Shown here: positions 1 through 64,000 of the stretch, piece by piece
Layout of the letters: every line of letters begins with the position of its first letter
Position numbering within the stretch: the first letter of the stretch is position 1
Assembly: GCA_034435155.1 (NCBI GenBank)
Contig: DAOTYG010000324.1
Span: forward strand, 13,622-77,621
DNA: 64,000 nucleotides
Source of the DNA: Anaerolineae bacterium
GTDB taxonomy: Bacteria > Chloroflexota > JAHJIN01
Direction of reading: 5' to 3'
The notes under the pieces: generated by a model
The model's input: the letters and a program-made list of their open reading frames with translations, nothing else
Databases searched by the model: none
Told to the model about the DNA's origin: nothing
Made by a program: the position numbers and the translations under genes

Positions 1-595
1 TGATCACCGGCCCCACCAAGGACAGGGGCGGGATGATGGCGTTGACACGCGAACCGTCGGGCAGCCGGGCGTCCACGTAGGGCTGCGACTCGTCGCAACG
101 GCGGCCCAGGGGCGAGATGATGCGGTCAATGATGCGCATCACGTGCTCGTCGCTCTCGAAAACCACGTCCGTCTCGTAGAGCCGACCTTTCTGCTCGATG
201 TAGACCTGCCGGGGGCCATTGACCATGATCTCGGTGATGGTCTCGTCCTTGAGGAACGGCTCGATCGGCCCCAGGCCCAGGATCTCGGAGATGATCTCCT
301 CAAAGAGCCGATACCTTTCGGTGCGGCTGAGGGTGAGGTTCTCTTGCTCCAGGATGCTATCAAATAATCCCTGGACCAGCTTACGCACCTGGTCTGTTTG
401 GGTCAGGTCCATCTTGGGGTCCAGTTCTGCCATGAGCCGATTCTGAACCCGCGCTTTCAGGTCAAAGTAGGTATCCCGGGCCGGGGCCAGGACCGGGCGT
501 TTGAAGGCCAGACCAGTCCCCGCACTCCCGCTGGCCGGCGGCGGGGTGGCGCCGACAGGTGGTTTAACGCCTTCGATACGTTTCAGAAGTGACAT
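1..595 (-). CDS. cpaF: CpaF/TadA-family Tad pilus ATPase, second tandem paralog (N-terminal ~198 aa; 3' part lies outside window)
   Basis: Manual translation of minus strand from ATG at 593-595 gives MSLLKRIEGVKPPVGATPPP...DESQPYVDARLPDGSRVNAIIPPLSLVGPVI, ~85% identical to the N-terminus of the downstream cpaF (608..1999). Not in ORF track because it runs off the window edge. Confidence 0.8.
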   Translation of the reverse strand, partial: MSLLKRIEGVKPPVGATPPPASGSAGTGLAFKRPVLAPARDTYFDLKARVQNRLMAELDPKMDLTQTDQVRKLVQGLFDSILEQENLTLSRTERYRLFEEIISEILGLGPIEPFLKDETITEIMVNGPRQVYIEQKGRLYETDVVFESDEHVMRIIDRIISPLGRRCDESQPYVDARLPDGSRVNAIIPPLSLVGPVI

Positions 596-607
596 GGCGA
601 ACCTCCT

Positions 608-1999
608 CTACAGGCGCACGGAGACGCCAAAGATGTCCGGCGGCAGATAGATATTCGTAGCCTCGATGCGCTCGATGAACTTGGGGCGGATGCCGGTGGG
701 TTGCAATCGTCCGATCACCCGGCCGTCCTCAATGCCGGTCTGCTGGAAGCGAAAGAGGTCTTGCAGCACGATGACATCGCCTTCCATGCCCTGGACCTCG
801 GTTACGCTCACCACCTTGCGCGACCCATCACGGAACCGTTCCTCGTGGACGATCAGGTCAATAGCCCGGGAGACCTGTTCGCGGATGGCACGCACCGGCA
901 GGTCATAGCCGGCCATCAGCACCATGGTCTCCAACCGGGCCAGGGTGTCGCGGGGGCTGTTGGAGTGCAGGGTGGTCATGCTGCCGTCATGGCCGGTATT
1001 CATGGCTTGCAGCATGTCCAGGGCCTCTGGCCCCCGGCACTCGCCGACGATGATGCGGTCAGGGCGCATCCGCAGGCTGTTGATCACCAGGTCTCGGATG
1101 GTCACCTCGCCCTTGCCCTCGATGTTGGGGGGGCGGGATTCCAGGGTGACCACGTGTCTCTGGCGGAGTTGCAGTTCGGCGGCGTTCTCGATGGTGATGA
1201 TGCGCTCATCGCCGGGTATAAAGGAGGACAGGATGTTGAGCAGGGTGGTCTTGCCGGAACCACCGCCGCCGGAGACCACGATGTTGAGCCTGGCGATAAC
1301 GCAGGCTTTCAGGAACTCCACCAGCTCGGGCGTCAAGGTGCCGAAGCGGATCAGGTCCTCGATGGTGAGGGGGATCTTGGCGAACTTGCGGATGGTGATC
1401 ACCGGCCCCACCAGGGACAGGGGGGGGATAATGGCGTTGACGCGCGAACCGTCGGGCAGCCGGGCGTCCACGTAGGGCTGCGACTCGTCGCAACGGCGGC
1501 CCAGGGGCGAGACGATGCGGTCAATGATGCGCATCACGTGCTCGTCATTCTCAAAGGTGATATCGGTCTTGTAGACCCGACCTTTCTGCTCGATGTAGAC
1601 CTTGCGGGGGCCGTTGACCATGATCTCGGTGATGGTCTCGTCCTTGAGGAGCGGCTCGATCGGTCCCAGCCCCAGGATCTCGGCCACGATCTGTTCAAAG
1701 AGCCGATACCGTTCGGTGCGGCTGAGGGTGAGGTTCTCCTCTTCCAGGATGGCATCGAATAGCTCCTGGATGGTTTGTCGCACTTTTTCGGTCTGGGACA
1801 GGTCCATAGTCGGGTCCAGTTCTGAGATGAGCCGACTCTGGACCCGGGCTTTCAGGTCAACATAGGTATCCCGGGCCGGGGCCAGGACCGGGCGTTTGAA
1901 GGCCAGACCAGTCCCTCCACTTCCACTGCTGCCGCTGGCCGGTGGCGGGGTCGCACCAGCGGGCGGTTTGACGCTCTCGATGCGTTTTAGAAGTGACAT
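608..1999 (-). CDS. cpaF: CpaF/TadA type II/IV secretion ATPase of Tad (Flp) pilus
   Basis: 463 aa; Walker A VVSGGGGSGKTTLLN, conserved ESRPPNIEG, GECRG, HDGSMTTLHSN motifs of CpaF/VirB11-type ATPases; ATG with AAGGAG RBS. Confidence 0.9.
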   Translation of the reverse strand: MSLLKRIESVKPPAGATPPPASGSSGSGGTGLAFKRPVLAPARDTYVDLKARVQSRLISELDPTMDLSQTEKVRQTIQELFDAILEEENLTLSRTERYRLFEQIVAEILGLGPIEPLLKDETITEIMVNGPRKVYIEQKGRVYKTDITFENDEHVMRIIDRIVSPLGRRCDESQPYVDARLPDGSRVNAIIPPLSLVGPVITIRKFAKIPLTIEDLIRFGTLTPELVEFLKACVIARLNIVVSGGGGSGKTTLLNILSSFIPGDERIITIENAAELQLRQRHVVTLESRPPNIEGKGEVTIRDLVINSLRMRPDRIIVGECRGPEALDMLQAMNTGHDGSMTTLHSNSPRDTLARLETMVLMAGYDLPVRAIREQVSRAIDLIVHEERFRDGSRKVVSVTEVQGMEGDVIVLQDLFRFQQTGIEDGRVIGRLQPTGIRPKFIERIEATNIYLPPDIFGVSVRL

Positions 2000-2032
2000 G
2001 GCAGGTCTCCTTTGAATCTACTCTATCCCGAC

Positions 2033-3310
2033 TTACGAACGGCCGAAGAGTCGAAAACCGGCCTTGACCGGTTCCTCGGCGGGGTGAGGGGCACTTTCCG
2101 GCGTCGTGGTGGGTTCCATCACGAACAGGTAGGCCAATTCCAGGATCGCGCGGGATAGGGCGGTATCCCGATGACTGATCACAAAGGGGACACCGTGGTT
2201 CACTGCATGGGAAGCCAGCCGCCAGTCGGCCGGGATCTGGGCCGTCAGCCGATGCTGAATGCTCATCTCGATATCCCGGGCGCTGATCCCTCCCCGGCTA
2301 TCTACCCGATTCAACACCAGCAGCAGCCGGTCCATGGGGAAACCGACGGATTCCATCACCTCGAAGAATAGCTTGGCGTTCTTGATCGGCGGTATCTCTG
2401 GGCTGATCACCAGGACCAGCCGATCGCACAGGTCCATCAGGGCCAGCGTGATCTCGTGCAGGAAAGGCCAGGTATCCACAAAGATCAGGTCGAACCGTTG
2501 CTGCATGGCGGTGAGGATACGGCGCACGTGATCGGCGGTGATCAACTCGGCCATCTCCGGGCGCAAGGGGGCCAGCAGGACCCGGATGCCGGAAGAATGG
2601 GGCACCATGACATCTTCGACCAGCTCCGGGTCCAGGTCGTCAATCATGGATACCAGGTCCACGATGGTTCGCCCGGATTGCTGGTTCAAGAAGATGCCCA
2701 CATCTCCGAATTGCAGGTTACAATCCACCAGGGCCACTTTTTTGTTCGAGTGCAACCGGGCCCCGATCGCCAGGTTAGTGGCCAGGGTGGTACAGCCCAG
2801 CCCGCCTTGGGGGCTAAAGACGACGATGATCCGGCCCCCGGTCGGCGGGGCCACCGTCACGGTCGGTGCGACCACCTCGGCCGGGCCGGCCGGGGCTGCC
2901 ACGCGCCGTCCCCCACCAACCTGATAGACCCGCCGGATCGTGTGGATCAGGTCATCGCCGCTAAAGGGCTTGATCAAAAAGTCCCGTGCCCCGGCCAGCA
3001 TGGATCGCCGCAAATAGTCTGCCTCGCCCTGCACAGACATCATGATCAATTGCGTCTGGGGCACCTGCGCGGTGATGATCTCGGCCGCCGTGATCCCGTC
3101 CATGTCCGGCATATTGATATCCATCAGGATGATATCCGGCTGGAGTTCCCTGGCAGCCTCGATGGCCTCCTTGCCATTGACGGCTGTACCGACTACCTCG
3201 ATGTCTTTTTCAAAGTAGAGCAGTTTGCCCAGGTTTTCCCGGGTCTCACGGATGTCATCCACGATAAGCACGCGGATGGTCGTGGGCGCCGGGGTAGTAG
3301 AATCGCGCAT
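2033..3310 (-). CDS. cpaE: Response-regulator receiver domain fused to CpaE/MinD-like ATPase (Tad pilus assembly, TadZ/CpaE-like)
   Basis: N-terminal REC domain (RVLIVDD...DIILMDINMPDMDG...) followed by deviant Walker A P-loop GGLGCTTLATNLA typical of CpaE/ParA-fold proteins. Confidence 0.85.
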   Translation of the reverse strand: MRDSTTPAPTTIRVLIVDDIRETRENLGKLLYFEKDIEVVGTAVNGKEAIEAARELQPDIILMDINMPDMDGITAAEIITAQVPQTQLIMMSVQGEADYLRRSMLAGARDFLIKPFSGDDLIHTIRRVYQVGGGRRVAAPAGPAEVVAPTVTVAPPTGGRIIVVFSPQGGLGCTTLATNLAIGARLHSNKKVALVDCNLQFGDVGIFLNQQSGRTIVDLVSMIDDLDPELVEDVMVPHSSGIRVLLAPLRPEMAELITADHVRRILTAMQQRFDLIFVDTWPFLHEITLALMDLCDRLVLVISPEIPPIKNAKLFFEVMESVGFPMDRLLLVLNRVDSRGGISARDIEMSIQHRLTAQIPADWRLASHAVNHGVPFVISHRDTALSRAILELAYLFVMEPTTTPESAPHPAEEPVKAGFRLFGRS

Positions 3311-3331
3311 AGTGCTTTCTCTTTGCGCCCC

Positions 3332-4090
3332 TTACGGTGCGACGACCGGCGGGCGCGGGTATTTGTACAGGTCAATGATATAATCCAGATGCACGGCCTC
3401 GATGGTGCCCAGGTCAACGAGGTTGTGGTCTGTCGCTGGCCGCAAGGCCAGGTCCACCGTGCCGTTTTCGCGGGCCCATTTGAGGATCAGGGCATCTTGC
3501 CGGCTGACCTGAAAGATCATCACCGAAGCCTGGCCTTGCTCGGTTTCGCCACCGGCGGCTACCCAGCGGCCGATGTGCAATACCATGACATCTTGCAGGG
3601 TTAACTGGGTGGTGCGACGCCCGCCAGTCTCACCCTCTTTGGCCGGCACATCTAGAGAGAGCAACAGGTCCACCGTGTCTCCCGGCCGGATGGCCCCGGC
3701 CACGCCACTGATGTCGGCGATGGGAAAGGCTACTGCCACCATGCCTTCTGGCAGCAGATAGGGAATACCATATAGCGTGGCCGTGATAGCCAGCATATGG
3801 CTCAGGATCGGCTCATCCCGATAGATACGCTGGGTGGTGATCTTGCCCACCACTTCGTCCAGACGCCGCAGCGCATCCGGTGGCGCCGACTCGGCCAGGA
3901 AGGGCCGCATAGTAACCCAGGGGGCCTGAATTACAGTGCGCTCCTGGATGTCTTGAACCGCCACCACCAGGTCTACCTTCGCCTCCTCCTTGACTTCTCC
4001 CCGGGGTTGGGCCAGGATGAAGAATACACCAGCAAACACGATCACGCCGAGCAAGATCCCCAGGATGATGAATATACGACCTCGTTTCAT
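3332..4090 (-). CDS. cpaB: CpaB/RcpC Flp pilus assembly protein
   Basis: N-terminal TM anchor, SAF-like region and C-terminal RcpC-like sequence; position upstream of cpaE-cpaF; GGAGG RBS. Confidence 0.8.
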   Translation of the reverse strand: MKRGRIFIILGILLGVIVFAGVFFILAQPRGEVKEEAKVDLVVAVQDIQERTVIQAPWVTMRPFLAESAPPDALRRLDEVVGKITTQRIYRDEPILSHMLAITATLYGIPYLLPEGMVAVAFPIADISGVAGAIRPGDTVDLLLSLDVPAKEGETGGRRTTQLTLQDVMVLHIGRWVAAGGETEQGQASVMIFQVSRQDALILKWARENGTVDLALRPATDHNLVDLGTIEAVHLDYIIDLYKYPRPPVVAP

Positions 4091-4144
4091 GTGTCCTCCT
4101 CAAAATCAGCTCCAACGGCTATCGTTCTGATCACCGACACACAT

Positions 4145-4173
4145 ATTTTACCTCGAAACGGCCAATTTTACAA
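4145..4173 (-). promoter_or_regulatory. Putative sigma-70 promoter (TTGTAA-17-TAAAAT on minus strand) for cpaB-cpaE-cpaF operon
   Basis: Reverse complement of 4145-4173 reads TTGTAAAATTGGCCGTTTCGAGGTAAAAT; ~50 nt upstream of cpaB start. Confidence 0.5.
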
Positions 4174-4369
4174 TAGTACCATAGTCCGATTTGCAGGAGG
4201 TAGAGGGTAACTACAGCCAGGTTGCTCAAAGGCGGTCTGTGACCGCAGTCGTGGACAGAAGCATGGCTGTACGAAACGGAAATCGGAGCACAGGCTGGTA
4301 GTTACGGTAGAGGGGGCATAATAAGAGGGGGTTGCAGCAGCATACTACCGTTACAACCCCCTAAATAAT

Positions 4370-4449
4370 GGACTTTGGACAATCCTGGAGTCGAGCCTTC
4401 AGGCGGGCCATATCTTGACCGGCTAAAGCCTCTACTCCTTGTGGTGTGC
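4370..4449. repeat. MITE-like structured repeat, family GGACTTTGGACAA (truncated copy lacking right TIR)
   Basis: Shares ~85% identity with 4494-4587, 22302-22406 and 36435-36526 elements. Confidence 0.8.
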
Positions 4450-4493
4450 GAATCGTTGTTCAAGGTCCAAGCCGTTACAATCCCCTTAATTAC

Positions 4494-4587
4494 TGGACTT
4501 TGGACAATTCTGGAATCGAGCCTTCAGGTGGGCCATATCTTGACCGGTTCAAGCCTCTTCCTCCTTGTGGCGTGGTTGTCCAAAGTT
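4494..4587. repeat. MITE-like element (~95 bp) with terminal inverted repeats GGACTTTGGACAA / TTGTCCAAAGT and internal AGTAGAGGCTTTAGCCGG hairpin
   Basis: TIRs and internal palindrome read directly. Confidence 0.85.
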
Positions 4588-4653
4588 ATAACCACACCCT
4601 AATATCTGGGGTACTTCAGGGGGGCAACTTTCCATCTACTGGTGCTGGTTTAC

Positions 4654-7600
4654 TTATGGCGTGTAGGACCTCGTGATCAGGGGCAGATAGACACTGAATC
4701 CACCCTGTACTGTCACCACGAAGGGGCCAAAGGTGTTATTCGTATAGCTCCTCTCCGGGATAGTCGGATAGCGATCCGGGTTGACCTGGGCGTAGAGCGT
4801 GTATGTGCCGGTGTTAGTAAAAATATAGGTGAACTGGACGGTCTGGTACGCGCCGGGGGCCAGGCCATATTGCACAGCCGAGCAGCCGACGTTACTGTAT
4901 TCGCCGGCACCGGGGGCATGGGCCGGGTTCACATACAGATCATAGTAGAACGAATAGCAACAGGACGTGGTCACCGGTCCATCGCCCAGGTTGGCCAGGG
5001 TTATGCGAACGGTGGTCGGCTGGTCTTTGGCCGGCTGCGCCGGTACAGTGCTGATCCCGGTCACTGCCAGATCTGGCCGGCGCAGGATATTGGTGTCAGT
5101 GGCAGTATTGTTAGTCTCGTTTTCTGGCTCCGCACAGCCGATAACGACCTGTACGGTCAGGTCCGCCGGCCAGTTCTCTACCAACTGGGCTGGCGCCGGG
5201 TATTCCAGGACCAGAGTCGCCTCGCCGGTGCCACCCACCGGCACCGCTGACACCTCCCGGCGATATTTATGGTTGCCGAGGGCTGTCCAACCGCCGCTTT
5301 TATAGGTGGCGCTGGGATGCAGCGTGGCCGTGATGGCCACCCCGGTGGCGATCTTGTTGCCCTCATTGGCGTACCGGATCGTGTATGTCAGGGTCTGGCA
5401 CAAGGTGGTCGCCGTAACCCCATCGGAAAAATAGATAAAGCGCAGGTCCGGGGCCAGGGTGATCACCTCATTAATGTCCGTGGCGGTGTTGTTGTCCAGG
5501 TTGGTCTCGCCGGTGGCGCGGATGGTCACGGTGTTGGTGATGGGGCCGGGGCTGGCCGTCTCGTTGACCTGCACGGTGATGGTCACGGTGGCGTGCTGGC
5601 CGGCCGGCAGGTCGTTCACGGTGCAGGTGTAGGTCTGGCCGCTCACCAGGTGCCAGCCTGCGCTGCCCTGGAAGGTGGTCTGGGCCGGGATGGTCTCGGT
5701 GAGGACGATGTGCCGGGCCTGGCCGGAGCCGGCGTTGGTGTAGGTGATGGTGTAGGTGAGGATGTCGCCGGCCGAGACGTAGGTCGTGCCGTCGGTCTTG
5801 GTCACTGCCAGGTCTGGGGGCAGGGAGATGATGGGATCCTCGTCCCAGGCGACGTTATCGCCGGGGGCGATGTCCGGCCCGTGGACCTCGTCATAGCTGA
5901 TCTCGACCCGGTTCAGCAGCGTGCCCTCCGCGTCATCGTTGACGCGCAGGGTGAACGTCGTGCTCCCATGACCGCCGTTGCCCGGCAAGATGTCCACTGT
6001 CCGGCTGTAGCGATTGCCGCCCTGGGGTGTCCAGCCGGTACCGATGTACTGGGCCGGCCCGGTAAAGACCTCCGTGAGCACGACGTTGGCGGCGTCTGAG
6101 CGGCCGACGTTGGTGTAAGTGAGCGTATATGTGACGATCTGGCCGGGATGGACCTGATTCAGGCCATTTGACTTGGTTACCTGCAAGTCTACCCAGCAGA
6201 GGAGGGTAGTGTCGTGGGTGGCGTTGTTGTCCTCGCGGGGGTCAGGGCCGTGCGAGCCGTCGTCCCCGATGTAGGCCCAGTTGATCAGCCTATCTGGCGC
6301 GGTAGCAGTGTCGGTGAGGACCCGCACGACAAAGTGAATGGTGTTACTGGCCCCGGGTCCCAGGCTATCAATCGTGGTGGTGTAGGTGCGGCCGTCGGTG
6401 GAGTTGAAAGGCCGGTCGCTGGAGACAAAGATGGTATGAGCGGGGATCACATCGGTGATCACGATGTTCGTCGCTGTCTCATCGCCGCTATTGGCATAAT
6501 AAAGGGTATAGGTGACGAGCTGCCCCAGGGAGACCTCGAGCCGGTCGTCGCTCTTGCTGATACCCAGCTCTGGCGGCGGTGGAGGTGGTGGTCCCCAGGT
6601 GTAATCGAAAACGCCAGAGCCGGCCGTACCGGCGTGCAGCGTCTGCGTCACATAGTCGTCAATGGCCAGGGAATAGACGTACCAGTTCTTCAGTTGGGCG
6701 TTCAATGGATACCACTTGTCTGGGGGAGTGTAACGTTCATCGCCATAGAACAGCACCCCCCCGCCCCCGGTCCCGGCCAGGACGATGGTGGGGGTGATGG
6801 GGTTGACCACCAGGGCATAGACCGGGTTGCCGCCGGCGGACCAGTCTTGCTGCCAGGTATCACTCAAGACTTTGCGGATGTAGATGCCGCCGCCGCTCTC
6901 GCCGACGCCGGCAAAGACCGTGTGCTCGATGTCCACGGCCAGGGCGTTGATGTAGAGAGCCTCGCCGCTCAGGCCGGGGTTGAAGGCCGTCCAGGTCTCG
7001 CCAGCGTCCGTGCTGCGGTAGATGCCATTGTGGTGGGTCCCGGCATAGACGATGGTGGGGGTAAGGGGGTCAATGGCCAGGGCGCGCACGGTATAGTCCG
7101 CGCCGCTGGGCTTGATCCGCTTGTAGACCCAAAGGGCGCCACGGTTGGTGGTCTTGTAGACGCCGCTGCCCGTCCCGGCATAGACGATGGTGGGCGATAC
7201 TGGATCAATGACCAGGGCGTACACATCCAGGGCCTGGGTGGTGGTCAGGCCATTGCTGGCCAGGGTCCAGGTGACGGCATTGGTGGTGGTGTAGATGCCG
7301 TCGTTGGTGCCGGCATAGACCGGGAAGCCGCTGGGGTGGGTAACCGCCAGGGCCCGCACCTCCCGGTCGCCGATGGCCCCGCTGCGGCGTTCCCAGCTTG
7401 CGCCGCCGTCCTGGCTGCGGTATAGGCCGCCGCCCTCGGTGCCGGCATAGACCCGCCAGTCGTAGGCCGGGTTCACGGCGATGGCCCGGACGATGTGGGC
7501 ACTGAGCAGCTTCTCGGGTGGGGTGCCGTTGGCGGTGCTCCAGCTCAGTCCCGCATCCGTAGTGCGGTAGACGCCCCGGCCGGCGGTGCCGGCGTACAGG

Positions 7601-8568
7601 GTGCCGGTCGCGGTGCGGAGCAAGGTGCGAATGCGGCGCGCATTGCTATGAGCCTGGCCGGGTTCCAGGCCCGCGCTGCGCGCGGTCCACGCCGAACCGG
7701 TCCACATGTAGACGCCGTCTTCCGTGCCGGCATAGAGGGTGCTGCCGTCCAGGACCAGGGCGCGCACATCCAGGGCGTCGCCGGCCAGGCCCGCGCTTTT
7801 GGCGGTCCAGGTGGTGGTGATGGCGGTGTTGCACTCGTAGACACCGTAGCCGCCTGTGCCCGCGTATAGGATGCTGCCCTGGGCGATCAGGGCGCGCACA
7901 GAGACCTGGTTGGGCAGTCCATCGCGCATCGCAGCCCAATCGGTGCCGGCCCAGCGGTAGACGCCCCAGTAAGGGGCCACGTTCTCGCAGCCGGCGTAGA
8001 AGGTGCCGTTGGCCACAGCCAGGGCCCGGGTATCGAAAAACGGGGTGCCCATTTTGGTCCAGGAACCGCTGGTGCTCAGAGTATGCGTGTAGACACCTAT
8101 TGGTGTCCCCGCATACAGGATGTTCGCCTCAATGCGCAGGGTGCGCACGGTATTGCTGCCAAGACCCTGACTGCTGATGGGGTACCATTTCCATGGGTGG
8201 TCGGGGTCGGTGTTGTCATACACGCATTTCCACACCCCGCCCTCGTTGGTTCCGGCGTAGACGTTATCAGCACTATCAATGGCCAGGCACAGGACATCCC
8301 GTTTCTCAGTGGAGAACTGGTAATTTTCCAGGGTCCAGAGCAGATTGGAGCCGGAGAAGGTGCCGTGGAATACCCAACCCAGGCGGGTGCCGGCCCAGAG
8401 ATTGCCGGCCGAGTCCACCGCCAGGGCCTGGATCTCGCCGCCCTCCGGGCCGTGCGAGGTATGCCAATACGGCCCGGCATAGACGAGCAGGGCCAGGCTC
8501 AGGAGCAAGAGGATCATCAGGCTCAGCGCGAGCGAGAGCCATAATCCGCGCTGGCGATGGTTGGTCAT
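4654..8568 (-). CDS. Giant (1304 aa) membrane-anchored surface protein: N-terminal signal anchor, ~14 BNR/Asp-box beta-propeller repeats (YAGTxxGVY...SxDxGxSW), poly-Pro linker, ~5 DUF11 repeats, C-terminal CARDB-like domain
   Basis: Periodic LYAGTxxGVY and S-D-G-TW motifs, PPPPPPP linker, repeated DLxVTKS DUF11-like motifs, C-terminal CARDB-like TNTGTYTLYAQVNPD...NNT; ATG at 8566-8568 with GGAGG RBS. Confidence 0.8.
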   Translation of the reverse strand: MTNHRQRGLWLSLALSLMILLLLSLALLVYAGPYWHTSHGPEGGEIQALAVDSAGNLWAGTRLGWVFHGTFSGSNLLWTLENYQFSTEKRDVLCLAIDSADNVYAGTNEGGVWKCVYDNTDPDHPWKWYPISSQGLGSNTVRTLRIEANILYAGTPIGVYTHTLSTSGSWTKMGTPFFDTRALAVANGTFYAGCENVAPYWGVYRWAGTDWAAMRDGLPNQVSVRALIAQGSILYAGTGGYGVYECNTAITTTWTAKSAGLAGDALDVRALVLDGSTLYAGTEDGVYMWTGSAWTARSAGLEPGQAHSNARRIRTLLRTATGTLYAGTAGRGVYRTTDAGLSWSTANGTPPEKLLSAHIVRAIAVNPAYDWRVYAGTEGGGLYRSQDGGASWERRSGAIGDREVRALAVTHPSGFPVYAGTNDGIYTTTNAVTWTLASNGLTTTQALDVYALVIDPVSPTIVYAGTGSGVYKTTNRGALWVYKRIKPSGADYTVRALAIDPLTPTIVYAGTHHNGIYRSTDAGETWTAFNPGLSGEALYINALAVDIEHTVFAGVGESGGGIYIRKVLSDTWQQDWSAGGNPVYALVVNPITPTIVLAGTGGGGVLFYGDERYTPPDKWYPLNAQLKNWYVYSLAIDDYVTQTLHAGTAGSGVFDYTWGPPPPPPPELGISKSDDRLEVSLGQLVTYTLYYANSGDETATNIVITDVIPAHTIFVSSDRPFNSTDGRTYTTTIDSLGPGASNTIHFVVRVLTDTATAPDRLINWAYIGDDGSHGPDPREDNNATHDTTLLCWVDLQVTKSNGLNQVHPGQIVTYTLTYTNVGRSDAANVVLTEVFTGPAQYIGTGWTPQGGNRYSRTVDILPGNGGHGSTTFTLRVNDDAEGTLLNRVEISYDEVHGPDIAPGDNVAWDEDPIISLPPDLAVTKTDGTTYVSAGDILTYTITYTNAGSGQARHIVLTETIPAQTTFQGSAGWHLVSGQTYTCTVNDLPAGQHATVTITVQVNETASPGPITNTVTIRATGETNLDNNTATDINEVITLAPDLRFIYFSDGVTATTLCQTLTYTIRYANEGNKIATGVAITATLHPSATYKSGGWTALGNHKYRREVSAVPVGGTGEATLVLEYPAPAQLVENWPADLTVQVVIGCAEPENETNNTATDTNILRRPDLAVTGISTVPAQPAKDQPTTVRITLANLGDGPVTTSCCYSFYYDLYVNPAHAPGAGEYSNVGCSAVQYGLAPGAYQTVQFTYIFTNTGTYTLYAQVNPDRYPTIPERSYTNNTFGPFVVTVQGGFSVYLPLITRSYTP

Positions 8569-8574
8569 TGGCCT

Positions 8575-9035
8575 TCCTCCTCGTATATTTGCTCGCGCGG
8601 GGTCTGCCCCTTTTGCTCGCGCGGGGTCTGCGACCCCGCGCCCGGCGGCTTCTGTGCTCGCGCGGGGTCTGCGACCCCGCGCCCGGCGGCGGGTGACACA
8701 CCCGCCGCGAGCTGTGCTCGCGCGGGGTCTGCGACCCCGCGCCCGGCGGCTTCTGTGCTCACGCGGGGTCTGCGACCCAAGTGCTCACGCGGGGTCTGCG
8801 ACCCCGCGCCCGGCGGCTTCTGTGCTCACGCGGGGTCTGCGACCCCGCGCCCGGCGGCATCTTGTGCTCACGCGGGGTCTGCGACCCCGCGCCCGGCGGC
8901 TTCTGTGCTCACGCGGGGTCTGCGACCCCACACCCAGCGGCGGGTGACACACCCGCCGCGAGCACAGTTGTTCCCGCCGCGAGCACAGTTGTTCCTGTGC
9001 CATGTGGGGTCTGCGACCCCGCGCCCGGTGGCGGG
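8575..9035. repeat. Tandem array (~9 copies, ~41-bp period) of hairpin repeat TGCTC[GA]CGCGGGGTCTGCGACCCCGCGCCCGGCGGC (10-bp perfect stem GCGCGGGGTC/GACCCCGCGC)
   Basis: Directly visible periodic repeats between the surface-protein start and the TadG-PQQ stop; inter-repeat segments are short (6-25 nt) and recurrent, not unique. Confidence 0.9.
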
Positions 9036-9263
9036 TGACACTCCCTACCGTCGCCGCTGCGAGCACAGTTGTTTGAACCGGCGCGAGAGCAGTTGGCGCG
9101 GCGTCCCCATATAAAGTCGTCGGCGCTGGAACCCAGGCCGACGACTCGCTATGCCTTCTTGGAACCCGAAAACCGGCGCGCTCCACCCTGCCGCAGGTTT
9201 TTGAACCTGGGGCAGGATTAAAACAAGGTGCGACGCACGCTCGTGCGTCGCACCTGGATGCGG

Positions 9264-11210
9264 CTACCAAAGCAGCTTGCTCTCCTGGTTGGCCGGGTTC
9301 AGGTCCACGCCATAGACCAGGTTGTCGCAGCCGCCGAAGTAGACCCAGTTGTTAGCCGCTACCTCCATGTTGGAGTGCAGGTCGGCGTCCAACTGATATT
9401 GCTGATCCGACTGACCGCCGACTTTGGAGATGGCCTCAAAGTAGCCACGCCCCTGGTCGCCATAGACGCTGCCGGAGTGGGTCTGGCAGCCAAAATAGAC
9501 ATAGTCGGTGGCCAGGGCCGGCGAGCAGTGCCAGGCGGCCCGGTTTGGATAGGTGGTATCTGGTTGCTTCATCCCCAGGGTGATGGACCACACCAGGCTG
9601 GCCGAGGTGCCCTGGTCCAACAGCTTGTAGGCGGTGGCCTTTTCGCTGCTAAAGTAGACGTAGCGATTACCGCCCACCTCTTCTATCGCCGGGGTGCAGG
9701 AGAGCGCGTAGTTGGCCGCGTAGCTCCACTTCACCGCCCCCGTCTCTTTGTTGACGGCATATAGCTTGCCGTCCCGGCAGCCGATGTACAGGGTGTCCCC
9801 ATAGATGACCGGCGAGCCATCGAATCCCTCAAAGTTGTTGCTGGAGCTGATCTTGCTGCTCCACTTGACCTGACCGTTGGAATAGAAGGCATAGACCATA
9901 CCGTACGTGGCGCTGCCGCCGCTGCCGCAGCCGTCTTTGGGCTGGCTGCAGGCCATGTAGATGATGTCCGAACGACCACCCAGGCCGTGGTTGATGGCGT
10001 CCTGGTCTGTGCGAGTTTCTACCCAGGGGTTGACGTTGGTCCCGCCGAAGAGCTGGACCCGGCCGCTGGACCAGGACCCGCCAGAGACCGGCGTGCCGTC
10101 ATCCACGTCAAAGGCATACAGGTAACCGCCCCGGGAACCCACATAGACCACTTCGTTGTCACTGGAAAAGGCCGGCCGGGAGTCCACGTAGCTCTCGCCA
10201 TAGACGCCCTTGTGATAGCCCGGGGCCTGGATGTTCTTGGACCAGATCCGCTGCCCGGTGCTGCCGTCCAGGCAGTAAAGGTATCCCTTGCTGGAGGTGC
10301 CCCCATCGCCGGGGACGGTGATGAAATAGATCAGGGTTTTGCCGTTCCGGTTCAGCACCCGCACCTGCCCCTGGACCATGGGCCAGCGGTTGTTTTCGCC
10401 GGTGCTGGTGCTTTCCTCCGTCCACCCGTAGGTCGTGCCGGTCCCGTCTGTGGCCGGGCGGAACCGCCACCAGGCGTGGGTTTTCTTGCTGCCGTCCTGT
10501 TTGCCCAGGGCGTTCAGGCAGTAAAGGTAGCCGTCACGGCAGCCCACGTAGACCACCTCCCGGTTGCCGGCATACGGGTCCACGTAGTAGAACGGCGTGG
10601 CGTGCACGTCACCGCCGTAGGTGCGGAAGGTCCAGGTGACCTTGAAGATGCCCCGATAGCCGGCGGCGGCGGCGGTCACATCCACGTTATGAAATCCCAG
10701 GACACCGGCAAAGAACATCGAGGTGTTGCGCCGGGCATCCACCCGCACGCACATCTCCTTGGCGATGTCCTGGGCCTGAGAGATGGCATCCTGGTAAAAG
10801 ACCGTCACCGAGACCTCATCCCCGCCGATGGTGGTCGTATACCTGTAGTTCGTGCCAGAGCCGCCGTCCCAGTCGGGGTCAAAATCCGTGGTGGAATAGG
10901 ACTGTGGCACCGAGCCGGAATCCAACCCGATGTTGCGGGCGTAGCAGCCCAGGGCCTCCCGGGTGGCGTTCTTGACGGCTTCCCACTTTTCGGCGGCGGT
11001 GTCCACCGGGGCCGGGGTGCGGCGCGCGCCGGCCATCGTCGCCGCGTCCACGATGCCCTGCAGGTCCCGCTTGGTGTAGTACATATAGCCCACATCGGTG
11101 ACCAGCACCAGGAACCCGATCAGGGCCACGATGAGAAAGGCAAAGAGCACCACGTTCTGCCCGGCCTCTCGCTGCGATTGCTTGCACGTCCTCTGTTGTG
11201 GCTTGTTCAT
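9264..11210 (-). CDS. TadG/TadE-like pseudopilin N-terminal domain fused to PQQ-repeat beta-propeller (start revised to ATG 11208-11210)
   Basis: MNKPQQ...VVLFAFLIVALIGFLVLVTDVGYMYYTKRDLQG is a TadE/TadG-type N-terminus; downstream repeated PQQ-like blades (VVYVGCRDGYLYCL, VVYVGSRGGYLYAFD, LYIGCRDGKLYAVNKETGAVKW); AAGGAGGG RBS before the internal ATG. Confidence 0.75.
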   Translation of the reverse strand: MNKPQQRTCKQSQREAGQNVVLFAFLIVALIGFLVLVTDVGYMYYTKRDLQGIVDAATMAGARRTPAPVDTAAEKWEAVKNATREALGCYARNIGLDSGSVPQSYSTTDFDPDWDGGSGTNYRYTTTIGGDEVSVTVFYQDAISQAQDIAKEMCVRVDARRNTSMFFAGVLGFHNVDVTAAAAGYRGIFKVTWTFRTYGGDVHATPFYYVDPYAGNREVVYVGCRDGYLYCLNALGKQDGSKKTHAWWRFRPATDGTGTTYGWTEESTSTGENNRWPMVQGQVRVLNRNGKTLIYFITVPGDGGTSSKGYLYCLDGSTGQRIWSKNIQAPGYHKGVYGESYVDSRPAFSSDNEVVYVGSRGGYLYAFDVDDGTPVSGGSWSSGRVQLFGGTNVNPWVETRTDQDAINHGLGGRSDIIYMACSQPKDGCGSGGSATYGMVYAFYSNGQVKWSSKISSSNNFEGFDGSPVIYGDTLYIGCRDGKLYAVNKETGAVKWSYAANYALSCTPAIEEVGGNRYVYFSSEKATAYKLLDQGTSASLVWSITLGMKQPDTTYPNRAAWHCSPALATDYVYFGCQTHSGSVYGDQGRGYFEAISKVGGQSDQQYQLDADLHSNMEVAANNWVYFGGCDNLVYGVDLNPANQESKLLW

Positions 11211-11435
11211 CTCGATTCCCTCCTTCCGAAAATAACCCCCTCGCTCGCGGCGGTGACCACGTCTACGACCCCCGGCCCAGGCCGGACTGGGTGGCACAAG
11301 CCGTAGGGTATGCCAGCCGCCGTGCGAAGCACGCGGGGTCGCAGACCCCACGCGAGCACACCGGCGTATTTTCGTAAAATCGTGGGGGCCTTTCCAGGCT
11401 GCCCGCAGGCTAGAAAGCCTGCGCTACGCTGCGAC

Positions 11436-11960
11436 CTAGGGGCGCATGATCTCGATCCGCTGCCCCTGCAAGATGATCTCGTCGCCGGTGATCAGGTTGA
11501 TCATCGGCAGAAACACCGGCTGCCGATACGTAACCCGCACGCCGATATAGCCAAAAGTCTGGACCAACGTACACCGGCGGCCGTTCGTGAAATTGTATGG
11601 GCTACCCTGGTTTCCGTCCTTGTCCAGCACATCCTGATAGCTACCGATGCCCCCATCAGCCGTCGTCTCATAGATGGTAATGGCCTGGATGTTCTCCTTG
11701 CCCAGCCAGCCCAGGGCCTTGACGACAGCCTGGTAGATCTCCGTATTGTGATGTCCTGTCCCACTCAGCTTGCAGTATTCCTCCACCACGGCCTGGCGTG
11801 CGCCGGCGGCCGCGGCCTCGGTGAGGGTGATCTGGATCCCAAAGATGATGCCGAACATCATCAAGCCCATGACCATCAGGACGATCATGGGGAGCAGGAT
11901 GGCAAACTCCACCATGCTCTGGCCGTGGGGCCGATGCTGGTGGCGAGCATCATCAGACAT
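11436..11960 (-). CDS. TadE-like Flp pilus assembly protein
   Basis: N-terminus ...GQSMVEFAILLPMIVLMVMGLMMFGIIFG matches TadE (PF07811-like) signature; small size; within Tad cluster. Confidence 0.75.
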   Translation of the reverse strand: MSDDARHQHRPHGQSMVEFAILLPMIVLMVMGLMMFGIIFGIQITLTEAAAAGARQAVVEEYCKLSGTGHHNTEIYQAVVKALGWLGKENIQAITIYETTADGGIGSYQDVLDKDGNQGSPYNFTNGRRCTLVQTFGYIGVRVTYRQPVFLPMINLITGDEIILQGQRIEIMRP

Positions 11961-12077
11961 GGACACTATACCCTTTCCCTGTACCCTCCCGCAGGTTAGA
12001 AAACAACTGCCAACCGAGGTAGCCGGTCATTGGGGCGTAATCTGGTCCCCTCCAACCTGCGGCAGGGTGGGCACCAG

Positions 12078-12622
12078 TTATTCGATCCGCCGGCTTTCCC
12101 GCACCCGGAGCTGGATCGTGTCGCTGGACTTGAACACAAACCCATCGCCCGTGGGTACCGGATACCACACCGGCACGATGACCGGCTGGGCATAGACGAT
12201 CTCCACGCCCAGGCCGGTATTGGATTGCCGCAGGTAATTGGTGAAATTGCCGCTGATCAAGGCCCCGGTGGCCGGGTTGATCTGGTCTTTGATGCTGGAG
12301 ATCGTCCCATCTGCGTTGGGCTGGTAAATGGTGATGGACTGGACCTGGCCCATGCCCAGCCAGCTCATGTTCTGCACAATGGCCTGGTAAATCTCGGTGT
12401 TCTGGTGGTCGTTTACTGGATATTCCGCATAGTTCACCACCGAGCCGGCCCGTGCTCCGGCGGCGGCCGCGTTCGCCAGGGTGACCTGGGCGTTAAAGAT
12501 GAACCCAAAGGCAAAGATGCCCATCACGATCAACAGGACCAGGGGCAGGATCAACGCGAACTCGAGCATCTGCTGCCCGTGTGATTGATGGACACCGTGG
12601 AGGAAGCGCTGGCATCCGCTCA
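12078..12622 (-). CDS. TadE-like Flp pilus assembly protein (second paralog; start at internal ATG 12620-12622)
   Basis: ...GQQMLEFALILPLVLLIVMGIFAFGFIF TadE-like N-terminus; same REP-containing upstream motif as the neighbouring TadE gene. Confidence 0.7.
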
Positions 12623-12640
12623 TTGGCTCTGAATTGTCCT

Positions 12641-12680
12641 TTCCCTGCTGCCTGCCCTGAACCCTCCCGCAGGTTAGAAA
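12641..12680. repeat. REP-like motif CTGCCTGCCCTGAACCCTCCCGCAGGTTAGAAAGGG (family CCCTCCCGCAGG)
   Basis: Same ~35-mer at 26401-26437; related copies at 11975-11998, 24155-24190, 34473-34502, 34649-34682, 53435-53481, 54470-54492, 62458-62475. Confidence 0.85.
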
Positions 12681-13002
12681 GGGACTCCGGGGATTGGGGT
12701 AATGACTAACAACAATCCAATTTGCAGGTATATTATATATCATATTGGTGTAACGAGCAATAGGAAAATAGTACCAGGGGACTGGTCTCTTGAAGCCATT
12801 TTTCAGGCCGGGGCGGGTTTTACTACCGGACACTTTTCAATCACGAATGATGCGAATGGACGAATGGCACGAATTGGTATAAAAAACATTCGTGAGATTT
12901 GCCAGATTCGGGTCATTCGTGATGAAACTTGCGAAAATGTCCAGTAGTGAAGGGCGGGTCAGGAGGTAACCGCACGTCAATGGGGCCTGCCGCGAATGGT
13001 CC

Positions 13003-15771
13003 CTAGTGGCCCAAGGCTTCCAGCAGGCGCGCCGGGGTGGCCGGCAGCCGGGTGATGCGCACGCCAGTAGCGGCGTGGATGGCGTTGGTGATGGCCGGCG
13101 TGGTGGGGATGCTGGTGATCTCGCCCACACCCTTGGCCCCGTAGGGGCCGGCCGCGGCCGGCGATTCGACGATGATGGGCGTGATCTGGGGCCGCTGCTC
13201 GATGGTGGGTATCCTGTAGCGGCCCAACGAATCGTTGCGGACCAGCCCTTCCTCCAGGTCCAGCTCCTCCTGGAGCGCATAGCCCAGCCCCATGAGCACG
13301 CCGCCTTCCAATTGCCCTTCCACGCCCAACGGGTTGATGGCCTTGCCCACGTCGTGGGCGGCGATGACCCGCAACACTCGCACCTGGCCGGTCGCCAGGT
13401 CCACCTCCACCTCGGCGGCCTGGGTGCCATAGCCGTAGGCGAAGTGGGTGTCGCCGGGGGTCTCCACCGGCACGGTGGGCGGCGCGGTGTAGATGGCCTG
13501 ACACCGGGTGGGCCGGCCCTCGCGGTGGGCCAGGGCCACTACTTCCGCCAGGGTCAAGGTCTGATCTCTGACCGCCGACCGCTGACCGCTGCCGACTGAG
13601 GACTGAGGACTGAAGACTGAGGACAGATCAAAGACCAGAGTGTCCGGCGGCGCGCCCAACTCCTCGGCCGCGGCCCCGGCCAACGATTCCCGCAGGCGGA
13701 TGGCGGCCAGGCGCACAGCATTGCCGGTGATGAACGTCTGCCGGGAGGCGGTGGTGGCCCCCCCATCGAGGGTCTGGCCGGTGTCGCCCAGGATGACCTC
13801 CACGTGGTCGTAGGGCACGCCCAATTCCTGAGCCGCGATCTGGGCTAACACGGCTGGCAGGCCCTGGCCCATCTCGGCAGCCCCGGCCCGCACGATGCAG
13901 CGGCCGTCGGCGGTCAATTCCACCTCAGCCCCGGCCGAATCCGGCAGCGGCCCGCCCAGCCCCACGTTTTTGAAGGCGCAGGCCACACCCCAGCCCCGGC
14001 GCTTGCCGGGATCGGCTGGCTGCGAGGGGCCGGCCGCCTTCAGCGCCTTCTCCACCGCCTCGATGGTCTCCAGCAGGCCCACGCTCTCGCGCAGCACCTG
14101 GCCGGTGGCGATGGTGGAGCCGACCCGGACCGCGTTGCGGCGGCGCAGTTCCAGCGGGTCCATCCCCAACCGTTCGGCCAGGATGTCCATCTGCGTCTCG
14201 CAGGCGAAACAGGCCTGGGGCACGCCGAAGCCGCGCAGCGCGCCGGCCGGGGGATTGTTGGTGTACATGGCGTAGGAATCAATGCGCACATTGGGCACTT
14301 CATAGGGGCCGGCGGCATGGGTGGCCGTGCGGGCCATGACGAACTCGCCCAGGGAGGCGTAGGCCCCGGTGTCGCCCAGGATTTCGACCTCCACCGCCAG
14401 CAGTTTGCCCTCGCGCGTGGCCCCGGTCTTGTAGCGGATGGTGGTGGCGTGGCGTTTGGGGTGGTAGCGTAGCGAATCCTGGCGGGTGTAGACGAGTTGC
14501 ACCGGCCGGCCGGTGACCACGGCCGCCAGGGCCGCGTGGATCTGCACGGAGATGTCCTCCTTGCCCCCAAAGGCCCCGCCCACGGCCGGCTGGATGATGC
14601 GCACCTTCTCCTCTGGCAGGGCCAGGCTGGCCGCCACCTGCGCCCGATCCTTGAAGGGGATCTGCGACCCCACGTAGACCGTCACGCCACCGTCGTCGGC
14701 CGGGACGGCCACGGCCGCCTCCGGCTCCAGGAAGGCATGGTCGGTGGCCGGGGTGTGATAGACCTGCTCGATGACCACGTCGGCCTGGGCGAAAGCGGCG
14801 TCCACGTCGCCCCGTTCCACGTGGGTGTGCTTGAGCAGGTTGCCGCCGGGGTGCAACTGAGGCGCGTCCGGCCGGCGGGCCTCCTCTGGCGAGAAGACGG
14901 CCGGCAACGGCTCATAGTCCACAGCGATGAGGGGCAGCGCGGCCTCGGCCTGGGCCGCCGTCTCCGCCACGACGATGGCGAGGGCGTCGCCCCGGTAGCG
15001 GACCACGTCATACGCCAGGACCGGCCAGTCGTTGCGGGCCACGCCGTGGTTCTTGTTGCCCGGCACGTCGGCGGCGGTGAGGACGGCCACGACGCCGGGG
15101 GTGGCCTGGGCCTGGCTCGTGTCAATGCCCCGGATGCGGGCGTGGGGATGGGCGGAGCGCAGCACTTTGGCATGGAGCAACCCCGGAAAACGGTAATCGG
15201 CGGCAAAGAGGGCGGCCCCGGTGGCCTTGGCGACGGCGTCGGGCCGGGGCAACCGTTGGCCCACGACCGCCGATGGCCGACCGCTGACCACGGGTTCTGG
15301 GGCCGGCCGCAGCCCGGCGGCTACCTGGATCGCCTCCACAATCTTAGCGTAGCCGGTGCAGCGGCAGAGGTTCCGCTTGAGGGCCTGTTCGATCTCCTCT
15401 TCCGTGGGGGCGGGATTCTGGTCCAGCAGGGCCTTGGCGGCCATGATCATCCCCGGCGTGCAGAACCCGCACTGGATGGCTCCCTGCTCCACAAAGGCTC
15501 GTTGGAGTGGGTGCAACTCGCCATCCCGGGCCAGCCCTTCAATAGTTTCTACTGTGGCGCCATCGGCGCGTCGGGCCAGGGTCACACAAGATCGCACGGC
15601 CTGGCCGTTCAGGATCACGGTGCAGGCCCCGCAATGCCCCTGGCCGCAGCCGTTCTTGGTCCCGGTGAGACCCAGCTCATCACGCAGGACTTCCAGCAGG
15701 GTGGTGCGCGGGCCGATTTTGACCTGCTGGGGGACGCCGTTGACGGTGAGGCGAATGGTCTGGGTGCTCAT
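13003..15771 (-). CDS. Molybdopterin-dependent aldehyde oxidoreductase / xanthine dehydrogenase family, fused [2Fe-2S] and Mo-cofactor subunits (Mop-like, no FAD subunit)
   Basis: N-terminal 2Fe-2S cysteine motifs (CGQGHCGAC, CGFCTPG, CRCTGY) then the large Mo-binding subunit (GGAFGGKE, GVGE... motifs); 922 aa resembles the D. gigas Mop architecture. Confidence 0.85.
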   Translation of the reverse strand: MSTQTIRLTVNGVPQQVKIGPRTTLLEVLRDELGLTGTKNGCGQGHCGACTVILNGQAVRSCVTLARRADGATVETIEGLARDGELHPLQRAFVEQGAIQCGFCTPGMIMAAKALLDQNPAPTEEEIEQALKRNLCRCTGYAKIVEAIQVAAGLRPAPEPVVSGRPSAVVGQRLPRPDAVAKATGAALFAADYRFPGLLHAKVLRSAHPHARIRGIDTSQAQATPGVVAVLTAADVPGNKNHGVARNDWPVLAYDVVRYRGDALAIVVAETAAQAEAALPLIAVDYEPLPAVFSPEEARRPDAPQLHPGGNLLKHTHVERGDVDAAFAQADVVIEQVYHTPATDHAFLEPEAAVAVPADDGGVTVYVGSQIPFKDRAQVAASLALPEEKVRIIQPAVGGAFGGKEDISVQIHAALAAVVTGRPVQLVYTRQDSLRYHPKRHATTIRYKTGATREGKLLAVEVEILGDTGAYASLGEFVMARTATHAAGPYEVPNVRIDSYAMYTNNPPAGALRGFGVPQACFACETQMDILAERLGMDPLELRRRNAVRVGSTIATGQVLRESVGLLETIEAVEKALKAAGPSQPADPGKRRGWGVACAFKNVGLGGPLPDSAGAEVELTADGRCIVRAGAAEMGQGLPAVLAQIAAQELGVPYDHVEVILGDTGQTLDGGATTASRQTFITGNAVRLAAIRLRESLAGAAAEELGAPPDTLVFDLSSVFSPQSSVGSGQRSAVRDQTLTLAEVVALAHREGRPTRCQAIYTAPPTVPVETPGDTHFAYGYGTQAAEVEVDLATGQVRVLRVIAAHDVGKAINPLGVEGQLEGGVLMGLGYALQEELDLEEGLVRNDSLGRYRIPTIEQRPQITPIIVESPAAAGPYGAKGVGEITSIPTTPAITNAIHAATGVRITRLPATPARLLEALGH
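13563..13620. repeat. In-frame low-complexity short-repeat insertion (GACCGCTGACCGCTGCCGACTGAGGACTGAGGACTGAAGACTGAGGAC) inside the Mo-oxidoreductase CDS
   Basis: Encodes SVFSPQSSVGSGQRSAVRDQ, compositionally unlike the flanking conserved enzyme sequence. Confidence 0.8.
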
Positions 15772-15785
15772 GAGGACTCCTGTGA

Positions 15786-15832
15786 CACGTGTTGCGTGTT
15801 ACGTGTTCCGTGTTTCGTGTTGCGTGTTACGT
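15786..15832. repeat. Heptanucleotide repeat (GTGTTNC)x6
   Basis: Immediately upstream of the Mo-oxidoreductase start codon (minus strand). Confidence 0.9.
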
Positions 15833-15972
15833 GGCCGGGGTGATTATAGCACCGGTGTTGTAGGGTTGTCAAACCGGCCTTGACCCCGACGCAGAAATGT
15901 GGCATGATCGGGTGGGAGAACACGGATGCCGGGAAAACAGCGGATGAGCGGGGACCGGTTGGGAGCTGAACC

Positions 15973-16473
15973 ATGCCTGAGGATTTGTTGATCTACACCG
16001 TGGGGCATAGTGACCATGACATAGCGACGTTGGTGGGTTTGTTGCGTCGGCACGGGATCACGCGGGTGGCCGACGTGCGCAGCCAGCCGTATAGTCGGTG
16101 GACGCCGCAGTTCAACCGGGAGACGCTGGCCCGGGACCTGCGGGAAGCGGGCATTGGCTATCAGTTCATGGGCGACGCGCTGGGCGGCCGGCCGACCGAT
16201 CCGGCCCTGTATGACCCCGGCCAGGATCGGCCCGATTACCGGCGCGTGGCGCAGACGCAGACGTACCAGCAGGGCATTGACCAACTGCTGGCCCTGGCCC
16301 GGACCGGCCGGGTGGCTATCCTGTGCAGCGAGGGCGACCATCGGCAGTGCCACCGGCACCGGCTCATCGCCCAGACTTTGCTAGAACGCGGCGTCCGGGT
16401 GCAACACATCCAGCCGGACGGGACGACAGTTGAAGGGGAATCCATCCCGCAGCAGCTCTCGCTATTCGAGTAG
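15973..16473 (+). CDS. DUF488 family protein
   Basis: Sequence pattern IYTVGHS...; DUF488-like by recollection, low-complexity ends. Confidence 0.7.
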   Translation: MPEDLLIYTVGHSDHDIATLVGLLRRHGITRVADVRSQPYSRWTPQFNRETLARDLREAGIGYQFMGDALGGRPTDPALYDPGQDRPDYRRVAQTQTYQQGIDQLLALARTGRVAILCSEGDHRQCHRHRLIAQTLLERGVRVQHIQPDGTTVEGESIPQQLSLFE

Positions 16474-16483
16474 GAGAGGAAGA

Positions 16484-16924
16484 ATGCCTGCCATTTTCAC
16501 TATCGGCTACAAGGGCAAAGCGCTGGAGTCATTCATTGGTCAGTTGCGCGAGGCCGGCGTGGACGCGGTGATTGACGTGCGGCTGCGCAATACCTCGCAC
16601 CTGGCCGGCTACACCAAGCGGGACGACCTGGCCTTCCTGCTGCGCGAGGGGTTTGGCATCGCCTACGAGCACCGGCCGGAGCTGGCCCCCACCGATGACA
16701 TCCTGGACGCCTACCACGCCGACGAGGACTGGGCAGACTACGAGGCTCGCTTCCTCCCGCTGCTGCGCGAACGGGCCGCCGAGACTGTAGGGTCGGAGGT
16801 GCTGGCCCGGTATCGCGCCCCGTGTCTTCTCTGTGCGGAGCCGACGGCCGAACACTGCCATCGCCGGCTGGTGGCCGAGCATTGGGCGGCGCACACGCCG
16901 GGGTTGATCATCGTTCACTTGTAG
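16484..16924 (+). CDS. DUF488 family protein, tandem paralog (start at internal ATG with GGAGAGGA RBS)
   Basis: MPAIFTIGYKG... parallels the upstream DUF488 gene; C-terminal CxxC...HCHR motif shared by both. Confidence 0.7.
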   Translation: MPAIFTIGYKGKALESFIGQLREAGVDAVIDVRLRNTSHLAGYTKRDDLAFLLREGFGIAYEHRPELAPTDDILDAYHADEDWADYEARFLPLLRERAAETVGSEVLARYRAPCLLCAEPTAEHCHRRLVAEHWAAHTPGLIIVHL

Positions 16925-17017
16925 TGCGGCAGCGGATGAAGAGCGGAAAAGTGGATACGCTATGCTTTCATCTGCTTATACGCTCCCATCCGTTGCGGTC
17001 AGCGAAAGGGATACCCC

Positions 17018-17749
17018 ATGCCCACCCAGGAAGTCCTCATCCTGGCAATGAGCCAGATGCTCAGCGGCATCTGTACGGCCGGCTTCACCCGCGAGCCGGA
17101 TCCCATCACCGGCCTGCGTTGGGTCCGTCCAGTCCGCGAGTTCGGCGCGCTCCTGCCCGGCGACCTCACCGACGCGGCCGGCCGCCTGGTCCAGTGCGGC
17201 GACGTGGTGGAGCTGAACCTGCTGGCCCCGCGTCCAGCCCTGCCCCACGTGGAGGATTGGACGGCCGACTTTGTCCGGCATCGGCCCCGGCTGCTGCGCC
17301 GGTTGGAGGGCGAGAAACGGGCGCGCTTCCTGGCCGGGCACCTGGACCGCGCCCCGGCCGACGTGTTGGTGCGCCAGACCCGCTCGCTCTGCCTGGTGCG
17401 GCCGGAGCAGGTCTGGGCGCGCTTCTCGCTGGACGCCTACTCTGGCAAGTACGAGGCCGGGCTGGGATTCACACTACCAGGCGGCGTCGGCCACCCCCAG
17501 GCGGCCAGCCCGCGCGGTATCTCCGTGACCGATTTGAAGTGGCGAGCGTTGGGCCGGGCCTGGCTGATGGCAGAGACCGGCAGCACGCTCACCCTGGACC
17601 ACGATGCCCTCTGCGAGCGGTTGAGCGCTGAGACCCTTTACCTGACCGTGGGGCTGAGCCGGGCCTGGCAGGGGCAGTATTGGCCGCTCGTCGTCGGCGT
17701 GCACGTCGTCCCGGACTATGAGATGGAGGTAGACCATGCCAACCTCTGA
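17018..17749 (+). CDS. Hypothetical protein, translationally coupled to TPR-RecQ
   Basis: 243-aa ORF with ATG and upstream purine-rich RBS; no recognisable motifs; 14-nt overlap with the downstream helicase start. Confidence 0.55.
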   Translation: MPTQEVLILAMSQMLSGICTAGFTREPDPITGLRWVRPVREFGALLPGDLTDAAGRLVQCGDVVELNLLAPRPALPHVEDWTADFVRHRPRLLRRLEGEKRARFLAGHLDRAPADVLVRQTRSLCLVRPEQVWARFSLDAYSGKYEAGLGFTLPGGVGHPQAASPRGISVTDLKWRALGRAWLMAETGSTLTLDHDALCERLSAETLYLTVGLSRAWQGQYWPLVVGVHVVPDYEMEVDHANL

Positions 17750-20564
17750 CCCCGGCTCCTCCCTCCTCCTCACTCTCGGCCTGTCGCCGCCTAAAGTCCG
17801 CGAACTCTCCAGCCATGACCGCACTCGCCTGCTCAACTTTCTCTTGCGCTGGGAGCATCCCGAGGAGGTCCACGCCTGCCTGGACGCGCTCGCCGCCATC
17901 AGCCCGGACCTGGTCTCGCTGCTGGATTTGCGCGTGCGAGCGTTTCTGGCCCAGGACCGGCCCGCCGACGCCTTGAAAGTGATGCATGACCGCCTGGCCC
18001 GCAAGACCTCCGCCACGGCCCAATCGCTCCTGGCCCACGTCCACCTGGCCCGGGGTGACGCGGACGCTGCCCACCAGATCGCCCGCGCGCTGGTTGAGGG
18101 CCAGCCGGATAGCGTGATGGCCTGGGGTTTGCTGGGCGAGGTGGAGTTGGCGCGCGGGCAGGCCGACGCGGCCCTGATCGCCTATCGCCGGGTGAACGAC
18201 CTGCGCCCCGGCAGCCGATCCTATCTGCTGGGGATGATGGCCGTCTACCAGGCGCGCGGCGATTGGGCCGCCGCCAGCGGCTACGCCGTGCGCCTGCTGC
18301 GCAGCGCAGACGAGCAGGAAGGTCCGCTCTCGGCCACGTACCTGCGCCATCTGCGCGACTATTTCCGGGCCAGTGGCGAGGAGACCCGCGTGGCCGATGT
18401 GGAAGCGGAACTGGCCCGGCGATACGTTGCGGAACTGGCCGAATTGCAGGCCGCACTGCCCGTAGGGGCCGTGCGCCGGGTGCGCCCGGCCACCGCCCCG
18501 GCTGCGCCCACCGGCCCGGTGGCCGAGCCGGCCGAACCCCTGCCTACCTTCGAGCTTATACCCGTCTCCGAAGCCGAGCGGCAGCGCATCGTCGAGGCCG
18601 CCCGGCGGCTCTTCGGCTTCGAGTCGCTCCTGCCGGGCCAGGTGGAGACCATCGCCTGCGTGTTGCGCGGCGAGGACGTGCTGACTATCCTGCCCACCGG
18701 CGGCGGCAAGTCGCTCTGCTATCAGCTCCCGGCGCTCCTGGCCGAAAAAGGCGTCACCCTGGTCATCTCGCCGCTCATCGCCCTGATGAAAGACCAGGTG
18801 GACTCGCTGCCGGCGGGCCTGCGACGGCAGGCTGCCACCATCAACAGCAGCCTGGAAGGCGACGAGTTGAGCCGGCGGCTGGATCAGGCCGCCCAGGGGG
18901 CCTACCGGCTGGTCTACGCGGCCCCGGAGCGATTGCGCCAGCCGCCGTTCCTGCACGCGCTCCGGCGCGCCGGCGTCAACCGGCTGGTGATTGACGAAGC
19001 CCACTGCGTGAGCGTCTGGGGCCACGACTTCCGGCCCGACTACCTTGCCATCGGCCAGGCGCGAGAGGCATTGGGCCACCCGCCGTTGCTCGCGCTCACC
19101 GCCACGGCCCCACCCCGCATCCGGCGTGACATCCTCAATCATCTGGGTGAGATGCGCGTCGTCGCCGGGGACGTGACCCGGCCCAACCTGCGCCTGGAGG
19201 TGTTCTACGCCCGCAACGCCGACGAGAAGCTGCGTCGCCTGGTGGCCTTCTGCCAGTCCGAATCCGGCAGCGGCATCGTCTACGCCGGCACGCGCGACCG
19301 CTGTGAGGAGCTGGCCGCGCTCTTGCGTAAACACGATGTGCTCGCCAACCATTACCACGCCGGCATCCCCGACCGGGCCCGGGTGCAGGACGCCTTCATG
19401 TCCGGCCGGGTGCGCGTCGTCGTGGCGACCGTGGCCTTTGGCCTGGGGATCGACAAGCCCGACATCCGCTTCATCGTCCACTTTGTCCCGCCGCCCTCGC
19501 TGGAGGCGTACTACCAGGAGGCCGGCCGGGCCGGGCGCGACGGCCAGCCGGCCCGCTGCCTGCTGATGTACGCCCGCTCCGACCGAGCCACCCTGACCCG
19601 CCGCGCCCACGAGGACCTGCTGCCGGTGGAGTTCCTGCGCGCCGTCTACGCCGCCGTCAAGAATCGGCTGGGGGGGACCGGCCCTAGCCGGGTGGCCTGC
19701 GCCGATCTGGAGCGCGACACGCAGGCCGACGATACGCGCGTACGCGTGGCCTTGAGCCTGCTGGAGGAGGCCGGCCTGCTGAAACGCGGCCCCGACGTAC
19801 CCCGCGCCGCCGTCGTCTGCCTGACGGTCAGCGATGCATCAGGCGTCCCGCCGGAACTGGCTGCGTTTTGCGAGGCCGCGCGTCTGCGCCCCGGCCAGCC
19901 GCTCACGGTGGACCTGGTGGACGTGGCCCGGCGCGCCGGCCTGGCCCCGGCCGACGTGGAGCGCCAGGCGTTGGAGTGGGCCGACGCCGGCCGGCTGACC
20001 GTCCGCCCGGCCGGGCGCGACCTGCTGCTGGAGCTATTGCCGCCACCCAAAGACGCCGCCGACCGGGTGGCCGGCCTGTTGGAGCGCTACGCCGCCATCC
20101 AGGCCCAGCGCGTGGACGAGATCGCCGCCTACGCCCAGACCGGCCGCTGTCGCCACGGCTACATCAACGCCTACCTGGGCGGCCGGGCCATCGAGCGGTG
20201 CGATAACTGCGACAACTGCGTGGGAGGTTCACCCGCGTCGGCTCCAGACGCGCCCGCACCTGACGAGCGCGAGCAACTGCTGACCATCCTGCGCTGCCTG
20301 GCCGGGCACGGCTGGGGTCGGCGCAACCTGATCCGCATCCTGCGCGGCGATGATGATGCTCCGCCCAGCGCCCGCAGCAACGCCAGCTTCGGCGCGCTGG
20401 CCGGCCGCTCCGAGGCGGCCCTCGGGCAGATGGTGGACCGGCTGGAGCGTGCCGGGTTCCTGCAAGGGCGTACCCTCGACCACGGCGGGGTGGTGCTTGA
20501 GCTGACGCCGGCCGGCCGGGCCGCGCTGCAAGACCCGGCAGCTTTGGATGGGATACAGAGCTGA
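17736..20564 (+). CDS. recQ: ATP-dependent DNA helicase RecQ with ~290-aa N-terminal TPR-repeat extension
   Basis: Helicase motifs LPTGGGKSLCYQLPAL, DEAHCVSVWGHDFRPDY, RecQ Zn-binding/RQC-like region (CRHGYINAYLG...CDNCDNC) and a C-terminal HRDC-like tail; N-terminal TPR-like helical repeats; GGAGG RBS. Confidence 0.85.
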   Translation: MPTSDPGSSLLLTLGLSPPKVRELSSHDRTRLLNFLLRWEHPEEVHACLDALAAISPDLVSLLDLRVRAFLAQDRPADALKVMHDRLARKTSATAQSLLAHVHLARGDADAAHQIARALVEGQPDSVMAWGLLGEVELARGQADAALIAYRRVNDLRPGSRSYLLGMMAVYQARGDWAAASGYAVRLLRSADEQEGPLSATYLRHLRDYFRASGEETRVADVEAELARRYVAELAELQAALPVGAVRRVRPATAPAAPTGPVAEPAEPLPTFELIPVSEAERQRIVEAARRLFGFESLLPGQVETIACVLRGEDVLTILPTGGGKSLCYQLPALLAEKGVTLVISPLIALMKDQVDSLPAGLRRQAATINSSLEGDELSRRLDQAAQGAYRLVYAAPERLRQPPFLHALRRAGVNRLVIDEAHCVSVWGHDFRPDYLAIGQAREALGHPPLLALTATAPPRIRRDILNHLGEMRVVAGDVTRPNLRLEVFYARNADEKLRRLVAFCQSESGSGIVYAGTRDRCEELAALLRKHDVLANHYHAGIPDRARVQDAFMSGRVRVVVATVAFGLGIDKPDIRFIVHFVPPPSLEAYYQEAGRAGRDGQPARCLLMYARSDRATLTRRAHEDLLPVEFLRAVYAAVKNRLGGTGPSRVACADLERDTQADDTRVRVALSLLEEAGLLKRGPDVPRAAVVCLTVSDASGVPPELAAFCEAARLRPGQPLTVDLVDVARRAGLAPADVERQALEWADAGRLTVRPAGRDLLLELLPPPKDAADRVAGLLERYAAIQAQRVDEIAAYAQTGRCRHGYINAYLGGRAIERCDNCDNCVGGSPASAPDAPAPDEREQLLTILRCLAGHGWGRRNLIRILRGDDDAPPSARSNASFGALAGRSEAALGQMVDRLERAGFLQGRTLDHGGVVLELTPAGRAALQDPAALDGIQS

Positions 20565-20584
20565 ACGCTGAATGCTATTTCGGC

Positions 20585-20625
20585 TTGCTATGGCAATCAC
20601 TATGATGTATAATAGATGTACATCA
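20585..20625 (+). promoter_or_regulatory. Promoter TTGCTA-17-TATAAT with downstream palindrome ATGTACAT (putative VapB operator) for vapBC
   Basis: -35 at 20585-20590, -10 at 20608-20613. Confidence 0.6.
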
Positions 20626-20642
20626 CTCACGGAGGTAATAAG

Positions 20643-20924
20643 ATGGCCGCTTTAGCCAAAAAGAAACCGCTCCAGGTCTACCTGCGGCCGGATCAAATCG
20701 AGCCGCTGCGGGCGCTGGCCCAACGGCGGAAAACCTCACTGGCGGAACTCGTGCGCCAGGGGGTAGACCGCATCCTGGTCGAGGTGCCAGTGGAAGAGGA
20801 CCCGTTGTGGGACATCGTGGGTCTGGGAGATTCAGGCCTCGGTGATCTGTCCGTTGAGCATGATCGGTACCTGGCCGAATGGGAGGCGGAGGATAACCAG
20901 ACATGGAAAAAGCCATCTTCATAG
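20643..20924 (+). CDS. vapB: VapB-like antitoxin (ribbon-helix-helix type)
   Basis: Small ORF with GGAGG RBS directly upstream of and overlapping a PIN toxin; lower-GC segment. Confidence 0.65.
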   Translation: MAALAKKKPLQVYLRPDQIEPLRALAQRRKTSLAELVRQGVDRILVEVPVEEDPLWDIVGLGDSGLGDLSVEHDRYLAEWEAEDNQTWKKPSS

Positions 20925-21313
20925 ATAGCGGAGCCTGGGTGGCTTTAGCCGATATTCGCGATCAGTTCCATTCTGATGCCGTCGGCGTGTACTCACAGGT
21001 ACTACAGCAGTGGAAATACCAGGTTACAACTGATCTGGTCATCGCCGAAGCCTACAATATGATTCGCCGCCGCCTGGGGCACACCGCCGGGATCCGGTTT
21101 CTGGAGTCCCTGCGGAAATCGTCACGTTTGATCAAGATATACTGCGATGCCGCCCTGGAAATACAGGCCGAGGCGATCCTCCGTCGTTACTCTGACCAGG
21201 ATTTCAGTTTCGCCGATGCCGTCAGCTTCGCCGTGATGCAGGAGCGCGGGATCACCGAGGCGTTTGCCTTCGACCAGCACTTTCGGACAGCGGGCTTTGC
21301 GCTGCTCCCCTGA
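20903..21313 (+). CDS. vapC: VapC PIN-domain toxin
   Basis: MEKAIFIDSGAWVAL...DLVIAEAYNM...FADAVSFAVM: PIN-domain acidic residues in canonical spacing. Confidence 0.8.
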   Translation: MEKAIFIDSGAWVALADIRDQFHSDAVGVYSQVLQQWKYQVTTDLVIAEAYNMIRRRLGHTAGIRFLESLRKSSRLIKIYCDAALEIQAEAILRRYSDQDFSFADAVSFAVMQERGITEAFAFDQHFRTAGFALLP

Positions 21314-21337
21314 TCCGCCAGTCCGCGCCCATGCGAA

Positions 21338-21378
21338 ACGGGCGAGCCGTCATGGCTCGCCCGTTTGTTTGTGTGTTG
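21338..21378. terminator. Bidirectional intrinsic terminator AAACGGGCGAGCC-gtca-TGGCTCGCCCGTTTGTTTGTGTG
   Basis: 13-bp GC-rich stem, 4-nt loop, T-rich tail on plus strand and A-run on the other; sits between convergent vapC and degV. Confidence 0.8.
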
Positions 21379-21389
21379 GGGCTGGCGGG

Positions 21390-22226
21390 TCAGAGGCGAT
21401 ACCCGATGATGCCGATGATGCCCGGCCCGCCATGCACGGCCAGGGCCGGCACCAAATCCACCAGCCGCACCTCATCACATTGGAACGTGTCTGACAACCG
21501 GGCGGCCAGGTGCTGGGCTTCCTGCGGGGTGCGGGCGTGGATCACGGCCAGGCGGGCCGGCGCAGCGGTGCCCACCTGTTCGGCCATCAATTCCACCAGG
21601 CGGTCCAGGGAGCGGCCACGAGTGCGCACCTTCTCTTTCGCCTCCAGCAGGCCATCCTCGATGACGATGATCGGCCGCAGGTTGAGCATGGACCCCAGGA
21701 CGCCAGAGAGCTTGCCCACCCGTCCGCTCATCTGCAAGTACTTGAGGGTATCCGGGGTAAAGACGACGTGCATCCGGGCCCGGATCTGTTCCAGCCGGGC
21801 CAGGATCTCCTCCCGGCTGTGGCCGGCTTCGGCCATCTGGGCCGCCTCCAGCACCATGAAACCGGTGCCCATGGTGATGGATAGCGTGTCAAAGACCACC
21901 ACGTCGGCCCCAGGGACCATGTCGGCGGCCAGCATTGCCGACTGGTAGGTCCCGCTGTGTTTGGAAGTGATGGTGAGGCACAGGATGGGATCGCTCACCA
22001 GGGGCCGGTAGGCGTCGGCGAACTGGCCGGGGGCCGGCTGGGAGGTGGTGGGCATGATCTCTTCCACCTCGATCTTGTGGTAAAAGAGGTCCCGGTCTAT
22101 GGTGACGCCTTCCAGGAAGGTATTCGTCCCAAAGTGGATGACCAGAGGTACGATCTGGATCCCATAGCGAGCGACGTCCTCATCCGACAGGTTGCACGTG
22201 CTGTCGGCCACGATGCGTACAACCAT
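21390..22226 (-). CDS. DegV family fatty-acid-binding protein
   Basis: IVADSTCNLS...FGT..., typical DegV N-terminal and fold-wide conservation; AAGGGAG RBS. Confidence 0.85.
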   Translation of the reverse strand: MVVRIVADSTCNLSDEDVARYGIQIVPLVIHFGTNTFLEGVTIDRDLFYHKIEVEEIMPTTSQPAPGQFADAYRPLVSDPILCLTITSKHSGTYQSAMLAADMVPGADVVVFDTLSITMGTGFMVLEAAQMAEAGHSREEILARLEQIRARMHVVFTPDTLKYLQMSGRVGKLSGVLGSMLNLRPIIVIEDGLLEAKEKVRTRGRSLDRLVELMAEQVGTAAPARLAVIHARTPQEAQHLAARLSDTFQCDEVRLVDLVPALAVHGGPGIIGIIGYRL

Positions 22227-22301
22227 GATTTTTCTCCCTTTTTTCGGCAGTTACCCCGTTCGGTAGGTATGGACCGGCGACCCGTGCGTCGGTAAGAGGT
22301 T

Positions 22302-22406
22302 GGACTTTGGACAACCACTCGCGCCCCACCAGGAGTAGAGGCTTTAGCCGGTTGTGACCACAAGATATAGGCCGTCTAAAGGCTCTACTCCAGATTTGTC
22401 AAGTCC
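22302..22406. repeat. MITE-like element, GGACTTTGGACAA family
   Basis: GGACTTTGGACAA ... TTGTCAAGTCC termini, internal GAGTAGAGGCTTTAGCCGG / CCGTCTAAAGGCTCTACTC inverted repeat; located between degV start and acpP stop. Confidence 0.85.
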
Positions 22407-22440
22407 GGTAAGAGAGGGGACGGTAATCTGCGCGTTCCTG

Positions 22441-22746
22441 CTAGAGCGTGCGCGCCTCGATGTAACGTACCGCGTCGCCCACGGTGGTGATCTGTTGTAC
22501 CTCCGTATCGCGGATCTCGCCCTCGAATTCTTCTTCCAGCCGCATGACCAATTCCACCAGGTCCAGGGAATCGGCCCGCAGGTCCCGGCGAAAATGGGCA
22601 TCCAGGGTGATCAGGGCCTCGTCAACGCCCAGGACTTCGGCGATGATGGCCCGCAGGCGTTGAAAGATCCGGTCGCGGGCTTCGCCCGCCGAGGTAGCGG
22701 TGGTGCGCATTTTCTGTGATGCCCGATCCAGCGCTGTATTCATCAT
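22441..22746 (-). CDS. acpP: Acyl carrier protein (with N-terminal extension; alternative start ATG 22710)
   Basis: Phosphopantetheine attachment motif DLRADSLDLVELVMRLEEEF; CAGGAG RBS before ATG at 22746. Confidence 0.8.
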   Translation of the reverse strand: MMNTALDRASQKMRTTATSAGEARDRIFQRLRAIIAEVLGVDEALITLDAHFRRDLRADSLDLVELVMRLEEEFEGEIRDTEVQQITTVGDAVRYIEARTL

Positions 22747-22790
22747 CGCGTCTCCTGTTTCGTGTCCCTAGCAGGCTGTCGGAGAGGACG

Positions 22791-22907
22791 GTCATTCTGA
22801 GGAGCGGAGCCGTCGGAGCGACGAAGAATCTCGTTATAGGGTGGCGATTCACGGTCGGAAAACGGGATTCTTCGCTTCACCGCCTGCGGCAGCTCGCTCA
22901 GAATGAC
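22791..22907. repeat. Two inverted ~40-bp units of the GTCATTCTGAG...GAAGAATC repeat family
   Basis: Unit 22791-22830 and its inverted partner 22866-22907 between acpP and fabH. Confidence 0.85.
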
Positions 22908-22977
22908 AAAGCGAGTGACGTTTTGCTTCGACACTTTTCACTCCGACAGCCTGCTGGCGATCTGGCAGCGGGCCAGG

Positions 22978-24090
22978 CTAAGAGGAGCGGGCGGCGGCGA
23001 TCAACGTGCTCACCGTGCTCACCAAGTCACGGGCTTTGGCGGTGGTCAGGCGCGCCTGGCCCAGAACCGTCTGCCAGAATCCGGCCTCCAGCATCTGCGT
23101 CTCCACCTTGCCCCACTGGACCAGGGTGGTGGCCCAGGTCAACCCGGCCCCAAAGCCGTTAAGGACGACTTTGTCGCCATCCTTGATGCGGCCTTGCTGT
23201 ACTGCCTCTACCAGGGCTATGGGGATGGAGGCAGCCGAGGTGTTGCCGTAGCGGTCTATGTTCACGTAGACTTTTTCCATGGGGATGCGCAACATTTTGG
23301 CGGCATACTCGATGATCCGGGCGTTAGCCTGGTGGGGGATGAGCAGGTCAATGTCGTCCATAGTCAGGCCGGCCTTGTAGACCACGCGCCGGGTGACGTC
23401 AACCATAGATTCCACGGCGAAGCGGAAGACCTTTTTGCCTTCCATGTGGATGTAGATGTCGCCGGTCTCGAAGGCTTTGGGGTCTACCCCATAGCGGGTT
23501 CCAAAGGCCGGGATGACCAGCCAGTCCAGGCCGGAGCCATCCGCGCCCATCTCGTAGCTGAGGATGCCGCTGGGGGTGTCGGTGGCCTCCAGCACCACGG
23601 CTCCGGACCCGTCGCCAAAGAGCACGCAGGTGTTGCGGTCCTTCCAGTTGAGGTAGGTGGAGATGATCTCGGTGCCGATGACGACGGCGTTACGGCAGGC
23701 CCCGGTAGCCAGGAACTGGGTGGCGGCCACCAGGCCGTACATGAAGCCGCAGCAGCCGGCCCGGATCTCAAAGGCCGGGCAGCGCACACCCAGGTGATCC
23801 TGGACCAGAAACACCGCGCCGGGCATGAGATAGTCGGGTGTGGTGGTGCCCAGGATCACCAGCTCCACGTCGGTGGGGGCCAGGCCGGCCACAGCCAGGG
23901 CCTGGTCCATGGCCTTGATGGACAGGTCGGAGCAGGCCTCACCTGGCGCGACGATGTGCCGTTCCTTGATGCCGGTGCGGCTGGTGATCCATTCGTCGCT
24001 GGTGTCCACCATCTGCTCCAGGTCATGGTTGGTGAGGACTTTTTCGGGGACATACATACCCCAACCCGTGATCTGCGCGTAACGTGGCAT
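22978..24090 (-). CDS. fabH: 3-oxoacyl-ACP synthase III (FabH) with ~40-aa C-terminal extension
   Basis: Catalytic Cys region CAGF-like (GCCGFMYGL), H/N motifs (IPHQANARI, GNTSAASIP); GGAGG RBS. Confidence 0.9.
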   Translation of the reverse strand: MPRYAQITGWGMYVPEKVLTNHDLEQMVDTSDEWITSRTGIKERHIVAPGEACSDLSIKAMDQALAVAGLAPTDVELVILGTTTPDYLMPGAVFLVQDHLGVRCPAFEIRAGCCGFMYGLVAATQFLATGACRNAVVIGTEIISTYLNWKDRNTCVLFGDGSGAVVLEATDTPSGILSYEMGADGSGLDWLVIPAFGTRYGVDPKAFETGDIYIHMEGKKVFRFAVESMVDVTRRVVYKAGLTMDDIDLLIPHQANARIIEYAAKMLRIPMEKVYVNIDRYGNTSAASIPIALVEAVQQGRIKDGDKVVLNGFGAGLTWATTLVQWGKVETQMLEAGFWQTVLGQARLTTAKARDLVSTVSTLIAAARSS

Positions 24091-24222
24091 ACGAACCTCC
24101 TCGTGTAGATGTCAGCTTCGGTGAGCTGTGGAACAGGGATTTACCTGTACAGACGTAACTGCCCTGAACCCTGCCGCCGGTTAGCAAAGCGCCCCGTAAT
24201 TGCTCACCTGCCCTGTTCAAGT

Positions 24223-24383
24223 GTCATTCTGAGGCGCGAAGCGCCGAAGAATCCCGTTATCGTGGTAAAGAACCACCTGCCAGGAACGAGATTCTTCGCT
24301 CCCTTCGGTCGCTCAGAATGACCGCTTTGGTCAAACGTGACTCTTCGCGCCCCTTCGCTCCGCGAAGGAGCGCTCAGAGTGAC
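24223..24383. repeat. Three units (one direct, two inverted) of the GTCATTCTGAG-[GC-rich hairpin]-GAAGAATC repeat family
   Basis: Units at 24223-24253, 24290-24322, 24339-24383; internal GGCGCGAAGCGCC-type GNA-loop hairpins. Confidence 0.85.
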
Positions 24384-24444
24384 ATCCTTGTCTACAGGGT
24401 GAGCAGATACAGCGTCCCAATCTGCTGGAGGGTGGGCAGATGTT

Positions 24445-24828
24445 CTAAAGCGACACGCTGCTGGGTCCCTGCGACGCTGGTCGCGCTGTCAGCCGGCGTC
24501 GCAGCAGCAGGATGGCCAGGCCCAGGATGGAAAAGGCCGAGGCCAGCGAACCCACGGCCGCCGTCCCTACCAGGATGTTCTTGCGGTTCATCAGAGAGTG
24601 GGCCGGGGTCGCTATCGGCCGGGCTGACCGTGCCAACGCCAACTCTCGTTCCAGCCGTTGCCGGAAGGCGGCGGCTGGTTCCACTGGTCGCAGAGCCTCT
24701 TTGATCTGGTGGGCCAGTTCGGCCAGGGCCGGTTCTTTCTCCCAGTCTCGCACCATCTCCGGCCATTCCAGGTCCGGCACGTGGTCTGCCAGGCGGGTCA
24801 GGACCTCGCCGATGAGATCCAGGGTCAT
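24445..24828 (-). CDS. Putative membrane-tethered anti-sigma factor
   Basis: Immediately downstream of the ECF sigma gene (3-nt gap), C-terminal TM segment ILVGTAAVGSLASAFSILGLAILLL. Confidence 0.55.
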   Translation of the reverse strand: MTLDLIGEVLTRLADHVPDLEWPEMVRDWEKEPALAELAHQIKEALRPVEPAAAFRQRLERELALARSARPIATPAHSLMNRKNILVGTAAVGSLASAFSILGLAILLLRRRLTARPASQGPSSVSL

Positions 24829-24830
24829 CG

Positions 24831-25406
24831 CTACTCTCCTCCTAAAGTGCCTCCCGTCAGTTCTTCGCGCAGCGCGCTCAGGGTGCGATGGATAAGCACC
24901 TTGACCGCTCCCTCGCTGCGACCGGTCAGCTCACCGATCTCGCGGTTAGACAGGCCGTGGCTGAAGCGCAGGATCAAGACTTGCTGGCGTGCGGGTGGCA
25001 GCCGCCGGATGGCGGCGCGTAATGCCTCATACTCCTCCCAGGCCTCAACCCGGGCCTGGGGACCGTTGGCCGGTGTAGCCAGTCCCAGGGCTTCGGTCAG
25101 CCGGATCGCCGGGCGGCGCCGCTGGCTCCGATGCCAGTTGGCCACCAGATTGTGGGCGATCCGATAGAGCCAGGCGGCGAACGGCGCGCCGGTGTAAACG
25201 TAGCCGTCCAGGTTGGCCAGGGCTTGATGGAAGGTCCGGGCGGTCAGGTCTTCGGCGTCGGGCACGCTGCCGGTGCGCTGATAGCAATAGTTGTAGATGC
25301 CGGTCACGTACCGCTGATACAAAACCCCAAAGGCGGCGGCATCGCCGGCCTGGGCCTGCCGGACCAGGGCCAGTTCAGCTTCTGGTGAACAGGGCTGATC
25401 GGTCAT
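24831..25406 (-). CDS. ECF (sigma-70 family) RNA polymerase sigma factor
   Basis: Region 2 (LVRQAQAGDAAAFGVLYQRYV..., YRIAHN) and region 4 (LPPARQQVLILRF..GLSNREIGELTG) motifs; start moved to internal ATG 25404-25406. Confidence 0.85.
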   Translation of the reverse strand: MTDQPCSPEAELALVRQAQAGDAAAFGVLYQRYVTGIYNYCYQRTGSVPDAEDLTARTFHQALANLDGYVYTGAPFAAWLYRIAHNLVANWHRSQRRRPAIRLTEALGLATPANGPQARVEAWEEYEALRAAIRRLPPARQQVLILRFSHGLSNREIGELTGRSEGAVKVLIHRTLSALREELTGGTLGGE

Positions 25407-25444
25407 GGGTATAAACACCGTTGGTCGTAAAAGGTTACAGCCGG

Positions 25445-25477
25445 GTAAAACGTCAAACGAAAAACGTAAAACGTCAG
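25445..25477. promoter_or_regulatory. 11-bp direct repeat GTAAAACGTCA x2 (22-bp spacing) upstream of ECF sigma gene
   Basis: Copies at 25445-25455 and 25467-25477 on the plus strand, ~40-70 nt upstream of the minus-strand sigma start. Confidence 0.5.
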
Positions 25478-25498
25478 GCGTCATTTGCCCCTGACAAC

Positions 25499-26383
25499 TC
25501 ACGGCGACTGCGCATAGAGTAGCACCAGGGTAGTCACAACCCACAGGGCCGCATCGGCCAGCAATGGTTTATCTGTCAGCATGATCCGTTCGGGGATGCC
25601 GTTCTCGGCGCCACGCTCCAGCAAGAGCAGGTAGCGGAAGACAAAGTAGAGCACAAAGGGGATGGTGAGCATCATGCGATGGTCGGTTGGCAGTGATTCT
25701 GCAAAGAACGTGTATAGTCCATAGCTCATCACCACGCTGGCAGTGGTCACAGCGGTCAGGGCTTCCCACAGGCTGGCTGAATACTCGGCGCTGGCCGGCA
25801 CAGGGCCGGCACCCGGGCTACAGGTGAGCCGGTGGCGGACCTGGCCCAGGGCCAGGAACAGGGCCAACGCCGAGGTCACGATATAGAGCCAGGGGGAAAT
25901 GGGCACCGCGATCACCATGGCCCCGGCGACTGTGCGCAATACCAGGCCACTGGCCAATGTCAGCACATCAATGAGCAGGATCTGCTTGAGAACGAGGGGA
26001 TAGAGGACCATAAGGGCCCAATAAAGCAGGGCCAGCAGGCCGAAGGGGATGCTCAGCAGAAATGCCGCCGGCAGGCATACCGCCGTCAACACGAGGGACA
26101 GGGCCAGGGCGAGGGGGACAGCGTGCCCGTCGGGTTGCGCGGTCAGCCCCCGCCGTCGGTCCATCAGGTCGTCCAGGATATAGACGCTGCCGGCCAGGCC
26201 GCATAGCAAGACGAAGGCGGCCCCGGCCTGGGCTAGCAACGCCGGGTATAATAGGCCCCGGGCAAAGATCAGGGGCACCAGCACCACCAAGTTGCTGATC
26301 CAACGCGACACGTGGAGGGCCGCGAACACCTGGCGGGCCGGGGAAGCCGATACTGGTGAATCTGGCCGGGAGGCAAACCGCAT
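25499..26383 (-). CDS. UbiA-family prenyltransferase (decaprenyl-phosphate phosphoribosyltransferase-like)
   Basis: Polytopic membrane protein with Asp-rich motif YILDDLMDRRRG characteristic of UbiA superfamily. Confidence 0.7.
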   Translation of the reverse strand: MRFASRPDSPVSASPARQVFAALHVSRWISNLVVLVPLIFARGLLYPALLAQAGAAFVLLCGLAGSVYILDDLMDRRRGLTAQPDGHAVPLALALSLVLTAVCLPAAFLLSIPFGLLALLYWALMVLYPLVLKQILLIDVLTLASGLVLRTVAGAMVIAVPISPWLYIVTSALALFLALGQVRHRLTCSPGAGPVPASAEYSASLWEALTAVTTASVVMSYGLYTFFAESLPTDHRMMLTIPFVLYFVFRYLLLLERGAENGIPERIMLTDKPLLADAALWVVTTLVLLYAQSP

Positions 26384-26400
26384 AACTGGGATTCTCCGTA

Positions 26401-26505
26401 ACTGCCTACCCTGAACCCTCCCGCAGGTTAGAAAGGGGCTGGCAACCGATGCAGCCGGACCTGGGCGCGCTCTGGTCCAGTCATTGCACCCAAACCTGCG
26501 GGAGG
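26401..26505. repeat. REP-like CCCTCCCGCAGG half-site and its inverted partner CCTGCGGGAGGG, enclosing a 66-nt loop
   Basis: Perfect 12-bp inverted repeats at 26416-26427 and 26494-26505. Confidence 0.85.
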
Positions 26506-26570
26506 GCAGGTAGTTACGATTCTCCTGAAAAAGCGGACCGAGCCGTACTTCGTGGCGGCCGGGCGGCCTG

Positions 26571-27197
26571 TCAGGTCATCTTGACCACGATGTCGCTGAT
26601 GATGTTGGCAGCCTCGTCGCCCCGGTCGGCGGCGTTGCTCAGGTGGCGGTAGACCTCGCGCATCTTGAGCATGTAGACAATATGATGCACATCCTCCGGT
26701 CCATGAAACAGGTCCGCAATGGCCTGGCGGTAGAGGTGTTCAGCCCGGTTCTCCAGTTCCTTAGCCCGCGTGGCATGGATCAGGGCCAGATTGGGCCGCT
26801 CCTGGAGGTGTTGTACGGCCAGATAGATCTCCTCCGCCGCCTTGTTCAGCACGCTGGTGAACTCGCGCAGGTGGTCATCCGGCGTGATCTCCAGGATGTG
26901 CATCTCATAGACCGTCGTATGGGCATAGTCAATAACGTCGTCAATGGCCCGGCTCAGGGCGAACAGGTCTTCCCGGTCAATCGGCGTGACGAAGGTGCGG
27001 TTCAGCTCGTCAATGAGGATGCGCCGTTGCTCATCGGCCTCTTTTTCCAGCCGGCTGACCCGTTTGCCGCAGGCCTCGTTGGCGGCCTGCATGTATTCTT
27101 CCAGCGCAGCCATCCCCTCGGCCGTCAGCCGGGCGTGTTCTGCCAGGATCTTGAGGAAATTGCTCTGGCGCGGTTTGAAAAAGTCTCGCACTCCCAT
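26571..27197 (-). CDS. DUF47 (PhoU-like) phosphate-transport regulator family protein
   Basis: MGVRDFFKPRQSNFLKILAEH... TIGR00153/DUF47-like; adjacent to PiT transporter. ORF-track N-terminal extension is an artefact of the octamer repeat. Confidence 0.8.
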   Translation of the reverse strand: MGVRDFFKPRQSNFLKILAEHARLTAEGMAALEEYMQAANEACGKRVSRLEKEADEQRRILIDELNRTFVTPIDREDLFALSRAIDDVIDYAHTTVYEMHILEITPDDHLREFTSVLNKAAEEIYLAVQHLQERPNLALIHATRAKELENRAEHLYRQAIADLFHGPEDVHHIVYMLKMREVYRHLSNAADRGDEAANIISDIVVKMT

Positions 27198-27210
27198 GGC
27201 TCCCCCAATC

Positions 27211-27362
27211 GAATGGACGAATGGACGAATGGATGAATAGACGAATGGACGAATAGACGAATGGACGAATAGACGAATGGACGAATGGACGAATGGATGA
27301 ATAGACGAATGGACGAATAGACGAATGGACGAATAGACGAATGGACGAATAGACGAATGGAC
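27211..27362. repeat. Octanucleotide microsatellite (GAATRGAC)x19 followed by an inverted GCATTCGTCCATTC hairpin
   Basis: Perfect 8-bp periodicity; the ORF track's DUF47 N-terminal extension (HSSIRPFVYSSIRLFV x n) is its translation. Confidence 0.95.
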
Positions 27363-27408
27363 GAGCAGCTCAACAGTCGCGCATTCGTCCATTCATAGAT
27401 TCGTAAAT

Positions 27409-28419
27409 TCACTGACCCAGGAGGTGAAAAGCCGGTCCAATGACGAGATACAAGGCCGCCGCGATCCCGGCGGCCACCGGGATGGTCACGAACCAGGAAA
27501 GCAGGATGTTGCTGGCCACCCCCCAGCGGACTTTGGACGGTCGCTCGGAAGCGCCCACGCCCATCACGGCGGAGCTGACCACGTGAGTGGTGCTCACCGG
27601 TCCGCCTATCAGGGCGGCGCCGATGATGACCGCAGCAGCCGTGGCCTGGGTGGCAAAGCCGTGGACCGGCCGGACGCGAAAGAGGCTCACTCCCAGGGTG
27701 CGGATGATCCGCTGCCCGCCGGCCGCCGTGCCCAGACCAATGGCCGCCGCACAGGCGAACACCACCCAGAACGGCACCTGGAAATCCGGCAACAGGCGTA
27801 GCGTCACCAGGCTCATGGTGATGATGCCCATCGTCTTCTGGGCGTCGTTAGCGCCGTGGCTCAGGGCCAGGGCGGTGGCGGTGACCACCTGGCCGCGTTT
27901 GAACCAGCGGTTGATGCCCGGCGAGGCCCCCCGGGCCAGGAACAGGATGGCCTTCAGCATCAGGTAGCCGCCCAGGAATCCGATGATGGGCGAGGTGAAC
28001 AGCACCAGCAGCACCTTGCCCAGCCCTTCCAGGTGAATGACCGCCGGCCCCCGGGCCACGAGCACGGCTCCCAGCAAGCCCCCGATAAGGGCATGGGAGG
28101 AACTGGTGGGAATGCCGAACCACCACGTGATCAGATTCCAGACGATGGCCCCCAGCAACGCCGCCAGGACCACGTCAATGGTCACCGTCTGCGGGCTGAC
28201 GATCTCTTTGCCGATGGCCGTCGCCACGGCCACACCCAGGAGGAACGGGCCGACAAAGTTCGCCAAGGCGGCGATGACCAGCGCACCCCGGGCGGGCATG
28301 GCCCGCGAGGCGATCATGGTCGCCACCACATTGGCGCTATCGTGGAAGCCGTTGACGAAATCGAAAAATAGAGCCACCGTGGTCACTGCGGTGGCGATCA
28401 GCAGGGAGGATAACGGCAT
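27409..28419 (-). CDS. pit: Inorganic phosphate transporter, PiT family
   Basis: Signature GFHDSANVVAT..., duplicated PiT motif (GANDAQKTMGII), ~10 TM segments. Confidence 0.9.
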   Translation of the reverse strand: MPLSSLLIATAVTTVALFFDFVNGFHDSANVVATMIASRAMPARGALVIAALANFVGPFLLGVAVATAIGKEIVSPQTVTIDVVLAALLGAIVWNLITWWFGIPTSSSHALIGGLLGAVLVARGPAVIHLEGLGKVLLVLFTSPIIGFLGGYLMLKAILFLARGASPGINRWFKRGQVVTATALALSHGANDAQKTMGIITMSLVTLRLLPDFQVPFWVVFACAAAIGLGTAAGGQRIIRTLGVSLFRVRPVHGFATQATAAAVIIGAALIGGPVSTTHVVSSAVMGVGASERPSKVRWGVASNILLSWFVTIPVAAGIAAALYLVIGPAFHLLGQ

Positions 28420-28422
28420 CTC

Positions 28423-30258
28423 TTACCCGGTGAACTTTATGCTGCGGGTCATCTCCTGGAACACGGGGTGGGCGTTTCCCCAGGCCGATTCGGGCGCCAT
28501 ATACAGGATCACATAGCTCCGGTCGCCATGCTGGATCGTCCATATCTCGCCCCGGACAACCTGCCCGGTCTGACGGCGGAGGCCGAGGAATCGGGCGCCC
28601 ATCGCCTCTTCGCCACCGATCGTGAGTTGATCTTGCTGGAACTCGTTGAGCCGGAGGCGGTCCTCTATGAACCTGGCGCGCAAGGTCGCCAGGTCCAGCA
28701 CACCTTCATGAAGGCGAACGTAGAGGGCATAGCTGAGATGTTCCACACCGCCCGGCCCGACGAACAACACCCCCTCGCTCAAGCGATCTTGCAGCGGCTC
28801 CTCTGTCCAGTCCTCTGGAACGCGCATGGTCAGGCCCCAATCTGGCTGGTTGAAGGGGCGCCAGGACGCAGGGGCCGGCGTGTGCCAGAGGGGAATGAAG
28901 GGGGTAGGGATGAACGGCGTTATGGGCGGTGTCGCCCGTCGCTCGCAGTTACTCAGGGTGCAGATGCCGCACACGCAGCAGGCGGTCACCAGGATAAACG
29001 CCAGGCAGCCGATCAGGAACCACCGCCGGCCTCCCCGCCCTGGCTCGACTTTCTCGTCCTTTTCACCTTTCTCCTGGCGAGCCTTGTGCCTGGCCGCCTT
29101 GTCCTCGATGCGCTCCGCGAACCGTTGGCCGATGGCGTCCCAGTCTTCCTCACCCTCCACGCCGGCCCACCGGGCGGCCCGGCGTTTGGCCTGCTCTTCC
29201 ATCTTTTGGCCGATGGTCTCCCAATCCGCTTCCGGCTCGGTCCCGGCGATGCGGCTCAAGGCTCGCTTGAGGCCGCGTTCAATGCGCTCACCCGGCTCGC
29301 CCGGCAGAGCCGGACTCTCGCCCGGCAGAGCCGGACTCTCGCCCGGCGGCGTTTCGTGCGCCAGGTGAGGCCGGGCGATCTGGGTCTCGGACAGCGGGGC
29401 GGGTGGTGGCGTCGGCAGGTCCTCGCCCGCCACGACCAGCGCCTGGCGCAAAGCCACGGCCAGCTCGCCGGCACTCTGATACCGGTCCGCTGGCGATTTG
29501 GCCAGGGCCTTGAGGATGACCCGCTCCAGTTTCTCGTCCAGGGCCGGGTTGATGGTGCGCGGCAACGGCAGGGGGTCTTTGATGTGCTTGAAGATGACGG
29601 CCACGGGCGTATCGGCGGTATAGGGGAGTTGGCCGGTGAGTAGCTCGTAGAGCACCACGCCCAGGCTATACACGTCGGCCCGGTGGTCCACCGGCAAGCC
29701 CTGGCCCTGTTCCGGGGCCATGTACTCCGGCGTCCCCACGCTCAGCCCGGACCGGGTATACTGGGAGCCTTCCGCCATCTTGGCCAGGCCAAAGTCCGTG
29801 AGGATAACCTGGTTATCGTCCGTGAGCATGATGTTGGCGGGCTTGACATCGCGGTGATAGATGCCCCGGGCATGAGCATAATCCAGGGCCGCGGCCACCC
29901 GTTCCACGATGCGCAAGACCTCCTGATGGGGCAGGAGGGCCTCGGTCTGGCGCAGGCGTTGCTTGAGCGTACCGCCGGCCAGGAACTCCATGGCCATGTA
30001 ATAGATGTCGCCCTCAACGCCAAAGTCGTAGATCTGGACGATGTTGGGATGGCGCAGCCGGGCTACGGCCCGGGCCTCGCGCTGGAATCGGTTGCGGAAA
30101 TCCTCCTCTTCGGCAAAATATGCATGTAGGACCTTGATGGCGACGTAGCGGTCCAGGCTGGGTTGATAAGCCTTATAGACCTCGGCCATGCCCCCCTTGC
30201 CCAGGCGTTCCACCAGGCGATATTGTCCCAGGTTGATCCCTTCCAATGCGCTGCTCAT
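28423..30258 (-). CDS. Serine/threonine protein kinase with C-terminal TM segment and extracytoplasmic domain
   Basis: Hanks kinase motifs GKGGMAEVY, AIK, HRDVKPANIML, DFG, GTPEYMAPE; TM helix WFLIGCLAFILVTACCV; in-frame 21-bp tandem duplication. Confidence 0.9.
   Translation of the reverse strand: MSSALEGINLGQYRLVERLGKGGMAEVYKAYQPSLDRYVAIKVLHAYFAEEEDFRNRFQREARAVARLRHPNIVQIYDFGVEGDIYYMAMEFLAGGTLKQRLRQTEALLPHQEVLRIVERVAAALDYAHARGIYHRDVKPANIMLTDDNQVILTDFGLAKMAEGSQYTRSGLSVGTPEYMAPEQGQGLPVDHRADVYSLGVVLYELLTGQLPYTADTPVAVIFKHIKDPLPLPRTINPALDEKLERVILKALAKSPADRYQSAGELAVALRQALVVAGEDLPTPPPAPLSETQIARPHLAHETPPGESPALPGESPALPGEPGERIERGLKRALSRIAGTEPEADWETIGQKMEEQAKRRAARWAGVEGEEDWDAIGQRFAERIEDKAARHKARQEKGEKDEKVEPGRGGRRWFLIGCLAFILVTACCVCGICTLSNCERRATPPITPFIPTPFIPLWHTPAPASWRPFNQPDWGLTMRVPEDWTEEPLQDRLSEGVLFVGPGGVEHLSYALYVRLHEGVLDLATLRARFIEDRLRLNEFQQDQLTIGGEEAMGARFLGLRRQTGQVVRGEIWTIQHGDRSYVILYMAPESAWGNAHPVFQEMTRSIKFTG
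29295..29340. repeat. In-frame 21-bp tandem duplication (CTCGCCCGGCAGAGCCGGACT x2) in kinase gene
   Basis: Encodes ESPALPG ESPALPG in the linker between kinase and TM segment. Confidence 0.9.
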
Positions 30259-30350
30259 CAGGGTTGCTCCAGGCGGGAGATGTGGGCAGCCGGGCTTGCC
30301 CAGCCGGGGTCATTATACGCCGCCGGGGTGGGAAAATCAAGCGGGGTACT

Positions 30351-30585
30351 TGACATCCGTGCGTAACTCTTGTTAGGGAGGGAACAAGCATCTTCCAGCG
30401 TTGTCAAGGGGGTGACGGCTGGGGCACGCCGAGCGCAAGAGGTGAGAAAGCCTTTCTGGGGGTTTTTGCGGCGGCGAAGCCGCCGCAAAAACCCCTATGA
30501 GGCAGTCTTTCCCCTCCCCGAAGGGACGCGAAGTGGGGCGGAGGGGCGGTGCCCTCGTGCGTCTAATTTACGCACGAATCTCAGG
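30351..30585. repeat. MITE-like element with TIR TGACATCCGTGCG (longer variant with internal insertion), contains a conserved CCCTCCCCGAAGGG...GGGGAGGGG hairpin core
   Basis: Shares the core AAAACCCCTAYGRGGCAKTCTTTCCCTCCCCGAAGGG(M)CGCGAA(R)TGGGG with 51218-51310; right end degenerate. Confidence 0.75.
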
Positions 30586-30589
30586 GGTA

Positions 30590-30910
30590 CTACCGATAGT
30601 CCTCCCTCGGCGGGCTGAAGGCGTCCACCACCACCGTCGGCTCCAGGGTGAACGCGCCGTGGGGTACGTTGGGGGGTGCGTGGTAGCTGTCGCCCGGTCC
30701 CAGCTCGTGGCTCTCCCCGTCAATGGTCAATCGGATCCGCCCGGCGACCACGTACCCCGCCTGCTCGTGAGGATGGGTGTGGCGGGGCACCTCCACGCCG
30801 GCAGCAAAGGTGAACTCGCAGATCATGACGGATGCGCCATCGGCCAGCGTGCGTCGGATCAGGCCCGGCAGCACCTCCACGGGCGTGGCTTCTGCGTGTC
30901 GGTAGATCAT
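30590..30910 (-). CDS. Cupin-domain protein
   Basis: Two-His cupin motifs (PRHTHPHEQAGYV ... GDSYHAPPNVPHG); start at internal ATG 30908-30910. Confidence 0.7.
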   Translation of the reverse strand: MIYRHAEATPVEVLPGLIRRTLADGASVMICEFTFAAGVEVPRHTHPHEQAGYVVAGRIRLTIDGESHELGPGDSYHAPPNVPHGAFTLEPTVVVDAFSPPREDYR

Positions 30911-30996
30911 GGCTTGTGTTCCTCCGATGATTCCTCGGTGGTCACTCCGTTCGGTGGGGATAAACCTGCTGCTTCTACAGCAGGGGAGAAGGGTTT

Positions 30997-31815
30997 TTAG
31001 GGGTCTGGCGACGACTCCGCCGTCGCCAAACCCCGCACCCCCTGGGCAGGGAGCAATTGGCCATAATACACCTGGCAATCGTAGTCAAAGGTCACCCGGC
31101 CGTCCTCTTGATACTCCTCAAAGATGGCTCGCAGCGCCTCCAACATGGGCACATAGTTGGGATGACCCTCCTCTGGCGTGTAGGACGAAGACAGGAGCCG
31201 GCCTTTCACCCCTTCCAGGTCAAAGACCTGGTGGTTGTCAAATGTCGCCTGCCGGTAGCCGGCCGGTGCGAAAAAGGCAGCCAGGCCGGCCTGGTCAACG
31301 TGTTTCTGTTTAACCATCTCATAGTCCACGGCATATTTCCGCACCAACTGCTCGTAGGCGGTCATGAACGGCGTGGCAGCCCGGCGTCGCACGTTCCAGA
31401 TCAATACCACCCAACCGCCGGGCCGGAGGAGGCGGGCGAACTCCCGGCGCGCCGATTCCCGCTCGAACCAGTGGAAGGATTGACCGGCGGTGACGAAATC
31501 CACGCTGGCGTCATCCAGGGGGATGGATTCGGCCCGGGCGGCCAGGCTCACGAACTGAGGATAACCGGCAAGCAATCGCTCGGCGGCCTGACGCATCTCC
31601 TGGTTAGGCTCTACTCCATACACCCGGTTGCCATTTTTCAGGAACAATTCGGTCAACATGCCGGTGCCGGAGCCGACGTCGGCGATGGTCGAGTCGGGCG
31701 TGAGCTGGCACTCTGCCCGGAGCAGGTCAATGATGGCCGGGGGATAGCCGGGCCGATACCGGATATAGTTCTCCACCCGGCTGGAGAAACGCAAGGTGGG
31801 GTCCGATTCTGGCAT
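30997..31815 (-). CDS. Class I SAM-dependent methyltransferase
   Basis: Motif I VADVGSGTGMLT, motif post-I VYGVEPN, motif II FVTAGQSFHW. Confidence 0.8.
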   Translation of the reverse strand: MPESDPTLRFSSRVENYIRYRPGYPPAIIDLLRAECQLTPDSTIADVGSGTGMLTELFLKNGNRVYGVEPNQEMRQAAERLLAGYPQFVSLAARAESIPLDDASVDFVTAGQSFHWFERESARREFARLLRPGGWVVLIWNVRRRAATPFMTAYEQLVRKYAVDYEMVKQKHVDQAGLAAFFAPAGYRQATFDNHQVFDLEGVKGRLLSSSYTPEEGHPNYVPMLEALRAIFEEYQEDGRVTFDYDCQVYYGQLLPAQGVRGLATAESSPDP

Positions 31816-31832
31816 TGCGCATCACTCCATCA

Positions 31833-33818
31833 CTAAAGCAGGGCCTGCAGTGCAGAGGGCCGGGTGACCGGGGGCAGGCAGGTGGCGTCCAGGCAGACAT
31901 AGGCTGTGGTGGCGCCGTTCAAGGGGGCGCGGTCAGCTAACAAGGGCACTGCGGCCGTGGCCCCTACGGCCACTACCCGGTGCGGCTGATAGCCGGCCAG
32001 CGCCACCGCCAGCAGGTCCCGGGTGTCATTCGCCGCCGGGTCACCCACGATGGCGATCTCACGGGGGCGGCTCAGGGCATAATCCAGGGCCAGGAGCCAC
32101 TGCCCCACGCCCAGGGGGGCCTGGGCCAACAGTGGTTCCACCCGGCGCAGGCTCTCACGGGCCAGCCCGGCATAGCGCGGCTCAACGGCCAGCCCGGCCA
32201 GGCGAAGCAGCACGGTGGCGGCCATGGCGTTGCCGGAGGGGACAGCCCCGTCTTGCAGGTTACGAGGCCGGGTGATCAGCGGCTCGTGGTCGTCGCTGGT
32301 GTCAAAAAAGCCGCCCCCCGGGTCACTGAAATGGGCGATCATGGTTGCAGCCAGTTCGGCGGCAGCAGCATACCAGCATGGCTCGAAGGTGGCCTGGTAA
32401 AGTTCCAATAACCCGTAGATGAGGTGGGCGTAATCTTCCAGGAAACCATTTTGCTTTGCCCTCCCGTCCTGCCACGTATGCCACAATCGTCCGTTTTCCT
32501 GGCGCAATTCGCGCCAGAGGAAATCAGCGTTGCTCCGGGCGACCTGGAGGTAATCGTGGCGGTCCAGCACCCGGGCCGCCTCGGCCAGGGCGGCCAGCAT
32601 CAGGCCGTTCCACGAGGTGAGGACCTTGGCATCGCGGCCGGGATGGACCCGTTTCTGGCGGGCTGCGAACAGCTTGTGCCGGGCCTCGGCCAGAACTGCG
32701 CGCTGCTCCATCTCACCGCTGAAGGTCAAGATATTCTGTCCCTCAAAATTGCCCCTCGCGGTGACTCCATAGGCAGCCATGAACGCTGAAGCCTCTGGTC
32801 CCACCACCTGAAGGATCTCGGCCGGGGTCCAGACATAGAACCGCCCCTCCTGACCCTCGCTGTCAGCGTCCTGGGAGGAGTAGAACCCGCCGGCCGGGTT
32901 GGTCATCTCGCGCACGACGTAATCCAGGGTCTCCTCGGCGATGGTGCGGAACAGCTCCCCGCCGGTCACCTGCCAGGCGTGGAGGTATACCGGGGCCAGC
33001 AGGGCCTGATCATACAACATCTTTTCAAAATGGGGCACAGTCCAGTGAGCGTCCACGGCATAGCGATGGAACCCACCGCCCAGTTGGTCGTATATGCCGC
33101 CTCGTGCCATAGCCGTCAGGGTGTGCGTCACCATCTGCAAGGCCCGCTGATCGCCACGGGTGTGATGGTAGCGCAGCAAAAACTCCAGGGTCAGCGGTTG
33201 GGGAAACTTGGGGGCGCCACCCCAACCACCATGTTGAGGGTCAAACTGTTGCCACAGGTGCTGGAAGGCCGCGTCCAACGTCTCGACCCCCTCATGCTCC
33301 TGGCCCGACCCGGCCGTGTCCTGGTGTTGGATGATCTGCGCCAGCCGCATCCCGCTCTCCACCAGCTCTGGTCGCCGGTCGCGCCAGCCCCGGGCTATGG
33401 CTTCCAGCACCTCGGTGAACGACGGCCGGCCATAGCGACGCACGGGAGGAAAATAGGTGCCGCCATAAAAGGGCTGCCCCGTCGGCGTGAGAAACACGGA
33501 CAGGGGCCAGCCGCCGGCGCCAGTGAGGACCTGCACAGCGGTCATGTAGATGTGATCCAGGTCCGGCCGTTCCTCCCGGTCCACCTTGATGCTGACAAAG
33601 TGCTGGTTGAGGATCGCTGCCACACGCTCGTCCTCAAAGGACTCGTGGGCCATGACGTGACACCAGTGACAGGCCGAGTAGCCGATGGAAAGAAAGATGG
33701 GCCTGTCCTCGGTACGCGCCCTGGCCAGGGCCTCCTCACCCCAGGGATACCAGTCCACAGGTTGGTAGGCGTGCTGAAGCAAGTAAGGGCTGGTCTCCTT
33801 GATCAAACGGTTGGGCAT
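31833..33818 (-). CDS. Thioredoxin-domain protein, DUF255/YyaL family
   Basis: N-terminal DUF255 with CxxC-like SACHWCHVM motif, C-terminal alpha/alpha-toroid-like region as in YyaL. Confidence 0.85.
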
Positions 33819-33944
33819 AGGCTTATCCCTTAAGAGATCAGGTATCGTAACTGCCTGTTCTTCCCCAGGTTGGGGGGGGCGAACAGGGTAGATTTGTGAA
33901 GTTAATATACACTATGCTGTACCTACCGTCAACCGGTGATTATC

Positions 33945-33975
33945 TGACATCCGTGCATAACTTCTGTCAGGGGGT
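33945..33975. repeat. Solo left-end copy of the TGACATCCGTGCATAACTTCTGTCAGGG motif
   Basis: Identical 29-mer to the left ends of the 30351 and 51175 elements; ~125 nt upstream of a minus-strand gene start. Confidence 0.75.
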
Positions 33976-34472
33976 GGAAGCCTCACAAGAAGAAATGGGG
34001 CCGAGCCACCGCCATCTATGAGGCCGTGCTCGGCACGCTCAAAGGGTACAAGGTGGCTGGTGGGGGGTATACGCCGCGCGGCGGCGGGGCCGGCTGGACG
34101 CCGGTGTCGCCCCCGGCATGGTTGCCCCCTCAGTCAAGCCCGCCATGCTGCGCTTTTGTCCCTGCTGCTGCGATTCCGTATTCGTCTCATCAGATTGGCT
34201 GCCGTTTTCGGCCTGCTGGCCGCCCACCCGGCCGCGGCCCAGCAGGTAAACGTTGATGTGCGTACCGTCAATATCAGCAATGAGCTGCCCGGCTATCTCA
34301 TTGACCACCTTTACGCCCGACTCGGAGACGTAAGCTTCTTCATCCTACATCTACACCGGGACCGACTCGTTTGCCGGCATTAACTATCACTACAAATGCT
34401 TTGCCATCGCCTGGCGGGGGGAGCGCTTCTTTCTCTTTCTGACCGTGGTGGTGCGCAATCGGTAAACGCCAG

Positions 34473-34502
34473 CCCTCCCGCAGGCCACACCCTGCGGGAG
34501 GG
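34473..34502. repeat. Perfect hairpin CCCTCCCGCAGG-ccacac-CCTGCGGGAGGG (REP family)
   Basis: 12-bp perfect stem, 6-nt loop. Confidence 0.9.
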
Positions 34503-34814
34503 ACGCCATCACAAGGAAAGGAGACGGCAAGACCAGGAGCATCGAGCGGACGAGCTGTAAGGTGACCAGGTTATCGTGAGCCGGTTCCGCTAAACGCGGA
34601 TTCGTAGGGTGTACCCCCCAATCCATGCCAGCGCGCCGGTCACAGTAAGCCCCTCTCGCAGGTCAATCCCCTGCGGAGGGGCTTGGTGGTTCTGGCGAGC
34701 CGAGATCACGCCCGGCATGAGCCTTTATGTACTCCCCGGCGGTCTGCCAGGCCCCCACGCCCAACGGCGGGGGCACTCCCGGTGGTCGCCGCCGCGAGCA
34801 TGGCCCGTGCAGGC

Positions 34815-35306
34815 TCATCTCTGCCGGTAGACCGTCCACCGGGTACCAAGTACCCGATCCTCCCAGATCATCGTGTTCTCATCCAGCACGGTGTAAAAGA
34901 CGGTCCAGCTCGTCGGTCGTGACAACCGCTGCCCTTTGTATTCTTTCGGCTCATAGTCCTGCACTGCAAAGTGGATGAACCCCTCGCCCACCTCATAGAG
35001 ACCGACTTCCCAGGTCATCAGGTCGCCCCAGACGACCTGGTAGGAATAGCCGCCATTGGGCTGCAAGATCATCTGGGTGTACATCGGCCCATAGTCGGTT
35101 GCGATCCGGCTCTCCCAAATACCCACCACATTTATCGCGGTTGGCGGTTGTGGCTGAGGCGGTTGTGGCTGAGGCGGTTGTGGCTGAGCAGTCGGCGTTG
35201 GGGAAGGCTTAGAGAACCACCCGGTGGGCAGACAACCGAGGATAGACAGGCTCGCCAAAAGGCAAACCACAAGCATCCATTTCTCGCGCTGTACGTGAGC
35301 AAACAT
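34815..35306 (-). CDS. Hypothetical lipoprotein with PQ-repeat linker
   Basis: Signal peptide with lipobox SILGC, (PQ)n linker, GGAGG RBS. Confidence 0.6.
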   Translation of the reverse strand: MFAHVQREKWMLVVCLLASLSILGCLPTGWFSKPSPTPTAQPQPPQPQPPQPQPPTAINVVGIWESRIATDYGPMYTQMILQPNGGYSYQVVWGDLMTWEVGLYEVGEGFIHFAVQDYEPKEYKGQRLSRPTSWTVFYTVLDENTMIWEDRVLGTRWTVYRQR

Positions 35307-35310
35307 CTCT

Positions 35311-35450
35311 GGTCCTCCTGAGGTGAGGTGACGGTCACCTCCCAGGTGACCTCAATAGTTTACCACAAAACGACGATTCATGCAAAAGGAGGCCGATTTC
35401 AGCGGCGTACGCTCTGACGGTGAGGTGACGGTCACCTCCCAGGTGACCGT
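35311..35450. promoter_or_regulatory. Two copies of a palindromic site GAGGTGACGGTCACCTC(CCAGGTGACC) spaced ~107 bp in a divergent intergenic region
   Basis: Near-perfect 17-bp palindromes at 35317-35333 and 35424-35440. Confidence 0.6.
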
Positions 35451-35493
35451 CACCTGACCTGACCGACCGAAGTCGAACCGCAGAGCCGCCGAA

Positions 35494-35522
35494 TTGTCAC
35501 CGAAGAGGATGTGTAGTATAAT
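35494..35522 (+). promoter_or_regulatory. Consensus sigma-70 promoter TTGTCA-17-TATAAT for gene 35553..36389
   Basis: -35 at 35494-35499, -10 at 35517-35522, 17-nt spacer, ~30 nt upstream of the RBS. Confidence 0.65.
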
Positions 35523-35552
35523 TGCCGTGGTTTCTGTAGCCGGAGGAAATCT

Positions 35553-36389
35553 ATGATCGGGCACGAGACGGATGACCTGACCCAACGCGGCGTGGCCGCC
35601 GCCCAGGATGGCGAGCGAGCCGAGGCGTATCAGCTTCTCTCCCAGGCCGTCCAGGCCAACCCCGGCGATGCCCGGGCCTGGCTGTGGCTGTTCGCGGTGG
35701 CGGACACGGACGAGGAGCGGCGCGCGTGTCTGGAGCGGGTGCTGGAGATCGAGCCGGAGAACGCCGGCGCCCGGCGCGAGCTGGAGCGGCTCCAGACGGC
35801 CGGGCCGTCACCACTTGCCGTAGCCCCGTCCCTCCCCACCGGCCACGCCGACAGGCGGAAGATCGTCGGCCCCCTGGTGATCGGGGCCGGGTTGGTCGTG
35901 GCAGTCGTGGCCGTGTTGGGGGTGGCCGGGGCCTGCATGGTATATGTGCTTGGTAGAACTGGGGTCAGACCGCCCGGCATCGTGTCCCGGCCTGTGGCTT
36001 CCCGGCCCTATCCCACGCCGACGCCCGTCGTGCCCTACGTGGCGTTGCTGTCGGCGCGAGGCCACAGCTCAGCGTCCGATGGTTGCGTCGTGGAGGGGGA
36101 GGTTAGTAACCTCACCGGGTCGCCCCTGGAGCTAGACGTTGTCGCCTGCTTCTGTGCGGCCAAAGAGGATACCCGCACCTTTGATGGCGAATCCCGGCTT
36201 GACCGCGTTCCCTTGCCGCCGGGGCAGGTCTCCCGGTTCCGGGTGGTGATACCCTACAACCCGCAGTTGAGGTACGCCCAGGTGCGCTTCAAGTTGACGA
36301 GTGGACAGGGCCTTTATGCCCGGGATGATACCCAGCAAGGCGGCCCGGTGGATTGGTGGGTGCCCCAGGCGTTCATCAAGCTGGAATGA
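35553..36389 (+). CDS. Hypothetical single-pass membrane protein with N-terminal TPR-like helical region
   Basis: ATG with GGAGGAAA RBS and a perfect upstream sigma-70 promoter; TM helix IVGPLVIGAGLVVAVVAVLGVAGA. Confidence 0.6.
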   Translation: MIGHETDDLTQRGVAAAQDGERAEAYQLLSQAVQANPGDARAWLWLFAVADTDEERRACLERVLEIEPENAGARRELERLQTAGPSPLAVAPSLPTGHADRRKIVGPLVIGAGLVVAVVAVLGVAGACMVYVLGRTGVRPPGIVSRPVASRPYPTPTPVVPYVALLSARGHSSASDGCVVEGEVSNLTGSPLELDVVACFCAAKEDTRTFDGESRLDRVPLPPGQVSRFRVVIPYNPQLRYAQVRFKLTSGQGLYARDDTQQGGPVDWWVPQAFIKLE

Positions 36390-36434
36390 TACGCTGCGCC
36401 GGGTCAAGCACCTGAACGCTTGGTGTGAATTATT

Positions 36435-36526
36435 GGACTTTGGACCACACCACAAGGAGGAGTAGAGGCTTTAGCCGGTCGTGCCCACAAGACCTGCAGG
36501 CTCGACTCCAGAATTGTCCAAAGTCC
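36435..36526. repeat. MITE-like element, GGACTTTGGACAA family
   Basis: GGACTTTGGACC ... TTGTCCAAAGTCC termini; located 60 nt upstream of the giant membrane protein gene. Confidence 0.85.
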
Positions 36527-36584
36527 AGTATAGTAGGTTTGAAAGCCCTCGCCCCCAGGTGAGGAAAGCGGAGAGGAGCGGCCT

Positions 36585-39500
36585 ATGCGCTGTCCCCAGT
36601 GCGGTCACGAGAACCTGCACCCCCCGGCCCCCTGCCCGGACTGCGGTTTCACCGGCGACGCAGCCCAATTGGAGGAGCTGGCCCACATCGCCTACCTGCT
36701 GGCCGAATCGGACACGTGGGGGGACCTGCCGCCGGATGCGGTCAGGCGACTGCGCGACCGGTATACGCAGCAGCGCAACGAGCTGGAGGTGGCATTGGGC
36801 CTGCGCCAGCGGCCCCTCACGCCAGACGAGGTCCGCCCGGCCTGGCAGGAGGTCCGCTACCTGGAAGTGCTGCTGGCCCGGCTGCCCTCTTGGACACAGA
36901 AGGGGTGGGTGCGCCCGGAGGTCGCAGACACGCTCATCGCCGGGGCGCAGAAACGCCGCCAGGAACTACAAGCCCGCCTGACCGCAACGCCTCGCGCCCT
37001 GGCGTTGGAGCCGGCCCCCGACGCCGTGGCCCAGCTCCGCTACCTGCGCCGGGCGTTGAAGGACCTGTACGACCGGGGCGATCTGGCCGACGAGGCCGCC
37101 TACGCCGCCGCCGTCGCGGAGTTAGACGCCGAGATCGAGGCAGTGGAAGTGAAGCTGGGCCGGCGACCTGGCCCGGCCCCCAAACCGGCCGCCGTGGAAG
37201 CCGCCCGGCCGGCTCCTGCCCCTGCCCCCCGCAGGCCCCGCCAGCCGATCACCGGGGAGCGCGTCCTGCAAGCCATCCTCTCGGAACGCACTTTGCGGGC
37301 CATGCTGTTCCTGGGCGTGTTCCTGCTCTTCGCCGCCGGGCTGATCCTGGTGGTCTTTAACTGGGACCGTTTCCCGCCACTGGCGCAGTTGCTCTTCCTG
37401 GCCGCCTTCACCTTCTCCTTCTTCGCCCTGGGCTGGTACGTGCGCATGAAGATGCGCCTGCGCAACTCTGGCCTGGCCCTCACGGCCATCGGCGCGCTGC
37501 TCATCCCGCTGGACTTTTATGCGATCTACCTGAGCGGGCATCTGGAATCCTACGTTACGCCGGCGCAGTTCTGGCTCATCGCCTCGGCCTTCTGCCTGCT
37601 GGTCTACACGGCCACGACCTACGCGGTGGAGGCCGAGTTCTTCGGCTACCTGGTGGCGGCGGCGGCCGGAAGCCTGCTCTGCGCGGCGATGCGGGTGGCC
37701 GGTCTCTCGCCAGACTGGTATCCCGGCGCGCTGGGTCTGCTGGCCCTGCTCGTCGCGCCCCTGGCCCAATGGACGAAGAGCGCGGGCCGCTGGCGGGTGT
37801 TCCACCTTCCCCTGTGGTATTCCGCGCTCCTGGCGGTGACAGCTATCTTGCCGGTGGGCCTGGGCCTGTACGCGGTGGGGCTGGCCGGGGGTGACGAGTT
37901 CCGGGCCTCGCTGGCCCTGGCTTGGTGGCTGGGCGGCGCGGTCTACACCCTGGGCGCGCGGCGATTCCGCTCGCGGACGCTGGGTGTGGGCGCAGCCCTC
38001 GCGCTGCCGGCCGCTGTCTACCTGACCCAGTCGCCTCTCTTTGACCGCTGGCAGGTGCCGCTGGCCTGGCACGCCCTGGGCTGGGCGCTCCTGGCCTCGC
38101 TCTACCTGGTCGCCGGCCGGAGGCTGCAATCCCGCAACAGCCGCCACGCGCGCACTCTCCTCGTGGCAAGCCCAACGTTGGCGATGGTATCCGCCCCCTG
38201 GTCGTTTATCAGCTTCACCCGCGCCCTGGACGCGGCGACGGCGACCTATGCCGTGTTGACCCTGGCGGCGATCCTGGCGGCGGCGTTGTGGCAGCGGCCA
38301 CGCGCGCTCCTGGTCGCCAGCTTCTGCGCGCTGGTCTCACTGACGGCCGGCATGTGGGCGCGCGACCTGGCCTTCGCCCACCTCAGCCTGGGCTGGGCGC
38401 TGCTGGCCGTGGCGCATCTGGCGTTGGCGGTGGGTCTCCAGAAGCGGCCGGCCTACGCCGCGCCGGTCTACCTGGCCGGGTTCATCGTCGCCGCGCTGGC
38501 CCTGGTCCCGCCGCTGGTGACGCTGAACCGGGCCGTGCTGATCTACGCCCTGGGCAACTGGATCGCCCTGGCCGGCTGGACGGCCTGGCTGGTCGGGACC
38601 GGTCGGCACGCCGGCCTCAACGCGATCCTGCGGGGCCGCACAGTCAGCCTGCCGCACTGGGCCGCCGCCCTGCCCATCCCGGCCTGGCTCTGGCTGGTCT
38701 GGATGCACAACTGGCCCTACCGGCGGTTCGATCCGGCCTGGCTGGGGATAGGATTCGCGCTGTTGGCGTGGGGTTTGGTTTTCCTGGGTCGCAGGTTGCA
38801 AAGCAAATCGGCAAATGGGCAAATTTGCAAATTCGTTGATTTGCCGATTTGCTGGCCGTGGTACGTGGTTGGCTACATCACCAGCGCGCTGGCGCCCCTC
38901 GCCGGGCTGTGGTATTTCAATGGCGAACGGCTGCTGGTGGCCTCGGTCTTGGCGCTTATCTCCGCGCTCTACTTTGTCTCGGCGTGGATGTTCCGACGGC
39001 GGGTGTGGCTGGCGCCGGCCGGGCTGACGCTGCCGGTGGCCTGGCTGTTTGTCCTGTCCGAACGCGGGATGCCGGTCGCCGTCACCGGCGCGCTGCTGGC
39101 CCTCGCGCCGACGGCCTACCTGCTGGCCGGGTTGCTGCTGGTGCGCGTCCGGCGCGTGGAAAGGGATTTTCTGCTGCCGCTGAACTGCGTGGCCCACGGA
39201 CTGGCCGCGCTGGCCCTGCTGTGGAGCCTGGCCCCGCTGGGGATCAGCCTGCTCCAGCACGGCGAATGGGCCGATACCGACCGCCTCTGGGCTGCCGGGT
39301 GTCAACTGCTCCTGGCGGCGGTCTATGGGCTGGTGGCCTGGGACTTGCGCCGCGAGCGGTGGGGTCACGTGGCGGCCTGGTTGAGCGTGGCGGCCGGCGG
39401 GATCGTCGCCACAGCCTTCAGCGAGGGGCATGGCTCGTCGGCGGCCAAGGCGGCTCTGCTGGCCGTGGCCTACGTGCTGGCGGAGCGTGTGCTGTATGCC

Positions 39501-42326
39501 CTGCGCAATCGGTGGACGCATGGTTCTGCGGCCTGGCCCCTATATCGCCGGCCGCTGCTGGTGGCCGGGTGGGCCGTGTCGGGTGGAGCCATCGGGCTGG
39601 CCCTGTTCCGCAACCTGGTGTTGCTGGGGGCCGGGCGCGAGCAGCAAATCTGGGCCGTTGTCGGGTTGGGGATCATCGTGGGGTTATACGCGCTGGCGGC
39701 CCGGCTGTTCCGCCGCGCCGTCTTCGCCTGGCTGGCGGCCGCGCTCGTGGCGGCCCCGTGGACGATCCTAACCCACCTGGGGTGGTTCGTCTGGCCGGCG
39801 GAGCCGCGCCTGCCGACCTACGCGCTGGCCTGGCTCATCCTGGCCTACCTCTTGCTGGCCGTGGGACTGTGGCTGGAATGGCGCGGCGCGCGCGCCTGCG
39901 GCTTTGCGCCCCGTGTGGTGGCCCACGTCCTCGTCCCGTTCAGCCTCCTCTGGTGCGTGGCCGACGTCCCTATCGCCTACGTCGCCTGGGGGCTGGGCGT
40001 GGCCTTCTATGTGGCCTCGGCCGTGGCGGACCATCTGCGGATGCCCGGCCGGCCGCTGGCCTCGCGCTTTATCTACCCGGCGGCGATGTTGACCCCGGCC
40101 TGGGCGGTCTACCTGCTGGCCCAGTTCGCGCCGACGGCGACGCACCTGAACTACGGCTGGCTGCTGCTGGCCTGTGGGCCGACGGGCCTGGCGGTCGGGA
40201 TTCTCTTGCGCCGCGCGCCTGCTGGCGGGCAGGCCGATGCGCTGCCCCCCTACCTGGCGGCCTATGGCAGCGCGCTGGTGGGGACCATGCTGGTGGCCCA
40301 CGACCGGCCCTGGCTCATCGCCGCGCTCCTGTTCGACGCCGGGCTGTGCGTCTTCTCCGCCTGGCTGCACCGGAAGCCGCTGTGGGGCTACCCGGCGGCG
40401 GCCTTCCCGGTCGGCGCGCTGTGGCTGGCGCTGGCCCACTTCAATATAGCCCCCAATCGCCACGGCTGGGCGCTCATCGCCCTGGGCGCGGCCTACCTGG
40501 TGCTGGCCCACACGCTGCGCTCGTTTGAGTTGCGCCACTACGCCGCGCCGTTGATCGCCGTGGCCTACGTGGCCGTGTCCCTGGGACTGCCGCCCTCCAG
40601 TCGTGACCTGGACGGCGCGCTCGTGGGGTATGCGTTTGCCGCAACGATCTACGCACTCTCGGCGGCCTGGCTGCGGCAGCCGCTGTTGCTGACGCCGGCC
40701 CTGGCGCTCTCGGCGGTCCCCTACGCCGTGGTGTTGTATCGCCTGCCCATCCCGACCGCCGACTATGGCCTGTGGCTCTGGCCGGGCATCGCCGTGGCCC
40801 TGGTCATCGCCCACGTGCTGGATTCCAGCCTGGGTGCGCCGCGCGATTTTCCCTGGTCGCAGCCGGCCCGCTGGCTGCCCACCCTCGCCGAACGCTGGCT
40901 GACCTGGCCGGGCTTGCCGTTCTACGTGGCCGCCTTCCTGGGGGCTATCGTCTCCGTGGGGCTGTCGTGGCGGTGGGGCACGGCCCTGCACGTGTCCGCG
41001 ACCCTGGGGTTGACGGCAGCGGCCTGTGGCCTGGCGGCGTATCGCTTCCGCCTGCGCGTCTGGTTGTTGGCGGCCGGGGCGTCGGCCCAACTGGCCGCGC
41101 TCATGCTGATCTACTACCTCACAGGTGTGTGGCGGCCGGCCGACTATGCGCTGGCCTTCCTGCCGGTCACGGTCGCCACCGCACTCCTGGCGTTGGTCAT
41201 CGAGCGACGGTTGGGCGAGGTATCGCCGCTGGCCGGTTGGCTGAGTCCCCTGGTCGGCTGGTCGCGCCCGCTCTATGCCCTGCTGGTGGTGGACTTGCTC
41301 GTGGGCCAGGTGGCGGCCCTGGGCGATGGCGGGCCGGGCGGCGCGGTCTCGCTGGGCCACGCCCTGCTGCTGGCGGTGTTCGCCTCGGCCTGGGCATTGC
41401 CGGCCCTGGCCTACGCGGCGGCCGGCTGGACGTTGCTGCCGCTGCTCCAGTGGCTGGACCGCTATCAGGTCTCCCAGACCGACCGGCCGGTCTGGCTGGC
41501 GTTCCTGGCCGTCGGCGGGATCGCTGGCTATGGGCTGACCTTCGCGCGCCGGGAGCGAGAAGCCCTGCCCATCTGGCTTGGCGTCTGGGAGAAGCCGCTG
41601 AGCCGGGTTGGGCTGGCCTTCGCGTCGTTGGCGTTGCTCTGGGCCGTGCTGGTTGGCGGATGGGATGTGCTTGGGCTGACGATCCGCGCCCTGTTCGAGC
41701 AGCCGGTGGCGTCGGCCCAGTCGCCGGCCGTGGGGATGACCATCGCCGTGCTGGCCCTGGCCGGGCTGGTCTACCTGGCGGCGGCGCTGGTGGAGCGGTG
41801 GGAGTGGCTGGGTTACGGCGCGGTGGCGCTGCTGTTGGCCGCCTATGGCCTGTGGGCGTTGCTGTTCCTGGGCCAGCGTGAGGCGCAGTGGTACGCGGTG
41901 CCGGCCGGCGTCTACCTGCTGGGCGTGGGCTACGGGGAGTGGCGGGTCGGGCGGCGGGCGTTGGCCCGCTGGGTGGACTGGACCGCGCTGGTCGTGCTGT
42001 TCGGCTCCGTCTTCCTGCAATCGCTGTTCCCGGATCGCTGGCTGTATACGCTGCTGATGGTGGGCGAGGGGCTGGCGGTGCTCGTGTGGGGCAGCGCGCG
42101 GCGGCTGCGGCGGTTCCTGTATGCCGGCGTCGCCGGGGTGGTGCTGGCCGTCGTCGGGCAGATGCTCAGCCAGACCTTGCGGTCGGTCAGCGGGTTGGGC
42201 ACCGCGCTGGTGCTGGGCGTCGTGGGCCTGGCGATCCTGTTGTTCGCGCTCCTGGTGGAGTGGCGGCTGGAGGCGGTGAAGCGGCTGTCGAGGGAACTGC
42301 GGGAGCGGCTGGAGGGGTGGGAGTGA
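36585..42326 (+). CDS. Giant (1913 aa) polytopic integral membrane protein with N-terminal zinc ribbon and ~200-aa cytoplasmic helical region followed by ~45 predicted TM helices
   Basis: ATG with GGAGAGGAG RBS; CPQCGH...CPDCGF zinc ribbon; uninterrupted hydrophobic helix periodicity to the C-terminus; alternative-frame ORFs in this interval are Arg/Pro/Gly-rich GC artefacts. Confidence 0.75.
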   Translation: MRCPQCGHENLHPPAPCPDCGFTGDAAQLEELAHIAYLLAESDTWGDLPPDAVRRLRDRYTQQRNELEVALGLRQRPLTPDEVRPAWQEVRYLEVLLARLPSWTQKGWVRPEVADTLIAGAQKRRQELQARLTATPRALALEPAPDAVAQLRYLRRALKDLYDRGDLADEAAYAAAVAELDAEIEAVEVKLGRRPGPAPKPAAVEAARPAPAPAPRRPRQPITGERVLQAILSERTLRAMLFLGVFLLFAAGLILVVFNWDRFPPLAQLLFLAAFTFSFFALGWYVRMKMRLRNSGLALTAIGALLIPLDFYAIYLSGHLESYVTPAQFWLIASAFCLLVYTATTYAVEAEFFGYLVAAAAGSLLCAAMRVAGLSPDWYPGALGLLALLVAPLAQWTKSAGRWRVFHLPLWYSALLAVTAILPVGLGLYAVGLAGGDEFRASLALAWWLGGAVYTLGARRFRSRTLGVGAALALPAAVYLTQSPLFDRWQVPLAWHALGWALLASLYLVAGRRLQSRNSRHARTLLVASPTLAMVSAPWSFISFTRALDAATATYAVLTLAAILAAALWQRPRALLVASFCALVSLTAGMWARDLAFAHLSLGWALLAVAHLALAVGLQKRPAYAAPVYLAGFIVAALALVPPLVTLNRAVLIYALGNWIALAGWTAWLVGTGRHAGLNAILRGRTVSLPHWAAALPIPAWLWLVWMHNWPYRRFDPAWLGIGFALLAWGLVFLGRRLQSKSANGQICKFVDLPICWPWYVVGYITSALAPLAGLWYFNGERLLVASVLALISALYFVSAWMFRRRVWLAPAGLTLPVAWLFVLSERGMPVAVTGALLALAPTAYLLAGLLLVRVRRVERDFLLPLNCVAHGLAALALLWSLAPLGISLLQHGEWADTDRLWAAGCQLLLAAVYGLVAWDLRRERWGHVAAWLSVAAGGIVATAFSEGHGSSAAKAALLAVAYVLAERVLYALRNRWTHGSAAWPLYRRPLLVAGWAVSGGAIGLALFRNLVLLGAGREQQIWAVVGLGIIVGLYALAARLFRRAVFAWLAAALVAAPWTILTHLGWFVWPAEPRLPTYALAWLILAYLLLAVGLWLEWRGARACGFAPRVVAHVLVPFSLLWCVADVPIAYVAWGLGVAFYVASAVADHLRMPGRPLASRFIYPAAMLTPAWAVYLLAQFAPTATHLNYGWLLLACGPTGLAVGILLRRAPAGGQADALPPYLAAYGSALVGTMLVAHDRPWLIAALLFDAGLCVFSAWLHRKPLWGYPAAAFPVGALWLALAHFNIAPNRHGWALIALGAAYLVLAHTLRSFELRHYAAPLIAVAYVAVSLGLPPSSRDLDGALVGYAFAATIYALSAAWLRQPLLLTPALALSAVPYAVVLYRLPIPTADYGLWLWPGIAVALVIAHVLDSSLGAPRDFPWSQPARWLPTLAERWLTWPGLPFYVAAFLGAIVSVGLSWRWGTALHVSATLGLTAAACGLAAYRFRLRVWLLAAGASAQLAALMLIYYLTGVWRPADYALAFLPVTVATALLALVIERRLGEVSPLAGWLSPLVGWSRPLYALLVVDLLVGQVAALGDGGPGGAVSLGHALLLAVFASAWALPALAYAAAGWTLLPLLQWLDRYQVSQTDRPVWLAFLAVGGIAGYGLTFARREREALPIWLGVWEKPLSRVGLAFASLALLWAVLVGGWDVLGLTIRALFEQPVASAQSPAVGMTIAVLALAGLVYLAAALVERWEWLGYGAVALLLAAYGLWALLFLGQREAQWYAVPAGVYLLGVGYGEWRVGRRALARWVDWTALVVLFGSVFLQSLFPDRWLYTLLMVGEGLAVLVWGSARRLRRFLYAGVAGVVLAVVGQMLSQTLRSVSGLGTALVLGVVGLAILLFALLVEWRLEAVKRLSRELRERLEGWE
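38803..38852. repeat. Palindromic heptamer-family tract GCAAATCGGCAAAT...ATTTGCCGATTTGC inside the giant membrane protein CDS (in frame)
   Basis: AT-richer 50-nt palindrome embedded in a 70% GC CDS; same GATTTGC/GCAAATC heptamer family as the intergenic tracts. Confidence 0.85.
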
Positions 42327-42329
42327 GCG

Positions 42330-42411
42330 GATTGGCAAATGGCAGATTGCAAATGGCAAATTGCAGATTGCAGATTGCAAATTGCAGATTGCAGATTGCA
42401 GATTGCAAATT
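42330..42411. repeat. Heptanucleotide tandem repeat (GATTGCA/AATGGCA)x11
   Basis: 7-bp periodicity between giant membrane gene stop and four-helix-bundle start. Confidence 0.95.
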
Positions 42412-42426
42412 ATGGAAGGAGGGGCT

Positions 42427-42828
42427 ATGACGTATGAGGAGTGGGAGCGGCAGGTGGCGGGGGAGATCAAGGCGGATGCGTTGTGGCAGATGGATGTGTA
42501 TCGGCTGGCGTTGTATCTCTACGACCTGGCCTGGGATGATTGCGAGACGCTAATGAGGGATGCGCGGGGCAGGGCGATAGTGGAGCAACTTATCCGCAGC
42601 GCTGGATCGGTGGCGGCCAACATAGAGGAAGGGTTTGGCCGGGGTTTTGGCAAGGGATACGCCTACTTTCTGCGCATCTCTCTCGGCTCGGCCCGCGAGA
42701 CCCGGGGCTGGTACTATCGAAGCCGCCGTTTGTTGCCCCCGGCCGTGATCAAGCATCGCCTGGACCTGCTGAGCCAGATCGTCGCGATCCTCGTCACGGC
42801 CGCGCACCAACAGAGACAGCGCAAGTAG
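42427..42828 (+). CDS. Four-helix-bundle protein (TIGR02436 / 23S rRNA intervening-sequence protein family, Avd-like)
   Basis: Motifs SVAANIEEGFGRG, YFLRISLGSARETRGWYY typical of PF05635; start at ATG 42427 with GGAAGGAGGGG RBS, since the ORF-track N-terminus is repeat-derived. Confidence 0.75.
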   Translation: MTYEEWERQVAGEIKADALWQMDVYRLALYLYDLAWDDCETLMRDARGRAIVEQLIRSAGSVAANIEEGFGRGFGKGYAYFLRISLGSARETRGWYYRSRRLLPPAVIKHRLDLLSQIVAILVTAAHQQRQRK

Positions 42829-42920
42829 CAGATTGCGGATTGCAGATTGCAGATTGCAGATTGCGGATTGCAGATTGCAATTCGCAATTTGCAATTTGCA
42901 ATTCGCAATTCGCAATTTGC
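42828..42920. repeat. Heptanucleotide repeats (GCAGATT)x7 then (GCAATTY)x6 forming a long imperfect palindrome
   Basis: 7-bp periodicity; second half is a near reverse complement of the first half. Confidence 0.95.
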
Positions 42921-42936
42921 CAGGAGCTAGAATCCC

Positions 42937-44202
42937 ATGAACAAGTATCTGAAGTGGCTCGTGACCCTGAGTGGCCTGGCCCTGATGCTGCTGGGCGTGC
43001 CGATGCTGCTGGGGGTCTGCGTGCTGATGCTGGCGTTGGCCGGAGGCGCGGGCGAGCTTGACGCGCTGTCTTTCAGCCTGAGCATGGCCCTTTTCCTGAC
43101 CATGACCTTCGGCTGCGGCGGGGTGGCCTTTTACCACGGGATGTGCGCGCTGATCGGCCGGCCCTCCGGGTCGCTGCGGTTGCCGCCGGCCTGGGCGCTG
43201 GGCGGGAGTTTCGTCCTGGCGCTGGTCGCGGGCCTGCTGATGCACGAGGCCGTGTGCGTTGCGCCGCTGATATTTCCACTGCTCTTCCTCCTGGCGGTGG
43301 CGTTGCCGCCGGTGACGGGGGTGGCAGTGATGGTGGACCGGCACCCCGGCGCGCTCACCTGGCGCCGGGCGCTGGTGGCCTTCTGCGCCGGGGCCACGGT
43401 CTCGACGAGCCTGGCGATCGTGTTGAACACCCTGCTGCCGGGCCTGCTGCTCGCCCTGGTGTGGGGCCTGGCCGACCAGGTGTTGCCGGCCCTGGAGAAG
43501 CTGCTGGACGCGCTGGCCGGGGGCCGGGTGGCCGACGCGCTGACCTCGCGGGGCTTCCTGTTCGCGCTGGTGGAGCTGGCGATCATCGCGCCGTTTGGGG
43601 AGGAGTTCTTGAAGCCGATGGTGGTGTTGCCGCTGCTCAAGCGGCTGGGGCGGCGCGATGCGTTGCTCTTGGGGGCCTGCGCCGGGGCCGGGTTCGCGGC
43701 CCTGGAGGATGCGCTGTACGCCGGCTTCGGGTTGCCGGTCTGGGCCGGCATCCTGTTGCTGCGGGCGATGGGCGCGCCCCTGCACTCGCTGGGGGCCGGG
43801 CTGACGACGATGGGCTGGTGGGAGGTGTTCCAGCGCCGGCCAGACGCCGGCCGGCATTGGCTGGAACGCTACGGGCTGGCCGTGGGCATCCATGCCCTGT
43901 GGAACGGCGGCTCGTGGCTGGTGATCGCGCTGATCCTGGCCGGTTTCTTCGGGCCGGTGCCGGAGATAAGTCTCCTGGGCTTGCCGGAGGTGGGCCTTCT
44001 GCTGGCGCTGCTGGCCGTGGAGGGCGCGGCCATCTGGATCGGGGCGCGGGCGCTGTCCCGACGACTCCTCCCGGCCGGGGAAGCCCGGCCCGCGCACGAG
44101 GGAATGCCTGTCGAGCGGGCACTGGCGATCTGGGCCGTCGTCTGCCTGGCCGTGCTGGTGCCGGTGGGTTTGACGATCTTGCGGTCGTGGTGGATTCTGT
44201 AG
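42937..44202 (+). CDS. PrsW-like intramembrane metalloprotease family membrane protein
   Basis: Multi-TM protein with PrsW signature order: GEEFLKP (EExxK), AALEDALY (FxxxE), HALWNG (HxxxN). Confidence 0.65.
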   Translation: MNKYLKWLVTLSGLALMLLGVPMLLGVCVLMLALAGGAGELDALSFSLSMALFLTMTFGCGGVAFYHGMCALIGRPSGSLRLPPAWALGGSFVLALVAGLLMHEAVCVAPLIFPLLFLLAVALPPVTGVAVMVDRHPGALTWRRALVAFCAGATVSTSLAIVLNTLLPGLLLALVWGLADQVLPALEKLLDALAGGRVADALTSRGFLFALVELAIIAPFGEEFLKPMVVLPLLKRLGRRDALLLGACAGAGFAALEDALYAGFGLPVWAGILLLRAMGAPLHSLGAGLTTMGWWEVFQRRPDAGRHWLERYGLAVGIHALWNGGSWLVIALILAGFFGPVPEISLLGLPEVGLLLALLAVEGAAIWIGARALSRRLLPAGEARPAHEGMPVERALAIWAVVCLAVLVPVGLTILRSWWIL

Positions 44203-44231
44203 ACCGCTGACGGCCGACGAAGGAGTGCCCT

Positions 44232-44795
44232 ATGCAACGCCTCTCACATCTATTGAACAAGCCCAACCTGTGGATCGTGATCCTGCTGCTGGCGGCGAAC
44301 GGCGCGGCGTGGATATTTGCATTGACTCCCCAGATGACGCGCGTGGTGGAGCCGCGCCTGGAGCCGGACCTGGCCGACCTGCGCCAGAAGCTCATCGAGG
44401 GCGGTCACTCCGGCGAGCGGTTCACCATCGTCATCACCAACCAGGAGGCGGAGGAGACCATCGCCTGGTATCTGCAAGGCCACCCCAACGTCCCCTTTGC
44501 CAATCCCCGCGTGCAGATTCATCCGGGCTACGTGGAGGCGTGGGGCGAGGCGCGGCTGGCCGGGCTGCGCATTGACCTGCACGGCCGGGCGCGCGTTGAG
44601 CTGCGGGATGAGAAGCCGGTCGTCATCGTCGAGGAGCTGGGCCTGGCCGGGCTCGTGGTGCCGGACGCCGTCCGACAGCGCATCCAGCAGGAGCTGGACG
44701 CCCAGTTCGACCTGAGCGACCAGCAGTTGCCGGTGATCCTCAGCCGTTTTGAGTTGCAAGAGGGCCAGGCGGTCATCGAGGGGACGATCCGCTAG
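44232..44795 (+). CDS. Hypothetical membrane-anchored protein
   Basis: ATG with AAGGAG RBS, single N-terminal TM helix, no recognisable domain. Confidence 0.55.
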   Translation: MQRLSHLLNKPNLWIVILLLAANGAAWIFALTPQMTRVVEPRLEPDLADLRQKLIEGGHSGERFTIVITNQEAEETIAWYLQGHPNVPFANPRVQIHPGYVEAWGEARLAGLRIDLHGRARVELRDEKPVVIVEELGLAGLVVPDAVRQRIQQELDAQFDLSDQQLPVILSRFELQEGQAVIEGTIR

Positions 44796-44819
44796 CGGAA
44801 GCGGCTGGCCTGGTTGCCC

Positions 44820-46460
44820 CTACTGCCCCCGAAAGGCCCGCGAGAGGGCCACCTGCTGGCGATAGCGCGCCACCTGCCGTTCCACTTCGGCCTCATCCCA
44901 ACCCAGCAGCCGGGCCATCCGGTTCGCCACGGCCCGGGCGATGCCCAATCCCTGCTCTGCCTCCTCGTAAAAGACCTGCGTCCGGCGGATCAGTACGTCG
45001 TCCAGGGTCAACGCCATCTCGTGTTGCACGGCATACGGCACCTCGGCCCAGAGGTACGGCCGGCCGGGGACGAGCCGCTCACCCAGCGAGGCCTCGGCCT
45101 GGACAAAGGCCAGGACGGTGTCTGCGCCGGGGCCGTAGAAGCGCGCCAGGTGCGCCAGGACATCGCGCTCCACCTGGGGGTAACGCCCGGTCAGGTCGGC
45201 CAGCTCTGCCGCCGGGTCCCGCGTGGCGCCGGAGAAGGGCAGCCGCGCCGTCTGGCAACCCCGCTTCGCCCGGATGCCGTGCTCGCGGGCGAGCTTCTGC
45301 ACGGCCCGGTCCACCGTCTCCTCCGCCATCTGGCGATAGGTGGTGAGCTTGCCCCCGGCGATGGTGAGCAGCCCGGCGTCGCTCTCCACGAGCCGGTGGG
45401 CGCGGGAGACCTGGTAGGCCGATTTGCCTTCCTGCCGCACCAGGGGCCGCACCCCGGCGTAGGTGCTGAGCACGTCGTCGCGCGTCAGATGGACGCCAAA
45501 GACCTCGTTGGCCGCCGCCAATAGCTCGTCCACTTCTTCTGCCGTAGCACAGACCTGATCCAGATCACCTTCGTGCTGGGGGTCTGTCGTGCCCAGGATG
45601 CAGGTGTTGTCCCATTCCAGGGCAAAGCGGGCGCGGTCGCGGCCGGTGAAGGTGACGGCGGCCCGGATGTCCAGCCTGGTGCGGGGGATCACGACGTGGC
45701 TGCCGCGACTGGGGACCATCAGCGGTGGCGCCGTCGGGTCATCCATCTGCCGGATGCGGTCCGACCAGACGCCGGTGGCGTTGACGATGACCCGGGCGCG
45801 GACGGTGAATCGCTCCCCGGCGATGCGGTCCCACACCTCAGCCCCGGCGACCCGGCCGTGCTCCTTCACCAGGCCCAGCACCTCCGCGTGGTTGGCGACG
45901 AGCGCGCCGTGCTCGTGGGCCGACTGGACGACCGCCAGGGTGAGCCGGGCGTCATTGGCCCGGCAATCGTAATAGACTGCGCCCCCCACCAGGTCTGTCG
46001 GGCGGATCATCGGCTCGGCGGCAACCACCTGCTCTGGGCGCAACAGGCGATGGCGCTGATACATCCTGAACCGGGCCAGGATGTCGTAGAGCCACAGCCC
46101 CAGCCGGGCCACCAGCAGGCCGCGTTTGGCGCGCCGGTAGACCGGCGCGGTGAACGGCGTGGGCCAGACCAGGCGCGGGGCCAGCCGCCAGAGCCGGTCG
46201 CGCTCGCGGCATGACTCGGCCACCACACCGAACTGCCCCTGGGCCACGTAGCGCAGCCCGCCATGCACCATGCGCGAGGTCTTGGAGCTGGTGCCGGAGG
46301 CAAAGTCGCCCTTCTCCACCAGCGCCACGGTCAGGCCCCGGAGAGCCGCGTCCCGGGCCACCCCGGCCCCCGTGATCCCCCCGCCGATGACGAGCACGTC
46401 GAATACCTCACGCTTCATGCGCTCGATGTTCGCGTTTCTTGTAACTGGTGAGAACTCCAT
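44820..46460 (-). CDS. glpD: FAD-dependent glycerol-3-phosphate dehydrogenase
   Basis: FAD-binding DVLVIGGGITGAGVARDAALRG, GlpD-family conservation throughout, C-terminal helical domain; ATG at 46460 after GGAGG. Confidence 0.85.
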   Translation of the reverse strand: MEFSPVTRNANIERMKREVFDVLVIGGGITGAGVARDAALRGLTVALVEKGDFASGTSSKTSRMVHGGLRYVAQGQFGVVAESCRERDRLWRLAPRLVWPTPFTAPVYRRAKRGLLVARLGLWLYDILARFRMYQRHRLLRPEQVVAAEPMIRPTDLVGGAVYYDCRANDARLTLAVVQSAHEHGALVANHAEVLGLVKEHGRVAGAEVWDRIAGERFTVRARVIVNATGVWSDRIRQMDDPTAPPLMVPSRGSHVVIPRTRLDIRAAVTFTGRDRARFALEWDNTCILGTTDPQHEGDLDQVCATAEEVDELLAAANEVFGVHLTRDDVLSTYAGVRPLVRQEGKSAYQVSRAHRLVESDAGLLTIAGGKLTTYRQMAEETVDRAVQKLAREHGIRAKRGCQTARLPFSGATRDPAAELADLTGRYPQVERDVLAHLARFYGPGADTVLAFVQAEASLGERLVPGRPYLWAEVPYAVQHEMALTLDDVLIRRTQVFYEEAEQGLGIARAVANRMARLLGWDEAEVERQVARYRQQVALSRAFRGQ

Positions 46461-46472
46461 CACACCTCCATT

Positions 46473-46555
46473 TCGGAATGCGGAATGCGGATTTCGGAAT
46501 GCGGAATGCGGAATGGGGGGCCATACGCCGCATTCCGCATTCTATATTCTACATT
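46473..46555. repeat. (CGGAATG)x6 heptamer tract plus inverted GCATTCCGCATTC arm forming a hairpin
   Basis: Between AGPS-like gene stop and glpD start. Confidence 0.9.
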
Positions 46556-46561
46556 CCTAAT

Positions 46562-48259
46562 TCATAAATCCAGGGCCAATATGCCGCCGGGGTTCATGAT
46601 GTTGTGCGGGTCGAAGTGCCGCTTGAGGGCGCGGAACACCTCAAGCTGGTTCGTGCCGATCTGACCCTCCAGCCAGGGGGCGGTGCTCCGGCCGATGCCG
46701 TGATGGTGGCTCATGGTGGCCCCGGTCGCCTGGATCGCGTCCAGGATGCTGGCCTGGTAGGCCAGGTACTCGTCCAGGCCCTCCATGCGGGCGATGAAGA
46801 TGAAGTACAGGTTCGCGCCCTGGGGGTAAAAGTGCGAGGCGTGGGTCATGCAGATGGTGCGGGGCCGGGCGTGGCAGACCTGGCGCACGCCGGCCCAGAC
46901 CCGGTGCAAATTCGCCCAGCTCACGCCACATTCCAGCGTATCCAATATGATCCCGAAATCGCCCAGGTCTTCGCGCATGTACGGGTCACGGAAGCGGCCG
47001 TGTTCCCAGCGTTTGGTCACATAGCCGGTGGTGTAGAGCGCGCCGTACCGTTTGCAGATGGCCTTGATCTTGCGTTTCACCAGCCGTCCATAGTCCGCGT
47101 CGCCGTCGGTGTGGCCCAGGAGCAGGCAGCGCTCCATCGGCCGGTAGCCCAGCCGGGTGAGGAGCGTGTCCGCCAGGGGCACGTCCTCCACGCCGTAGAG
47201 CTTGAAGGCCACGTCAGTCTCCTCCGGGTCCGACAGCCGGAACACCGACGGGAAGCCGAACTCCCCCTGCATGACCTCACGGCACGCCTCCACTGCTGAC
47301 TCCCAGTCTCGAAAGACAAAGCTGAACCGCTGGCGGGCCTCCGGCCGGTAGCGATATACCTTGAGCGTGACCTCTACCAGCACGCCGAAGGTCCCCTCAG
47401 AGCCGAGCATGATTTGATCGATATCCGGCCCCGTGGCCTTGGCCGGCACGTCCACCGTCACGATGTCGCCCACCGGGGTGACGTATTTCTGGGACAGGAT
47501 CAGGTGCTCGATCTTGCCGTAGTAGGTGGAGTTCTGCCCGGCTCCCCGCGTGACCACCCAGCCCCCCACCGACGAATACTCGAACGACTGGGGAAAGTGG
47601 CCGCAGGTGTAGCGGTGCGGCGCGCCGAAGCGTTCCGGGGCCTGGTTCAACGCCTCCTCCAGGGCCGGGCCATAGATGCCCGGCTCCACGGTCACGGTCT
47701 GGTTCACCGGATCCAGGCGCAGGATGCGGCGCATGTGGGTGCTCATCTTCAACGAGATGCCGCCGCGCACGCACTCTGCGCCCCGGGTTACGCCGGAGCC
47801 GGCCCCAAAAGGCACGATGGGGATGCGCCGCTCGTCGCAAAAGCGCACCAGTTGGCGCACGTCGTCGGCATGGCGGGGATGGACCACGGCATCTGGCGGG
47901 TTCTCGATGACCCCGGCCCGCAGACGCAGCACGTCCACCATCGTCTTGCCGTAGCAGACGGCCGCGCGCGACCCATCGTCCGTGGATACGTTCTCCGGCC
48001 CCACGATGGCGGCCAGCCCGGCCAGCGTCTCCGCCGACAGGCGGCACGGTTGCTCTACACGCACCGGCGTCTCACCGGTGTTCGTGCGAACCCGGAAGTC
48101 GTCATCGGTCATGCCGAAGACCTGCTTCATGTGCTCGTACAGCCGCCGGTTGGGGTGCTTGAACTCCGTGGGGCTGCCCCATTTGAGGAGCGCGCGGTAT
48201 GAGCCAGGTGGCGGAGGGGATTCGGTCCAGGGGGGAGTGAAACGGTCTCGTTTGGGCAT
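46562..48259 (-). CDS. FAD-linked oxidase, alkyldihydroxyacetonephosphate synthase-like (start at internal ATG 48257-48259)
   Basis: FAD-binding PCMH-type domain (PIVPFGAGSGVTRGA) and AGPS-like C-terminal part (HHHGIGRS); N-terminal 45 aa also exist as a duplicated fragment at 49354..49476. Confidence 0.85.
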   Translation of the reverse strand: MPKRDRFTPPWTESPPPPGSYRALLKWGSPTEFKHPNRRLYEHMKQVFGMTDDDFRVRTNTGETPVRVEQPCRLSAETLAGLAAIVGPENVSTDDGSRAAVCYGKTMVDVLRLRAGVIENPPDAVVHPRHADDVRQLVRFCDERRIPIVPFGAGSGVTRGAECVRGGISLKMSTHMRRILRLDPVNQTVTVEPGIYGPALEEALNQAPERFGAPHRYTCGHFPQSFEYSSVGGWVVTRGAGQNSTYYGKIEHLILSQKYVTPVGDIVTVDVPAKATGPDIDQIMLGSEGTFGVLVEVTLKVYRYRPEARQRFSFVFRDWESAVEACREVMQGEFGFPSVFRLSDPEETDVAFKLYGVEDVPLADTLLTRLGYRPMERCLLLGHTDGDADYGRLVKRKIKAICKRYGALYTTGYVTKRWEHGRFRDPYMREDLGDFGIILDTLECGVSWANLHRVWAGVRQVCHARPRTICMTHASHFYPQGANLYFIFIARMEGLDEYLAYQASILDAIQATGATMSHHHGIGRSTAPWLEGQIGTNQLEVFRALKRHFDPHNIMNPGGILALDL

Positions 48260-48289
48260 GTTGTTCTCTCTCGTAAATAGCGCTCCGGC

Positions 48290-48440
48290 CACTGCTCGCG
48301 GCGGGTCTGCCAGGCCCACCCAGTCCGGCCTGGGCCGGGGGCCTGACTGGTTGACCCGCCGCCGGCGCGGGGTGGCACACCCCGCGCGAGCATGGTCGCG
48401 CAGCATATTTTCGTTCTACGGGGTGCGCCCCGCGCGTGTG
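48290..48440. repeat. Inverted-orientation copies of the composite hairpin REP seen at 62466-62805
   Basis: Reverse complement of 62528-62610 matches 48299-48385 with few mismatches. Confidence 0.8.
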
Positions 48441-48461
48441 AGTCTCCTCCTCAAATCGCGG

Positions 48462-48490
48462 TTGACACACAGCCTACAGCGTGCTACAAT
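48462..48490 (+). promoter_or_regulatory. Near-consensus promoter TTGACA-17-TACAAT firing rightwards into the 3' region of, and antisense to, the DUF3800 gene
   Basis: -35 at 48462-48467, -10 at 48485-48490; no plus-strand protein-like ORF downstream. Confidence 0.5.
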
Positions 48491-48714
48491 ATATCCGAAC
48501 CGGGTGACCCGGGACCTCTCGGCACTCTGCCGGGAGCTGAACCGGGTTGTGCGGCCCCAGGGCCGGCCCCGGCGAAAAAACGGACCACTGGCTGCTGTGC
48601 ACGGCAGCCAGGCGGCCAACGTTTCCCCTCGGCGAACAAGTGCCCGGCTGTAGGGCGCGAGCCAGGTGGTTGAATGTCCCGTCAGGGACCACAACCTGGA
48701 TAGCCGAGGCGGTT

Positions 48715-49338
48715 TTATTTGGTGGCCTCATAGTGATAGACCCATAAGTGCCTGCCCAGACCCCGCAGGTAATCTGTACCTCCATTCTCGCGCGTTACCA
48801 TTGCCCCGGCCAGCATGTCCGCCACCTGCAAGCCATCCCAACGGCGCGCTGGCTCCCCGCGTACCTTGGGAGTCTGCTTCAACCCACGGGCTAACAGCAC
48901 CGGGGAAGTGACCACCCGCAGGTTGCGTATCAACGGACTGTTTTTCACCTCACTGTCTACAAGAATTCGTTTGACTGTCAGCAAATCCAGGGGAGCGCGA
49001 GCCAGCAATTGCGCCAGGAAGAGACCGTAAAAAGACGGGGTGTGCATCCTGGCAAACTCCACGGATAAGCGGCGTTTGTCCACCATCAGCAAAGCCCCCT
49101 CCCAGGCAAAGTGTGGTAGGGTGGCGAAGAACGCGGTTCGCACCACCTGAGAGTTGCGAGCGAAATGGAACTCGAACGCCTGCGGCAACCCCAGTTGTGC
49201 TCTCAGCCGGATGAGTCCTTGTCGCAACCCGGCATAGTCTGTGCTGGATACCAGGCTCAGAACGAGGTGAGACGAAGATCCGAGAGCAAATTTGAAACCA
49301 GTGTCACCTGACCAGTCAACAAAGCCATAGGCTCGCAC
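48715..49338 (-). CDS. DUF3800-like protein (GTG start)
   Basis: N-terminus MRAYGFVDWSGDTG resembles the DUF3800 (YxDESG) start; lower local GC; 15 nt downstream of the AGPS N-terminal fragment. Confidence 0.55.
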   Translation of the reverse strand: MRAYGFVDWSGDTGFKFALGSSSHLVLSLVSSTDYAGLRQGLIRLRAQLGLPQAFEFHFARNSQVVRTAFFATLPHFAWEGALLMVDKRRLSVEFARMHTPSFYGLFLAQLLARAPLDLLTVKRILVDSEVKNSPLIRNLRVVTSPVLLARGLKQTPKVRGEPARRWDGLQVADMLAGAMVTRENGGTDYLRGLGRHLWVYHYEATK

Positions 49339-49353
49339 TTGCTTCCCTCACTC

Positions 49354-49476
49354 CTACAGCCGGCGGTTGGGGTGCTTGAACTCCGTGGGGCTGCCCCATT
49401 TGAGGAGCGCGCGGTACGAGCCAGGTGGCGGGGGAGACTCGGTCCAGGGAGGGGTGAAACGGTCTTTTTCGGCCAT
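49354..49476 (-). pseudogene. Remnant of a second AGPS-like oxidase: 40-codon N-terminal fragment ending in TAG
   Basis: Translates to MAEKDRFTPPWTESPPPPGSYRALLKWGSPTEFKHPNRRL*, ~90% identical to residues 1-40 of the intact gene at 48259. Confidence 0.65.
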
Positions 49477-49621
49477 GCCTTCGTTCGCTCCATCAAGGCT
49501 ATCCATGTACGGCACGTATTATATCCGATCCTGCCCGGCCTTGCCAGAGTACCCGGCCCGATGTATACTCTGGTTGCTCGTAGCTGACCAGTTTCCAGCA
49601 ACTAGCTTCCAGTTGGAGGTG

Positions 49622-50458
49622 ATGATGGACCTGACGATGCGCCTGGAGCAGATGGCCCGGCCAGCCGGCGATATTCGCCTGCTGTCCCTGGCGGACACCC
49701 ACGCTCTGGCCCGCGAGTGCGGCACATCGGTGCGTGAGGTGGAGATGGCGGCGTTGACGATGCGTATCCTGCCGGCCCGCTATGTCCGCAATCTGGGCAC
49801 GGTGGGCTGGGACGGCCAACTGCGCCTGTTGCAGGCCACGGTAGCAGTGGTGGGCTGTGGGGGGCTGGGTGGCTGGATTATCGAGGGGCTGGCCCGGATG
49901 GGCGTGGGGCACCTGATCCTGGTGGATTGCGATGCCTTCGAGGAGAACAACCTGAACCGGCAACTTCTGTGCACGGAGGAGACGCTGGGCCGGAGCAAGG
50001 CCCTGGCAGCCCGGGACCGGGTGGCCCTGGTGAACAGCGCGGTACAGGTGACGGCCCATCCGGTCCTGGCAACGGCGGAAAACCTGCCGACTCTGCTGGC
50101 CGGCGCCGAGATCGTGGCGGATGCCCTGGATACCATCCCCCTGCGCCTGACGCTCCAGGAAGCGTCGGCGGCGCTGGGCATCCCCATGGTGCATGGGGCC
50201 ATCGCCGGGTACGTGGGGCAGGTCACCACGGTGTTCCCCGGCGACACGGGCCTGCGGGCCATCTATGGCGCCGGGGCCGTGCCGGAGCGCGGCATCGAGA
50301 GCCGGTGGGGCAACCCGGCTGCCACTCCCATGATGGTGGCCGCCTGGCAGGTGCAGGAGGTCATCAAGTTCCTGACGGGACGCGGGGAGTTGCTGCGCCA
50401 TCGCTTGCTCTACCTGGACGCGGAATCCGGCCAAGTGGAGGTCTTTGCCCTGGCGTGA
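49622..50458 (+). CDS. ThiF/MoeB/HesA-family E1-like adenylyltransferase with ~60-aa N-terminal extension
   Basis: Rossmann motif VAVVGCGGLGGWIIEGLARMGVGHLILVDCD; GGAGGTG RBS before ATG 49622. Confidence 0.8.
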   Translation: MMDLTMRLEQMARPAGDIRLLSLADTHALARECGTSVREVEMAALTMRILPARYVRNLGTVGWDGQLRLLQATVAVVGCGGLGGWIIEGLARMGVGHLILVDCDAFEENNLNRQLLCTEETLGRSKALAARDRVALVNSAVQVTAHPVLATAENLPTLLAGAEIVADALDTIPLRLTLQEASAALGIPMVHGAIAGYVGQVTTVFPGDTGLRAIYGAGAVPERGIESRWGNPAATPMMVAAWQVQEVIKFLTGRGELLRHRLLYLDAESGQVEVFALA

Positions 50459-50510
50459 TCTCGGGGCGGTCGGCGGTCGTTGGTTGGCGGTCGTTAGTCG
50501 GCGGTCGGGT

Positions 50511-51101
50511 TTATGTCGCCAGGCGTTCGCCGCATTGGGGGCACTGAGCCGTGCCGGCCGCCAGCAGTCGGCCACACGAGGGGCACCGCACCGGCTGCAC
50601 ATCGCCCAGGGGCGCGCCGCAGGCCACGCAACGCCCCTCACCGATCTGGTTGCCGGTGCGACAATACGGGCAGGTGACCATGGTCGGCTCCGGCGGCAAG
50701 GCCGGGCGCGTGCCCACGGTCTTGACGTATTGCTCCACTGCGGTCCAGATCTGTTGGGGCAGGTTCAGGTCCTGCACATTGCGTGCCACGTCGTCCACCC
50801 GGTGAACCAGGGACCAGGGGTTGATGAGCGCGCCCAGGCCGGTCTGCACCAGATCGGCGGCCACCTCCAACCACTGGGGTTCGCCCATGTCCACCTTCAC
50901 CCCCTCCTCAGTGGGTGCGATGGTCACGGTAATGGCGGTATCCGGCTCCCCTCGGATCCGCCTGTTGGTGCTGATCTGCACCACCGCTTGCGTCCCGCGT
51001 CCGACCTTGTGCGCCCGGTAATCGCCGCGATTGAACTGCGTCACCAGGGCTTCGGCCAGGTCCCCCGGCGTGATGTTCCCCCGAAACTTGCGTTCGGCCA
51101 T
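50511..51101 (-). CDS. Hypothetical protein with C-terminal double zinc-ribbon
   Basis: CPYC...C.AC and CPSCG...CPQCG motifs at the C-terminus; MITE-like element in its upstream region. Confidence 0.6.
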   Translation of the reverse strand: MAERKFRGNITPGDLAEALVTQFNRGDYRAHKVGRGTQAVVQISTNRRIRGEPDTAITVTIAPTEEGVKVDMGEPQWLEVAADLVQTGLGALINPWSLVHRVDDVARNVQDLNLPQQIWTAVEQYVKTVGTRPALPPEPTMVTCPYCRTGNQIGEGRCVACGAPLGDVQPVRCPSCGRLLAAGTAQCPQCGERLAT

Positions 51102-51174
51102 GTGCTTACCTCACCTTCATTTCTGGCCGCTCAAGTGTAGCACATTCGTTCCCCGCTGTCAAAGGTTCCCCAAC

Positions 51175-51312
51175 TGACATCCATGCACAACTTCTGTCAG
51201 GGAAGGGACAAGGAGGGAGAAAACCCCTACGGGGCATTCTTTCCCTCCCCGAAGGGCCGCGAAATGGGGAGTGGGGCAGTGCTCTCATGCGTTTAATCAC
51301 GCACGGATGTCA
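51175..51312. repeat. MITE-like element (138 bp) with 13-15 bp terminal inverted repeats TGACATCCATGCAC / CACGCACGGATGTCA
   Basis: TIRs read directly; internal core homologous to 30470-30570. Confidence 0.85.
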
Positions 51313-51323
51313 ATGGCTGGCCC

Positions 51324-51365
51324 TTGACAAATGAGTGAATACTCAGTATAATGAGCGAGCACTCA
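51324..51365 (+). promoter_or_regulatory. Consensus sigma-70 promoter TTGACA-17-TATAAT overlapped by palindromes TGAGTgaatACTCA and ATGAGcgagcaCTCAT (putative TetR operators)
   Basis: -35 at 51324-51329, -10 at 51347-51352; palindromes flank and overlap the -10; 25 nt upstream of the GIY-YIG-TetR RBS. Confidence 0.7.
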
Positions 51366-51389
51366 TAAAGGAGACGAGAGGAGCAGCCG

Positions 51390-52259
51390 ATGATCGAACC
51401 GGCGTTGGCGAGCCAGATGGCCTCGTTGCCCGCGCAGCCCGGCGTCTACCTGTTGAAGGACCCGGCCGGCCAGGTGGTCTATGTGGGACACGCGGATAAC
51501 CTGCGCCGGCGCGTGGCCCTTCACCTTTATGGTCTGGACCGAACCGACGACCTGCGCATCGAGTTCCAGGCCACAGCTACCGAGGGCGAGGCTCTGACCC
51601 TGGCCCGAGACCTCATTCGCCAGCACCGGCCCCGGTACAAAGACCTGGGCAAGATGCGGCGTCTGGCCGAGCGTCGTGCCCAGATCATTGAGGCCGCTGC
51701 GCGCGTCTTTGCCCAGAAGGGCTTTCACCAGGCCACCACCAAAGAGATCGCCCAGGAGGCTGGCATTGCCGAGGGCACTATCTATCTCTACTTTGCGAGC
51801 AAGGAAGACTTGCTGGTGGCCGTGCTTACCCAGCCTACCGTCTCGCTATTCCTGGAGATCGCCAGAGATGCGGAGAGCCTGGGCGATGATGATGCGACCA
51901 TCCTGAGTCAGGCCCTGCGGGCGGCCCTGGCGATGGGGCAGCAGTACGCGGATTACCTGCGCCTGTTCCTGGGCGCCATCCAGTCTGTGGATGACGACGT
52001 GCGCCAGCAGGTGTACCTGCGTCTGGAGGAGCAGATCGGGCCGGCCTTCCAGGGTTATGTGCAGCAGCGCATCGCCGCAGGCGCGTTCCGAGACCTGGAT
52101 GCCCGGGTGGTGACAGAAGCGTTGGTGGGTATGTGTCTCATCTTTATCATCACCCAGGAGCTATTGCAGGCCCGGCGTGTGCGTCCCCTGGATTTCGACG
52201 CCGTGGTGCCGGTGCTGGTGGAGCTGTTCTTGCATGGGATGGCGAAACGTGAACCGTGA
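51390..52259 (+). CDS. GIY-YIG (UvrC N-terminal-like) nuclease domain fused to TetR-family transcriptional regulator
   Basis: PGVYLLKDPAGQVVYVGHADNLRRRV ... LIRQHRPRYKD closely parallels the UvrC N-terminus; then TetR HTH RRAQIIEAAARVFAQKGFHQATTKEIAQEAGIAEGTIYLYFASKEDLL and a ligand-binding helical domain. Confidence 0.8.
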   Translation: MIEPALASQMASLPAQPGVYLLKDPAGQVVYVGHADNLRRRVALHLYGLDRTDDLRIEFQATATEGEALTLARDLIRQHRPRYKDLGKMRRLAERRAQIIEAAARVFAQKGFHQATTKEIAQEAGIAEGTIYLYFASKEDLLVAVLTQPTVSLFLEIARDAESLGDDDATILSQALRAALAMGQQYADYLRLFLGAIQSVDDDVRQQVYLRLEEQIGPAFQGYVQQRIAAGAFRDLDARVVTEALVGMCLIFIITQELLQARRVRPLDFDAVVPVLVELFLHGMAKREP

Positions 52260-52280
52260 CACGTGATAACTTGGAGGTAA

Positions 52281-53405
52281 ATGATCATGGAAGAATACGA
52301 CGTGGTCGTGGTGGGGGGTGGGATCGCCGGCTCCGTGGCGGCCCGACTCGCCGCCCGGCAGGGGTTTCGCACCCTGCTCATCGAAAAGAAAAAGACGCCC
52401 CGGAACAAATCCTGCTCCGGCATCCAGTTCCCCTATTTTGAAAAGCTCATCGGGGCCAGGATACCCCCGGACAGGCTCTGCCGGAACGAGCTATATCAGG
52501 TCGAGATCGTCACACCCAGCGGGCGCGCGCTCCATGGCCGGATGAAGATGCTCAACTTTTGGCGTTCCACCCTCGATAGCTGGCTCAACAGCCTGGCTGC
52601 GGAGGCCGGGGCCAACTTTCAAGATCAGACTCGCCTGCTGGACTTTCACCAGGAGGATGCTGGCGTGACTCTGCGTCTCCAGACTGACCAGGAGCGACTG
52701 GTTCGGGCACGCTATCTGATCGCCGCCGATGGCCTGTACTCCCGGATCCGCAAACAACTGCGCCCCGCCGATTTTGGCTCCCGGGCCAGCGGCGGCACGG
52801 TCAACTATTACTGCGTGGGCGAGACCACGCTGAACCCGCACACGCTCTACATGGTCTATAACCGGGACTTTTGCCCGCAGATGTTTGCCTGGGCCTACCT
52901 GAAGGATGACCAATGGGTCATCGGCACGGCGGCGGACCGTTGCCCCCGCGAGTATGCCGACCGCTTTTTCGCCTATATTCAGGCGCGGTATGGGTTTCGG
53001 GGCGAGATCGTGCGCAAGGAAGGGTTCTCGTCGCCCCTTACCGGTGGCGTCTTTTTGGGTTCAGGACGGGTGCTGCTCGTGGGCGACGCGGCCAATCTGG
53101 TAGACGCGCGCCGGGGCCTGGGCATGGACAACGCGGCCCTCAGTGCCCGCCTGGTCGTGCAGGCTCTCGTCGCCGCCGAGGGCGATGGTCGCCCTGCCGC
53201 AGAACAGTATCAGCGTTTGATGCGGGGCCTGGTGCGCAAGCTGGAGGCCAACCGGGATAGACAGGCCCGGCAGTTTGCCTCCAACGACCGGCTGGAAGCT
53301 GGCCTGAACCCCGGCAGCCTGCTCAAGGGCGGAGTGCTGATGAAGCTGGCCGGCTGGGCCAACGCCGTGTTGCCCCCGGAGCGGATCATCACCCTGCCGC
53401 TCTAA
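52281..53405 (+). CDS. FAD-dependent oxidoreductase, geranylgeranyl-reductase-like
   Basis: YDVVVVGGGIAGSVAARLAA dinucleotide-binding motif, GDAAN motif (LLVGDAANLVD). Confidence 0.8.
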   Translation: MIMEEYDVVVVGGGIAGSVAARLAARQGFRTLLIEKKKTPRNKSCSGIQFPYFEKLIGARIPPDRLCRNELYQVEIVTPSGRALHGRMKMLNFWRSTLDSWLNSLAAEAGANFQDQTRLLDFHQEDAGVTLRLQTDQERLVRARYLIAADGLYSRIRKQLRPADFGSRASGGTVNYYCVGETTLNPHTLYMVYNRDFCPQMFAWAYLKDDQWVIGTAADRCPREYADRFFAYIQARYGFRGEIVRKEGFSSPLTGGVFLGSGRVLLVGDAANLVDARRGLGMDNAALSARLVVQALVAAEGDGRPAAEQYQRLMRGLVRKLEANRDRQARQFASNDRLEAGLNPGSLLKGGVLMKLAGWANAVLPPERIITLPL

Positions 53406-53434
53406 AGCATTCGTGATCGGGGGACGTTCCTACC

Positions 53435-53481
53435 CTCCCGCAGGTTTGGGCACACCAGCCCCGTTCTAACCTGCGGGGGGG
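53435..53481. repeat. REP-family hairpin CCCTCCCGCAGG ... CCTGCGGGGGGG upstream of SDR gene
   Basis: Inverted repeat pair read directly. Confidence 0.8.
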
Positions 53482-53508
53482 CCAGTGTACTAAGGGGAGG
53501 AAAGGACA

Positions 53509-54465
53509 ATGAGAATCTTGTTGACCGGTGCTTTCGGCAATATTGGCACCAGCACGTTGGGAGAGCTTGTCAGGCATGGGCATCGCGTGCGCTGCTTTGA
53601 TTTGCAGACCCGGCGGAATGAGGAGATGGCGAGCCGCCTGGTCGGTCAGATCGAGACCATGTGGGGCGATCTGCGGCGCCCGGATGACGTGACCGCGGCC
53701 GTGCGCGATCAGGACGCCGTGGTGCATATGGCCTTTGTGCTCCCCCGGCTATCCTCCATCGGCGTGGCCAGTGAGGAACGCCCGGATTGGGCGCGGGAGA
53801 TCAACGTGGGCGGGACCCGGAACCTGTTGGAGGCCATGCGTGCCCTGCCGCAGCCACCCCGGCTCATCTTCATCTCCTCCGTCCACGTCTACGGCCGGAC
53901 CCAGGATCAGCCGCCGCCCCGTACCGTCCATGACCCGCTCCGGCCGGTGGAGCACTATGCCCAGCACAAAGTCGAGTGTGAAGAGCTGGTCAGGGCCTCC
54001 GGCCTGGACTGGATGATCTTGCGGCTGGCAGCAGCGTTGCCGGTGCGCCTGATCCTCGACCCGGGGATGTTCGATGTGCCCCTCAGCAATCGTATCGAGT
54101 ACGTGCACACCCGCGACGTGGGGCTGGCCATCGCCAATGCCCTGGACTGCCCGGCCGCGTGGGGCAAGACCCTGCTCATCGGTGGCGGGCCTCGCTGCCA
54201 GTTCTACTACCGCGATCTGGTGGCACGAGTGCTCTCTGCCACCGGCGTGGGCATGTTGCCGGATCGCGCCTTTGCCACCACCCCCTACGGCGTGGACTGG
54301 CTGGACACCACAGAGAGCCAGCGGTTGCTGCGCTACCAACAGCGTACCCTGGAGGACTATATCCGCGACACCCGGGCGGCATTGGGGTATCGGCTGCACC
54401 TGATCAAGACCTTTCGACCCACGGTGCGTCGTTGGCTCCTCACCAAGTCGCCATATTTTGGATAA
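53509..54465 (+). CDS. NAD-dependent epimerase/dehydratase (extended SDR) family protein
   Basis: ILLTGAFGNIGTS Rossmann motif, YxxxK (YAQHK) active site. Confidence 0.85.
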   Translation: MRILLTGAFGNIGTSTLGELVRHGHRVRCFDLQTRRNEEMASRLVGQIETMWGDLRRPDDVTAAVRDQDAVVHMAFVLPRLSSIGVASEERPDWAREINVGGTRNLLEAMRALPQPPRLIFISSVHVYGRTQDQPPPRTVHDPLRPVEHYAQHKVECEELVRASGLDWMILRLAAALPVRLILDPGMFDVPLSNRIEYVHTRDVGLAIANALDCPAAWGKTLLIGGGPRCQFYYRDLVARVLSATGVGMLPDRAFATTPYGVDWLDTTESQRLLRYQQRTLEDYIRDTRAALGYRLHLIKTFRPTVRRWLLTKSPYFG

Positions 54466-54590
54466 GCAGTGACTGCCTGCCCTCCCGCAGGTTGGGGTAC
54501 AATGGGCCAGACCAGAAGGTATTGCCCCTCTAACCTATTACAAACTCCTTGCAAACCCCCCGCTTTTGGTATAGAATAAGACCGGCTATT

Positions 54591-54766
54591 GCGGAATGGG
54601 GAATGCGGAATGCGGAGTGCGGAATGGGGAATGGAGAATGCGGATTTCGGAATCTGATTACGCAGTCTGCCATTTGCCATTTGCCATGTGCCATTTGCAA
54701 TTTGCAATCTGCAATTTGCAATCTGCAATCTGCAATCCACAATCCGCAATCTGCCATCCGCAATCC
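54591..54766. repeat. Heptanucleotide repeats (GGAATGS)x~9 then (TGCCATT/TGCAATC)x14 upstream of pdxS
   Basis: Two adjacent 7-bp-period tracts. Confidence 0.95.
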
Positions 54767-54785
54767 AGGTCAAGGAGGATCTGAG

Positions 54786-55673
54786 ATGGAAAAGGAAACT
54801 GGAACCTGGACGGTAAAAGTGGGCCTGGCCCAGATGCTCAAGGGCGGCGTGATCATGGACGTGGTGACGCCGGAGCACGCGAAGATCGCCGAGGAGGCCG
54901 GGGCCTGCGCGGTGATGGCCCTGGAGCGTGTCCCGGCCGACATCCGTGCCCAGGGCGGCGTGGCCCGCATGAGCGACCCGGAATTGATCTTGCGCATCAT
55001 GGACGCCGTGACCATCCCGGTGATGGCCAAGTGCCGCATCGGGCACTTTGTGGAGGCGCAAGTGCTGGAGGCCCTGGGCGTGGACTATATTGACGAGAGC
55101 GAGGTCCTCACGCCGGCCGACGAGGAGCACCACATTGACAAACACCAGTTCAAAGTGCCTTTCGTCTGCGGCTGCCGCAACCTGGGCGAGGCGTTGCGGC
55201 GCATCGGCGAGGGGGCGGCCATGATCCGCACCAAGGGCGAGGCTGGCACCGGCAACGTGGTGGAGGCTGTGCGCCATGCCCGGGCCGTGCTGGGCGAGAT
55301 CCGGCGCCTCCAGAACATGGCCCCGGAAGAGCTGATGCACGCCGCCAAAGAGATGGGCGCGCCCTACGAGCTGGTGGTGCAGACGGCGAAACTGGGCCGC
55401 CTGCCGGTGGTGAACTTTGCCGCCGGCGGCATCGCCACGCCCGCCGACGCCGCCCTGATGATGCAGTTGGGCATGGATGGCGTCTTTGTCGGCTCTGGCA
55501 TCTTCAAGTCCAGCGACCCGGCCCGGCGGGCCAAGGCCATCGTGGAGGCCACCACCCACTTCCGCGACCCGGCCATCATCGCCGAGGTCTCCAGGGGCCT
55601 GGGCGAGGCCATGCCCGGCCTGGAGATCGCCAGCATCCCGGTGACCGAGCTGCTGGCCGGGCGCGGCTGGTGA
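54786..55673 (+). CDS. pdxS: Pyridoxal 5'-phosphate synthase lyase subunit PdxS
   Basis: Near-canonical PdxS sequence ([19 protein letters not shown]..., [31 protein letters not shown]); AAGGAGG RBS. Confidence 0.95.
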
Positions 55674-56130
55674 GCGAGTACGCCCTGCGACCAGCGACCA
55701 TCGCGGACCTGGCCGAGGTGGTGCGCCTGCGCCGGCGCATGTTCGAGAGCATAGGGGTGACGGACATCGCCGCTCTGGACCGGTCCGATGCAGCCTGTAT
55801 GACCTACTTCGCCCAGGCGATCCCGTCGGGCGAGTACCAGGGCTGGGTCGTGGAAACGCTGGATGGCCACGTGGTCGCCAGCGCGGGTTGTGTCATAGAC
55901 CAGCACCCGCCAGGCCCTGGCAATCCCACGGGGCGCATCGGCTATATCATGAACCTGCCCTTTGGGGTGGAGCCAGAGCACCGGCGGCGCGGCGCATCAT
56001 GACCGCCGTCCTGGAGCACCTGCGCGCCGATGGGATATGTGTGTTTGCCCTCCACGCCACGGAGCTGGGCCGGCCACTGTACGAGAGCCTGGGCTTTGTC
56101 GCGTCCAACGAGCTGCGGCTGCGGTGTTGA
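55670..56130 (+). pseudogene. GNAT-family N-acetyltransferase interrupted by a +1 frameshift near 55985-55995
   Basis: Frame A ends ...EPEHRRRGAS*; continuing in the next frame gives the GNAT motif-A region RRRGIMTAVLEHL...; an extra base in the CGGCGGCGCGGCGCA run would explain it. GTG start overlaps the pdxS stop (GTGA). Confidence 0.6.
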
Positions 56131-56139
56131 GGGTGACCA

Positions 56140-56448
56140 ATGGACATTAGCGACATCAAGGTCCGCATACGCGACAACCAGTATGTGTATACCCTTCATG
56201 CAGATATTGAGCGCAAAGCAGAGGGACTGACCATCGCTCAGGTAGAAGAAGCCCTCCTGAGCAGTGAAATACTCGAACAGTATCCTGATACTGGGCGTGG
56301 GGCAAGCTGTTTGGTAGTTGGTTTTGCCAAGGATATACCGATCCATGTGGTCTGCGGCTGGCGTGGCGACAGAATCGCATTGATTACCATCTACATCCCT
56401 TGCCCTCCCAAGTTCGTTGATCCCTGGACACGAGGAGAAAGACCATGA
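56140..56448 (+). CDS. DUF4258-like putative toxin
   Basis: Small ORF overlapping (ATGA) a zinc-finger antitoxin-like gene; low-GC relative to surroundings. Confidence 0.6.
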   Translation: MDISDIKVRIRDNQYVYTLHADIERKAEGLTIAQVEEALLSSEILEQYPDTGRGASCLVVGFAKDIPIHVVCGWRGDRIALITIYIPCPPKFVDPWTRGERP

Positions 56449-56693
56449 ACAAGGTTCGTTGCAATTTCTGCGGTAGTGATCGGTATGAAGAGCGGCGGAT
56501 CGAGTATCTCTATAGTCACCAGGGTGAGTATCTGCTCGTTCCCAACACGCCGGTTGAAGTATGTCTGGATTGCGGGATGGTATACTATGATGCCGTGGTC
56601 CTCAAGAACATCGAACAGCGGTTTTTTGCCATTTATCGGCATGAGCAAGAGCCGGATCGTTATGTGCGAATGCCAGAAGCGGTCTATGCTTGA
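56445..56693 (+). CDS. YgiT-type zinc-finger protein (MqsA-N-like putative antitoxin)
   Basis: CNFCGS...CLDCG zinc ribbon spacing as in TIGR03831-type proteins. Confidence 0.6.
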   Translation: MNKVRCNFCGSDRYEERRIEYLYSHQGEYLLVPNTPVEVCLDCGMVYYDAVVLKNIEQRFFAIYRHEQEPDRYVRMPEAVYA

Positions 56694-56925
56694 TTCCTTG
56701 CCCCTCAGCCGAGACTTTTGCGTCCAACGAGCTGCGGCTGCGAGAATAGGGAGGCATACCGATGAGTGCCATGAGAGCGATCCGTTTGCGCGGTCGGGTC
56801 AGCCGCGACCGGGGTTTGGAGGTTTTGGAACCCCCTGAACTGCCAGGCGGCTAGTCACATACAACCCCGCCGATTTTCAGAGGTACGGCGAGATCATTCT
56901 GGAGGCGAGGCCAACGTAGGATTCG

Positions 56926-57510
56926 ATGACCCGCATCGGCGTACTTGCCCTGCAAGGGGCCTTTATCGAACACGAGCAGATGCTGCGCCGGCTGGGCGCG
57001 GAGGCGGTGGAGGTGCGCCTGCCAGCCCACCTGACCGGCCTGCACGGCCTGATCATGCCCGGCGGCGAGAGCACCACCATCGGCAAGCTGGCCGTGACCT
57101 ATGGCCTGCTGGAGCCGCTGCAACGCCTGGCCCGCACGGGGTTCCCGATCTGGGGCACCTGCGCCGGCCTGATCCTCCTGGCTCGCCAGGCAACAGACGG
57201 CGCGCCCGGCCAGCCCCTCGTCGGGGCCATGGACATCACTGTGCGTCGCAATGCCTTCGGCCGGCAGGTGGATAGCTTTGAGGCGGACCTGGACGTGCCG
57301 GCCTTTGGCCCGCCGCCGTTCCGCGCCGTCTTTATCCGCGCCCCCCTCATCGAGCGCGTGGGGCCAGGCGTGGACGTGCTGGCCCGCCTGCCGGACACCG
57401 GCGGGATCGTGGCCGTCCGACAAGGCCATTTGCTGGCTACCGCCTTCCACCCGGAGCTGACGGACGACGCGCGCTTTCACGCCTGTTTCCTGACCATGTG
57501 CCAGCAGTAG
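56926..57510 (+). CDS. pdxT: Pyridoxal 5'-phosphate synthase glutaminase subunit PdxT
   Basis: Class I glutamine amidotransferase triad context (GTCAG, HPE), [17 protein letters not shown]-terminus typical of PdxT. Confidence 0.9.
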
Positions 57511-57528
57511 GATCCAGGTGCAGAGACC

Positions 57529-58533
57529 ATGACGAATCTCACCATCCGCCCGCTGCTGCCCGGCGACCTGCTGACGGGCCGGGGTCAGCCCAGACGCGAG
57601 CTGTTCCTGAGCACCGACGGCCTGTCGGCGCCGGCGCGCCGGCCCCCCTGGGCCGGGTTTCTACCCTGGGGGGTGGCCGGCTATGGCCTGCTCGGCGAGA
57701 GCGACACCCATGGGCCGGCCCTGATCTACGCCCGCCCCCGGCCCCGCCGCGACAAGTGGGACGTGGTCTACCTGGCCGGCCCCGCCGATGCGAGCGACGA
57801 TACCATCACCGCTCTCTGGCAAGCGCTGCTGGAACGGTTGTGCCAGGAGGCCGGCCGCCAGGGCGTCTTGCGCGTCTTTGCCCGCCTGGATGAGCAGGAC
57901 GAGATGGTGGACCCCTTGCGCCGGGCCGGATTCGTGCTCTATAGCCGCGACCTGCTCTGGCAACGCGCGCCGGGCCCGGCGGCCGCGCCCCCCAGCGAGC
58001 CGCCGTCGGGCACCCTACGCCCGCAACGTGGGGCCGATGCCTGGGGCCTGCATAGCCTGTACCGGGCGTTGGCCCCGGCCATCGTTCAGCAATCCGAGGG
58101 GTTGACCAGCCGGGACTGGCGACCTACGGGCCGGCGTTGGTTGGGCAACGGGCCACGGGCCTATGTGCTCATCGTGGCCGGCGAGATCAAGGGCTGTTTC
58201 CGCGTGACCGAAGGGACAGCCGAAGCCCGGCTATGGCTCCTGGCCCATCCCGAAGCCCGCCCGGCCCTGAGCGCGTTGCTGCCGGGCTTCGGGTTGGACC
58301 CGCTGCGCACCTTGACCGTCCTGGTGCCCGAATACGGCAGTTGGGTGACCGGCCTGCTGGAAGGGGCCGGGTTCCAGCACGTGGGCGCGCAGGCCCTCTT
58401 GGTCCGGCATACCGTCGCCTGGGCGCGCGCCCCGGAGCCGCGCCGCCGGCCGGTCATCAAAGAGGTCCTGGAGCCGGCTCCCACCACCCCGGCGGCCCCG
58501 GCGACGGCCCCAGCGGGGGGAGAACAGACGTGA
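57529..58533 (+). CDS. Hypothetical protein, possibly GNAT-fold
   Basis: ORF with ATG; weak GNAT-like N-terminal region; low-complexity Pro/Ala-rich C-terminus. Confidence 0.45.
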   Translation: MTNLTIRPLLPGDLLTGRGQPRRELFLSTDGLSAPARRPPWAGFLPWGVAGYGLLGESDTHGPALIYARPRPRRDKWDVVYLAGPADASDDTITALWQALLERLCQEAGRQGVLRVFARLDEQDEMVDPLRRAGFVLYSRDLLWQRAPGPAAAPPSEPPSGTLRPQRGADAWGLHSLYRALAPAIVQQSEGLTSRDWRPTGRRWLGNGPRAYVLIVAGEIKGCFRVTEGTAEARLWLLAHPEARPALSALLPGFGLDPLRTLTVLVPEYGSWVTGLLEGAGFQHVGAQALLVRHTVAWARAPEPRRRPVIKEVLEPAPTTPAAPATAPAGGEQT

Positions 58534-58949
58534 ACGAGCTGGCCCTGGCCGACGTGTGCCACCGTCATGGGGTCTCCCTGGTCGTGCTCTTTGGTTCCCA
58601 GGCCACGGGCATGGCACGACCGGATAGCGACCTGGACCTGGGTATCCTGGTGGACGAGTACCCGGTGGAACCGGCGCGGGAGCTGGCCTTGATCCGGGAC
58701 CTGGTATACGCCCTGCGCCGGGCCGACCTCGATGTGATTATCCTGAACCAGGCCAATCCGTCGTTGTGCTACCAGGCGGCGCGTGATGGCCGGCCCCTCT
58801 ACGAGCGCGAGCCGGGCACCTTCGACCGCTTTCGGTTCCGGGCCTGGAAACGCTTCATTGATACGGCGCGCTTCCGACGATTACAAGGCCCGTTCATCGA
58901 GGCATTCCTGAGAGGAGAGGTCTACCGTGCTCGACAGGTTGGCTCTTGA
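58530..58949 (+). CDS. Nucleotidyltransferase (MNT-type antitoxin of HepT/MNT pair), GTG start overlapping upstream stop
   Basis: LVVLFGSQATGMARPDSDLDLGILV is the minimal-NTase GS...D.D motif; GGGGGAGAA RBS. Confidence 0.75.
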   Translation: MNELALADVCHRHGVSLVVLFGSQATGMARPDSDLDLGILVDEYPVEPARELALIRDLVYALRRADLDVIILNQANPSLCYQAARDGRPLYEREPGTFDRFRFRAWKRFIDTARFRRLQGPFIEAFLRGEVYRARQVGS

Positions 58950-59181
58950 AGAGAAACTGACCCTAGACTACTCATCGTTTATCGCTCTGGGCAAGGCGGG
59001 CGTGCTGTCGCCGGACTTTGCCGAGTCCCTGGCCCCCACCACGGCGATCCGCAACCGCCTGGTCCACGAGTACGATACCATTGATGAGCGACTCGTCTAT
59101 GCCAGCGTGCAGCCGATCCGGGCAGAATTCACCCGTTACATGGAACAGATCCATCGCTATCTACAAGGACAGGTAACTTGA
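58927..59181 (+). CDS. hepT: HepT-like (DUF86) toxin
   Basis: Rx4HxY motif [13 protein letters not shown]; overlaps MNT gene by 23 nt. Confidence 0.8.
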
Positions 59182-60749
59182 ACGAATTTGTTGCGAACGG
59201 CCCGTTCAAGCGTATCACCGACGACCTGGATGCCCTGCTGGAAGTCTTGCCGCCGCGCATCCGCGCGCCCCTGGAAGCCGATGAGGAGCGCGACAACCTG
59301 CTGGAAGTGGTGCTGGACCTGGGCCGGCTGCCAGAAGCCCGCTTCCTGGACCGGGAAGTGATCCTTTCCGATCAAGACGTGACGGCCGAGGACCTGGACT
59401 ATGTGGTGAGCCGCATCGGCGAGTTCAACGCCGACAACCGGGCCGGCATCGAGCGGACCCTGCACCGCATCAGCGCCATCCGCAACCGGCAGGGGCGCAT
59501 CATCGGGCTGACCTGCCGCGTGGGCCGGGCTGTCTACGGCACAATAGACATCATCCGCGACATCGTGGAGAGCGGCCGCAGCATTTTATTGCTGGGCAAG
59601 CCCGGCGTCGGCAAGACCACCATGCTGCGCGAGACGGCCCGGGTCCTGGCCGAACGCAAGCGGGTGGTCATCGTGGATACCTCCAACGAGATCGCCGGTG
59701 ACGGCGACATCCCGCACCCGGCCATCGGCCGGGCCAGACGGATGCAAGTGGTGACGCCGGCCCTTCAGCACGCGGTGATGATCGAGGCGGTGGAGAACCA
59801 CATGCCGGAGGTCATCGTCATTGACGAGATCGGTACTGAGTTGGAGGCCGCCGCCGCCCGCACCATCGCCGAGCGCGGCGTGCAACTGGTGGGCACCGCC
59901 CACGGTAACAGCCTGGAGAACGTCATGCTCAATCCCACCCTGGCGGATCTGGTGGGGGGCATCCAGGCCGTCACTTTGAGCGATGAGGTGGCCCGGCAGC
60001 GCGGCACCCAGAAGACCGTGCTGGAACGCAAGGCCCCACCCACTTTCGACGTGGTGGTGGAGATCATAGACTGGGACCGGCTGGCCGTGCACCACAACGT
60101 GGCCGAGGCCGTGGACAACATCCTGCGCGGCCGGCCCATCGCCGCCGAACTGCGCTATCGGGATGAGGAGACCGGCCAGGTTATCAGTGGCCCGGCCGCC
60201 CTGGCCCCGGCTGCCGCCGAGACTCCCCGTCTGGCCCGGGAGGCCCAGCCCGCCGGTCCCATGCCCCGCGTGCCGATCTATACCTTTGGCGTGAGCCAGA
60301 ACCTGCTGGAGCAGGCCGCCCATGACCTGGAAGTGCCCATCAAAATAGTGAGAACATTAGAACAGGCCGATGTGGTGCTGACTTCGCGGGCCTACTATCG
60401 CAAGCGGCCCAAGACCATCCGCGTGGCGGAAGCCCAGGGCATTGCCGTCTATGTGCTGCGCAGCAACACCCAACTGCAAATGGAGCACTTTTTGACGGAT
60501 TATTTTGGCCTGGCAGCCCGACCGGACCCGGTAACCCTGGCCTTGCAGGAGGCGGAAGAGGCCATCACCCAGGTCCTGGCCGGTTCGCGCCCTATCGAAC
60601 TGTCCCCGCAGAACGCCTATATCCGGCGTCTTCAGCACCAGTTGGCCGAGCGGTATAGTGTGAGCAGTCGCAGCCGGGGCAAAGAGCCGCACCGCCGGGT
60701 TCAGATCTTTGCCAGCGATGATGAACGAACCGATAAGCGTGACCGGTGA
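59178..60749 (+). CDS. R3H-domain / SpoIIIAA-like AAA ATPase (Ycf45-like)
   Basis: Walker [17 protein letters not shown], Walker [11 protein letters not shown]-terminal R3H-like region; TTG start overlapping hepT stop. Confidence 0.8.
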
Positions 60750-61473
60750 GCGAGGCCCGGCCCGCCATCGTCTGCTATGGCGCACCGTCGCCCGGGGCGC
60801 GTTACTGCTGATCTATGCCAACCTGGCGGACCTGCTGGTTGTGGGGGGCGGCTTTGACCGCGCCCTGTACGACCTGGCTGCCCTGGTATTGCTCATCGTC
60901 CTGGGCGGTTGGTTCATCCTCTGCCGCCGGCATGAGTTGCCGGGCCTGGGGGTGCAGCGGCGGGGACTGGTAAACAGCGCGCTGTGGGGCGTGCTGCTGG
61001 GACTGGGGCTGGCGACCGGACCACTGCTCTTTTTCGTCTTTCCATTTCTCCTGGCCGACCCGGTGCGCTACCCGGCCATCACCGGGATGTCCCAGGCCCG
61101 GCTCTGGTGGGAGCTGCTGGTTCGCGTGCCCATCGTGACGGTGTTGCTCCAGGAGTTCCTTTTCCGGGGGCTGTTGCAACGGGATTTCACGCGGGCCCTG
61201 GGTCTCTGGCGCGGCATCCTGAGCACCAATCTCATCTTCTGCGGCTGGCACCTGGTTATCGCCTGGGATGCCGTGAGCCAGCAATCTGTCGCGCTGCCCC
61301 TGTTGCCACCGGGGGCCTGCTATCTCCTGGGTTACGTCGGCGCGCTGCTGGTGGTGCTGCTCGGCGGCACGCTCCTGAGCCTGTTGCGGTGGCGCACCGA
61401 CAACCTGGCCGGCCCCATCGCGGCGCACTGGCTGGTGGTGGCCCTGATGACGGTAATGCTCTACGCGCTATAG
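60718..61473 (+). CDS. CPBP (CAAX protease/Abi) family intramembrane metalloprotease
   Basis: EExxxR motif (QEFLFRGLL), FxxxH (FCGWHL), HxxxN/D (AAHWLVV) in TM context; start codon uncertain (TTG at 60709 or ATG 60718). Confidence 0.7.
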
Positions 61474-61481
61474 GGGGTGTT

Positions 61482-62132
61482 GTGGGCCTGTTCATCACGT
61501 TCGAGGGGCCAGAGGGTTGTGGCAAGACTACCCAGGCCCAGGTGTTGTTTCATCGGCTACAGGCGAAAGGTTACCCGGTGGTCTTGCTCCGGGAACCCGG
61601 CGGCACGGCCCTGGGGGAACGCATCCGGGAGATCCTCCTGCACGCGGCCGATGTGCCGCTTTCGCCCCGGGCCGAAGCGTTGCTCTTTGCCGCGTCCCGC
61701 GCCCAGTTCGTGGTCGAAGCCATTCGACCGCATCTGGCCGCCGACAGGGTGGTGATCTGTGACCGCTACGCCGATTCGACCCTGGCCTATCAGGGCTATG
61801 GTCGGGGGCTGGACCTGGCAGCATTGCAGGTGGTGTTGGACTTTGCCACGGGGGGGCTGGTCCCTGACCTGACGTTTCTGTTGGACCTGCCCACGGAAGA
61901 GGGGTTGCGCCGCAAACGGCAGGGCGCGTTGCTGGCCGGCCTGCCGGACTGGGACCGCTTTGAACAGGAGGAGCTGGCCTTTCACCATCAGGTGCGGGAA
62001 GGCTACCGGCAGATGGCCGCCGCTGGCGGGCGCTGGGTGATCTTGGATGCCACCCAGTCCCTGGCGGCGGTGGAACGGCAAATCTGGCAACAAGTATGCC
62101 AGAGGCTGCCAGTTAAGGGGGCATCTCGATGA
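61482..62132 (+). CDS. tmk: Thymidylate kinase
   Basis: GLFITFEGPEGCGKTTQ P-loop, DRY motif (CDRYADSTLAYQG); GTG start after AGGGGG RBS. Confidence 0.9.
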   Translation: MGLFITFEGPEGCGKTTQAQVLFHRLQAKGYPVVLLREPGGTALGERIREILLHAADVPLSPRAEALLFAASRAQFVVEAIRPHLAADRVVICDRYADSTLAYQGYGRGLDLAALQVVLDFATGGLVPDLTFLLDLPTEEGLRRKRQGALLAGLPDWDRFEQEELAFHHQVREGYRQMAAAGGRWVILDATQSLAAVERQIWQQVCQRLPVKGASR

Positions 62133-62458
62133 AACTGATCCTGGCTATCGTGCAAGAGGATGATGCCAATAACTTGCTGGATGAACTGATGACGGCCGGC
62201 TACCGGGCCACGCTCATCAGCACCACCGGCGGGTTCCTGCGCGAAGGCAATGCTACCGTGCTTGTGGGGGTGGAAGATGGAGAGTTGCCTGGGGTGATGC
62301 GGATCATTCAGGCCACCTGCTCGGCGCGCAAGCAATATGTCACACCCCTGCCGCCGATCCTGGAACCGGGCGAGTTCTATGTGCCGCAGCCGGTGGAGGT
62401 GCAGGTGGGTGGGGCTACGGTATTCGTCCTGGGCGTGGAAGACTTTCGTCGCCTGTAA
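62129..62458 (+). CDS. darA: PII-like c-di-AMP receptor DarA/PstA (DUF970)
   Basis: MKLILAIVQEDDANNLLDELMTAGYRATLISTTGGFLREGNATVLVGVED matches DUF970; conserved tmk-darA synteny; ATGA overlap with tmk stop. Confidence 0.8.
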   Translation: MKLILAIVQEDDANNLLDELMTAGYRATLISTTGGFLREGNATVLVGVEDGELPGVMRIIQATCSARKQYVTPLPPILEPGEFYVPQPVEVQVGGATVFVLGVEDFRRL

Positions 62459-62465
62459 TTACCCT

Positions 62466-62805
62466 CCCGCAAGTCAAAGATTCCTGCTCGCGCGGGGTCT
62501 GCGACCCCGCGCCGGCGGCTATCTTGTGCTCGCGCAGGGTGTGCCACCCCGCGCTGGTGGGCGGCGGGTCACCCAGTCAGGCCTGGGCCTGGCAGACCCG
62601 CCGCGAGCGAGGGTCTTATGCTCGCGCGGGGTCTGCGACCCCGCGCTGGTGAGTGGCGGGTCACCCAGTCAGGCCTGGGCCTGGCAGACCCGCCGCGAGC
62701 GAGGGGCACACCCTCTTATGCTCGCGCGGGGTCTGCGACCCCGCGCTGGTGAGTGGCGGGTCACCCAGTCAGGCCTGGGCCTGGCAGACCCGCCGCGAGC
62801 AGTGG
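62466..62805. repeat. Tandem array (3.5 copies, ~95-bp composite unit) of the same GCGCGGGGTCTGCGACCCCGCGC hairpin plus a second GGCGGGTCACCCAGTCAGGCCTGGGCCTGGCAGACCCGCC hairpin
   Basis: Near-identical 95-bp units between darA and the CBS gene. Confidence 0.9.
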
Positions 62806-62812
62806 AGACGAT

Positions 62813-63298
62813 GTGCGCAAGATCAGTGATTTCATGAGCCGGGGCGTGGTCTCGGCCCCGCCGGGCACACCGTTGACCGAGGCTCTGGCCCGGATGCTGG
62901 ACCAGGAGGTGGGCAGCATCGTTGTGGTGGCTGGTCCCCGGCAACCCCTGGGCCTCCTGACCAGGGAACTGGCGATCAGGGTGGCCCTTGAACACCGGGG
63001 AGCCGCCGGCCTCAACCTGGGCGAACTGGAGCTGGCCCCGGTCCAGGTGGTGCCGCCGGAGGCCGACGTGCGGGAAGGGGTGGAGTTGATCCTGTCACCG
63101 CACCGGCCGCGTCACGTGGTGGTGGTGGGCGAAGCCGGCATCGAGGGGGTATTCACCCCGGCCAACGCTTTCGAGGCTGTGGTCACCGGCGCTCTGCCCG
63201 AGGTGCCCCCGGCAACGCCCGGCAGACAACCGGGCAATGCCCAGACCAGACTCACCGGCGAGACAACCGGTATCCCTCGCCGGGTTCTGCCCGCGTAA
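62813..63298 (+). CDS. CBS-domain protein (GTG start after repeat array)
   Basis: ISDFMSRGVVSAPPGTPLTEAL...IVVV CBS-pair pattern. Confidence 0.6.
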   Translation: MRKISDFMSRGVVSAPPGTPLTEALARMLDQEVGSIVVVAGPRQPLGLLTRELAIRVALEHRGAAGLNLGELELAPVQVVPPEADVREGVELILSPHRPRHVVVVGEAGIEGVFTPANAFEAVVTGALPEVPPATPGRQPGNAQTRLTGETTGIPRRVLPA

Positions 63299-63375
63299 CT
63301 GCCGGCCTCAAACCGCCAGGTTAATCGGACGCGGACGCGGAGCGTGCAGATAGAAGCTGATTTAGGAGGGATGTA

Positions 63376-64000
63376 TGCCTATCAAAACCTTTGCTGAGAT
63401 CATCGAGGCGGCCAAAGCACGTGGCCCCCGACGTGTTGCCATCGCCGCCGCTCACGAGTACGAGTCCCTGTGGGCGGCCCGCCACGCCCAGGACATCGGC
63501 ATCGCCCGGTGTACCCTGATCGGCGACGTGTTCAAGATTCAAGAACTGGCCCGCCAGCACAACATAGACATCAGCGACATGGAGATCATCCACGAGCCGA
63601 CCATCGAAGGGGCCGGGCGCAAGGCGGTGGAACTGGCGAACGCCGGCAAGGCCGACATGGTCATGAAAGGCAAGATGGAGACCGCCGAGATCCTGGTCCC
63701 GGCCCTGGATAAAGAGCACGGCCTGCGCACCGGCAAAGCCCTCACCTACATCGCTGTCTTTGAGGTGCCGGGCCTGGACCGGCTCATCTTCGTCAGCGAC
63801 CCCGGCGTCATCATTGCCCCCACCATGTACCAGAAGGTGGAGATCGTCCAGAACGCCATTGACGTGGCCCAGGCCCTGGGGATCGAGCAGCCGAAGGTGG
63901 CGATCCTCACCGCTCTGGAGAACGTCAACCCCAAGATGCCGGCCACGGTGGACGCTGCCAGCCTGAGCAAGATGGCCGAGCGCGGCCAGATCAAGGGCGG
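63376..64000 (+). CDS. Phosphate acetyl/butyryltransferase (Pta/Ptb family), 5' portion; continues beyond window
   Basis: MPIKTFAEIIEAAKARGPRRVAIAAAHE... typical Ptb/Pta N-terminus; AGGAGGG RBS; runs off the window edge so absent from ORF track. Confidence 0.8.

Follow-up and report, generated by a model that had tools for sequence, protein, structure and literature searches.

Tandem cpaF paralogs in a single Tad pilus operon of a Chloroflexota lineage

Results

Two adjoining cpaF genes in one Tad operon

The window, that is, the entire 64,000-nucleotide stretch of Anaerolineae DNA that was analyzed, opens within a Tad pilus operon read from the minus strand. An earlier sequence-only reading had noticed two tandem cpaF paralogs at this site, and both are confirmed: a complete gene (F1) occupies positions 608–1999, and 12 nt downstream of it lies a second gene (F2), whose reading frame begins at position 595 and exits the left edge after 198 codons. 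The features of the locus are as follows.

1–595, minus strand: cpaF-2 (F2), codons 1–198 of a 460-codon gene, with the remainder beyond the left window edge (translation; Pfam T2SSE, E 2.6e-12)
275–469, minus strand: part of F2 coding for the 3HB (three-helix bundle), F2 residues ~43–107, the site of strongest paralog divergence (17/65 aa differ between F1 and F2, 3/65 between orthologs)
596–607, minus strand: F1–F2 spacer of 12 nt, AGGAGGTTCGCC, with the GGAGG ribosome-binding site of F2 at 602–606 (direct reading)
608–1999, minus strand: cpaF-1 (F1), a complete CpaF/TadA-type ATPase of 463 aa, with its ATG at 1997–1999 (ORF; Pfam T2SSE, E 1e-61)
611–769, minus strand: C-terminal 53 residues of F1 (411–463; beta14, beta15 and terminal helices), the second high-divergence region (11/53 aa differ; AF2 secondary structure)
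891–1093, minus strand: 203-nt tract identical in F1 and F2 (F1 gene nt 907–1109; Walker B, His box, P349/R350), a putative gene-conversion tract (longest identical run)
1247–1273, minus strand: F1 Walker A, SGGGGSGKT, with the derived T246G (alignment with F2 and homologs)
1443–1512, minus strand: 70-nt run identical in F1 and F2 (F1 gene nt 488–557), with the F1-to-F2 switch of the L083 hybrid in or adjoining it (runs of identity; informative sites)
1670–1864, minus strand: part of F1 coding for the 3HB, residues 46–110 (AF2 helices; alignment to Caulobacter crescentus CpaF)
2000–2032, minus strand: cpaE–cpaF-1 spacer, with the AGGAG ribosome-binding site of F1 at 2007–2011 (direct reading)
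2033–3310, minus strand: receiver domain plus CpaE/TadZ-type ParA-like ATPase, 425 aa (Pfam Response_reg, E 4e-28; AAA_31; CbiA)
3332–4090, minus strand: CpaB/RcpC, 252 aa (Pfam RcpC, E 2e-20; SAF)

The operon reads tadE-tadE-tadG-like-DUF11 protein-cpaB-cpaE-cpaF1-cpaF2-tadB-tadC. By gene order and Pfam matches, the neighborhood that marks a CpaF/TadA ATPase, with tadB/tadC, cpaE/tadZ and cpaB/rcpC adjoining, is present in three other contigs (L001, L002 and L171). Each copy has its own start codon and ribosome-binding site, as had been proposed (AGGAG at 2007–2011 for F1, GGAGG at 602–606 for F2). The two genes are probably co-transcribed, because the 12-nt spacer is too short for a terminator or promoter. 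The final ~14 nt of the cpaE–cpaF-1 spacer are similar to the F1–F2 spacer, which suggests that the duplicated unit was a ribosome-binding site together with its gene. Scans of the window for Rfam families and tRNAs gave zero matches.

The second copy is complete and the junction is real

The 198-aa fragment of F2 aligns to F1 with 170 identities in 201 positions (85%; BLASTP, E 4e-112), which agrees with the value of about 85% given previously. The whole of F2 can be read in L001, an 83.6-kb ENA contig, and in L002 and L171, which are JGI contigs. In each it forms an intact ORF of 460 aa (positions 11405–12787 of L001), followed by two T2SSF genes, tadB and tadC. The complete second cpaF ahead of tadB/tadC that the sequence-only reading anticipated is thus present, and in none of these contigs is it truncated or frameshifted. 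At full length, F1 and F2 share 410 of 462 residues (89%) and are 89.5% identical in nucleotide sequence. Two 399-aa proteins (P0007 and P0009) were considered as truncated forms of F1 and were set aside as start-codon miscalls, since both contigs carry the uninterrupted ORF of 463 codons.

An assembler might have stitched two strain alleles of a single cpaF in tandem. The source data are metagenomic, the identical internal runs of 70 and 203 nt can confuse assemblers, and one related contig (L083) carries a single hybrid gene. However, the junction, composed of the F1 stop codon, a 12-nt spacer with its own ribosome-binding site and the F2 start codon, is unique, and to judge by its sequence it could not have been built from single-copy strains. 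It occurs in four sequences, the window and the three contigs noted above. Along the common 5.4–5.8 kb the window matches L002 and L171 without a difference (100%), and along 12 kb it matches L001 at 99.63%, so that at least two slightly different assembled sequences (99.6% identical) have the same F1–spacer–F2 junction. The record name of L001 states 31.8x coverage, and an F2-like conversion tract in the F1 gene of a further contig (L170) implies that an F2 donor was present in that genome also. An artefact of this kind is scarcely credible, in keeping with the initial judgment that assembly is not the cause.

The pair is restricted to one lineage

Among the matches listed, a second cpaF is absent from all 167 other cpaF loci examined. 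The count of one is clean at 166 of these 167 loci; the exception, L076, has only a weak overlapping N-terminal match and no second gene. The loci include four related lineages with the same gene order; the syntenic relatives L084–L089 are all single-copy. A metagenome scan with F2 returned, among the matches listed, relatives only (53–73% identity), and these added at least 80 single-copy loci and no more strains of the same species. F1 and F2 pair with each other as sisters, apart from every other homolog.

A single CpaF is thus the norm, as had been supposed. The type IV filament motor duplications described in PMC6668835 and PMC6920026 include none of a Tad ATPase, and no report of a tandem or second cpaF or tadA inside one tad operon was found in the literature searched. 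The duplication is genuine, rare and lineage-specific. It is confined to one species-level population, with retention demonstrated only up to a dS of ~0.3–0.6.

Both copies retain the motifs and architecture of CpaF

Membership of both proteins in the CpaF/TadA family is supported by Pfam PF00437 (T2SSE), which F1 matches with an E value of 1e-61 and the F2 fragment of 198 aa with one of 2.6e-12. F1 also matches the C. crescentus CpaF structures 9e24 and 8rkd (phmmer, E 1e-129), in an alignment that covers residues 20–445. The C. crescentus protein (PDB 9e24, 8rkd) is of the same family and has the same architecture (IDR, 3HB, NTD, ATPase domain), motifs and operon partners (CpaB, CpaE/TadZ, TadB and TadC). 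Its 3HB begins at about residue 80 (PMC12019362). In an AF2 model of F1, with a mean pLDDT of only 66, residues 1–44 are disordered (pLDDT <50) and helices at 46–60, 70–87 and 94–109 are followed by alpha/beta domains. The elements of the minimum CpaF architecture, which are the 3HB, the NTD and a C-terminal ATPase domain (PMC12019362), can all be recognized in this model of mean pLDDT 66.

Walker A (GG[G/T]GSGKTT), the Asp box (DERIITIE), Walker B (DRIIVGE) and the His box (GHDGSMTTLH) are intact in F1 and F2, and both keep the arginine finger R310 (C. crescentus R347) and the extended pore loop. The sole difference among the catalytic motifs is Walker A residue 246. The change, T246G, is specific to F1: GGTGSGKT occurs in F2 and in 112 of 116 homologs, and T stands at the aligned position in 115 of the 116. 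F1 also has an SGS insertion in its disordered N-terminus. By comparison with the usual single bifunctional CpaF/TadA motor of Tad (type IVc) pili, this locus has two adjoining copies, of which F1 reads GGGGSGKT where GGTGSGKT is near-universal and F2 has atypical residues at conserved 3HB and C-terminal positions.

Residues associated with retraction are likewise preserved. P349/R350, which correspond to the reportedly retraction-specific P386/R387 of C. crescentus CpaF, are identical in F1 and F2, as is the beta13–beta14 turn GMEGD (G404–D408). Both proteins retain the alpha5–loop 8 region, the N-terminal domain, the C-terminal motif and a full-length C-terminus. The features by which a dual-orientation CpaF is defined (bioRxiv 10.64898/2026.02.24.707734), namely the alpha11 N-terminus with its P386 and R387 equivalents, the beta13–beta14 turn and a C-terminal motif without loss, are all found. 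Both genes are predicted to encode a catalytically competent CpaF of full architecture (IDR, 3HB, NTD, ATPase domain), and both products are presumably active.

Probable sequence exchange between the copies

The 203-nt identical tract lies in the catalytic core. Within it, 67 consecutive third-codon positions are the same in F1 and F2 (permutation p ~1e-4), and for F1 residues 300–377 the paralog dS is 0.05, compared with 0.49–0.63 in orthologs. This pattern indicates gene conversion. In L170, whose flanks are 95–97% identical and more diverged than those of L083, a full-length F1 with an F1-type 3′ end bears an F2-derived patch, a separate tract of 7 consecutive F2-like sites. At 100 nt past its F1 stop codon, the L170 contig breaks off within a REP-like hairpin element. 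This element is also clustered elsewhere in the window.

The sister strain L083 (flanks 97.6–98.4% identical to L001; TadB/TadC identical) has a single cpaF. This gene matches F1 at 83 informative sites, mostly 5′ of nt ~540, and F2 at 67, mostly 3′, and the pattern changes from F1 to F2 between nt ~505 and ~570. Such an F1-5′/F2-3′ hybrid would reflect either recombinational deletion or assembly collapse. If the hybrid is real, one gene suffices, an outcome that fits redundancy of the copies as well as it fits isoforms.

The hybrid was also considered as the ancestral single-copy state, and this was rejected, since it carries F1-derived 5′ changes together with F2-derived 3′ changes and L170 already has a full F1. 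A related scheme retains a hybrid-type single gene as ancestor and derives the pair from Campbell-type single-crossover integration of a circularized foreign cpaF allele (F2 5′ part, F1 3′ part). The mosaic geometry is formally as this scheme predicts, with F1 composed of native 5′ and foreign 3′ portions and F2 of foreign 5′ and native 3′ portions. Nonetheless, it requires a circle of 1.4 kb that contains precisely one gene and 12 nt, the best 120 homologs include no single-copy gene of the postulated foreign type, and L170, the contig with the more diverged flanks, has a full-length F1 with an F2-derived patch. We consider this origin highly implausible. The L170 gene implies instead that both gene types predate the strain split.

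Divergence is concentrated in two peripheral regions

F1 and F2 are separated by a dS of 0.265 with a dN/dS of 0.25, whereas orthologs have dN/dS values of 0.06–0.13 (Fisher p = 1e-5 to 3e-3). When polarized by the three nearest outgroups, derived amino acid changes are approximately equal in number (20 in F1, 18 in F2) and are distributed over the two protein halves as 14/12 and 6/6 (F1/F2), with no one-face-per-copy split. Polarized non-synonymous site changes number 24 in F1 and 27 in F2; synonymous changes are not reliably polarized, with 45 of 80 ambiguous. The dN/dS value and the symmetry of derived changes argue that neither F1 nor F2 behaves as a decaying pseudogene.

Most substitutions are conservative, and their distribution is uneven. 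Paralog dS reaches 0.59 in the 3HB, where 17 of 65 residues differ (3 of 65 between orthologs). In the C-terminal region, with 11 differences in 53 residues, dN/dS is 0.55, as against 0.06–0.12 in orthologs. This is the maximum, and no segment has dN/dS >1. At family-conserved sites in these two regions, family-atypical residues number 15 in F2 versus 3 in F1 (p = 0.005), and F2 has such residues at 8 sites in the 3HB. Just after the beta13–beta14 turn, F2 carries the beta14 substitutions Q413T and L415I, with more further on. A co-evolution test detected no faster change in TadB, TadC, CpaB or CpaE of the duplicated lineage. Because TadB and TadC show no acceleration, the peripheral divergence of F1 and F2 is without a visible co-evolving partner and could be plain relaxation.

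These data bear on the suggestion that the copies are separate extension and retraction ATPases, with one paralog as the extension motor and the other as the retraction motor, each applying one hexamer face to TadB/TadC. PilB and PilT of type IVa pili, the model for such a split, are anciently diverged and differ in their domain sets. The resemblance to them lies in the presence of two paralogous PilT/VirB11-like hexameric ATPases per platform, derived by motor-gene duplication (PMC6668835, PMC6920026). The excess change in the 3HB (N-terminal face) and in the last ~50 residues (C-terminal face) affects the proposed platform contacts in the extension and retraction orientations, and the uneven count of atypical residues, Q413T and L415I in F2 and the unique P-loop of F1 are also consistent with specialization. 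However, F2 has its atypical residues on both faces and not on one face per copy, the near-outgroup polarization is symmetric in both halves, and the prevalence of conservative substitutions likewise argues against a split.

Structural expectations for a dual-motor system also go unsupported. Such systems comprise distinct, anciently diverged subfamilies, and F1 and F2 are 89% identical mutual sisters of the same subfamily with no domain loss. A dedicated retraction motor would be without the variable N-terminal domain and would have its own C-face motif, and here the IDR, 3HB, P349/R350, GMEGD and full C-terminus are in both copies, as are the alpha5–loop 8 region, pore loop and arginine finger. 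PilT needs its AIRNLIRE motif for retraction, whereas F1 and F2 have identical architecture and each keeps both docking faces. Two motors are retained in no related lineage examined. The PilB/PilT-like proposal of the sequence-only reading is not borne out, and we judge such a division of labor decidedly unlikely.

Discussion

A proposed pair of isoforms of one motor

We regard it as moderately probable that the locus is a moderately old, unstable tandem duplication providing two isoforms of one bifunctional motor. The tandem duplication, of a unit that was probably ribosome-binding site plus cpaF, arose within one Chloroflexota lineage, after its split from the nearest sampled relatives and before the present strains diverged. 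F1 and F2 would be co-transcribed in the Tad operon and each translated from its own ribosome-binding site, and the isoforms may form hexamers, either separate or mixed, that dock on the one TadB/TadC platform. The catalytic and inter-subunit core would be kept identical by gene conversion, and constraint may have loosened or shifted on the platform-facing periphery. The isoforms would then differ through atypical F2 residues at conserved 3HB and C-terminal sites and through T246G and the SGS insertion of F1. The array is likely to be recombinationally unstable and could collapse to a single F1::F2 hybrid gene. Any phenotypic effect of the pair is likewise putative.

It is also conceivable, though somewhat unlikely, that the duplication is functionally redundant and effectively neutral, with two copies that do the same job drifting under relaxed constraint until recombination or mutation removes one. 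The restriction to one species-level population is compatible with this, as are the single hybrid gene of L083 beside identical TadB/TadC, the lack of co-evolving partner proteins and a dN/dS that is elevated ~2–3 fold and nowhere >1. On the other hand, both ORFs are intact in all contigs although overall dS is 0.27 and the value for the 3HB rises to as much as 0.59. The dN/dS of 0.25 remains well under 1, and the two copies have changed symmetrically, with no single decaying one. Moreover, the faster change is not spread evenly but is focused on a domain that orthologs keep almost unchanged.

Beyond the two-isoform explanation, an early stage of motor specialization is an unlikely prospect. 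It might take the form of an alternating F1(3)F2(3) heterohexamer that matches alternating TadB/TadC, or of a nascent split between F1 and F2 hexamers in orientation or speed. In the latter case the F2 hexamer (altered in its 3HB and C-terminal face) and the F1 hexamer (altered in its P-loop) would favor different orientations or speeds. Either form, if true, would be the first Tad machine in nature to have two motors and would put the motor-inversion model to a natural test.

Relation to other duplicated motors

The nearest precedent for two isoforms is PilT/PilU of type IVa pili, a pair recognized as the other system-specific motor duplication among type IV filaments (PMC6668835), which shows that a similar second motor can persist as an accessory. 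PilT and PilU are far more diverged, act only in retraction and are conserved across many genera, whereas the F1/F2 pair is young and belongs to one lineage. A precedent for co-assembling paralogs exists within the same machine: TadB and TadC (CpaG/CpaH) are encoded by adjoining homologous genes, and their products form one heteromeric ring (PMC6668835, PMC12019362). That pair is ancient, universal in Tad systems and ascribed to gene fission after internal duplication, in contrast to the recent cpaF pair, for which a heteromer is conjecture. More than one CpaF per genome also occurs in bacteria with several tad loci, such as Sinorhizobium meliloti (cpaF1 and cpaF2, on the chromosome and pSymA; PMC10934763). 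Judged by the title of that work, those loci lie apart and presumably have one motor each, whereas the operon described here supplies a single platform gene pair with two motors.

Implications

Models proposed for the Tad motor invoke a nucleotide switch, a rotary mechanism or, in the latest proposal, inversion of the motor (PMC11300603, PMC12019362, bioRxiv 10.64898/2026.02.24.707734). Found in an uncultured host and in one lineage, the F1/F2 pair is for now probably more an evolutionary curiosity than a new mechanism. Nonetheless, it offers one platform with two slightly different motors, distinguished by a defined set of ~50 substitutions that are concentrated in two proposed docking regions and the P-loop. 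Grafted into an experimentally tractable CpaF, these substitutions could show which of its properties they alter. The locus further illustrates, on a small scale, the fate of a duplicated subunit in a homo-oligomeric machine, in which the core appears to be homogenized by conversion, the periphery changes faster, and collapse to a hybrid may be possible.

Two intact cpaF genes in one operon

The window begins within a Tad operon in which the motor gene is duplicated. The upstream copy, cpaF-1, is complete, and the downstream copy, cpaF-2, is cut by the window edge:

3332-4090, minus: CpaB/RcpC, upstream of CpaE/TadZ
2033-3310, minus: CpaE/TadZ with receiver domain, upstream of cpaF-1
2007-2011, minus: ribosome-binding site AGGAG, preceding the cpaF-1 ATG
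608-1999, minus: cpaF-1, complete ORF of 463 codons (ATG, reverse complement of 1997-1999; TAG stop, 608-610)
596-607, minus: 12-nt spacer, AGGAGGTTCGCC, directly after the cpaF-1 TAG
593-595, minus: ATG of cpaF-2, whose frame continues without a stop to base 2 (198 codons within the window)

The two genes are adjacent on the same strand, with separate ribosome-binding sites and a gap too short for a terminator. Pfam T2SSE is matched by both products, and CpaF-1 matches the solved C. crescentus CpaF structures with an E value of 1e-129. The 198-aa fragment of CpaF-2 is 85% identical to the CpaF-1 N-terminus (170/201, E 4e-112), in agreement with the figure of about 85% in the sequence-only reading.

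Exact-protein look-up with CpaF-1 located two contigs of the same population, L001 (83.6 kb, ENA) and L002 (JGI), and a later look-up yielded a third, L171 (JGI). In all three, cpaF-2 is an intact gene of 460 codons, followed by two T2SSF genes, tadB and tadC. Over their full length the paralogs share 410/462 amino acids (89%) and 89.5% nucleotide identity. Where they overlap, the window matches L002 and L171 at 100% identity, and its identity to L001 is 99.63% across 12 kb; thus the junction is present in two slightly different assembled sequences. This junction (3′ end of cpaF-1, spacer, 5′ end of cpaF-2) is unique sequence that single-copy templates could not yield, and we consider misassembly of the pair very unlikely. 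The sequence-only reading had described two tandem copies, each with its own start and ribosome-binding site, and is correct in every particular. The complete second cpaF followed by tadB and tadC that it proposed to look for is seen in L001, L002 and L171; the truncation or frameshift that it named as a danger is absent from all three ORFs, and its dismissal of an assembly artefact is upheld by the recurrence of the same junction in two sequence variants.

Other genes and repeats in the window

In the CpaE/TadZ homolog the receiver domain is full-length and high-scoring (Pfam Response_reg, E 4e-28) and contains acidic-pocket-like residues (VDD..., DINMPDMDG), which suggests that pilus assembly is truly controlled by phosphorylation. 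The fusion is kept in all close relatives examined (L083-L089, L170, L171). Further upstream on the same strand are two large operon genes (4654-11351, minus) and two TadE-like genes. The first large gene encodes a DUF11/BNR surface protein of 1304 aa (1304-1687 aa among relatives) with BNR/Sortilin-like repeats and DUF11 and CARDB domains, and the second a TadG-like protein with a PQQ-type beta-propeller; these may act as an adhesin or as tip proteins associated with the pilus. Within the operon (window 1-12833), neither a gene for an Flp-type pilin nor one for a prepilin peptidase (CpaA/TadV) was recognised, and the only pilin-like genes seen are the two TadE-like pseudopilins (11436-11966 and ~12078-12560, minus). 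The missing components may lie elsewhere, or may be too small or divergent to notice.

A GC-rich palindromic hairpin, GCGCGGGGTCTGCGACCCCGCGC, is clustered at 8614-9024, with eight copies spaced ~41-67 nt apart between the DUF11 and TadG-like genes, and recurs at 11331-11353, 48365-48387 and 62490-62800, the last, near 62.5 kb, being an array with a period of 100 nt. Its form resembles a REP/BIME-type element more than a CRISPR array. The hairpin also lies just past the cpaF-1 stop codon, at the contig end, in L170, a more diverged strain. Two direct copies of another element (4348-4574, ~125-nt period, 90% identical) lie in the 560 nt that separate cpaB from the DUF11 gene, and a partial inverted copy occurs in the tadB-tadC spacer of L001 (13887-13981, outside the window), which is unusually long at 334 nt, against 24 nt in the sister strain L083. 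Short tandem arrays built from units of 7 or 8 nt are also numerous (15787-15833, 27210-27364, 42330-42411, 42820-42920, 46470-46515, 54590-54765), with units including GATTGCA x11.6, GCAATCT x15, CGAATGGA x19, TGCGGAA x9 and ACGTGTT x6.7. The array at 27210-27364 lies inside a predicted ORF (26571-27392) whose translation gives a repetitive SSIRPFVH-like peptide. A 1913-aa ORF at 36585-42326, plus strand, begins with a zinc-ribbon-like motif (CPQCGHEN...CPDCG).

Rarity of the duplication

A tblastn count of cpaF-like matches covered 167 other loci (80 from species-representative genomes, 80 from metagenomes and 7 from the nearest metagenomic relatives); in 111 of them the gene is flanked by 1.5 kb or more on each side. 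A second cpaF copy is absent from all 167. One Abditibacterium sp. MAG chromosome (L076, 6001-7713) gives only an extra weak N-terminal match (35% over 142 aa, query residues 71-212), which overlaps the same single cpaF and abuts its main match directly; a repeat of the N-terminal domain within the protein, or an extension of the N-terminus, could account for it. The nearest named homologs are annotated as Chloroflexota or Anaerolineae, and identity to the nearest species representatives is only 65-74%. The nearest lineages (CpaF 85-89% identical) share the gene order cpaB-REC/cpaE-cpaF-tadB-tadC and have one cpaF. The literature describes Tad pili as systems with a single motor (PMC6920026), and the earlier statement that one CpaF is canonical holds, both there and in the 167 loci. 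A survey of type IV filaments lists PilB/PilT and PilT/PilU as the only system-specific ATPase duplications (PMC6668835), and no description of tandem cpaF genes within one operon was found in the literature searched.

Recombination, age and selection

L083, from a different JGI metagenome, has a single cpaF between flanks 97.6-98.4% identical to L001, with 0-1 residue difference in TadB and TadC. At 165 variable sites in a three-way alignment, its cpaF is F1-type (as cpaF-1) at 83, F2-type (as cpaF-2) at 67, private at 11 and ambiguous at 4. The F1-type sites lie mainly 5′ of ~nt 540 and the F2-type sites mainly 3′, with the switch in or beside a 70-nt run common to both genes. Such a hybrid is exactly what homologous recombination between direct repeats would produce, and equally what assembler collapse of the repeats would produce. 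An ancestral state is ruled out by its cpaF-1-derived changes 5′ and cpaF-2-derived changes 3′, and by L170 (flanks 95-97%), which already has a full-length cpaF-1. The L170 gene carries seven consecutive F2-type sites at nt 1110-1156, most simply explained by putative conversion from a cpaF-2 in the same genome.

Between the paralogs, dS is 0.265, dN 0.067 and dN/dS 0.25. For either paralog against the related lineages L084, L085 and L087 these values are 0.64-1.23, 0.069-0.094 and 0.07-0.13, and among those lineages 0.66-1.01, 0.054-0.071 and 0.06-0.08. The non-synonymous excess in the pair is significant (Fisher p = 1e-5 to 3e-3). Against three near outgroups, 20 derived amino-acid changes fall to CpaF-1, 18 to CpaF-2 and 15 are ambiguous; polarised non-synonymous site changes number 24 and 27, respectively. 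Both ORFs are intact in every contig, and neither gene resembles a decaying pseudogene; selection on both is purifying but relaxed. Plain redundancy, with the pair heading for loss, is the main rival to the two-isoform reading given below, and we regard it as rather unlikely.

Divergence is strongly uneven along the gene. Domain limits were taken from a CpaF alignment together with an AF2 model of moderate confidence (mean pLDDT 66).

Divergence by region (CpaF-1 residues; orthologs are L085 or L084 versus L087)
Three-helix bundle, 46-110: paralogs, 17/65 aa differ, dN/dS 0.26; orthologs, 3/65 aa differ, dN/dS 0.01-0.04
C-terminus, 411-463: paralogs, dN/dS 0.55; orthologs, 0.06-0.12
Catalytic core, 300-377: paralogs, dS 0.05; orthologs, 0.49-0.63

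The core includes a fully identical 203-nt run, spanning 67 successive third-codon positions without a difference (permutation p ~1e-4), which we read as a probable gene-conversion tract. Because of such conversion, the average dS makes the duplication look younger than it is. In the three-helix bundle dS is 0.59, near the distance to neighbouring lineages. Since the L083 hybrid is not ancestral and L170 has a full cpaF-1 with an F2-type patch, the duplication is older than the sampled strain diversity; these comparisons also place it after the split from the nearest single-copy lineages.

Two proposed isoforms of one motor

We compared both proteins with 116 homologs of 72-88% identity, taking residues found in <5% of the family as rare. 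CpaF-2 has a rare residue where CpaF-1 has a common one at eight bundle and seven C-terminal sites, and the reverse holds at two and one (15 versus 3, p = 0.005). Examples in CpaF-2 are A106S, V105I, Q103E, E79G, T76L, L117F (in the N-terminal domain), Q413T, I423F and L432I; most of its changes are conservative. The Walker A sequence GGGGSGKT is found in CpaF-1 alone within the set (T246 in 115/116 homologs), and CpaF-1 has an SGS insertion in its disordered N-terminus. No difference between the proteins is seen in the Asp box, Walker B, His box, extended pore loop or arginine finger R310 (C. crescentus R347). No lineage-specific acceleration was found in TadB, TadC, CpaB or CpaE.

The sequence-only reading had proposed separate extension and retraction ATPases, as with PilB and PilT, and this finds no support here. 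In C. crescentus CpaF, P386/R387 and the beta13-beta14 turn are reported to be needed specifically for retraction (2026 preprint, bioRxiv 10.64898/2026.02.24.707734); the corresponding P349/R350 and GMEGD turn are the same in both paralogs. Each protein retains both faces, CpaF-2 has its atypical residues spread over the two, and the paralogs are far too alike for comparison with PilB and PilT. Both have every testable feature of the CpaF/TadA family, and the pair fails to show those of a PilB/PilT dual-motor system. Such a split is quite improbable.

Instead, the shared architecture and motifs, homogenised core and fast-changing periphery lead us to favor, somewhat above even, two isoforms of one bifunctional motor, possibly in early sub-functionalisation. 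The genes would be co-transcribed and translated in similar amounts, and both products would be active, docking on one TadB/TadC platform either as separate hexamers or as mixed ones. The three-helix bundle is predicted to contact less conserved N-terminal helices of platform proteins (PMC12019362), and the C-terminal face has been proposed as a retraction-side docking surface (bioRxiv 10.64898/2026.02.24.707734), such that the paralogs diverge where docking could differ. Retention of a second, similar motor or subunit has its nearest precedents in PilT/PilU and, inside the same Tad machine, in TadB/TadC. The duplication is young and confined to one uncultured lineage. Nonetheless, it is real, rare and well documented, and bears on a live question about Tad motors.

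What the first reader, a model, noticed from the sequence alone, without database searches (positions are those of the whole stretch)
4654..8568. 1304-aa BNR-propeller/DUF11/CARDB surface protein embedded inside the Tad pilus gene cluster
The gene sits between cpaB and the pseudopilin genes, on the same strand as the rest of the locus. It encodes an N-terminal signal anchor, about 14 BNR (SxDxGxTW) propeller blades, a poly-proline linker, five DUF11 repeats and a CARDB domain. Canonical tad loci do not contain such a gene. It may be a pilus-associated adhesin or a tip/anchor cargo.
Basis: partly seen in the sequence, partly recalled or inferred. Interest (0 to 1): 0.5.

Follow-up and report, generated by a model that had tools for sequence, protein, structure and literature searches.

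The report
Tad pilus-linked propeller-and-stalk surface protein
A large exported protein, built like a bacterial adhesin with a double-propeller head on a stiff stalk, is always encoded next to the tip genes of an adhesive pilus in a small group of Chloroflexota, so it probably works with that pilus, although how it attaches is unknown.

Summary
The ORF is real: 4654-8568, minus strand, 1304 aa. It has a signal-like N-terminus, 14 propeller blades (two 7-bladed propellers in a confident AlphaFold2 model), a Pro7 hinge and a CARDB domain. It has four DUF11/CLIPPER domains, not five. A sister allele at over 99% DNA identity has five. Only 4 of the 14 blades carry an Asp-box-like motif.

In 12 independent loci (94% down to 36% protein identity; Chloroflexota where a taxon is given) the gene sits directly after tadE-tadE-tadG. 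The tadG there is fused to a PQQ-like propeller. In one locus the gene stays with these minor-pilin genes although cpaB, tadZ and cpaF are absent.

It is not a pilin and shows no PilY1-family match, and it lacks the GH74 catalytic aspartates. The propellers are the best-conserved part. Stalk length varies from two to five domains.

A conserved extreme C-terminal tail ([VI][YF]LP[LVI][IV]x[KR]) is predicted to be free. It also occurs on other proteins in non-Tad loci.

Best reading: an exported, non-catalytic, adhesin-like accessory of the Tad minor-pilin module. Whether it sits on the cell surface or on the pilus tip is unresolved. It is a new variant of a known kind, of moderate interest.

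The parts
4654..8568 (-). Gene for the 1304-aa protein, here called BIG. Layout: signal, two propellers, Pro hinge, four DUF11/CLIPPER domains, CARDB, C-terminal tail.
   Evidence: ORF list and translation; Pfam and NCBIfam; 3093 homologues at E<=1e-10; GC3 0.82.
8473..8568 (-). Residues 1-32: basic n-region, about 22 hydrophobic residues, then VYA followed by G. A Sec signal peptide or anchor.
   Evidence: Helix 4-24 in the model. V-x-[AGS]-G is conserved in orthologues, and there is no G/xxxxE prepilin motif.
7534..8472 (-). Propeller A, blades 1-7 (residues 33-345).
   Evidence: Blade motifs; AlphaFold2 pLDDT above 90; Foldseek matches to GH74, HTCS sensors and PorZ.
6592..7533 (-). Propeller B, blades 8-14 (residues 346-659). 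This is the best-conserved region and holds the four Asp-box-like motifs.
   Evidence: It keeps 44-46% identity in distant orthologues, against 17-33% for the shared stalk domains.
6568..6591 (-). Pro-rich hinge (residues 660-667, PPPPPPPE).
   Evidence: Translation. It is conserved as a Pro-rich segment in orthologues and has low pLDDT at the end of the model.
5086..6567 (-). Four DUF11/CLIPPER Ig-like stalk domains: residues 668-792, 793-914, 915-1037 and 1038-1161. The first three keep a Lys / Asp-or-Glu / Asn triad. The fourth has lost it.
   Evidence: Pfam DUF11 E 2e-55 with 4 stretches. Repeat alignment. AlphaFold2 beta-sandwiches. Triad spacing matches K715/D748/N806 of the solved CLIPPER domain (PMC12617251).
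5476..5822 (-). Segment present twice in tandem in the sister allele, which therefore has one extra DUF11 repeat (1424 aa).
   Evidence: blastn of the window against L001. The 1304-aa and 1424-aa forms are each seen in at least 2 assemblies.
4714..5085 (-). CARDB-like beta-sandwich (residues 1162-1285), kept in all orthologues.
   Evidence: Pfam CARDB E 3e-12; 95-97% of its residues align in distant orthologues; model.
4657..4692 (-). Extreme C-terminal tail VYLPLITRSYTP. The core is [VI][YF]LP[LVI][IV]x[KR], after a Gly-rich linker.
   Evidence: Conserved in all full-length orthologues. Predicted unstructured, pLDDT about 50. It is the only match in the six-frame translation of the window.
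9264..11210 (-). tadG-like minor pilin (648 aa): a Tad N-terminus (REAGQ then NVVLFAFLIVAL) fused to a PQQ-like beta-propeller. It is always the gene immediately upstream of BIG.
   Evidence: Pfam Tad PF13400 plus PQQ_2; alignment A2; adjacency in every locus with upstream flank.
11436..11966 (-). tadE-like minor pilin.
   Evidence: Pfam TadE E 8e-11; leader HGQSMVEF.
12078..12569 (-). tadE-like minor pilin. The start follows the gene call in the near-identical locus L001.
   Evidence: Pfam TadE E 5e-13; 163-aa call in L001.
3332..4090 (-). cpaB/rcpC.
   Evidence: TIGR03177 E 5e-42, above cutoff.
2033..3310 (-). tadZ/cpaE-type ATPase with an N-terminal receiver domain.
   Evidence: Pfam Response_reg plus AAA_31.
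608..1999 (-). cpaF/tadA secretion ATPase.
   Evidence: Pfam T2SSE E 1e-61; TIGR03819 E 3e-103.
9226..9255 (-). Terminator-like hairpin just after the tadG stop codon: a 13-bp stem followed by UGUUUU.
   Evidence: Consensus scan. Fold z-score -5.65. The same hairpin occurs in L002, and hairpins at this junction occur in all lineages.
9114..9147 (-). Second hairpin (GUCGUCGGCCUGGGUUCCAGCGCCGACGAC). In L009 it lies about 20 nt before the BIG start codon.
   Evidence: Fold z-score -3.0; counterparts in L003 and L009, with one U-A to C-G double change in L009.
8588..9045 (.). Array of at least 8 palindromic REP-like units (GCGGGGTCTGCGACCCCGC) between that hairpin and the BIG ribosome-binding site.
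   Evidence: 13 copies in the window against 0 expected. Array length differs in L001 and L015.
4348..4600 (.). Two tandem copies of a dispersed element of about 125 nt, in the gap between BIG and cpaB.
   Evidence: further copies at 22300-22406 and 36446-36531. No Rfam match.
4145..4173 (-). Promoter-like site (TTGTAA, 17 nt, TAAAAT) upstream of cpaB.
   Evidence: Consensus scan only. The number of sites in the region is not above the shuffled expectation.

Best explanation
BIG is an exported, non-pilin accessory protein that belongs to the minor-pilin (tip) gene module of a Tad pilus variant found in a small group of Chloroflexota. That variant has no secretin gene.

It is built like a fibrillar adhesin:
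- A Sec signal takes it across the membrane.
- Two seven-bladed propellers form a non-catalytic ligand-binding head with a cleft of the kind seen in GH74 enzymes. The ligand is most likely a glycan or another conserved ligand.
- A Pro7 hinge joins the head to a stalk of CLIPPER domains. Three of these are probably locked by internal isopeptide bonds. A CARDB domain follows.
- A short free C-terminal tail fastens the base of the stalk.

I think the tail most likely fixes the protein to the cell envelope. It would then act beside the pilus in attachment, or as the partner that the propeller-tipped pilus engages.

Shown: gene linkage, domain architecture, fold, absence of pilin and GH74 catalytic features, and the free conserved tail. 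Inferred: export, ligand binding, isopeptide bonds, where the tail attaches, and any contact with the pilus.
For: Linkage:
- The order tadE-tadE-tadG(PQQ)-BIG occurs in L001-L005, L007/8, L009, L010 and L015-L017, from 94% to 36% identity, with different outer flanks.
- L006, which lacks upstream flank, shows the downstream order BIG-cpaB-tadZ-cpaF.
- Starting from tadG instead, all 5 metagenome loci have BIG immediately downstream.
- L003 keeps XDH-tadE-tadE-tadG-BIG but has no cpaB, tadZ or cpaF.

Architecture:
- Pfam domains.
- 14 blades, modelled at pLDDT 90.5.
- Two-propeller arrangement like GH74, TM 0.62-0.67.
- Five beta-sandwich domains, pLDDT 86.5.
- K/D-E/N triads in 3 of 4 CLIPPER repeats, matching the solved CLIPPER domain. 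That domain typically forms adhesin stalks.

Other points:
- The head is the most conserved part and the stalk varies from 2 to 5 domains, including within one population.
- The tail is conserved and unstructured.
- The tail also occurs on other secreted-looking proteins outside Tad loci, which fits a general anchoring tag.
- No secretin gene was called in the complete loci.
Against: - There is no direct evidence of export, surface location, ligand or contact with the pilus.
- The tail matches no known anchoring signal. It has no LPXTG, no transmembrane segment and no basic end.
- Strong hairpins separate tadG from BIG. Expression may therefore be uncoupled from the minor pilins.
- A conserved head is unusual for adhesins that meet variable targets.
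- All relatives come from metagenomes or MAGs. Only 3 of 185,579 species genomes hold one, so the comparative sample is small.
- The Tad operon described for the cultured Chloroflexota member Litorilinea aerophila lists no such gene.
Confidence: 0.55

Rival explanations
1. BIG is a pilus-tip subunit that works like PilC/PilY1 or MshQ. Its last 8-12 residues would add a beta-strand in trans to the TadG/TadE minor-pilin complex. The stalk and propellers would then be carried at the tip of the Tad pilus and bear load during retraction. Other proteins with the same tail would be alternative tip cargo.
For: - It is a large non-pilin protein with a Sec-type N-terminus and propellers. Its gene always lies directly after the minor-pilin genes, as pilY1 follows pilX and mshQ follows mshP (PMC12918778).
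- It stays with the minor pilins when the machinery genes are absent.
- A conserved extreme C-terminal hydrophobic peptide follows a flexible linker and is predicted to be free. This has the same size and position as the 6-12-residue C-terminal signal of PilC/PilY1.
- Isopeptide-type stalk domains would suit tensile load.
Against: - The same tail is found on an unrelated 410-aa protein and on other BNR-type proteins in loci without tad genes.
- In Caulobacter the TadG homologue CpaL supplies this strand from its own C-terminus. The TadG here also has a conserved C-terminus of its own.
- There is no Pfam match to the PilC/PilY1 propeller family.
- The propellers are N-terminal and far from the tail, unlike PilY1.
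- Terminator-like hairpins separate it from tadG.
Confidence: 0.22
2. BIG is a GH74-like glycoside hydrolase that cuts a polysaccharide (matrix, sheath or substrate) to help the pilus pass or to feed the cell. The stalk would serve as a spacer.
For: - The closest global structural matches are GH74 xyloglucanases, TM 0.62-0.67.
- A family profile hits GH74 chains at E 1e-28 to 1e-34.
- NCBIfam F510_1955 'glycosylhydrolase' gives E 2e-26, but below its cutoff.
Against: - The GH74 catalytic Asp follows 'YA[RG]T' in the first blade of each propeller, for example D35 of OXG-RCBH.
- None of the 14 blades of BIG has Asp at that position.
- The Glu residues found there in blades 4, 6 and 8 are not conserved in orthologues.
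- Sequence identity to GH74 is about 15%.
Confidence: 0.07
3. BIG is a structural part of the Tad machine in the multilayered, secretin-less Chloroflexota envelope, for example a collar or guide through the wall and protein layers.
For: - It has a fixed position between the pilin genes and cpaB.
- No secretin gene occurs in the complete loci.
- Chloroflexota have thick multilayered envelopes that filaments must cross.
Against: - Nothing in the fold suggests a ring or channel.
- Stalk length varies from 2 to 5 domains, even within one population, which is unlike a machine part of fixed geometry.
- It stays with the minor pilins, not with the machinery genes, in L003.
- The tail is shared with non-Tad proteins.
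Confidence: 0.08
4. BIG is an unrelated surface protein that merely sits in the locus. Gene order would be frozen by descent, without a functional link.
For: - Long intergenic gaps on both sides are filled with dispersed repeats.
- A terminator-like site lies upstream, and a promoter-like site lies before cpaB.
- Paralogous propeller proteins are common elsewhere.
Against: - Adjacency is kept down to 36% identity across at least three Chloroflexota lineages, while the outer flanks change.
- All 5 loci found through tadG carry it.
- The repeats are recent additions. They are absent in the 84%-identical relative and vary between strains.
Confidence: 0.05

Closest known systems
PilC/PilY1 of type IVa pili, and MshQ of MSHA pili (non-pilin tip adhesins)
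   Same: - A large Sec-exported non-pilin protein with beta-propeller content.
- Its gene lies directly after the minor-pilin genes.
- It has a short conserved peptide at the very C-terminus.
   Different: - No Pfam match to the PilC/PilY1 family.
- The propellers are N-terminal and of the Sortilin/GH74 type, and an Ig-like stalk separates them from the tail.
- The pilus system is Tad (type IVc), where TadG/CpaL is reported to supply the strand itself.
- Docking of the tail was not tested.
Fibrillar adhesins with CLIPPER (DUF11) stalks, including the DUF11 giant GhlA of Litorilinea aerophila
   Same: - Tandem CLIPPER/DUF11 Ig-like domains with Lys / Asp-or-Glu / Asn triads, strung like beads.
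- An N-terminal hydrophobic segment.
- A variable repeat number.
- A Chloroflexota host in the case of GhlA.
   Different: - Only four stalk domains, against 49 in GhlA.
- The head is a tandem propeller.
- There is no recognised anchor such as LPXTG or a T9SS C-terminal domain.
- The gene is fixed inside a Tad locus, whereas the GhlA neighbourhood showed nothing related.
GH74 xyloglucanases
   Same: - Two seven-bladed propellers in the same mutual arrangement (TM 0.62-0.67).
- Clear profile-level homology of the blades.
   Different: - The catalytic Asp pair is absent and not conserved.
- About 15% identity.
- BIG carries an added stalk, CARDB domain and tail.
Periplasmic sensor domains of Bacteroides hybrid two-component systems (BT4663, BT4673; Reg_prop) and PorZ of the type IX secretion system
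   Same: - Tandem propellers that bind glycans without cutting them.
- Best Foldseek E-values (1e-23 to 1e-21), and a Pfam Reg_prop match at 30.8 bits.
- PorZ TM 0.55.
   Different: - The relative orientation of the two propellers differs (TM 0.36 for the HTCS domains).
- BIG has no kinase, no regulator part and no T9SS C-terminal domain.
- NCBIfam PorZ scores far below its cutoff, 38.7 against 260.
Tad 'Tip' minor-pilin complexes (Myxococcus KilL/M/N; TadE/F/G; CpaL)
   Same: The neighbouring tadE-tadE-tadG set fits this model. TadG carries a large variable domain, here a PQQ-like propeller, that would be exposed at the pilus end.
   Different: BIG itself has no prepilin leader and no pilin helix. 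It cannot be a fourth minor pilin. No such non-pilin partner is described for these Tips in the papers read.

Membership tests
Tad (type IVc) pilus locus, as context | Presence of CpaF/TadA ATPase, TadZ/CpaE, CpaB/RcpC and TadE/TadG-type pseudopilins. | tested here: met
   - T2SSE E 1e-61, TIGR03819 E 3e-103, TIGR03177 E 5e-42, and TadE and Tad Pfam hits.
- tadB and tadC lie in relatives' loci and fall outside this window.
- No flp gene was found in the window.
Type IV pilin / Tad pseudopilin (TadE, TadF, TadG) | A prepilin leader ending in Gly, followed by a hydrophobic helix with Glu at position 5, and a Pfam TadE (PF07811) or Tad (PF13400) match. | tested here: not met
   - No TadE or Tad hit for BIG.
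- The residue before the hydrophobic stretch is not a conserved Gly, and there is no Glu (alignment A1).
- The neighbouring TadE and TadG genes do show G|QSMVEF, G|QQMLEF and G|QNVVLF.
PilC/PilY1 family | [quoted passage not shown] | tested here: not met
   The family is not among the 12 Pfam families matched at E<=0.01.
PilC/PilY1 family | Gene placed directly after the minor-pilin genes, and a conserved extreme C-terminal peptide. | tested here: met
   Adjacency to tadG in all loci. A conserved, unstructured tail. These are resemblances in gene layout and sequence only.
PilC/PilY1 family | The C-terminal peptide strand-complements the PilK-type minor pilin. | not testable with these tools
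   This needs a multimer prediction or an experiment.
Glycoside hydrolase family 74 | Two seven-bladed beta-propellers forming a substrate cleft. | tested here: met
   AlphaFold2 model; Foldseek TM 0.62-0.67 to many GH74 structures.
Glycoside hydrolase family 74 | A pair of catalytic Asp residues, one per propeller, in the 'YARTD(I/V)GG' motif. | tested here: not met
   - D35 of OXG-RCBH aligns to the residue after 'YAGT'.
- The 14 blades of BIG have R, N, P, E, G, E, A, E, N, G, H, G, G and A there.
- The Glu positions vary in orthologues.
CLIPPER (DUF11, PF01345) isopeptide domain | A Pfam match above the gathering score. | tested here: met
   186.2 bits against a cutoff of 24.6, with four stretches. 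TIGR01451 scores 96 bits against 24.
CLIPPER (DUF11, PF01345) isopeptide domain | A Lys / Asp-or-Glu / Asn triad that forms the internal isopeptide bond. | tested here: inconclusive
   - The triad residues are present, with the expected spacing, in repeats 1-3 and absent in repeat 4 (compared with K715/D748/N806).
- Bond formation itself cannot be shown from sequence.
BNR/Asp-box repeat (PF02012) | An S-x-D-x-G-x-T-W motif in each blade, and a Pfam gathering score of 27 bits. | tested here: not met
   Pfam BNR scores 26.0 bits, below 27. A relaxed motif is found in 4 of 14 blades.
CARDB (PF07705) | A Pfam match above the gathering score. | tested here: met
   47.1 bits against 22.7, residues 1164-1280.
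Sortase-anchored wall protein | C-terminal LPXTG-type motif, then a hydrophobic segment, then basic residues. | tested here: not met
   - The protein ends ...GGFSVYLPLITRSYTP, with no hydrophobic segment after the motif.
- By contrast, the small protein next to BIG in distant loci ends in MP[AT]TG, a hydrophobic segment and basic residues.
Fibrillar adhesin (as used in PMC12617251) | Signal peptide, adhesive domain, tandem stalk domains and a sorting or anchor domain. | tested here: inconclusive
   - The stalk is met.
- A signal-like N-terminus is present.
- The adhesive role of the propellers is inferred only.
- The anchor is an undescribed tail.

The most novel reading that the evidence does not exclude
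BIG is the first PilY1/MshQ-like non-pilin tip protein of a Tad (type IVc) pilus. Its conserved 8-12-residue C-terminal tail would insert as a beta-strand into the TadE/TadG tip complex. The pilus of these secretin-less Chloroflexota would then carry an isopeptide-stabilised stalk with a double-propeller head. The other proteins bearing the same [YF]LP[LVI][IV]x[KR] tail would be interchangeable tip cargo encoded elsewhere, as pilC1 and pilC2 are in Neisseria.
Probability: 0.2. Interest if true: 0.75.

Novelty: new variant of a known kind. Interest (0 to 1): 0.5.

Why it matters
Tad pili are usually described with only TadE/F/G at their tip. Recent work argues that tip complexes of all type IV filaments are assembled by a C-terminal beta-strand, and that modelling may reveal unknown tip subunits (PMC12918778).

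This locus offers a concrete candidate in a phylum whose envelope and appendages are poorly known. The candidate is a large, conserved, non-pilin protein tied to the minor-pilin module, next to a TadG that carries its own propeller.

If the protein acts with the pilus, it would show how a Tad pilus in a secretin-less envelope gains an adhesive head.

The short C-terminal tail is shared with unrelated proteins and matches no described sorting signal. It may be a separate lead to a surface-anchoring or docking mechanism in Chloroflexota. If neither holds, the protein is one more uncharacterised surface adhesin.

Tried and rejected
- **Prepilin reading of the N-terminus (RQRG|LWLSL).** Rejected. 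The Gly is not conserved and there is no Glu5.
- **GH74 enzyme.** The fold matches, but the catalytic Asp residues are absent.
- **Sequence search of the C-terminal half against the PDB.** No hit, even at E<=1. Foldseek with the stalk model returned only generic tandem Ig-like arrays with TM below 0.25.
- **Rfam.** Nothing on the whole window at gathering scores. Nothing on the BIG-cpaB gap at E<=1.
- **The 125-nt tandem repeat downstream.** It is a dispersed element, not locus-specific.
- **The REP-like array upstream.** It is genome-wide and varies between strains.
- **Remnant of the small sortase-type gene of distant loci.** Looked for in the window's 560-nt gap; none found.
- **Tail as a Tad-specific signal.** Weakened, because four tail-bearing relatives and one unrelated protein lie in non-Tad loci.
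- **Literature search for the tail strings.** Nothing relevant.
- **Scan of 185,579 species genomes.** Only 3 loci. The metagenome scan through TadG gave only 5, so the statistics rest on 12 loci.
- **flp pilin gene.** None found in the window.
- **Multimer or fusion modelling of the tail with the minor pilins.** Not possible.

Full report
**The observation**

The ORF at 4654-8568 on the minus strand is real and encodes 1304 residues. A GAGGAGG-type ribosome-binding site lies just upstream of its ATG. Third-position GC is 0.82, as in neighbouring genes. The protein has thousands of homologues.

All neighbours lie on the same strand:
- cpaF/tadA, 608-1999
- a receiver-domain tadZ/cpaE, 2033-3310
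- cpaB, 3332-4090
- then the gene itself
- a tadG-like gene whose product joins a Tad N-terminus to a PQQ-like propeller, 9264-11210
- two tadE genes, 11436-11966 and 12078-12569
- an unrelated xanthine-dehydrogenase-type gene

**Anatomy**

- Residues 1-32 form a basic then hydrophobic N-terminus, a helix in the model. It ends in V-x-[AGS] followed by G in all orthologues. This fits a cleaved Sec signal, but I could not test cleavage.
- Residues 33-659 contain 14 'YAGT..GVY' blades. AlphaFold2, run on a 40-sequence alignment, gives pLDDT 90.5 and pTM 0.88.
- Foldseek finds the same two-propeller arrangement in GH74 xyloglucanases (TM 0.62-0.67). The best E-values go to the glycan-sensing domains of Bacteroides BT4663 and BT4673, and PorZ also matches.
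- Only four blades have an Asp-box-like motif, and Pfam BNR is just below its cutoff.
- A Pro7 hinge follows. After it come four DUF11 domains, not five, and then a CARDB domain. The model shows five beta-sandwiches at pLDDT 86.5.
- DUF11 has been renamed CLIPPER. It has been shown to be a CnaA-like stalk domain with an internal Lys-Asn isopeptide bond (PMC12617251). Repeats 1-3 keep the Lys / Asp-or-Glu / Asn triad at the right spacing. Repeat 4 has lost it.
- The last 12 residues, VYLPLITRSYTP, follow a Gly-rich linker and are predicted to be unstructured.

**Is it part of the Tad locus?**

I looked up the contigs of relatives at 94%, 90%, 74%, 59%, 57%, 41%, 39%, 37% and 36% identity. I also scanned species genomes and metagenomes.

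- In every locus with upstream flank, the gene directly follows tadE-tadE-tadG(PQQ).
- In every locus with downstream flank except one, it is followed by cpaB, REC-tadZ and cpaF (tadB and tadC where the contig extends). In the distant clade a small extra gene intervenes.
- Genes outside this block differ between loci.
- Searching from the tadG side found five metagenome loci, and all have the gene immediately downstream.
- In L003 the order is xanthine dehydrogenase, tadE, tadE, tadG, BIG, then an alpha/beta hydrolase and an MFS transporter. None of cpaB, tadZ or cpaF is on that contig. The gene therefore travels with the minor-pilin module and not with the machinery.
- No secretin gene was called in the complete loci.
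- The family is rare. Only three of 185,579 species genomes hold it, all Chloroflexota MAGs.

**Transcription signals**

A 13-bp-stem hairpin followed by UGUUUU lies just after the tadG stop. A second hairpin follows. Every lineage has one or two strong hairpins at this junction, with z-scores from -3 to -7.8.

In this genome an array of at least eight REP-like palindromes lies between the second hairpin and the ribosome-binding site. Its length differs between near-identical strains.

Downstream, the 560-nt gap before cpaB holds two copies of a dispersed 125-nt element. A promoter-like site precedes cpaB.

The gene may therefore be expressed separately from its neighbours. This punctuation is old, and the repeats are recent. 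Neither points to an insertion of foreign DNA.

**What it is not**

- It is not a pilin. There is no conserved Gly/Glu5 leader and no TadE or Tad match.
- It does not match the PilC/PilY1 family in Pfam.
- It is not a GH74 enzyme. The catalytic Asp that follows 'YART' in GH74 (D35 of OXG-RCBH) is absent from all 14 blades. The Glu residues found at that position are not conserved.
- It is not a sortase substrate.

**Conservation pattern**

In distant orthologues propeller B keeps 44-46% identity and propeller A 35-40%. The shared stalk domains keep 17-33% and CARDB 23-32%. Stalk repeats 3 and 4 are missing altogether.

Orthologues range from 1062 to 1460 residues, with two to five stalk domains. 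A five-repeat allele of 1424 aa coexists with this four-repeat allele. Their flanks are 99.3-99.9% identical in DNA, and each form is seen in at least two assemblies.

**The tail**

The core [VI][YF]LP[LVI][IV]x[KR] is present at the extreme C-terminus of all full-length orthologues. It appears only once in the six-frame translation of the window.

It also ends six non-orthologous BNR-type proteins and one unrelated 410-aa protein. The contexts I could see for these are not Tad loci. None of 120 PQQ-propeller proteins has it.

I found no NCBIfam model and no paper for it.

Two readings remain:
- It is a general surface-anchoring or docking tag.
- It is a trans beta-strand like the 6-12-residue C-terminal signal of PilC/PilY1 and MshQ. 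That signal inserts into the PilK-type minor pilin (PMC12918778).

They do not exclude the second, because PilC genes can lie away from the minor-pilin genes (my own knowledge of Neisseria).

**Most likely mechanism**

- The protein is exported by Sec.
- The tandem propellers form a non-catalytic binding head.
- The Pro hinge and the CLIPPER/CARDB stalk hold the head away from the attachment point.
- The tail fastens the base.

I favour attachment to the cell envelope. The protein would then act with the propeller-tipped Tad pilus in adhesion or cell-cell contact.

My confidence is 0.55 for the general statement that this is an adhesin-like accessory of the Tad minor-pilin module. The tip-docked variant has about 0.2. 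A hydrolase, a machine part and a mere neighbour are each below 0.1.

Export, ligand, isopeptide bonds and attachment site are all inferred.

**Comparison with known systems and novelty**

The domains are known. CLIPPER-stalk adhesins are known, including one in Chloroflexota (GhlA). Variable Tad tips built from TadE/F/G-like pilins are also known.

I did not find any description of a conserved large non-pilin protein fixed to the Tad minor-pilin module, beside a TadG-propeller fusion and carrying an undescribed C-terminal tail. I rate it a new variant of a known kind, with interest 0.5.

**Limits**

- All relatives come from metagenomes or MAGs, and the comparative set is 12 loci.
- No multimer modelling was possible.
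- Promoter and terminator calls are consensus matches only.

Noticed in passing
window 4657-4692; also L012:5246-6478, and proteins P0040, P0050, P0083, P0086, P0090, P0105: A short extreme C-terminal tail, [VIT][YF][LM]P[LVIM][IVLMA]x[KRH] plus 0-4 residues, ends several otherwise different secreted-looking proteins. One is a 410-aa protein with no Pfam match. These lie in loci without tad genes. The tail has no transmembrane segment and matches no described sorting signal.
   Followed up: partly
L004:13774-14583, L005:13365-14276, L006:3621-4346, L007:7856-8707: In the distant orthologous loci a small gene lies between BIG and cpaB. It encodes a signal peptide, a Pro/Thr/Glu-rich spacer, a CarboxypepD_reg-like domain and an MP[AT]TG motif followed by a hydrophobic segment and a basic end, which is a sortase-type anchor signal. 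The window has no such gene and no remnant of it. A CarboxypepD_reg protein also follows the tail-bearing P0040 in L012.
   Followed up: partly
window 8588-9045, 11333-11351, 62492-62744: A REP-like palindromic unit (GCGGGGTCTGCGACCCCGC) occurs 13 times in the window, against 0 expected. Its copies are clustered in intergenic arrays. Array length differs between near-identical strains: longer in L001, about 300 nt shorter in L015.
   Followed up: partly
L002:10109-10250: In the 74%-identical relative, a 36-codon insertion follows the conserved first seven codons of the gene and interrupts the signal peptide region. It contains a palindrome (GGCGGGTTTGTAACCCGCC) resembling units of the window's repeat array. 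The true start codon there may lie downstream.
   Followed up: no
window 4348-4600, 22300-22406, 36446-36531: A dispersed element of about 125 nt is present as two tandem copies (about 90% alike) between BIG and cpaB, with two more copies (78-80% identity) elsewhere. It has no Rfam match and folds into a long imperfect hairpin on either strand.
   Followed up: partly
window 1-595, minus strand: A second cpaF/tadA-like gene starts right after the first one (MSLLKRIEGVKPPVGATPPP...). It runs off the window start, so the secretion ATPase is tandemly duplicated.
   Followed up: no
window 9264-11210: The tadG-like minor pilin is fused to a PQQ-like beta-propeller. Only four protein clusters with this Tad-plus-PQQ architecture were found among 5.8 billion clusters by the word-based search. 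The pilus tip itself would therefore carry a propeller.
   Followed up: partly
window 36585-42326, plus strand: A 1913-aa ORF with coding-like GC3 (0.90) has no Pfam match. It has an N-terminal zinc-ribbon-like CxxC...CxxC motif and a Leu/Ala/Trp-rich sequence with apparently many membrane spans. A copy of the 125-nt element lies just upstream.
   Followed up: no
window 5476-5822, compared with L001:12380-13573: The number of stalk repeats varies within one population. Alleles with four and five DUF11 repeats (1304 and 1424 aa) are each found in at least two assemblies, with flanks identical or nearly so.
   Followed up: yes

Follow-up and report, generated by a model that had tools for sequence, protein, structure and literature searches.

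The segment at positions 35553–44795 of the 64,000-nucleotide stretch of DNA analysed here (the window) very probably carries a three-gene operon, vertically inherited in the class Anaerolineae, that encodes a giant membrane protein, a PrsW-type protease and a TULIP/LmeA-like protein, and that later received a PF05635 cassette without any functional tie to it. Five ORFs, of 278, 1913, 133, 421 and 187 aa, lie on the plus strand of this segment. The elements that an earlier note had listed (zinc ribbon, RBS, MITE-like element, heptamer arrays, PF05635 gene, PrsW and small membrane protein) were all found where it had placed them.

Organisation and conservation of the operon

The features of the locus are:

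35494..35522, + strand: sigma-70-like promoter TTGTCA-17-TATAAT, 11/12, by consensus match only, upstream of the TPR gene
35553..36389, + strand: 278-aa protein with N-terminal TPR, one TM helix and a C-terminal domain (Pfam TPR_19/TPR_14)
36431..36530, no strand assigned: MITE-like/REP-like nested palindromic repeat element, inverted arms 36431–36445 and 36516–36530
36585..42326, + strand: giant polytopic membrane protein, 1913 aa, founding gene of the conserved operon
36591..36647, + strand: N-terminal zinc ribbon CPxC...CPxCG of the giant protein, residues 3–21
36660..37253, + strand: cytoplasmic domain of six helices (residues 26–190), then a disordered Pro-rich linker (residues 199–223), from AF2 model m1e7e69342df9
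37284..42254, + strand: 57–62 TM helices with short loops, residues 234–1890
37707..41819, + strand: about 13 tandem repeats of a 100–127-aa unit with about 4 TM helices each, residues 375–1745, from hhalign of profile slices
42330..42411, + strand: 5' heptamer array (GATTGCA)x11.6, from TRF, with the same arrangement in related locus L008
42427..42828, + strand: 133-aa four-helix-bundle protein of the PF05635/TIGR02436 ‘S23p’ family
42828..42917, + strand: 3' heptamer palindrome, (GCAGATT)x7.4 then inverted (GCAATTC)x5.9, hairpin of about 43 bp
42937..44202, + strand: PrsW-family intramembrane protease, 421 aa (Pfam PF13367, motifs, orthogroup and synteny)
44232..44795, + strand: 187-aa protein with an N-terminal TM anchor and an extracytoplasmic TULIP/LmeA-like domain

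The giant gene is followed directly by the genes for PrsW and/or the 187-aa protein in 65 of 71 informative species-level Anaerolineae loci. Both are present in 44 loci, another 6 have PrsW with the small gene lost at the contig end, and PrsW only (3), the small protein only (12) or neither (6) were found in the remainder. The 187-aa protein is a recurrent neighbour in 56 loci and PrsW in 53, the small protein being kept where PrsW is absent; the 12 loci with the small protein but no PrsW beside it, and the 6 without either, show that PrsW need not be present in cis. Many PrsW orthologues agree with giant homologues in the length of their longest contig. PrsW was also found 3' of a giant homologue with only 24–27% identity. 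The clustering with the giant gene that the earlier note had pointed out stands for PrsW and the small protein, this distant clade included, and falls for the PF05635 gene, which is absent nearly everywhere.

In most loci the spacers measure from −12 nt to a few tens of nt, and such short or overlapping spacers suggest co-translation. Clustering of the ORFs of 84 loci revealed no recurrent partner besides PrsW and the small protein; the only other synteny was lineage-specific, with an ABC-2 transporter and ParA/ParB-like genes in one subclade. In about 8 loci of the Caldilineaceae/Anaerolineales lineage the Wzm/Wzt-like ABC-2 transporter is encoded upstream, in divergent orientation. Genes for regulators, sigma factors or lipid synthesis are not regularly found close to the operon, and neither sigma nor anti-sigma genes were seen among the annotated neighbours (of the neighbour clusters, the larger recurrent ones were annotated). 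PrsW-plus and PrsW-less giants were compared in search of a PrsW-dependent region; there was no deleted segment, only a few substitutions, e.g. K955. The promoter at 35494–35522 is the sole strong candidate ahead of the operon. The TPR gene downstream of it does not qualify as a conserved neighbour of the giant gene, as tblastn matched it in a single locus out of more than 80, and there far from the giant gene. No description of the operon was found in the literature on DUF2157/DUF4401, PrsW in Chloroflexi and PF05635/HEPN.

The giant protein and its two partners

The giant ORF is preceded by the RBS GGAGAGGAG, 7 nt 5' of the ATG, and its translation opens with the zinc ribbon CPQCG...CPDCG. 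Cysteines C3, C6, C17 and C20 are invariant in alignments of 17–21 sequences that include clades at 24–30% identity, and at least 90% conserved in an alignment of 37 sequences. The protein has 137 homologues, with roughly 100 full-length ones (1900–2000 aa) among them; where the source is named it is Anaerolineae or Chloroflexota, with one exception, a MAG contig labelled Thioalkalivibrio. Relatives reach 2,776 aa, and the wider superfamily comprises about 2,700 clusters (50% identity) with a match to the N-terminal block.

The earlier note had recognised no family for this protein, and the searches agree with it. There was no match in Pfam or NCBIfam, the profile found nothing below E 0.08 among PDB sequences, and membership of a known transporter or glycosyltransferase family, which the note had considered, has no profile match behind it. 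The long distant homologues carried only zinc-ribbon hints, a sub-threshold DUF2157 match and one N-terminal TPM domain. The DUF2157 signal is a sub-threshold PF09925 match (E 4e-5) in the first TM block of one giant homologue, and a distant giant, P0117, lies directly after a three-gene DUF2157/DUF4401/GDYXXLXY cluster; the proteins of that cluster measure 160–350 aa and are also uncharacterised, whereas the giant of the window itself has no match. We deal with a bacterial protein family, conserved across a class, that has neither a profile nor a solved structure.

Could the 5.7-kb ORF be an assembly chimera, as the earlier note had considered, or a non-coding ORF of GC-rich DNA? Spurious long ORFs do arise in high-GC DNA, an example being the 900-aa antisense ORF at 39768–42470. 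However, 5 contigs from independent assemblies encode exactly this protein, and full-length orthologues with a collinear layout occur in more than 70 species, about 100 of them at 36–81% identity. The codon positions (GC3 0.90, GC2 0.52), a clear positive-inside periodicity and an AF2 pLDDT of 81 also speak against an artefact, which is already contradicted and can be discounted almost entirely.

Instead of the roughly 45 TM helices proposed earlier, 57–62 were counted: 33 in residues 234–1181 by AF2 and 24–28 more from calibrated hydropathy peaks. Loops rich in K/R (cytoplasmic) alternate with K/R-poor ones, with 2.32 vs 0.71 K+R per loop. The repeat units start near residues 375, 492, 596, 721, 835, 953, 1080, 1191, 1294, 1395, about 1520 and 1635, and were aligned to each other with hhalign probabilities of up to 98.7% (E 2e-16). 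The AF2 model of residues 1–1190 is alpha-solenoid-like (pLDDT 81), with an uncertain global arrangement (pTM 0.52), and the TM region is predicted to form an alpha-solenoid or palisade embedded in the membrane. Foldseek of this model against the PDB gave no match at E ≤1e-3 and only soluble TPR/HEAT solenoids with TM-scores below 0.17. A number of invariant polar residues, among them D310 (in a ‘PxDF’ motif), E967/R968, R1009/N1010, D1149, D1413, E1785 and D1798, stand outside the repeat pattern; as they do not repeat, they suggest specific sites in the protein.

The blade of Piezo channels is made of nine 4-TM repeat units. Piezo (‘38 transmembrane’; PMC10969519) and the giant protein both reach a very high number of TM helices by stringing four-helix units together in tandem, with about 58 helices in the giant as against 38. 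The sole membrane analogue of the AF2 model is EccD, in which a soluble N-terminal domain and a linker precede a TM wall around a lipid-lined cavity (PMC6986878). EccD differs in having 11 TM helices instead of about 58 and a ubiquitin-like N-domain instead of a zinc ribbon; there is no sequence similarity, the phylum is a different one, and no T7SS genes (EccB/C/E, WXG100) were seen in loci with annotated neighbours. At this size the giant would be one of the largest known polytopic proteins, and a solenoid inside the bilayer would be a new membrane-protein architecture.

The second protein matches PF13367 with E 2.6e-15 and 56.9 bits, well above the gathering cut-off of 23.5, in line with its earlier description as a PrsW-like membrane protease. 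Its motifs are intact in the translation (GEEFLKP, FAALED, PLHSLG, HALWNG). The catalytic motifs given for PrsW (M82) are EExxK/R, FxxxE, H and HxxxN, and the family comprises site-1 proteases as well as processing proteases tied to Zn-ribbon and other signalling domains (PMC3482391). The third protein, correctly noted before as a small membrane protein, is a TM-anchored protein of 187 aa with a TULIP-like fold, a long helix wrapped by a curved beta-sheet. It matches LmeA (PF11209) weakly (E 0.003, 18.1 bits, cut-off 27.3) and presumably binds lipid. LmeA itself is one of the TULIP proteins and, under stress, maintains the polytopic enzyme MptA (PMC7643837). Compared with TULIP proteins of the LmeA/YceB/BPI type, the 187-aa protein consists of one small domain attached to a TM anchor, with a Pfam score below threshold, and its partner, unlike that of LmeA, is not a GT-C enzyme.

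A possible membrane complex and its alternatives

With conservation, synteny, topology, repeats, folds and intact protease motifs established, a three-gene operon that encodes a membrane or envelope complex is the best explanation as a whole, and we put it forward tentatively, as somewhat less than an even chance. Slightly less assured is the specific version, a membrane/envelope-homeostasis complex under PrsW proteolysis, for which we infer the association of the three proteins, the cleavage, the lipid binding and the role. All three proteins would belong to a single membrane complex that deals with the state of the bilayer or envelope. In it, the giant palisade would provide a very long lipid-facing surface, or might enclose a patch of lipid as EccD dimers do, and the TULIP-like partner would bind or hand over lipid at the outer face. 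PrsW could be a dedicated protease that matures or turns over the giant or the small protein, or cleaves one of them in dependence on stress, comparable to its action on RsiW, with the zinc-ribbon/helical domain as the cytoplasmic output or docking end. The steady partnership of the giant with PrsW and a TULIP-like protein suggests that Chloroflexota, a phylum with a poorly understood cell envelope, possess a new module for envelope or membrane homeostasis.

Two other accounts, each of which we consider unlikely, divide the same observations differently. In one, by analogy with RsiW, PrsW and sigma-W, the giant would be both sensor and substrate of regulated intramembrane proteolysis, and a site-1 cut by PrsW on envelope stress would free its N-terminal zinc-ribbon/helical domain into the cytoplasm as the signal. 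PrsW adjoins the giant gene in 53 of 71 loci and in the distant clade, a disordered linker joins the Zn-binding cytoplasmic N-domain to TM1, and there is precedent for PrsW in this role (PMC3482391, PMC6066255). The PrsW/RsiW module of B. subtilis resembles the operon in combining an intact-motif PrsW with a membrane-anchored candidate partner that has a Zn-binding cytoplasmic N-terminus. RsiW, however, is a single-pass anti-sigma factor encoded beside sigW and not prsW, while the candidate here spans the membrane some 58 times, a number with no obvious use in a sensor. Its N-domain is without an anti-sigma or HTH signature, no sigma factor or DNA-binding gene is linked to the operon, and 12 loci lack an adjacent PrsW.

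The other account, to which we give the same low credence, is one of transport or biosynthesis. The TM palisade would then serve as a conduit or platform to export or assemble a lipid, glycolipid or polymer of the envelope, with the TULIP-like protein as acceptor on the outer face and PrsW as no more than a housekeeping protease. The resemblance of the model to EccD with its lipid-lined cavity (PMC6986878), the fold of the small partner, invariant acidic residues such as D310 near the outer ends of helices and the divergent Wzm/Wzt-like transporter would all fit. Against it, the giant matches no transporter, flippase, GT-C or polymerase family and has no energy-coupling domain, and the link to the ABC transporter is restricted to one lineage. 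A bolder form of the membrane-complex proposal, which appears to us less probable still, would make the giant the founder of a superfamily of membrane-embedded alpha-solenoids. Its palisade, as an arc or ring, would corral a patch of bilayer which the TULIP-like partner loads with lipid or extracts lipid from, with PrsW in control of assembly or turnover, i.e. a protein-fenced nanodomain in filamentous Chloroflexota; separately, S23p/IVS cassettes would colonise mRNA spacers, with the operon as a preferred landing site.

The PF05635 cassette and other repeat elements

The PF05635 gene is the cargo of an IVS-like selfish cassette, a lineage-specific insertion in the spacer between the giant gene and prsW, and not a component of the operon. 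Its product belongs to the four-helix-bundle family to which the earlier note had assigned it (PF05635, E 7e-14; TIGR02436, E 1.6e-16), and its GC3 of 0.74 compares with 0.88–0.92 in its neighbours. An orthologue was found only in related locus L008, with a remnant in L005; with the gene absent from nearly all orthologous loci, a functional partnership with the giant protein finds no support. The PF05635 genes of the window and L008, of L044 and of L007 are unrelated paralogues in different operon spacers, and in L012 and L045 toxin-antitoxin pairs have likewise entered these sites. Because no further PF05635 genes were found in 1.47 Mb of related loci, the apparent enrichment in the operon comes from three events only.

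Both heptamer arrays that had been noticed before were recovered, and the 3' palindrome folds at −70.2 kcal/mol (z −11.6). In L008 and L044 the 5' array pairs with the inverted 3' array, and the gene in L007 is flanked by arms at 5318–5340 and 5819–5839 of that locus. In the IVS of Coxiella an S23p ORF lies within terminal complementary repeats, with tandem heptamers, (GACAGAT)x3, upstream of its start (PMC4990558). The cassette shares with the 23S rRNA IVS elements of Coxiella and Leptospira a PF05635 ORF, stem-forming terminal complementary repeats and heptamers just before the start (PMC4990558). It differs in having much longer arrays (6–12 copies) and in its location in an mRNA operon spacer rather than in helix 45 or 25 of 23S rRNA; no rRNA is present in the window and the cassette sits between two protein genes. 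By analogy, its heptamer stems follow the design of the 23S-rRNA IVS, with putative processing by RNase III. PF05635 ‘S23p/Avd-like’ genes with complementary heptamer arrays in mRNA spacers extend the IVS concept beyond rRNA, and many heptamer arrays and orphan PF05635 genes can be explained simply as parts of IVS-like cassettes.

The earlier note had seen here an island bounded by heptamer repeats. Such a mobile island, with an Avd-like protein that partners the giant protein or a DGR elsewhere, has in its favour that the Avd of DGRs belongs to the PF05635 family (PMC10053308) and that the gene has arrays on both sides. Yet almost all loci keep the operon without this gene, and in other genomes these spacers contain unrelated PF05635 paralogues and toxin-antitoxin pairs. 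Within Anaerolineae the operon shows vertical conservation, and it has a host-like composition (GC3 0.88–0.92 in its three genes) and housekeeping flanks; there is no tRNA in the 64-kb window, and the scan of flanking genes showed no integrase. Pfam detected no RVT domain, and with it no RT gene, in the operon genes and 10 flanking ORFs (about 27.4–51.1 kb, some 8 kb to each side), nor was a TR/VR-like direct-repeat pair found in the 64-kb window, so nothing points to a DGR, and the label ‘Avd-like’ by itself is no sign of one. This reading is already contradicted and highly improbable. As boundaries of a 9.2-kb island the arrays were rejected, because they enclose the PF05635 gene only (a 0.6-kb cassette) and no boundary mark exists at 35553 or 44795; a genomic island spanning the whole of 35553–44795 was rejected as well, for want of a tRNA in the window and of an integrase in the scanned flanks, for the host-like GC3 and for the retention of the operon in 65 of 71 related loci.

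The MITE-like palindrome noted earlier upstream of the giant gene is present about 55 bp from it. Further copies lie at 4357–4433, 4482–4558 and about 22302, and its motif was counted 8 times where 0.9 occurrences would be expected. Arrays with a period of 7 are widespread, with 7 further places in the window and 23 of 86 related sources carrying them.

The giant gene and its operon

Features of the operon region (window coordinates, strand where assigned, description)
35553-36389, + strand, TPR/TM protein, 278 aa (ORF; TPR matches in Pfam/NCBIfam)
36431-36530, nested palindromic element (further copies at 4357-4433, 4482-4558 and ~22302)
36585-42326, + strand, giant membrane protein, 1913 aa (ORF; no Pfam/NCBIfam match)
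42330-42411, (GATTGCA)x11.6 array (TRF)
42427-42828, + strand, PF05635 four-helix-bundle protein, 133 aa (ORF; PF05635/TIGR02436 in Pfam, NCBIfam)
42828-42917, (GCAGATT)x7.4, then inverted (GCAATTC)x5.9 (TRF)
42937-44202, + strand, PrsW-family protease, 421 aa (ORF; PF13367, PrsW)
44232-44795, + strand, small membrane protein, 187 aa (ORF; weak LmeA-like match)

The ORFs, palindromic element, heptamers, PF05635, PrsW and small membrane proteins were found as the earlier note had described them, as were the zinc ribbon of the giant protein (start MRCPQCG...CPDCG) and the RBS of its gene (GGAGAGGAG). The core motif of the palindromic element at 36431-36530 occurs 8 times (0.9 expected). The family motifs GEEFLKP, FAALED, PLHSLG and HALWNG are present in the PrsW protein. 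For the small protein the Pfam match to LmeA is weak and the TULIP scores are modest, the TULIP-like fold being in agreement with the LmeA match.

That so long an ORF is an artefact has a negligible probability: five contigs of independent assemblies yield the same protein, without a difference. Homologues from a word-indexed search number 137, and ~100 of these are collinear, with lengths of 1900-2000 aa and identities of 36-81%. The named sources of the homologues are Chloroflexota, mostly Anaerolineae, apart from one MAG contig labelled Thioalkalivibrio. Scanning one genome per species gave 79 loci with the giant gene, in MAGs of Anaerolineales, Caldilineaceae, Ardenticatenaceae and Thermoflexales. 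Codon-position GC of the giant gene (GC3 0.90, GC2 0.52) agrees with that of the adjoining host genes. Deeper clades (24-30% identity, 1472-2550 aa) keep three blocks, namely the zinc ribbon, the first TM block and the last TM block, and alignments with them show invariant residues in the first TM block, including D310 within a 'PxDF' motif. In an exhaustive HMMER search, 2,696 representatives at 50% identity matched a profile of residues 1-420 (E <= 1e-3), 1,166 of them at E <= 1e-10, with lengths up to 2,776 aa. Judged by these comparisons, the ORF is a genuine gene and its family is conserved.

Among the distant members, P0313 from the representative library has the zinc ribbon region replaced by an N-terminal TPM domain (residues 41-163; PF04536, E 1.5e-13). 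P0117, of 1631 aa (locus L088, 3368-10896), immediately follows a DUF2157-DUF4401-GDYXXLXY gene trio, and DUF2157 is weakly matched by the first TM block of one close giant homologue. The DUF2157-type trio and the giant family may have a remote evolutionary link.

In the first three loci looked up, the giant gene is followed within a few bases by genes for PrsW and a ~185-aa protein; in an Ardenticatenaceae MAG the small protein stands alone downstream. Among 71 loci with informative downstream sequence, 44 have PrsW and the small protein, 6 have PrsW with the small gene lost at the contig end, 3 PrsW only, 12 the small protein only and 6 neither partner. Most loci have spacers between -12 nt and a few tens of nt, and a giant homologue at only 24-27% identity also has a PrsW gene downstream, with one gene between. 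For many orthologues of the window's PrsW, the length of the longest contig coincides with that recorded for a giant homologue. Clustering of all flanking ORFs yielded no recurrent partner beyond these two, and the TPR gene is not a conserved neighbour in the related loci.

The same clustering identified ABC-2 transporter and ParA/ParB-like genes as lineage-specific synteny of one subclade. About eight loci labelled Caldilineaceae or Anaerolineales (L015, L023, L040, L053, L059, L070, L071, L074) have a divergent Wzm/Wzt-like ABC-2 pair (permease and ATPase) upstream of the giant gene, at positions of ~5.7-7.6 kb in these loci, accompanied by the ParA/ParB-like synteny downstream.

The earlier note had taken the heptamer repeats as the boundaries of an island and had raised a DGR connection through the Avd-like PF05635 gene. 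By gene order, the giant-prsW-small gene set is an operon and not an island. It is conserved, and housekeeping genes (GlpD-like, FAD oxidase, ThiF, Ser/Thr kinase, PiT, DsbH-like, methyltransferase) flank it in the window, where no tRNA or Rfam matches were found. The window holds no TR/VR pair, and no RT was found among the operon genes and the ten flanking ORFs scanned (~27.4-51.1 kb). Nothing there points to a DGR, and we consider the island or DGR reading very improbable.

Architecture of the giant protein

An AF2 model was obtained for residues 1-1190 with 21 sequences (mean pLDDT 81.1, pTM 0.52). It shows the zinc ribbon, then a cytoplasmic part of six helices (residues 26-190), a Pro-rich, disordered linker (199-223) and 33 TM helices within 234-1181. 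Alignment-averaged hydropathy peaks again number 33 for the modelled stretch, with 24-28 more for residues 1182-1895. Taken together these give 57-62 TM helices, most often 58-59, so that the ~45 estimated previously is too low. Loops rich in K/R (mean 2.32) alternate with loops poor in them (mean 0.71), which indicates a regular topology with the N- and C-terminus probably both cytoplasmic.

Profile-profile comparison of slices revealed internal repeats (probability up to 98.7%, E 2e-16) with a unit of 100-127 aa, about four helices, starting near residues 375, 492, 596, 721, 835, 953, 1080, 1191, 1294, 1395, ~1520 and 1635. Residues 940-1070 and the C-terminal 200 residues are unique, highly conserved blocks with invariant polar residues. 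K955 (window 39447-39449), in the motif GSSAAKAALLA of the most conserved central block, is 90% conserved where PrsW adjoins; in a PrsW-less subclade this position is mostly Leu.

A PDB sequence search gave no match, and Foldseek returned nothing significant with the model, the best matches being soluble TPR/HEAT solenoids. We interpret the modelled protein as a transmembrane alpha-solenoid or palisade; its closing into a ring or arc is conjecture. The only membrane analogue is EccD, built of a soluble N-domain, a linker and 11 TM helices; its dimers surround a cavity lined with lipid (PMC6986878).

Possible role of the operon

The components are a very large repeat protein embedded in the bilayer, whose small zinc-ribbon/helical end is putatively cytoplasmic; a predicted intramembrane protease; and a TULIP-like, probably outward-facing protein. 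Tentatively, and with somewhat less than even confidence, we read them as a membrane or envelope-homeostasis complex: the palisade would organise or enclose lipid, the TULIP-like partner would handle lipid on the outer face, and PrsW would be a dedicated protease for processing or turnover. LmeA, a TULIP-like periplasmic protein, maintains the polytopic mannosyltransferase MptA under stress (PMC7643837). Counting against a homeostasis complex are the 18 of 71 loci without PrsW beside the giant gene, and the modest TULIP scores and uncertain global confidence of the model also weigh against it. RIP-type signalling, in which the N-terminal domain of the giant protein would be released, appears unlikely. 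So, to a similar degree, does export of lipid or polymer through a conduit or from a platform; the lineage-restricted Wzm/Wzt-like pair hints at envelope polymer export.

The partner families PrsW and TULIP and the IVS/S23p type of cassette are already known kinds. No profile, structure or paper describing the giant family or the operon was found in Pfam, NCBIfam, PDB, Foldseek or the literature searched. The giant protein and the three-gene module are without a characterised counterpart, and are new in the sense of uncharacterised, not of mechanistically demonstrated. A conserved 58-TM repeat solenoid would surprise a membrane-protein specialist, and the operon yields testable hypotheses while having as yet no tie to any long-standing question.

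Insertions in the operon spacers and other repeats

PF05635 cassettes in operon spacers
window 42330-42917
L008 13740-14415
L044 13835-14322
L007 5318-5839

Besides the window, L008 alone has the window-type PF05635 gene between giant and prsW (73% identity; giants 57% identical), and L005 (8431-8560) holds a decayed remnant of 26 aa and three heptamers. GC3 of the gene is 0.74 versus 0.88-0.92 in adjoining genes. Unrelated paralogues lie in the giant-prsW spacer of L044, with differing heptamers (CGAGTGA upstream, AATGACG/CTCGTCA downstream), and in the spacer from prsW to the small gene of L007, with complementary arms on both sides. RNA folding of L008 and L044 pairs the 5' array with the inverted one on the 3' side, so that the ORF is enclosed; the fold of the window is dominated by the 3' hairpin (42828-42917; ~43 bp, -70 kcal/mol, z -11.6), with extra terminal pairing.

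In Coxiella the IVS, a selfish element, carries an S23p (PF05635) ORF, terminal complementary repeats that RNase III cuts, and tandem heptamers directly upstream of the start codon (PMC4990558). The cassette shares this design of 23S-rRNA intervening sequences but sits in an mRNA spacer, and by analogy we read it as an IVS-like selfish element.

All four PF05635 genes in 1.47 Mb of sampled loci fall in the operon's two spacers, representing three independent events. With these spacers making up ~12% of all those sampled, the three events would all land in them by chance with a probability of ~0.002, in a small set of loci chosen around the operon; a PF05635 hot spot is a lead and no more. Further inserts in operon spacers are an MNT+HEPN pair (L012 12903-13689) and a UPF0175+DUF3368 (PIN-like) pair (L045 5533-6293), and those at L041 13360-14550 and L016 7128-9253 contain a WD40 gene and two unrelated genes. 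The spacers appear to be favoured sites for small genes of a selfish or accessory kind.

Period-7 arrays are common (68 in 23 of 86 sources) and mostly not beside PF05635 genes, hence a generic intergenic feature of these genomes. The short tandem arrays of the window resemble cyanobacterial STRR repeats.

Other intergenic arrays of the window (period 7 or 8, differing units)
13568-13624
15787-15833
25445-25474
27210-27364 (8-mer)
46474-46545 (heptamer palindrome without ORF)
50465-50508
54590-54765

A PdxS-like gene is closely preceded by the (GCAATCT)x15 array at 54662-54765, which exactly complements the (GATTGCA) array at 42330. Ahead of the TPR gene, a short way upstream of its promoter-like site, a 30-nt palindromic repeat (GGTGAGGTGACGGTCACCTCCCAGGTGACC) stands in two identical copies, 97 nt apart (35322-35351 and 35419-35448). 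A GC-rich palindromic REP-like unit (CGCGGGGTCTGCGACCCCGCG...) is arrayed at two distant intergenic sites, 8610-9045 and 62485-62800, with periods of 41, 67, 83 and 100 nt. Direct repeats join 1-300 to 1396-1695 (300 nt, 91% identity, between neighbouring paralogues at the window start) and 48120-48260 to 49337-49477 (141 nt, 87% identity, 1.2 kb apart). Finally, a 196-aa protein encoded ~6 kb from the operon (50511-51101, - strand) has a C-terminal double zinc ribbon (PF12773/PF13240).
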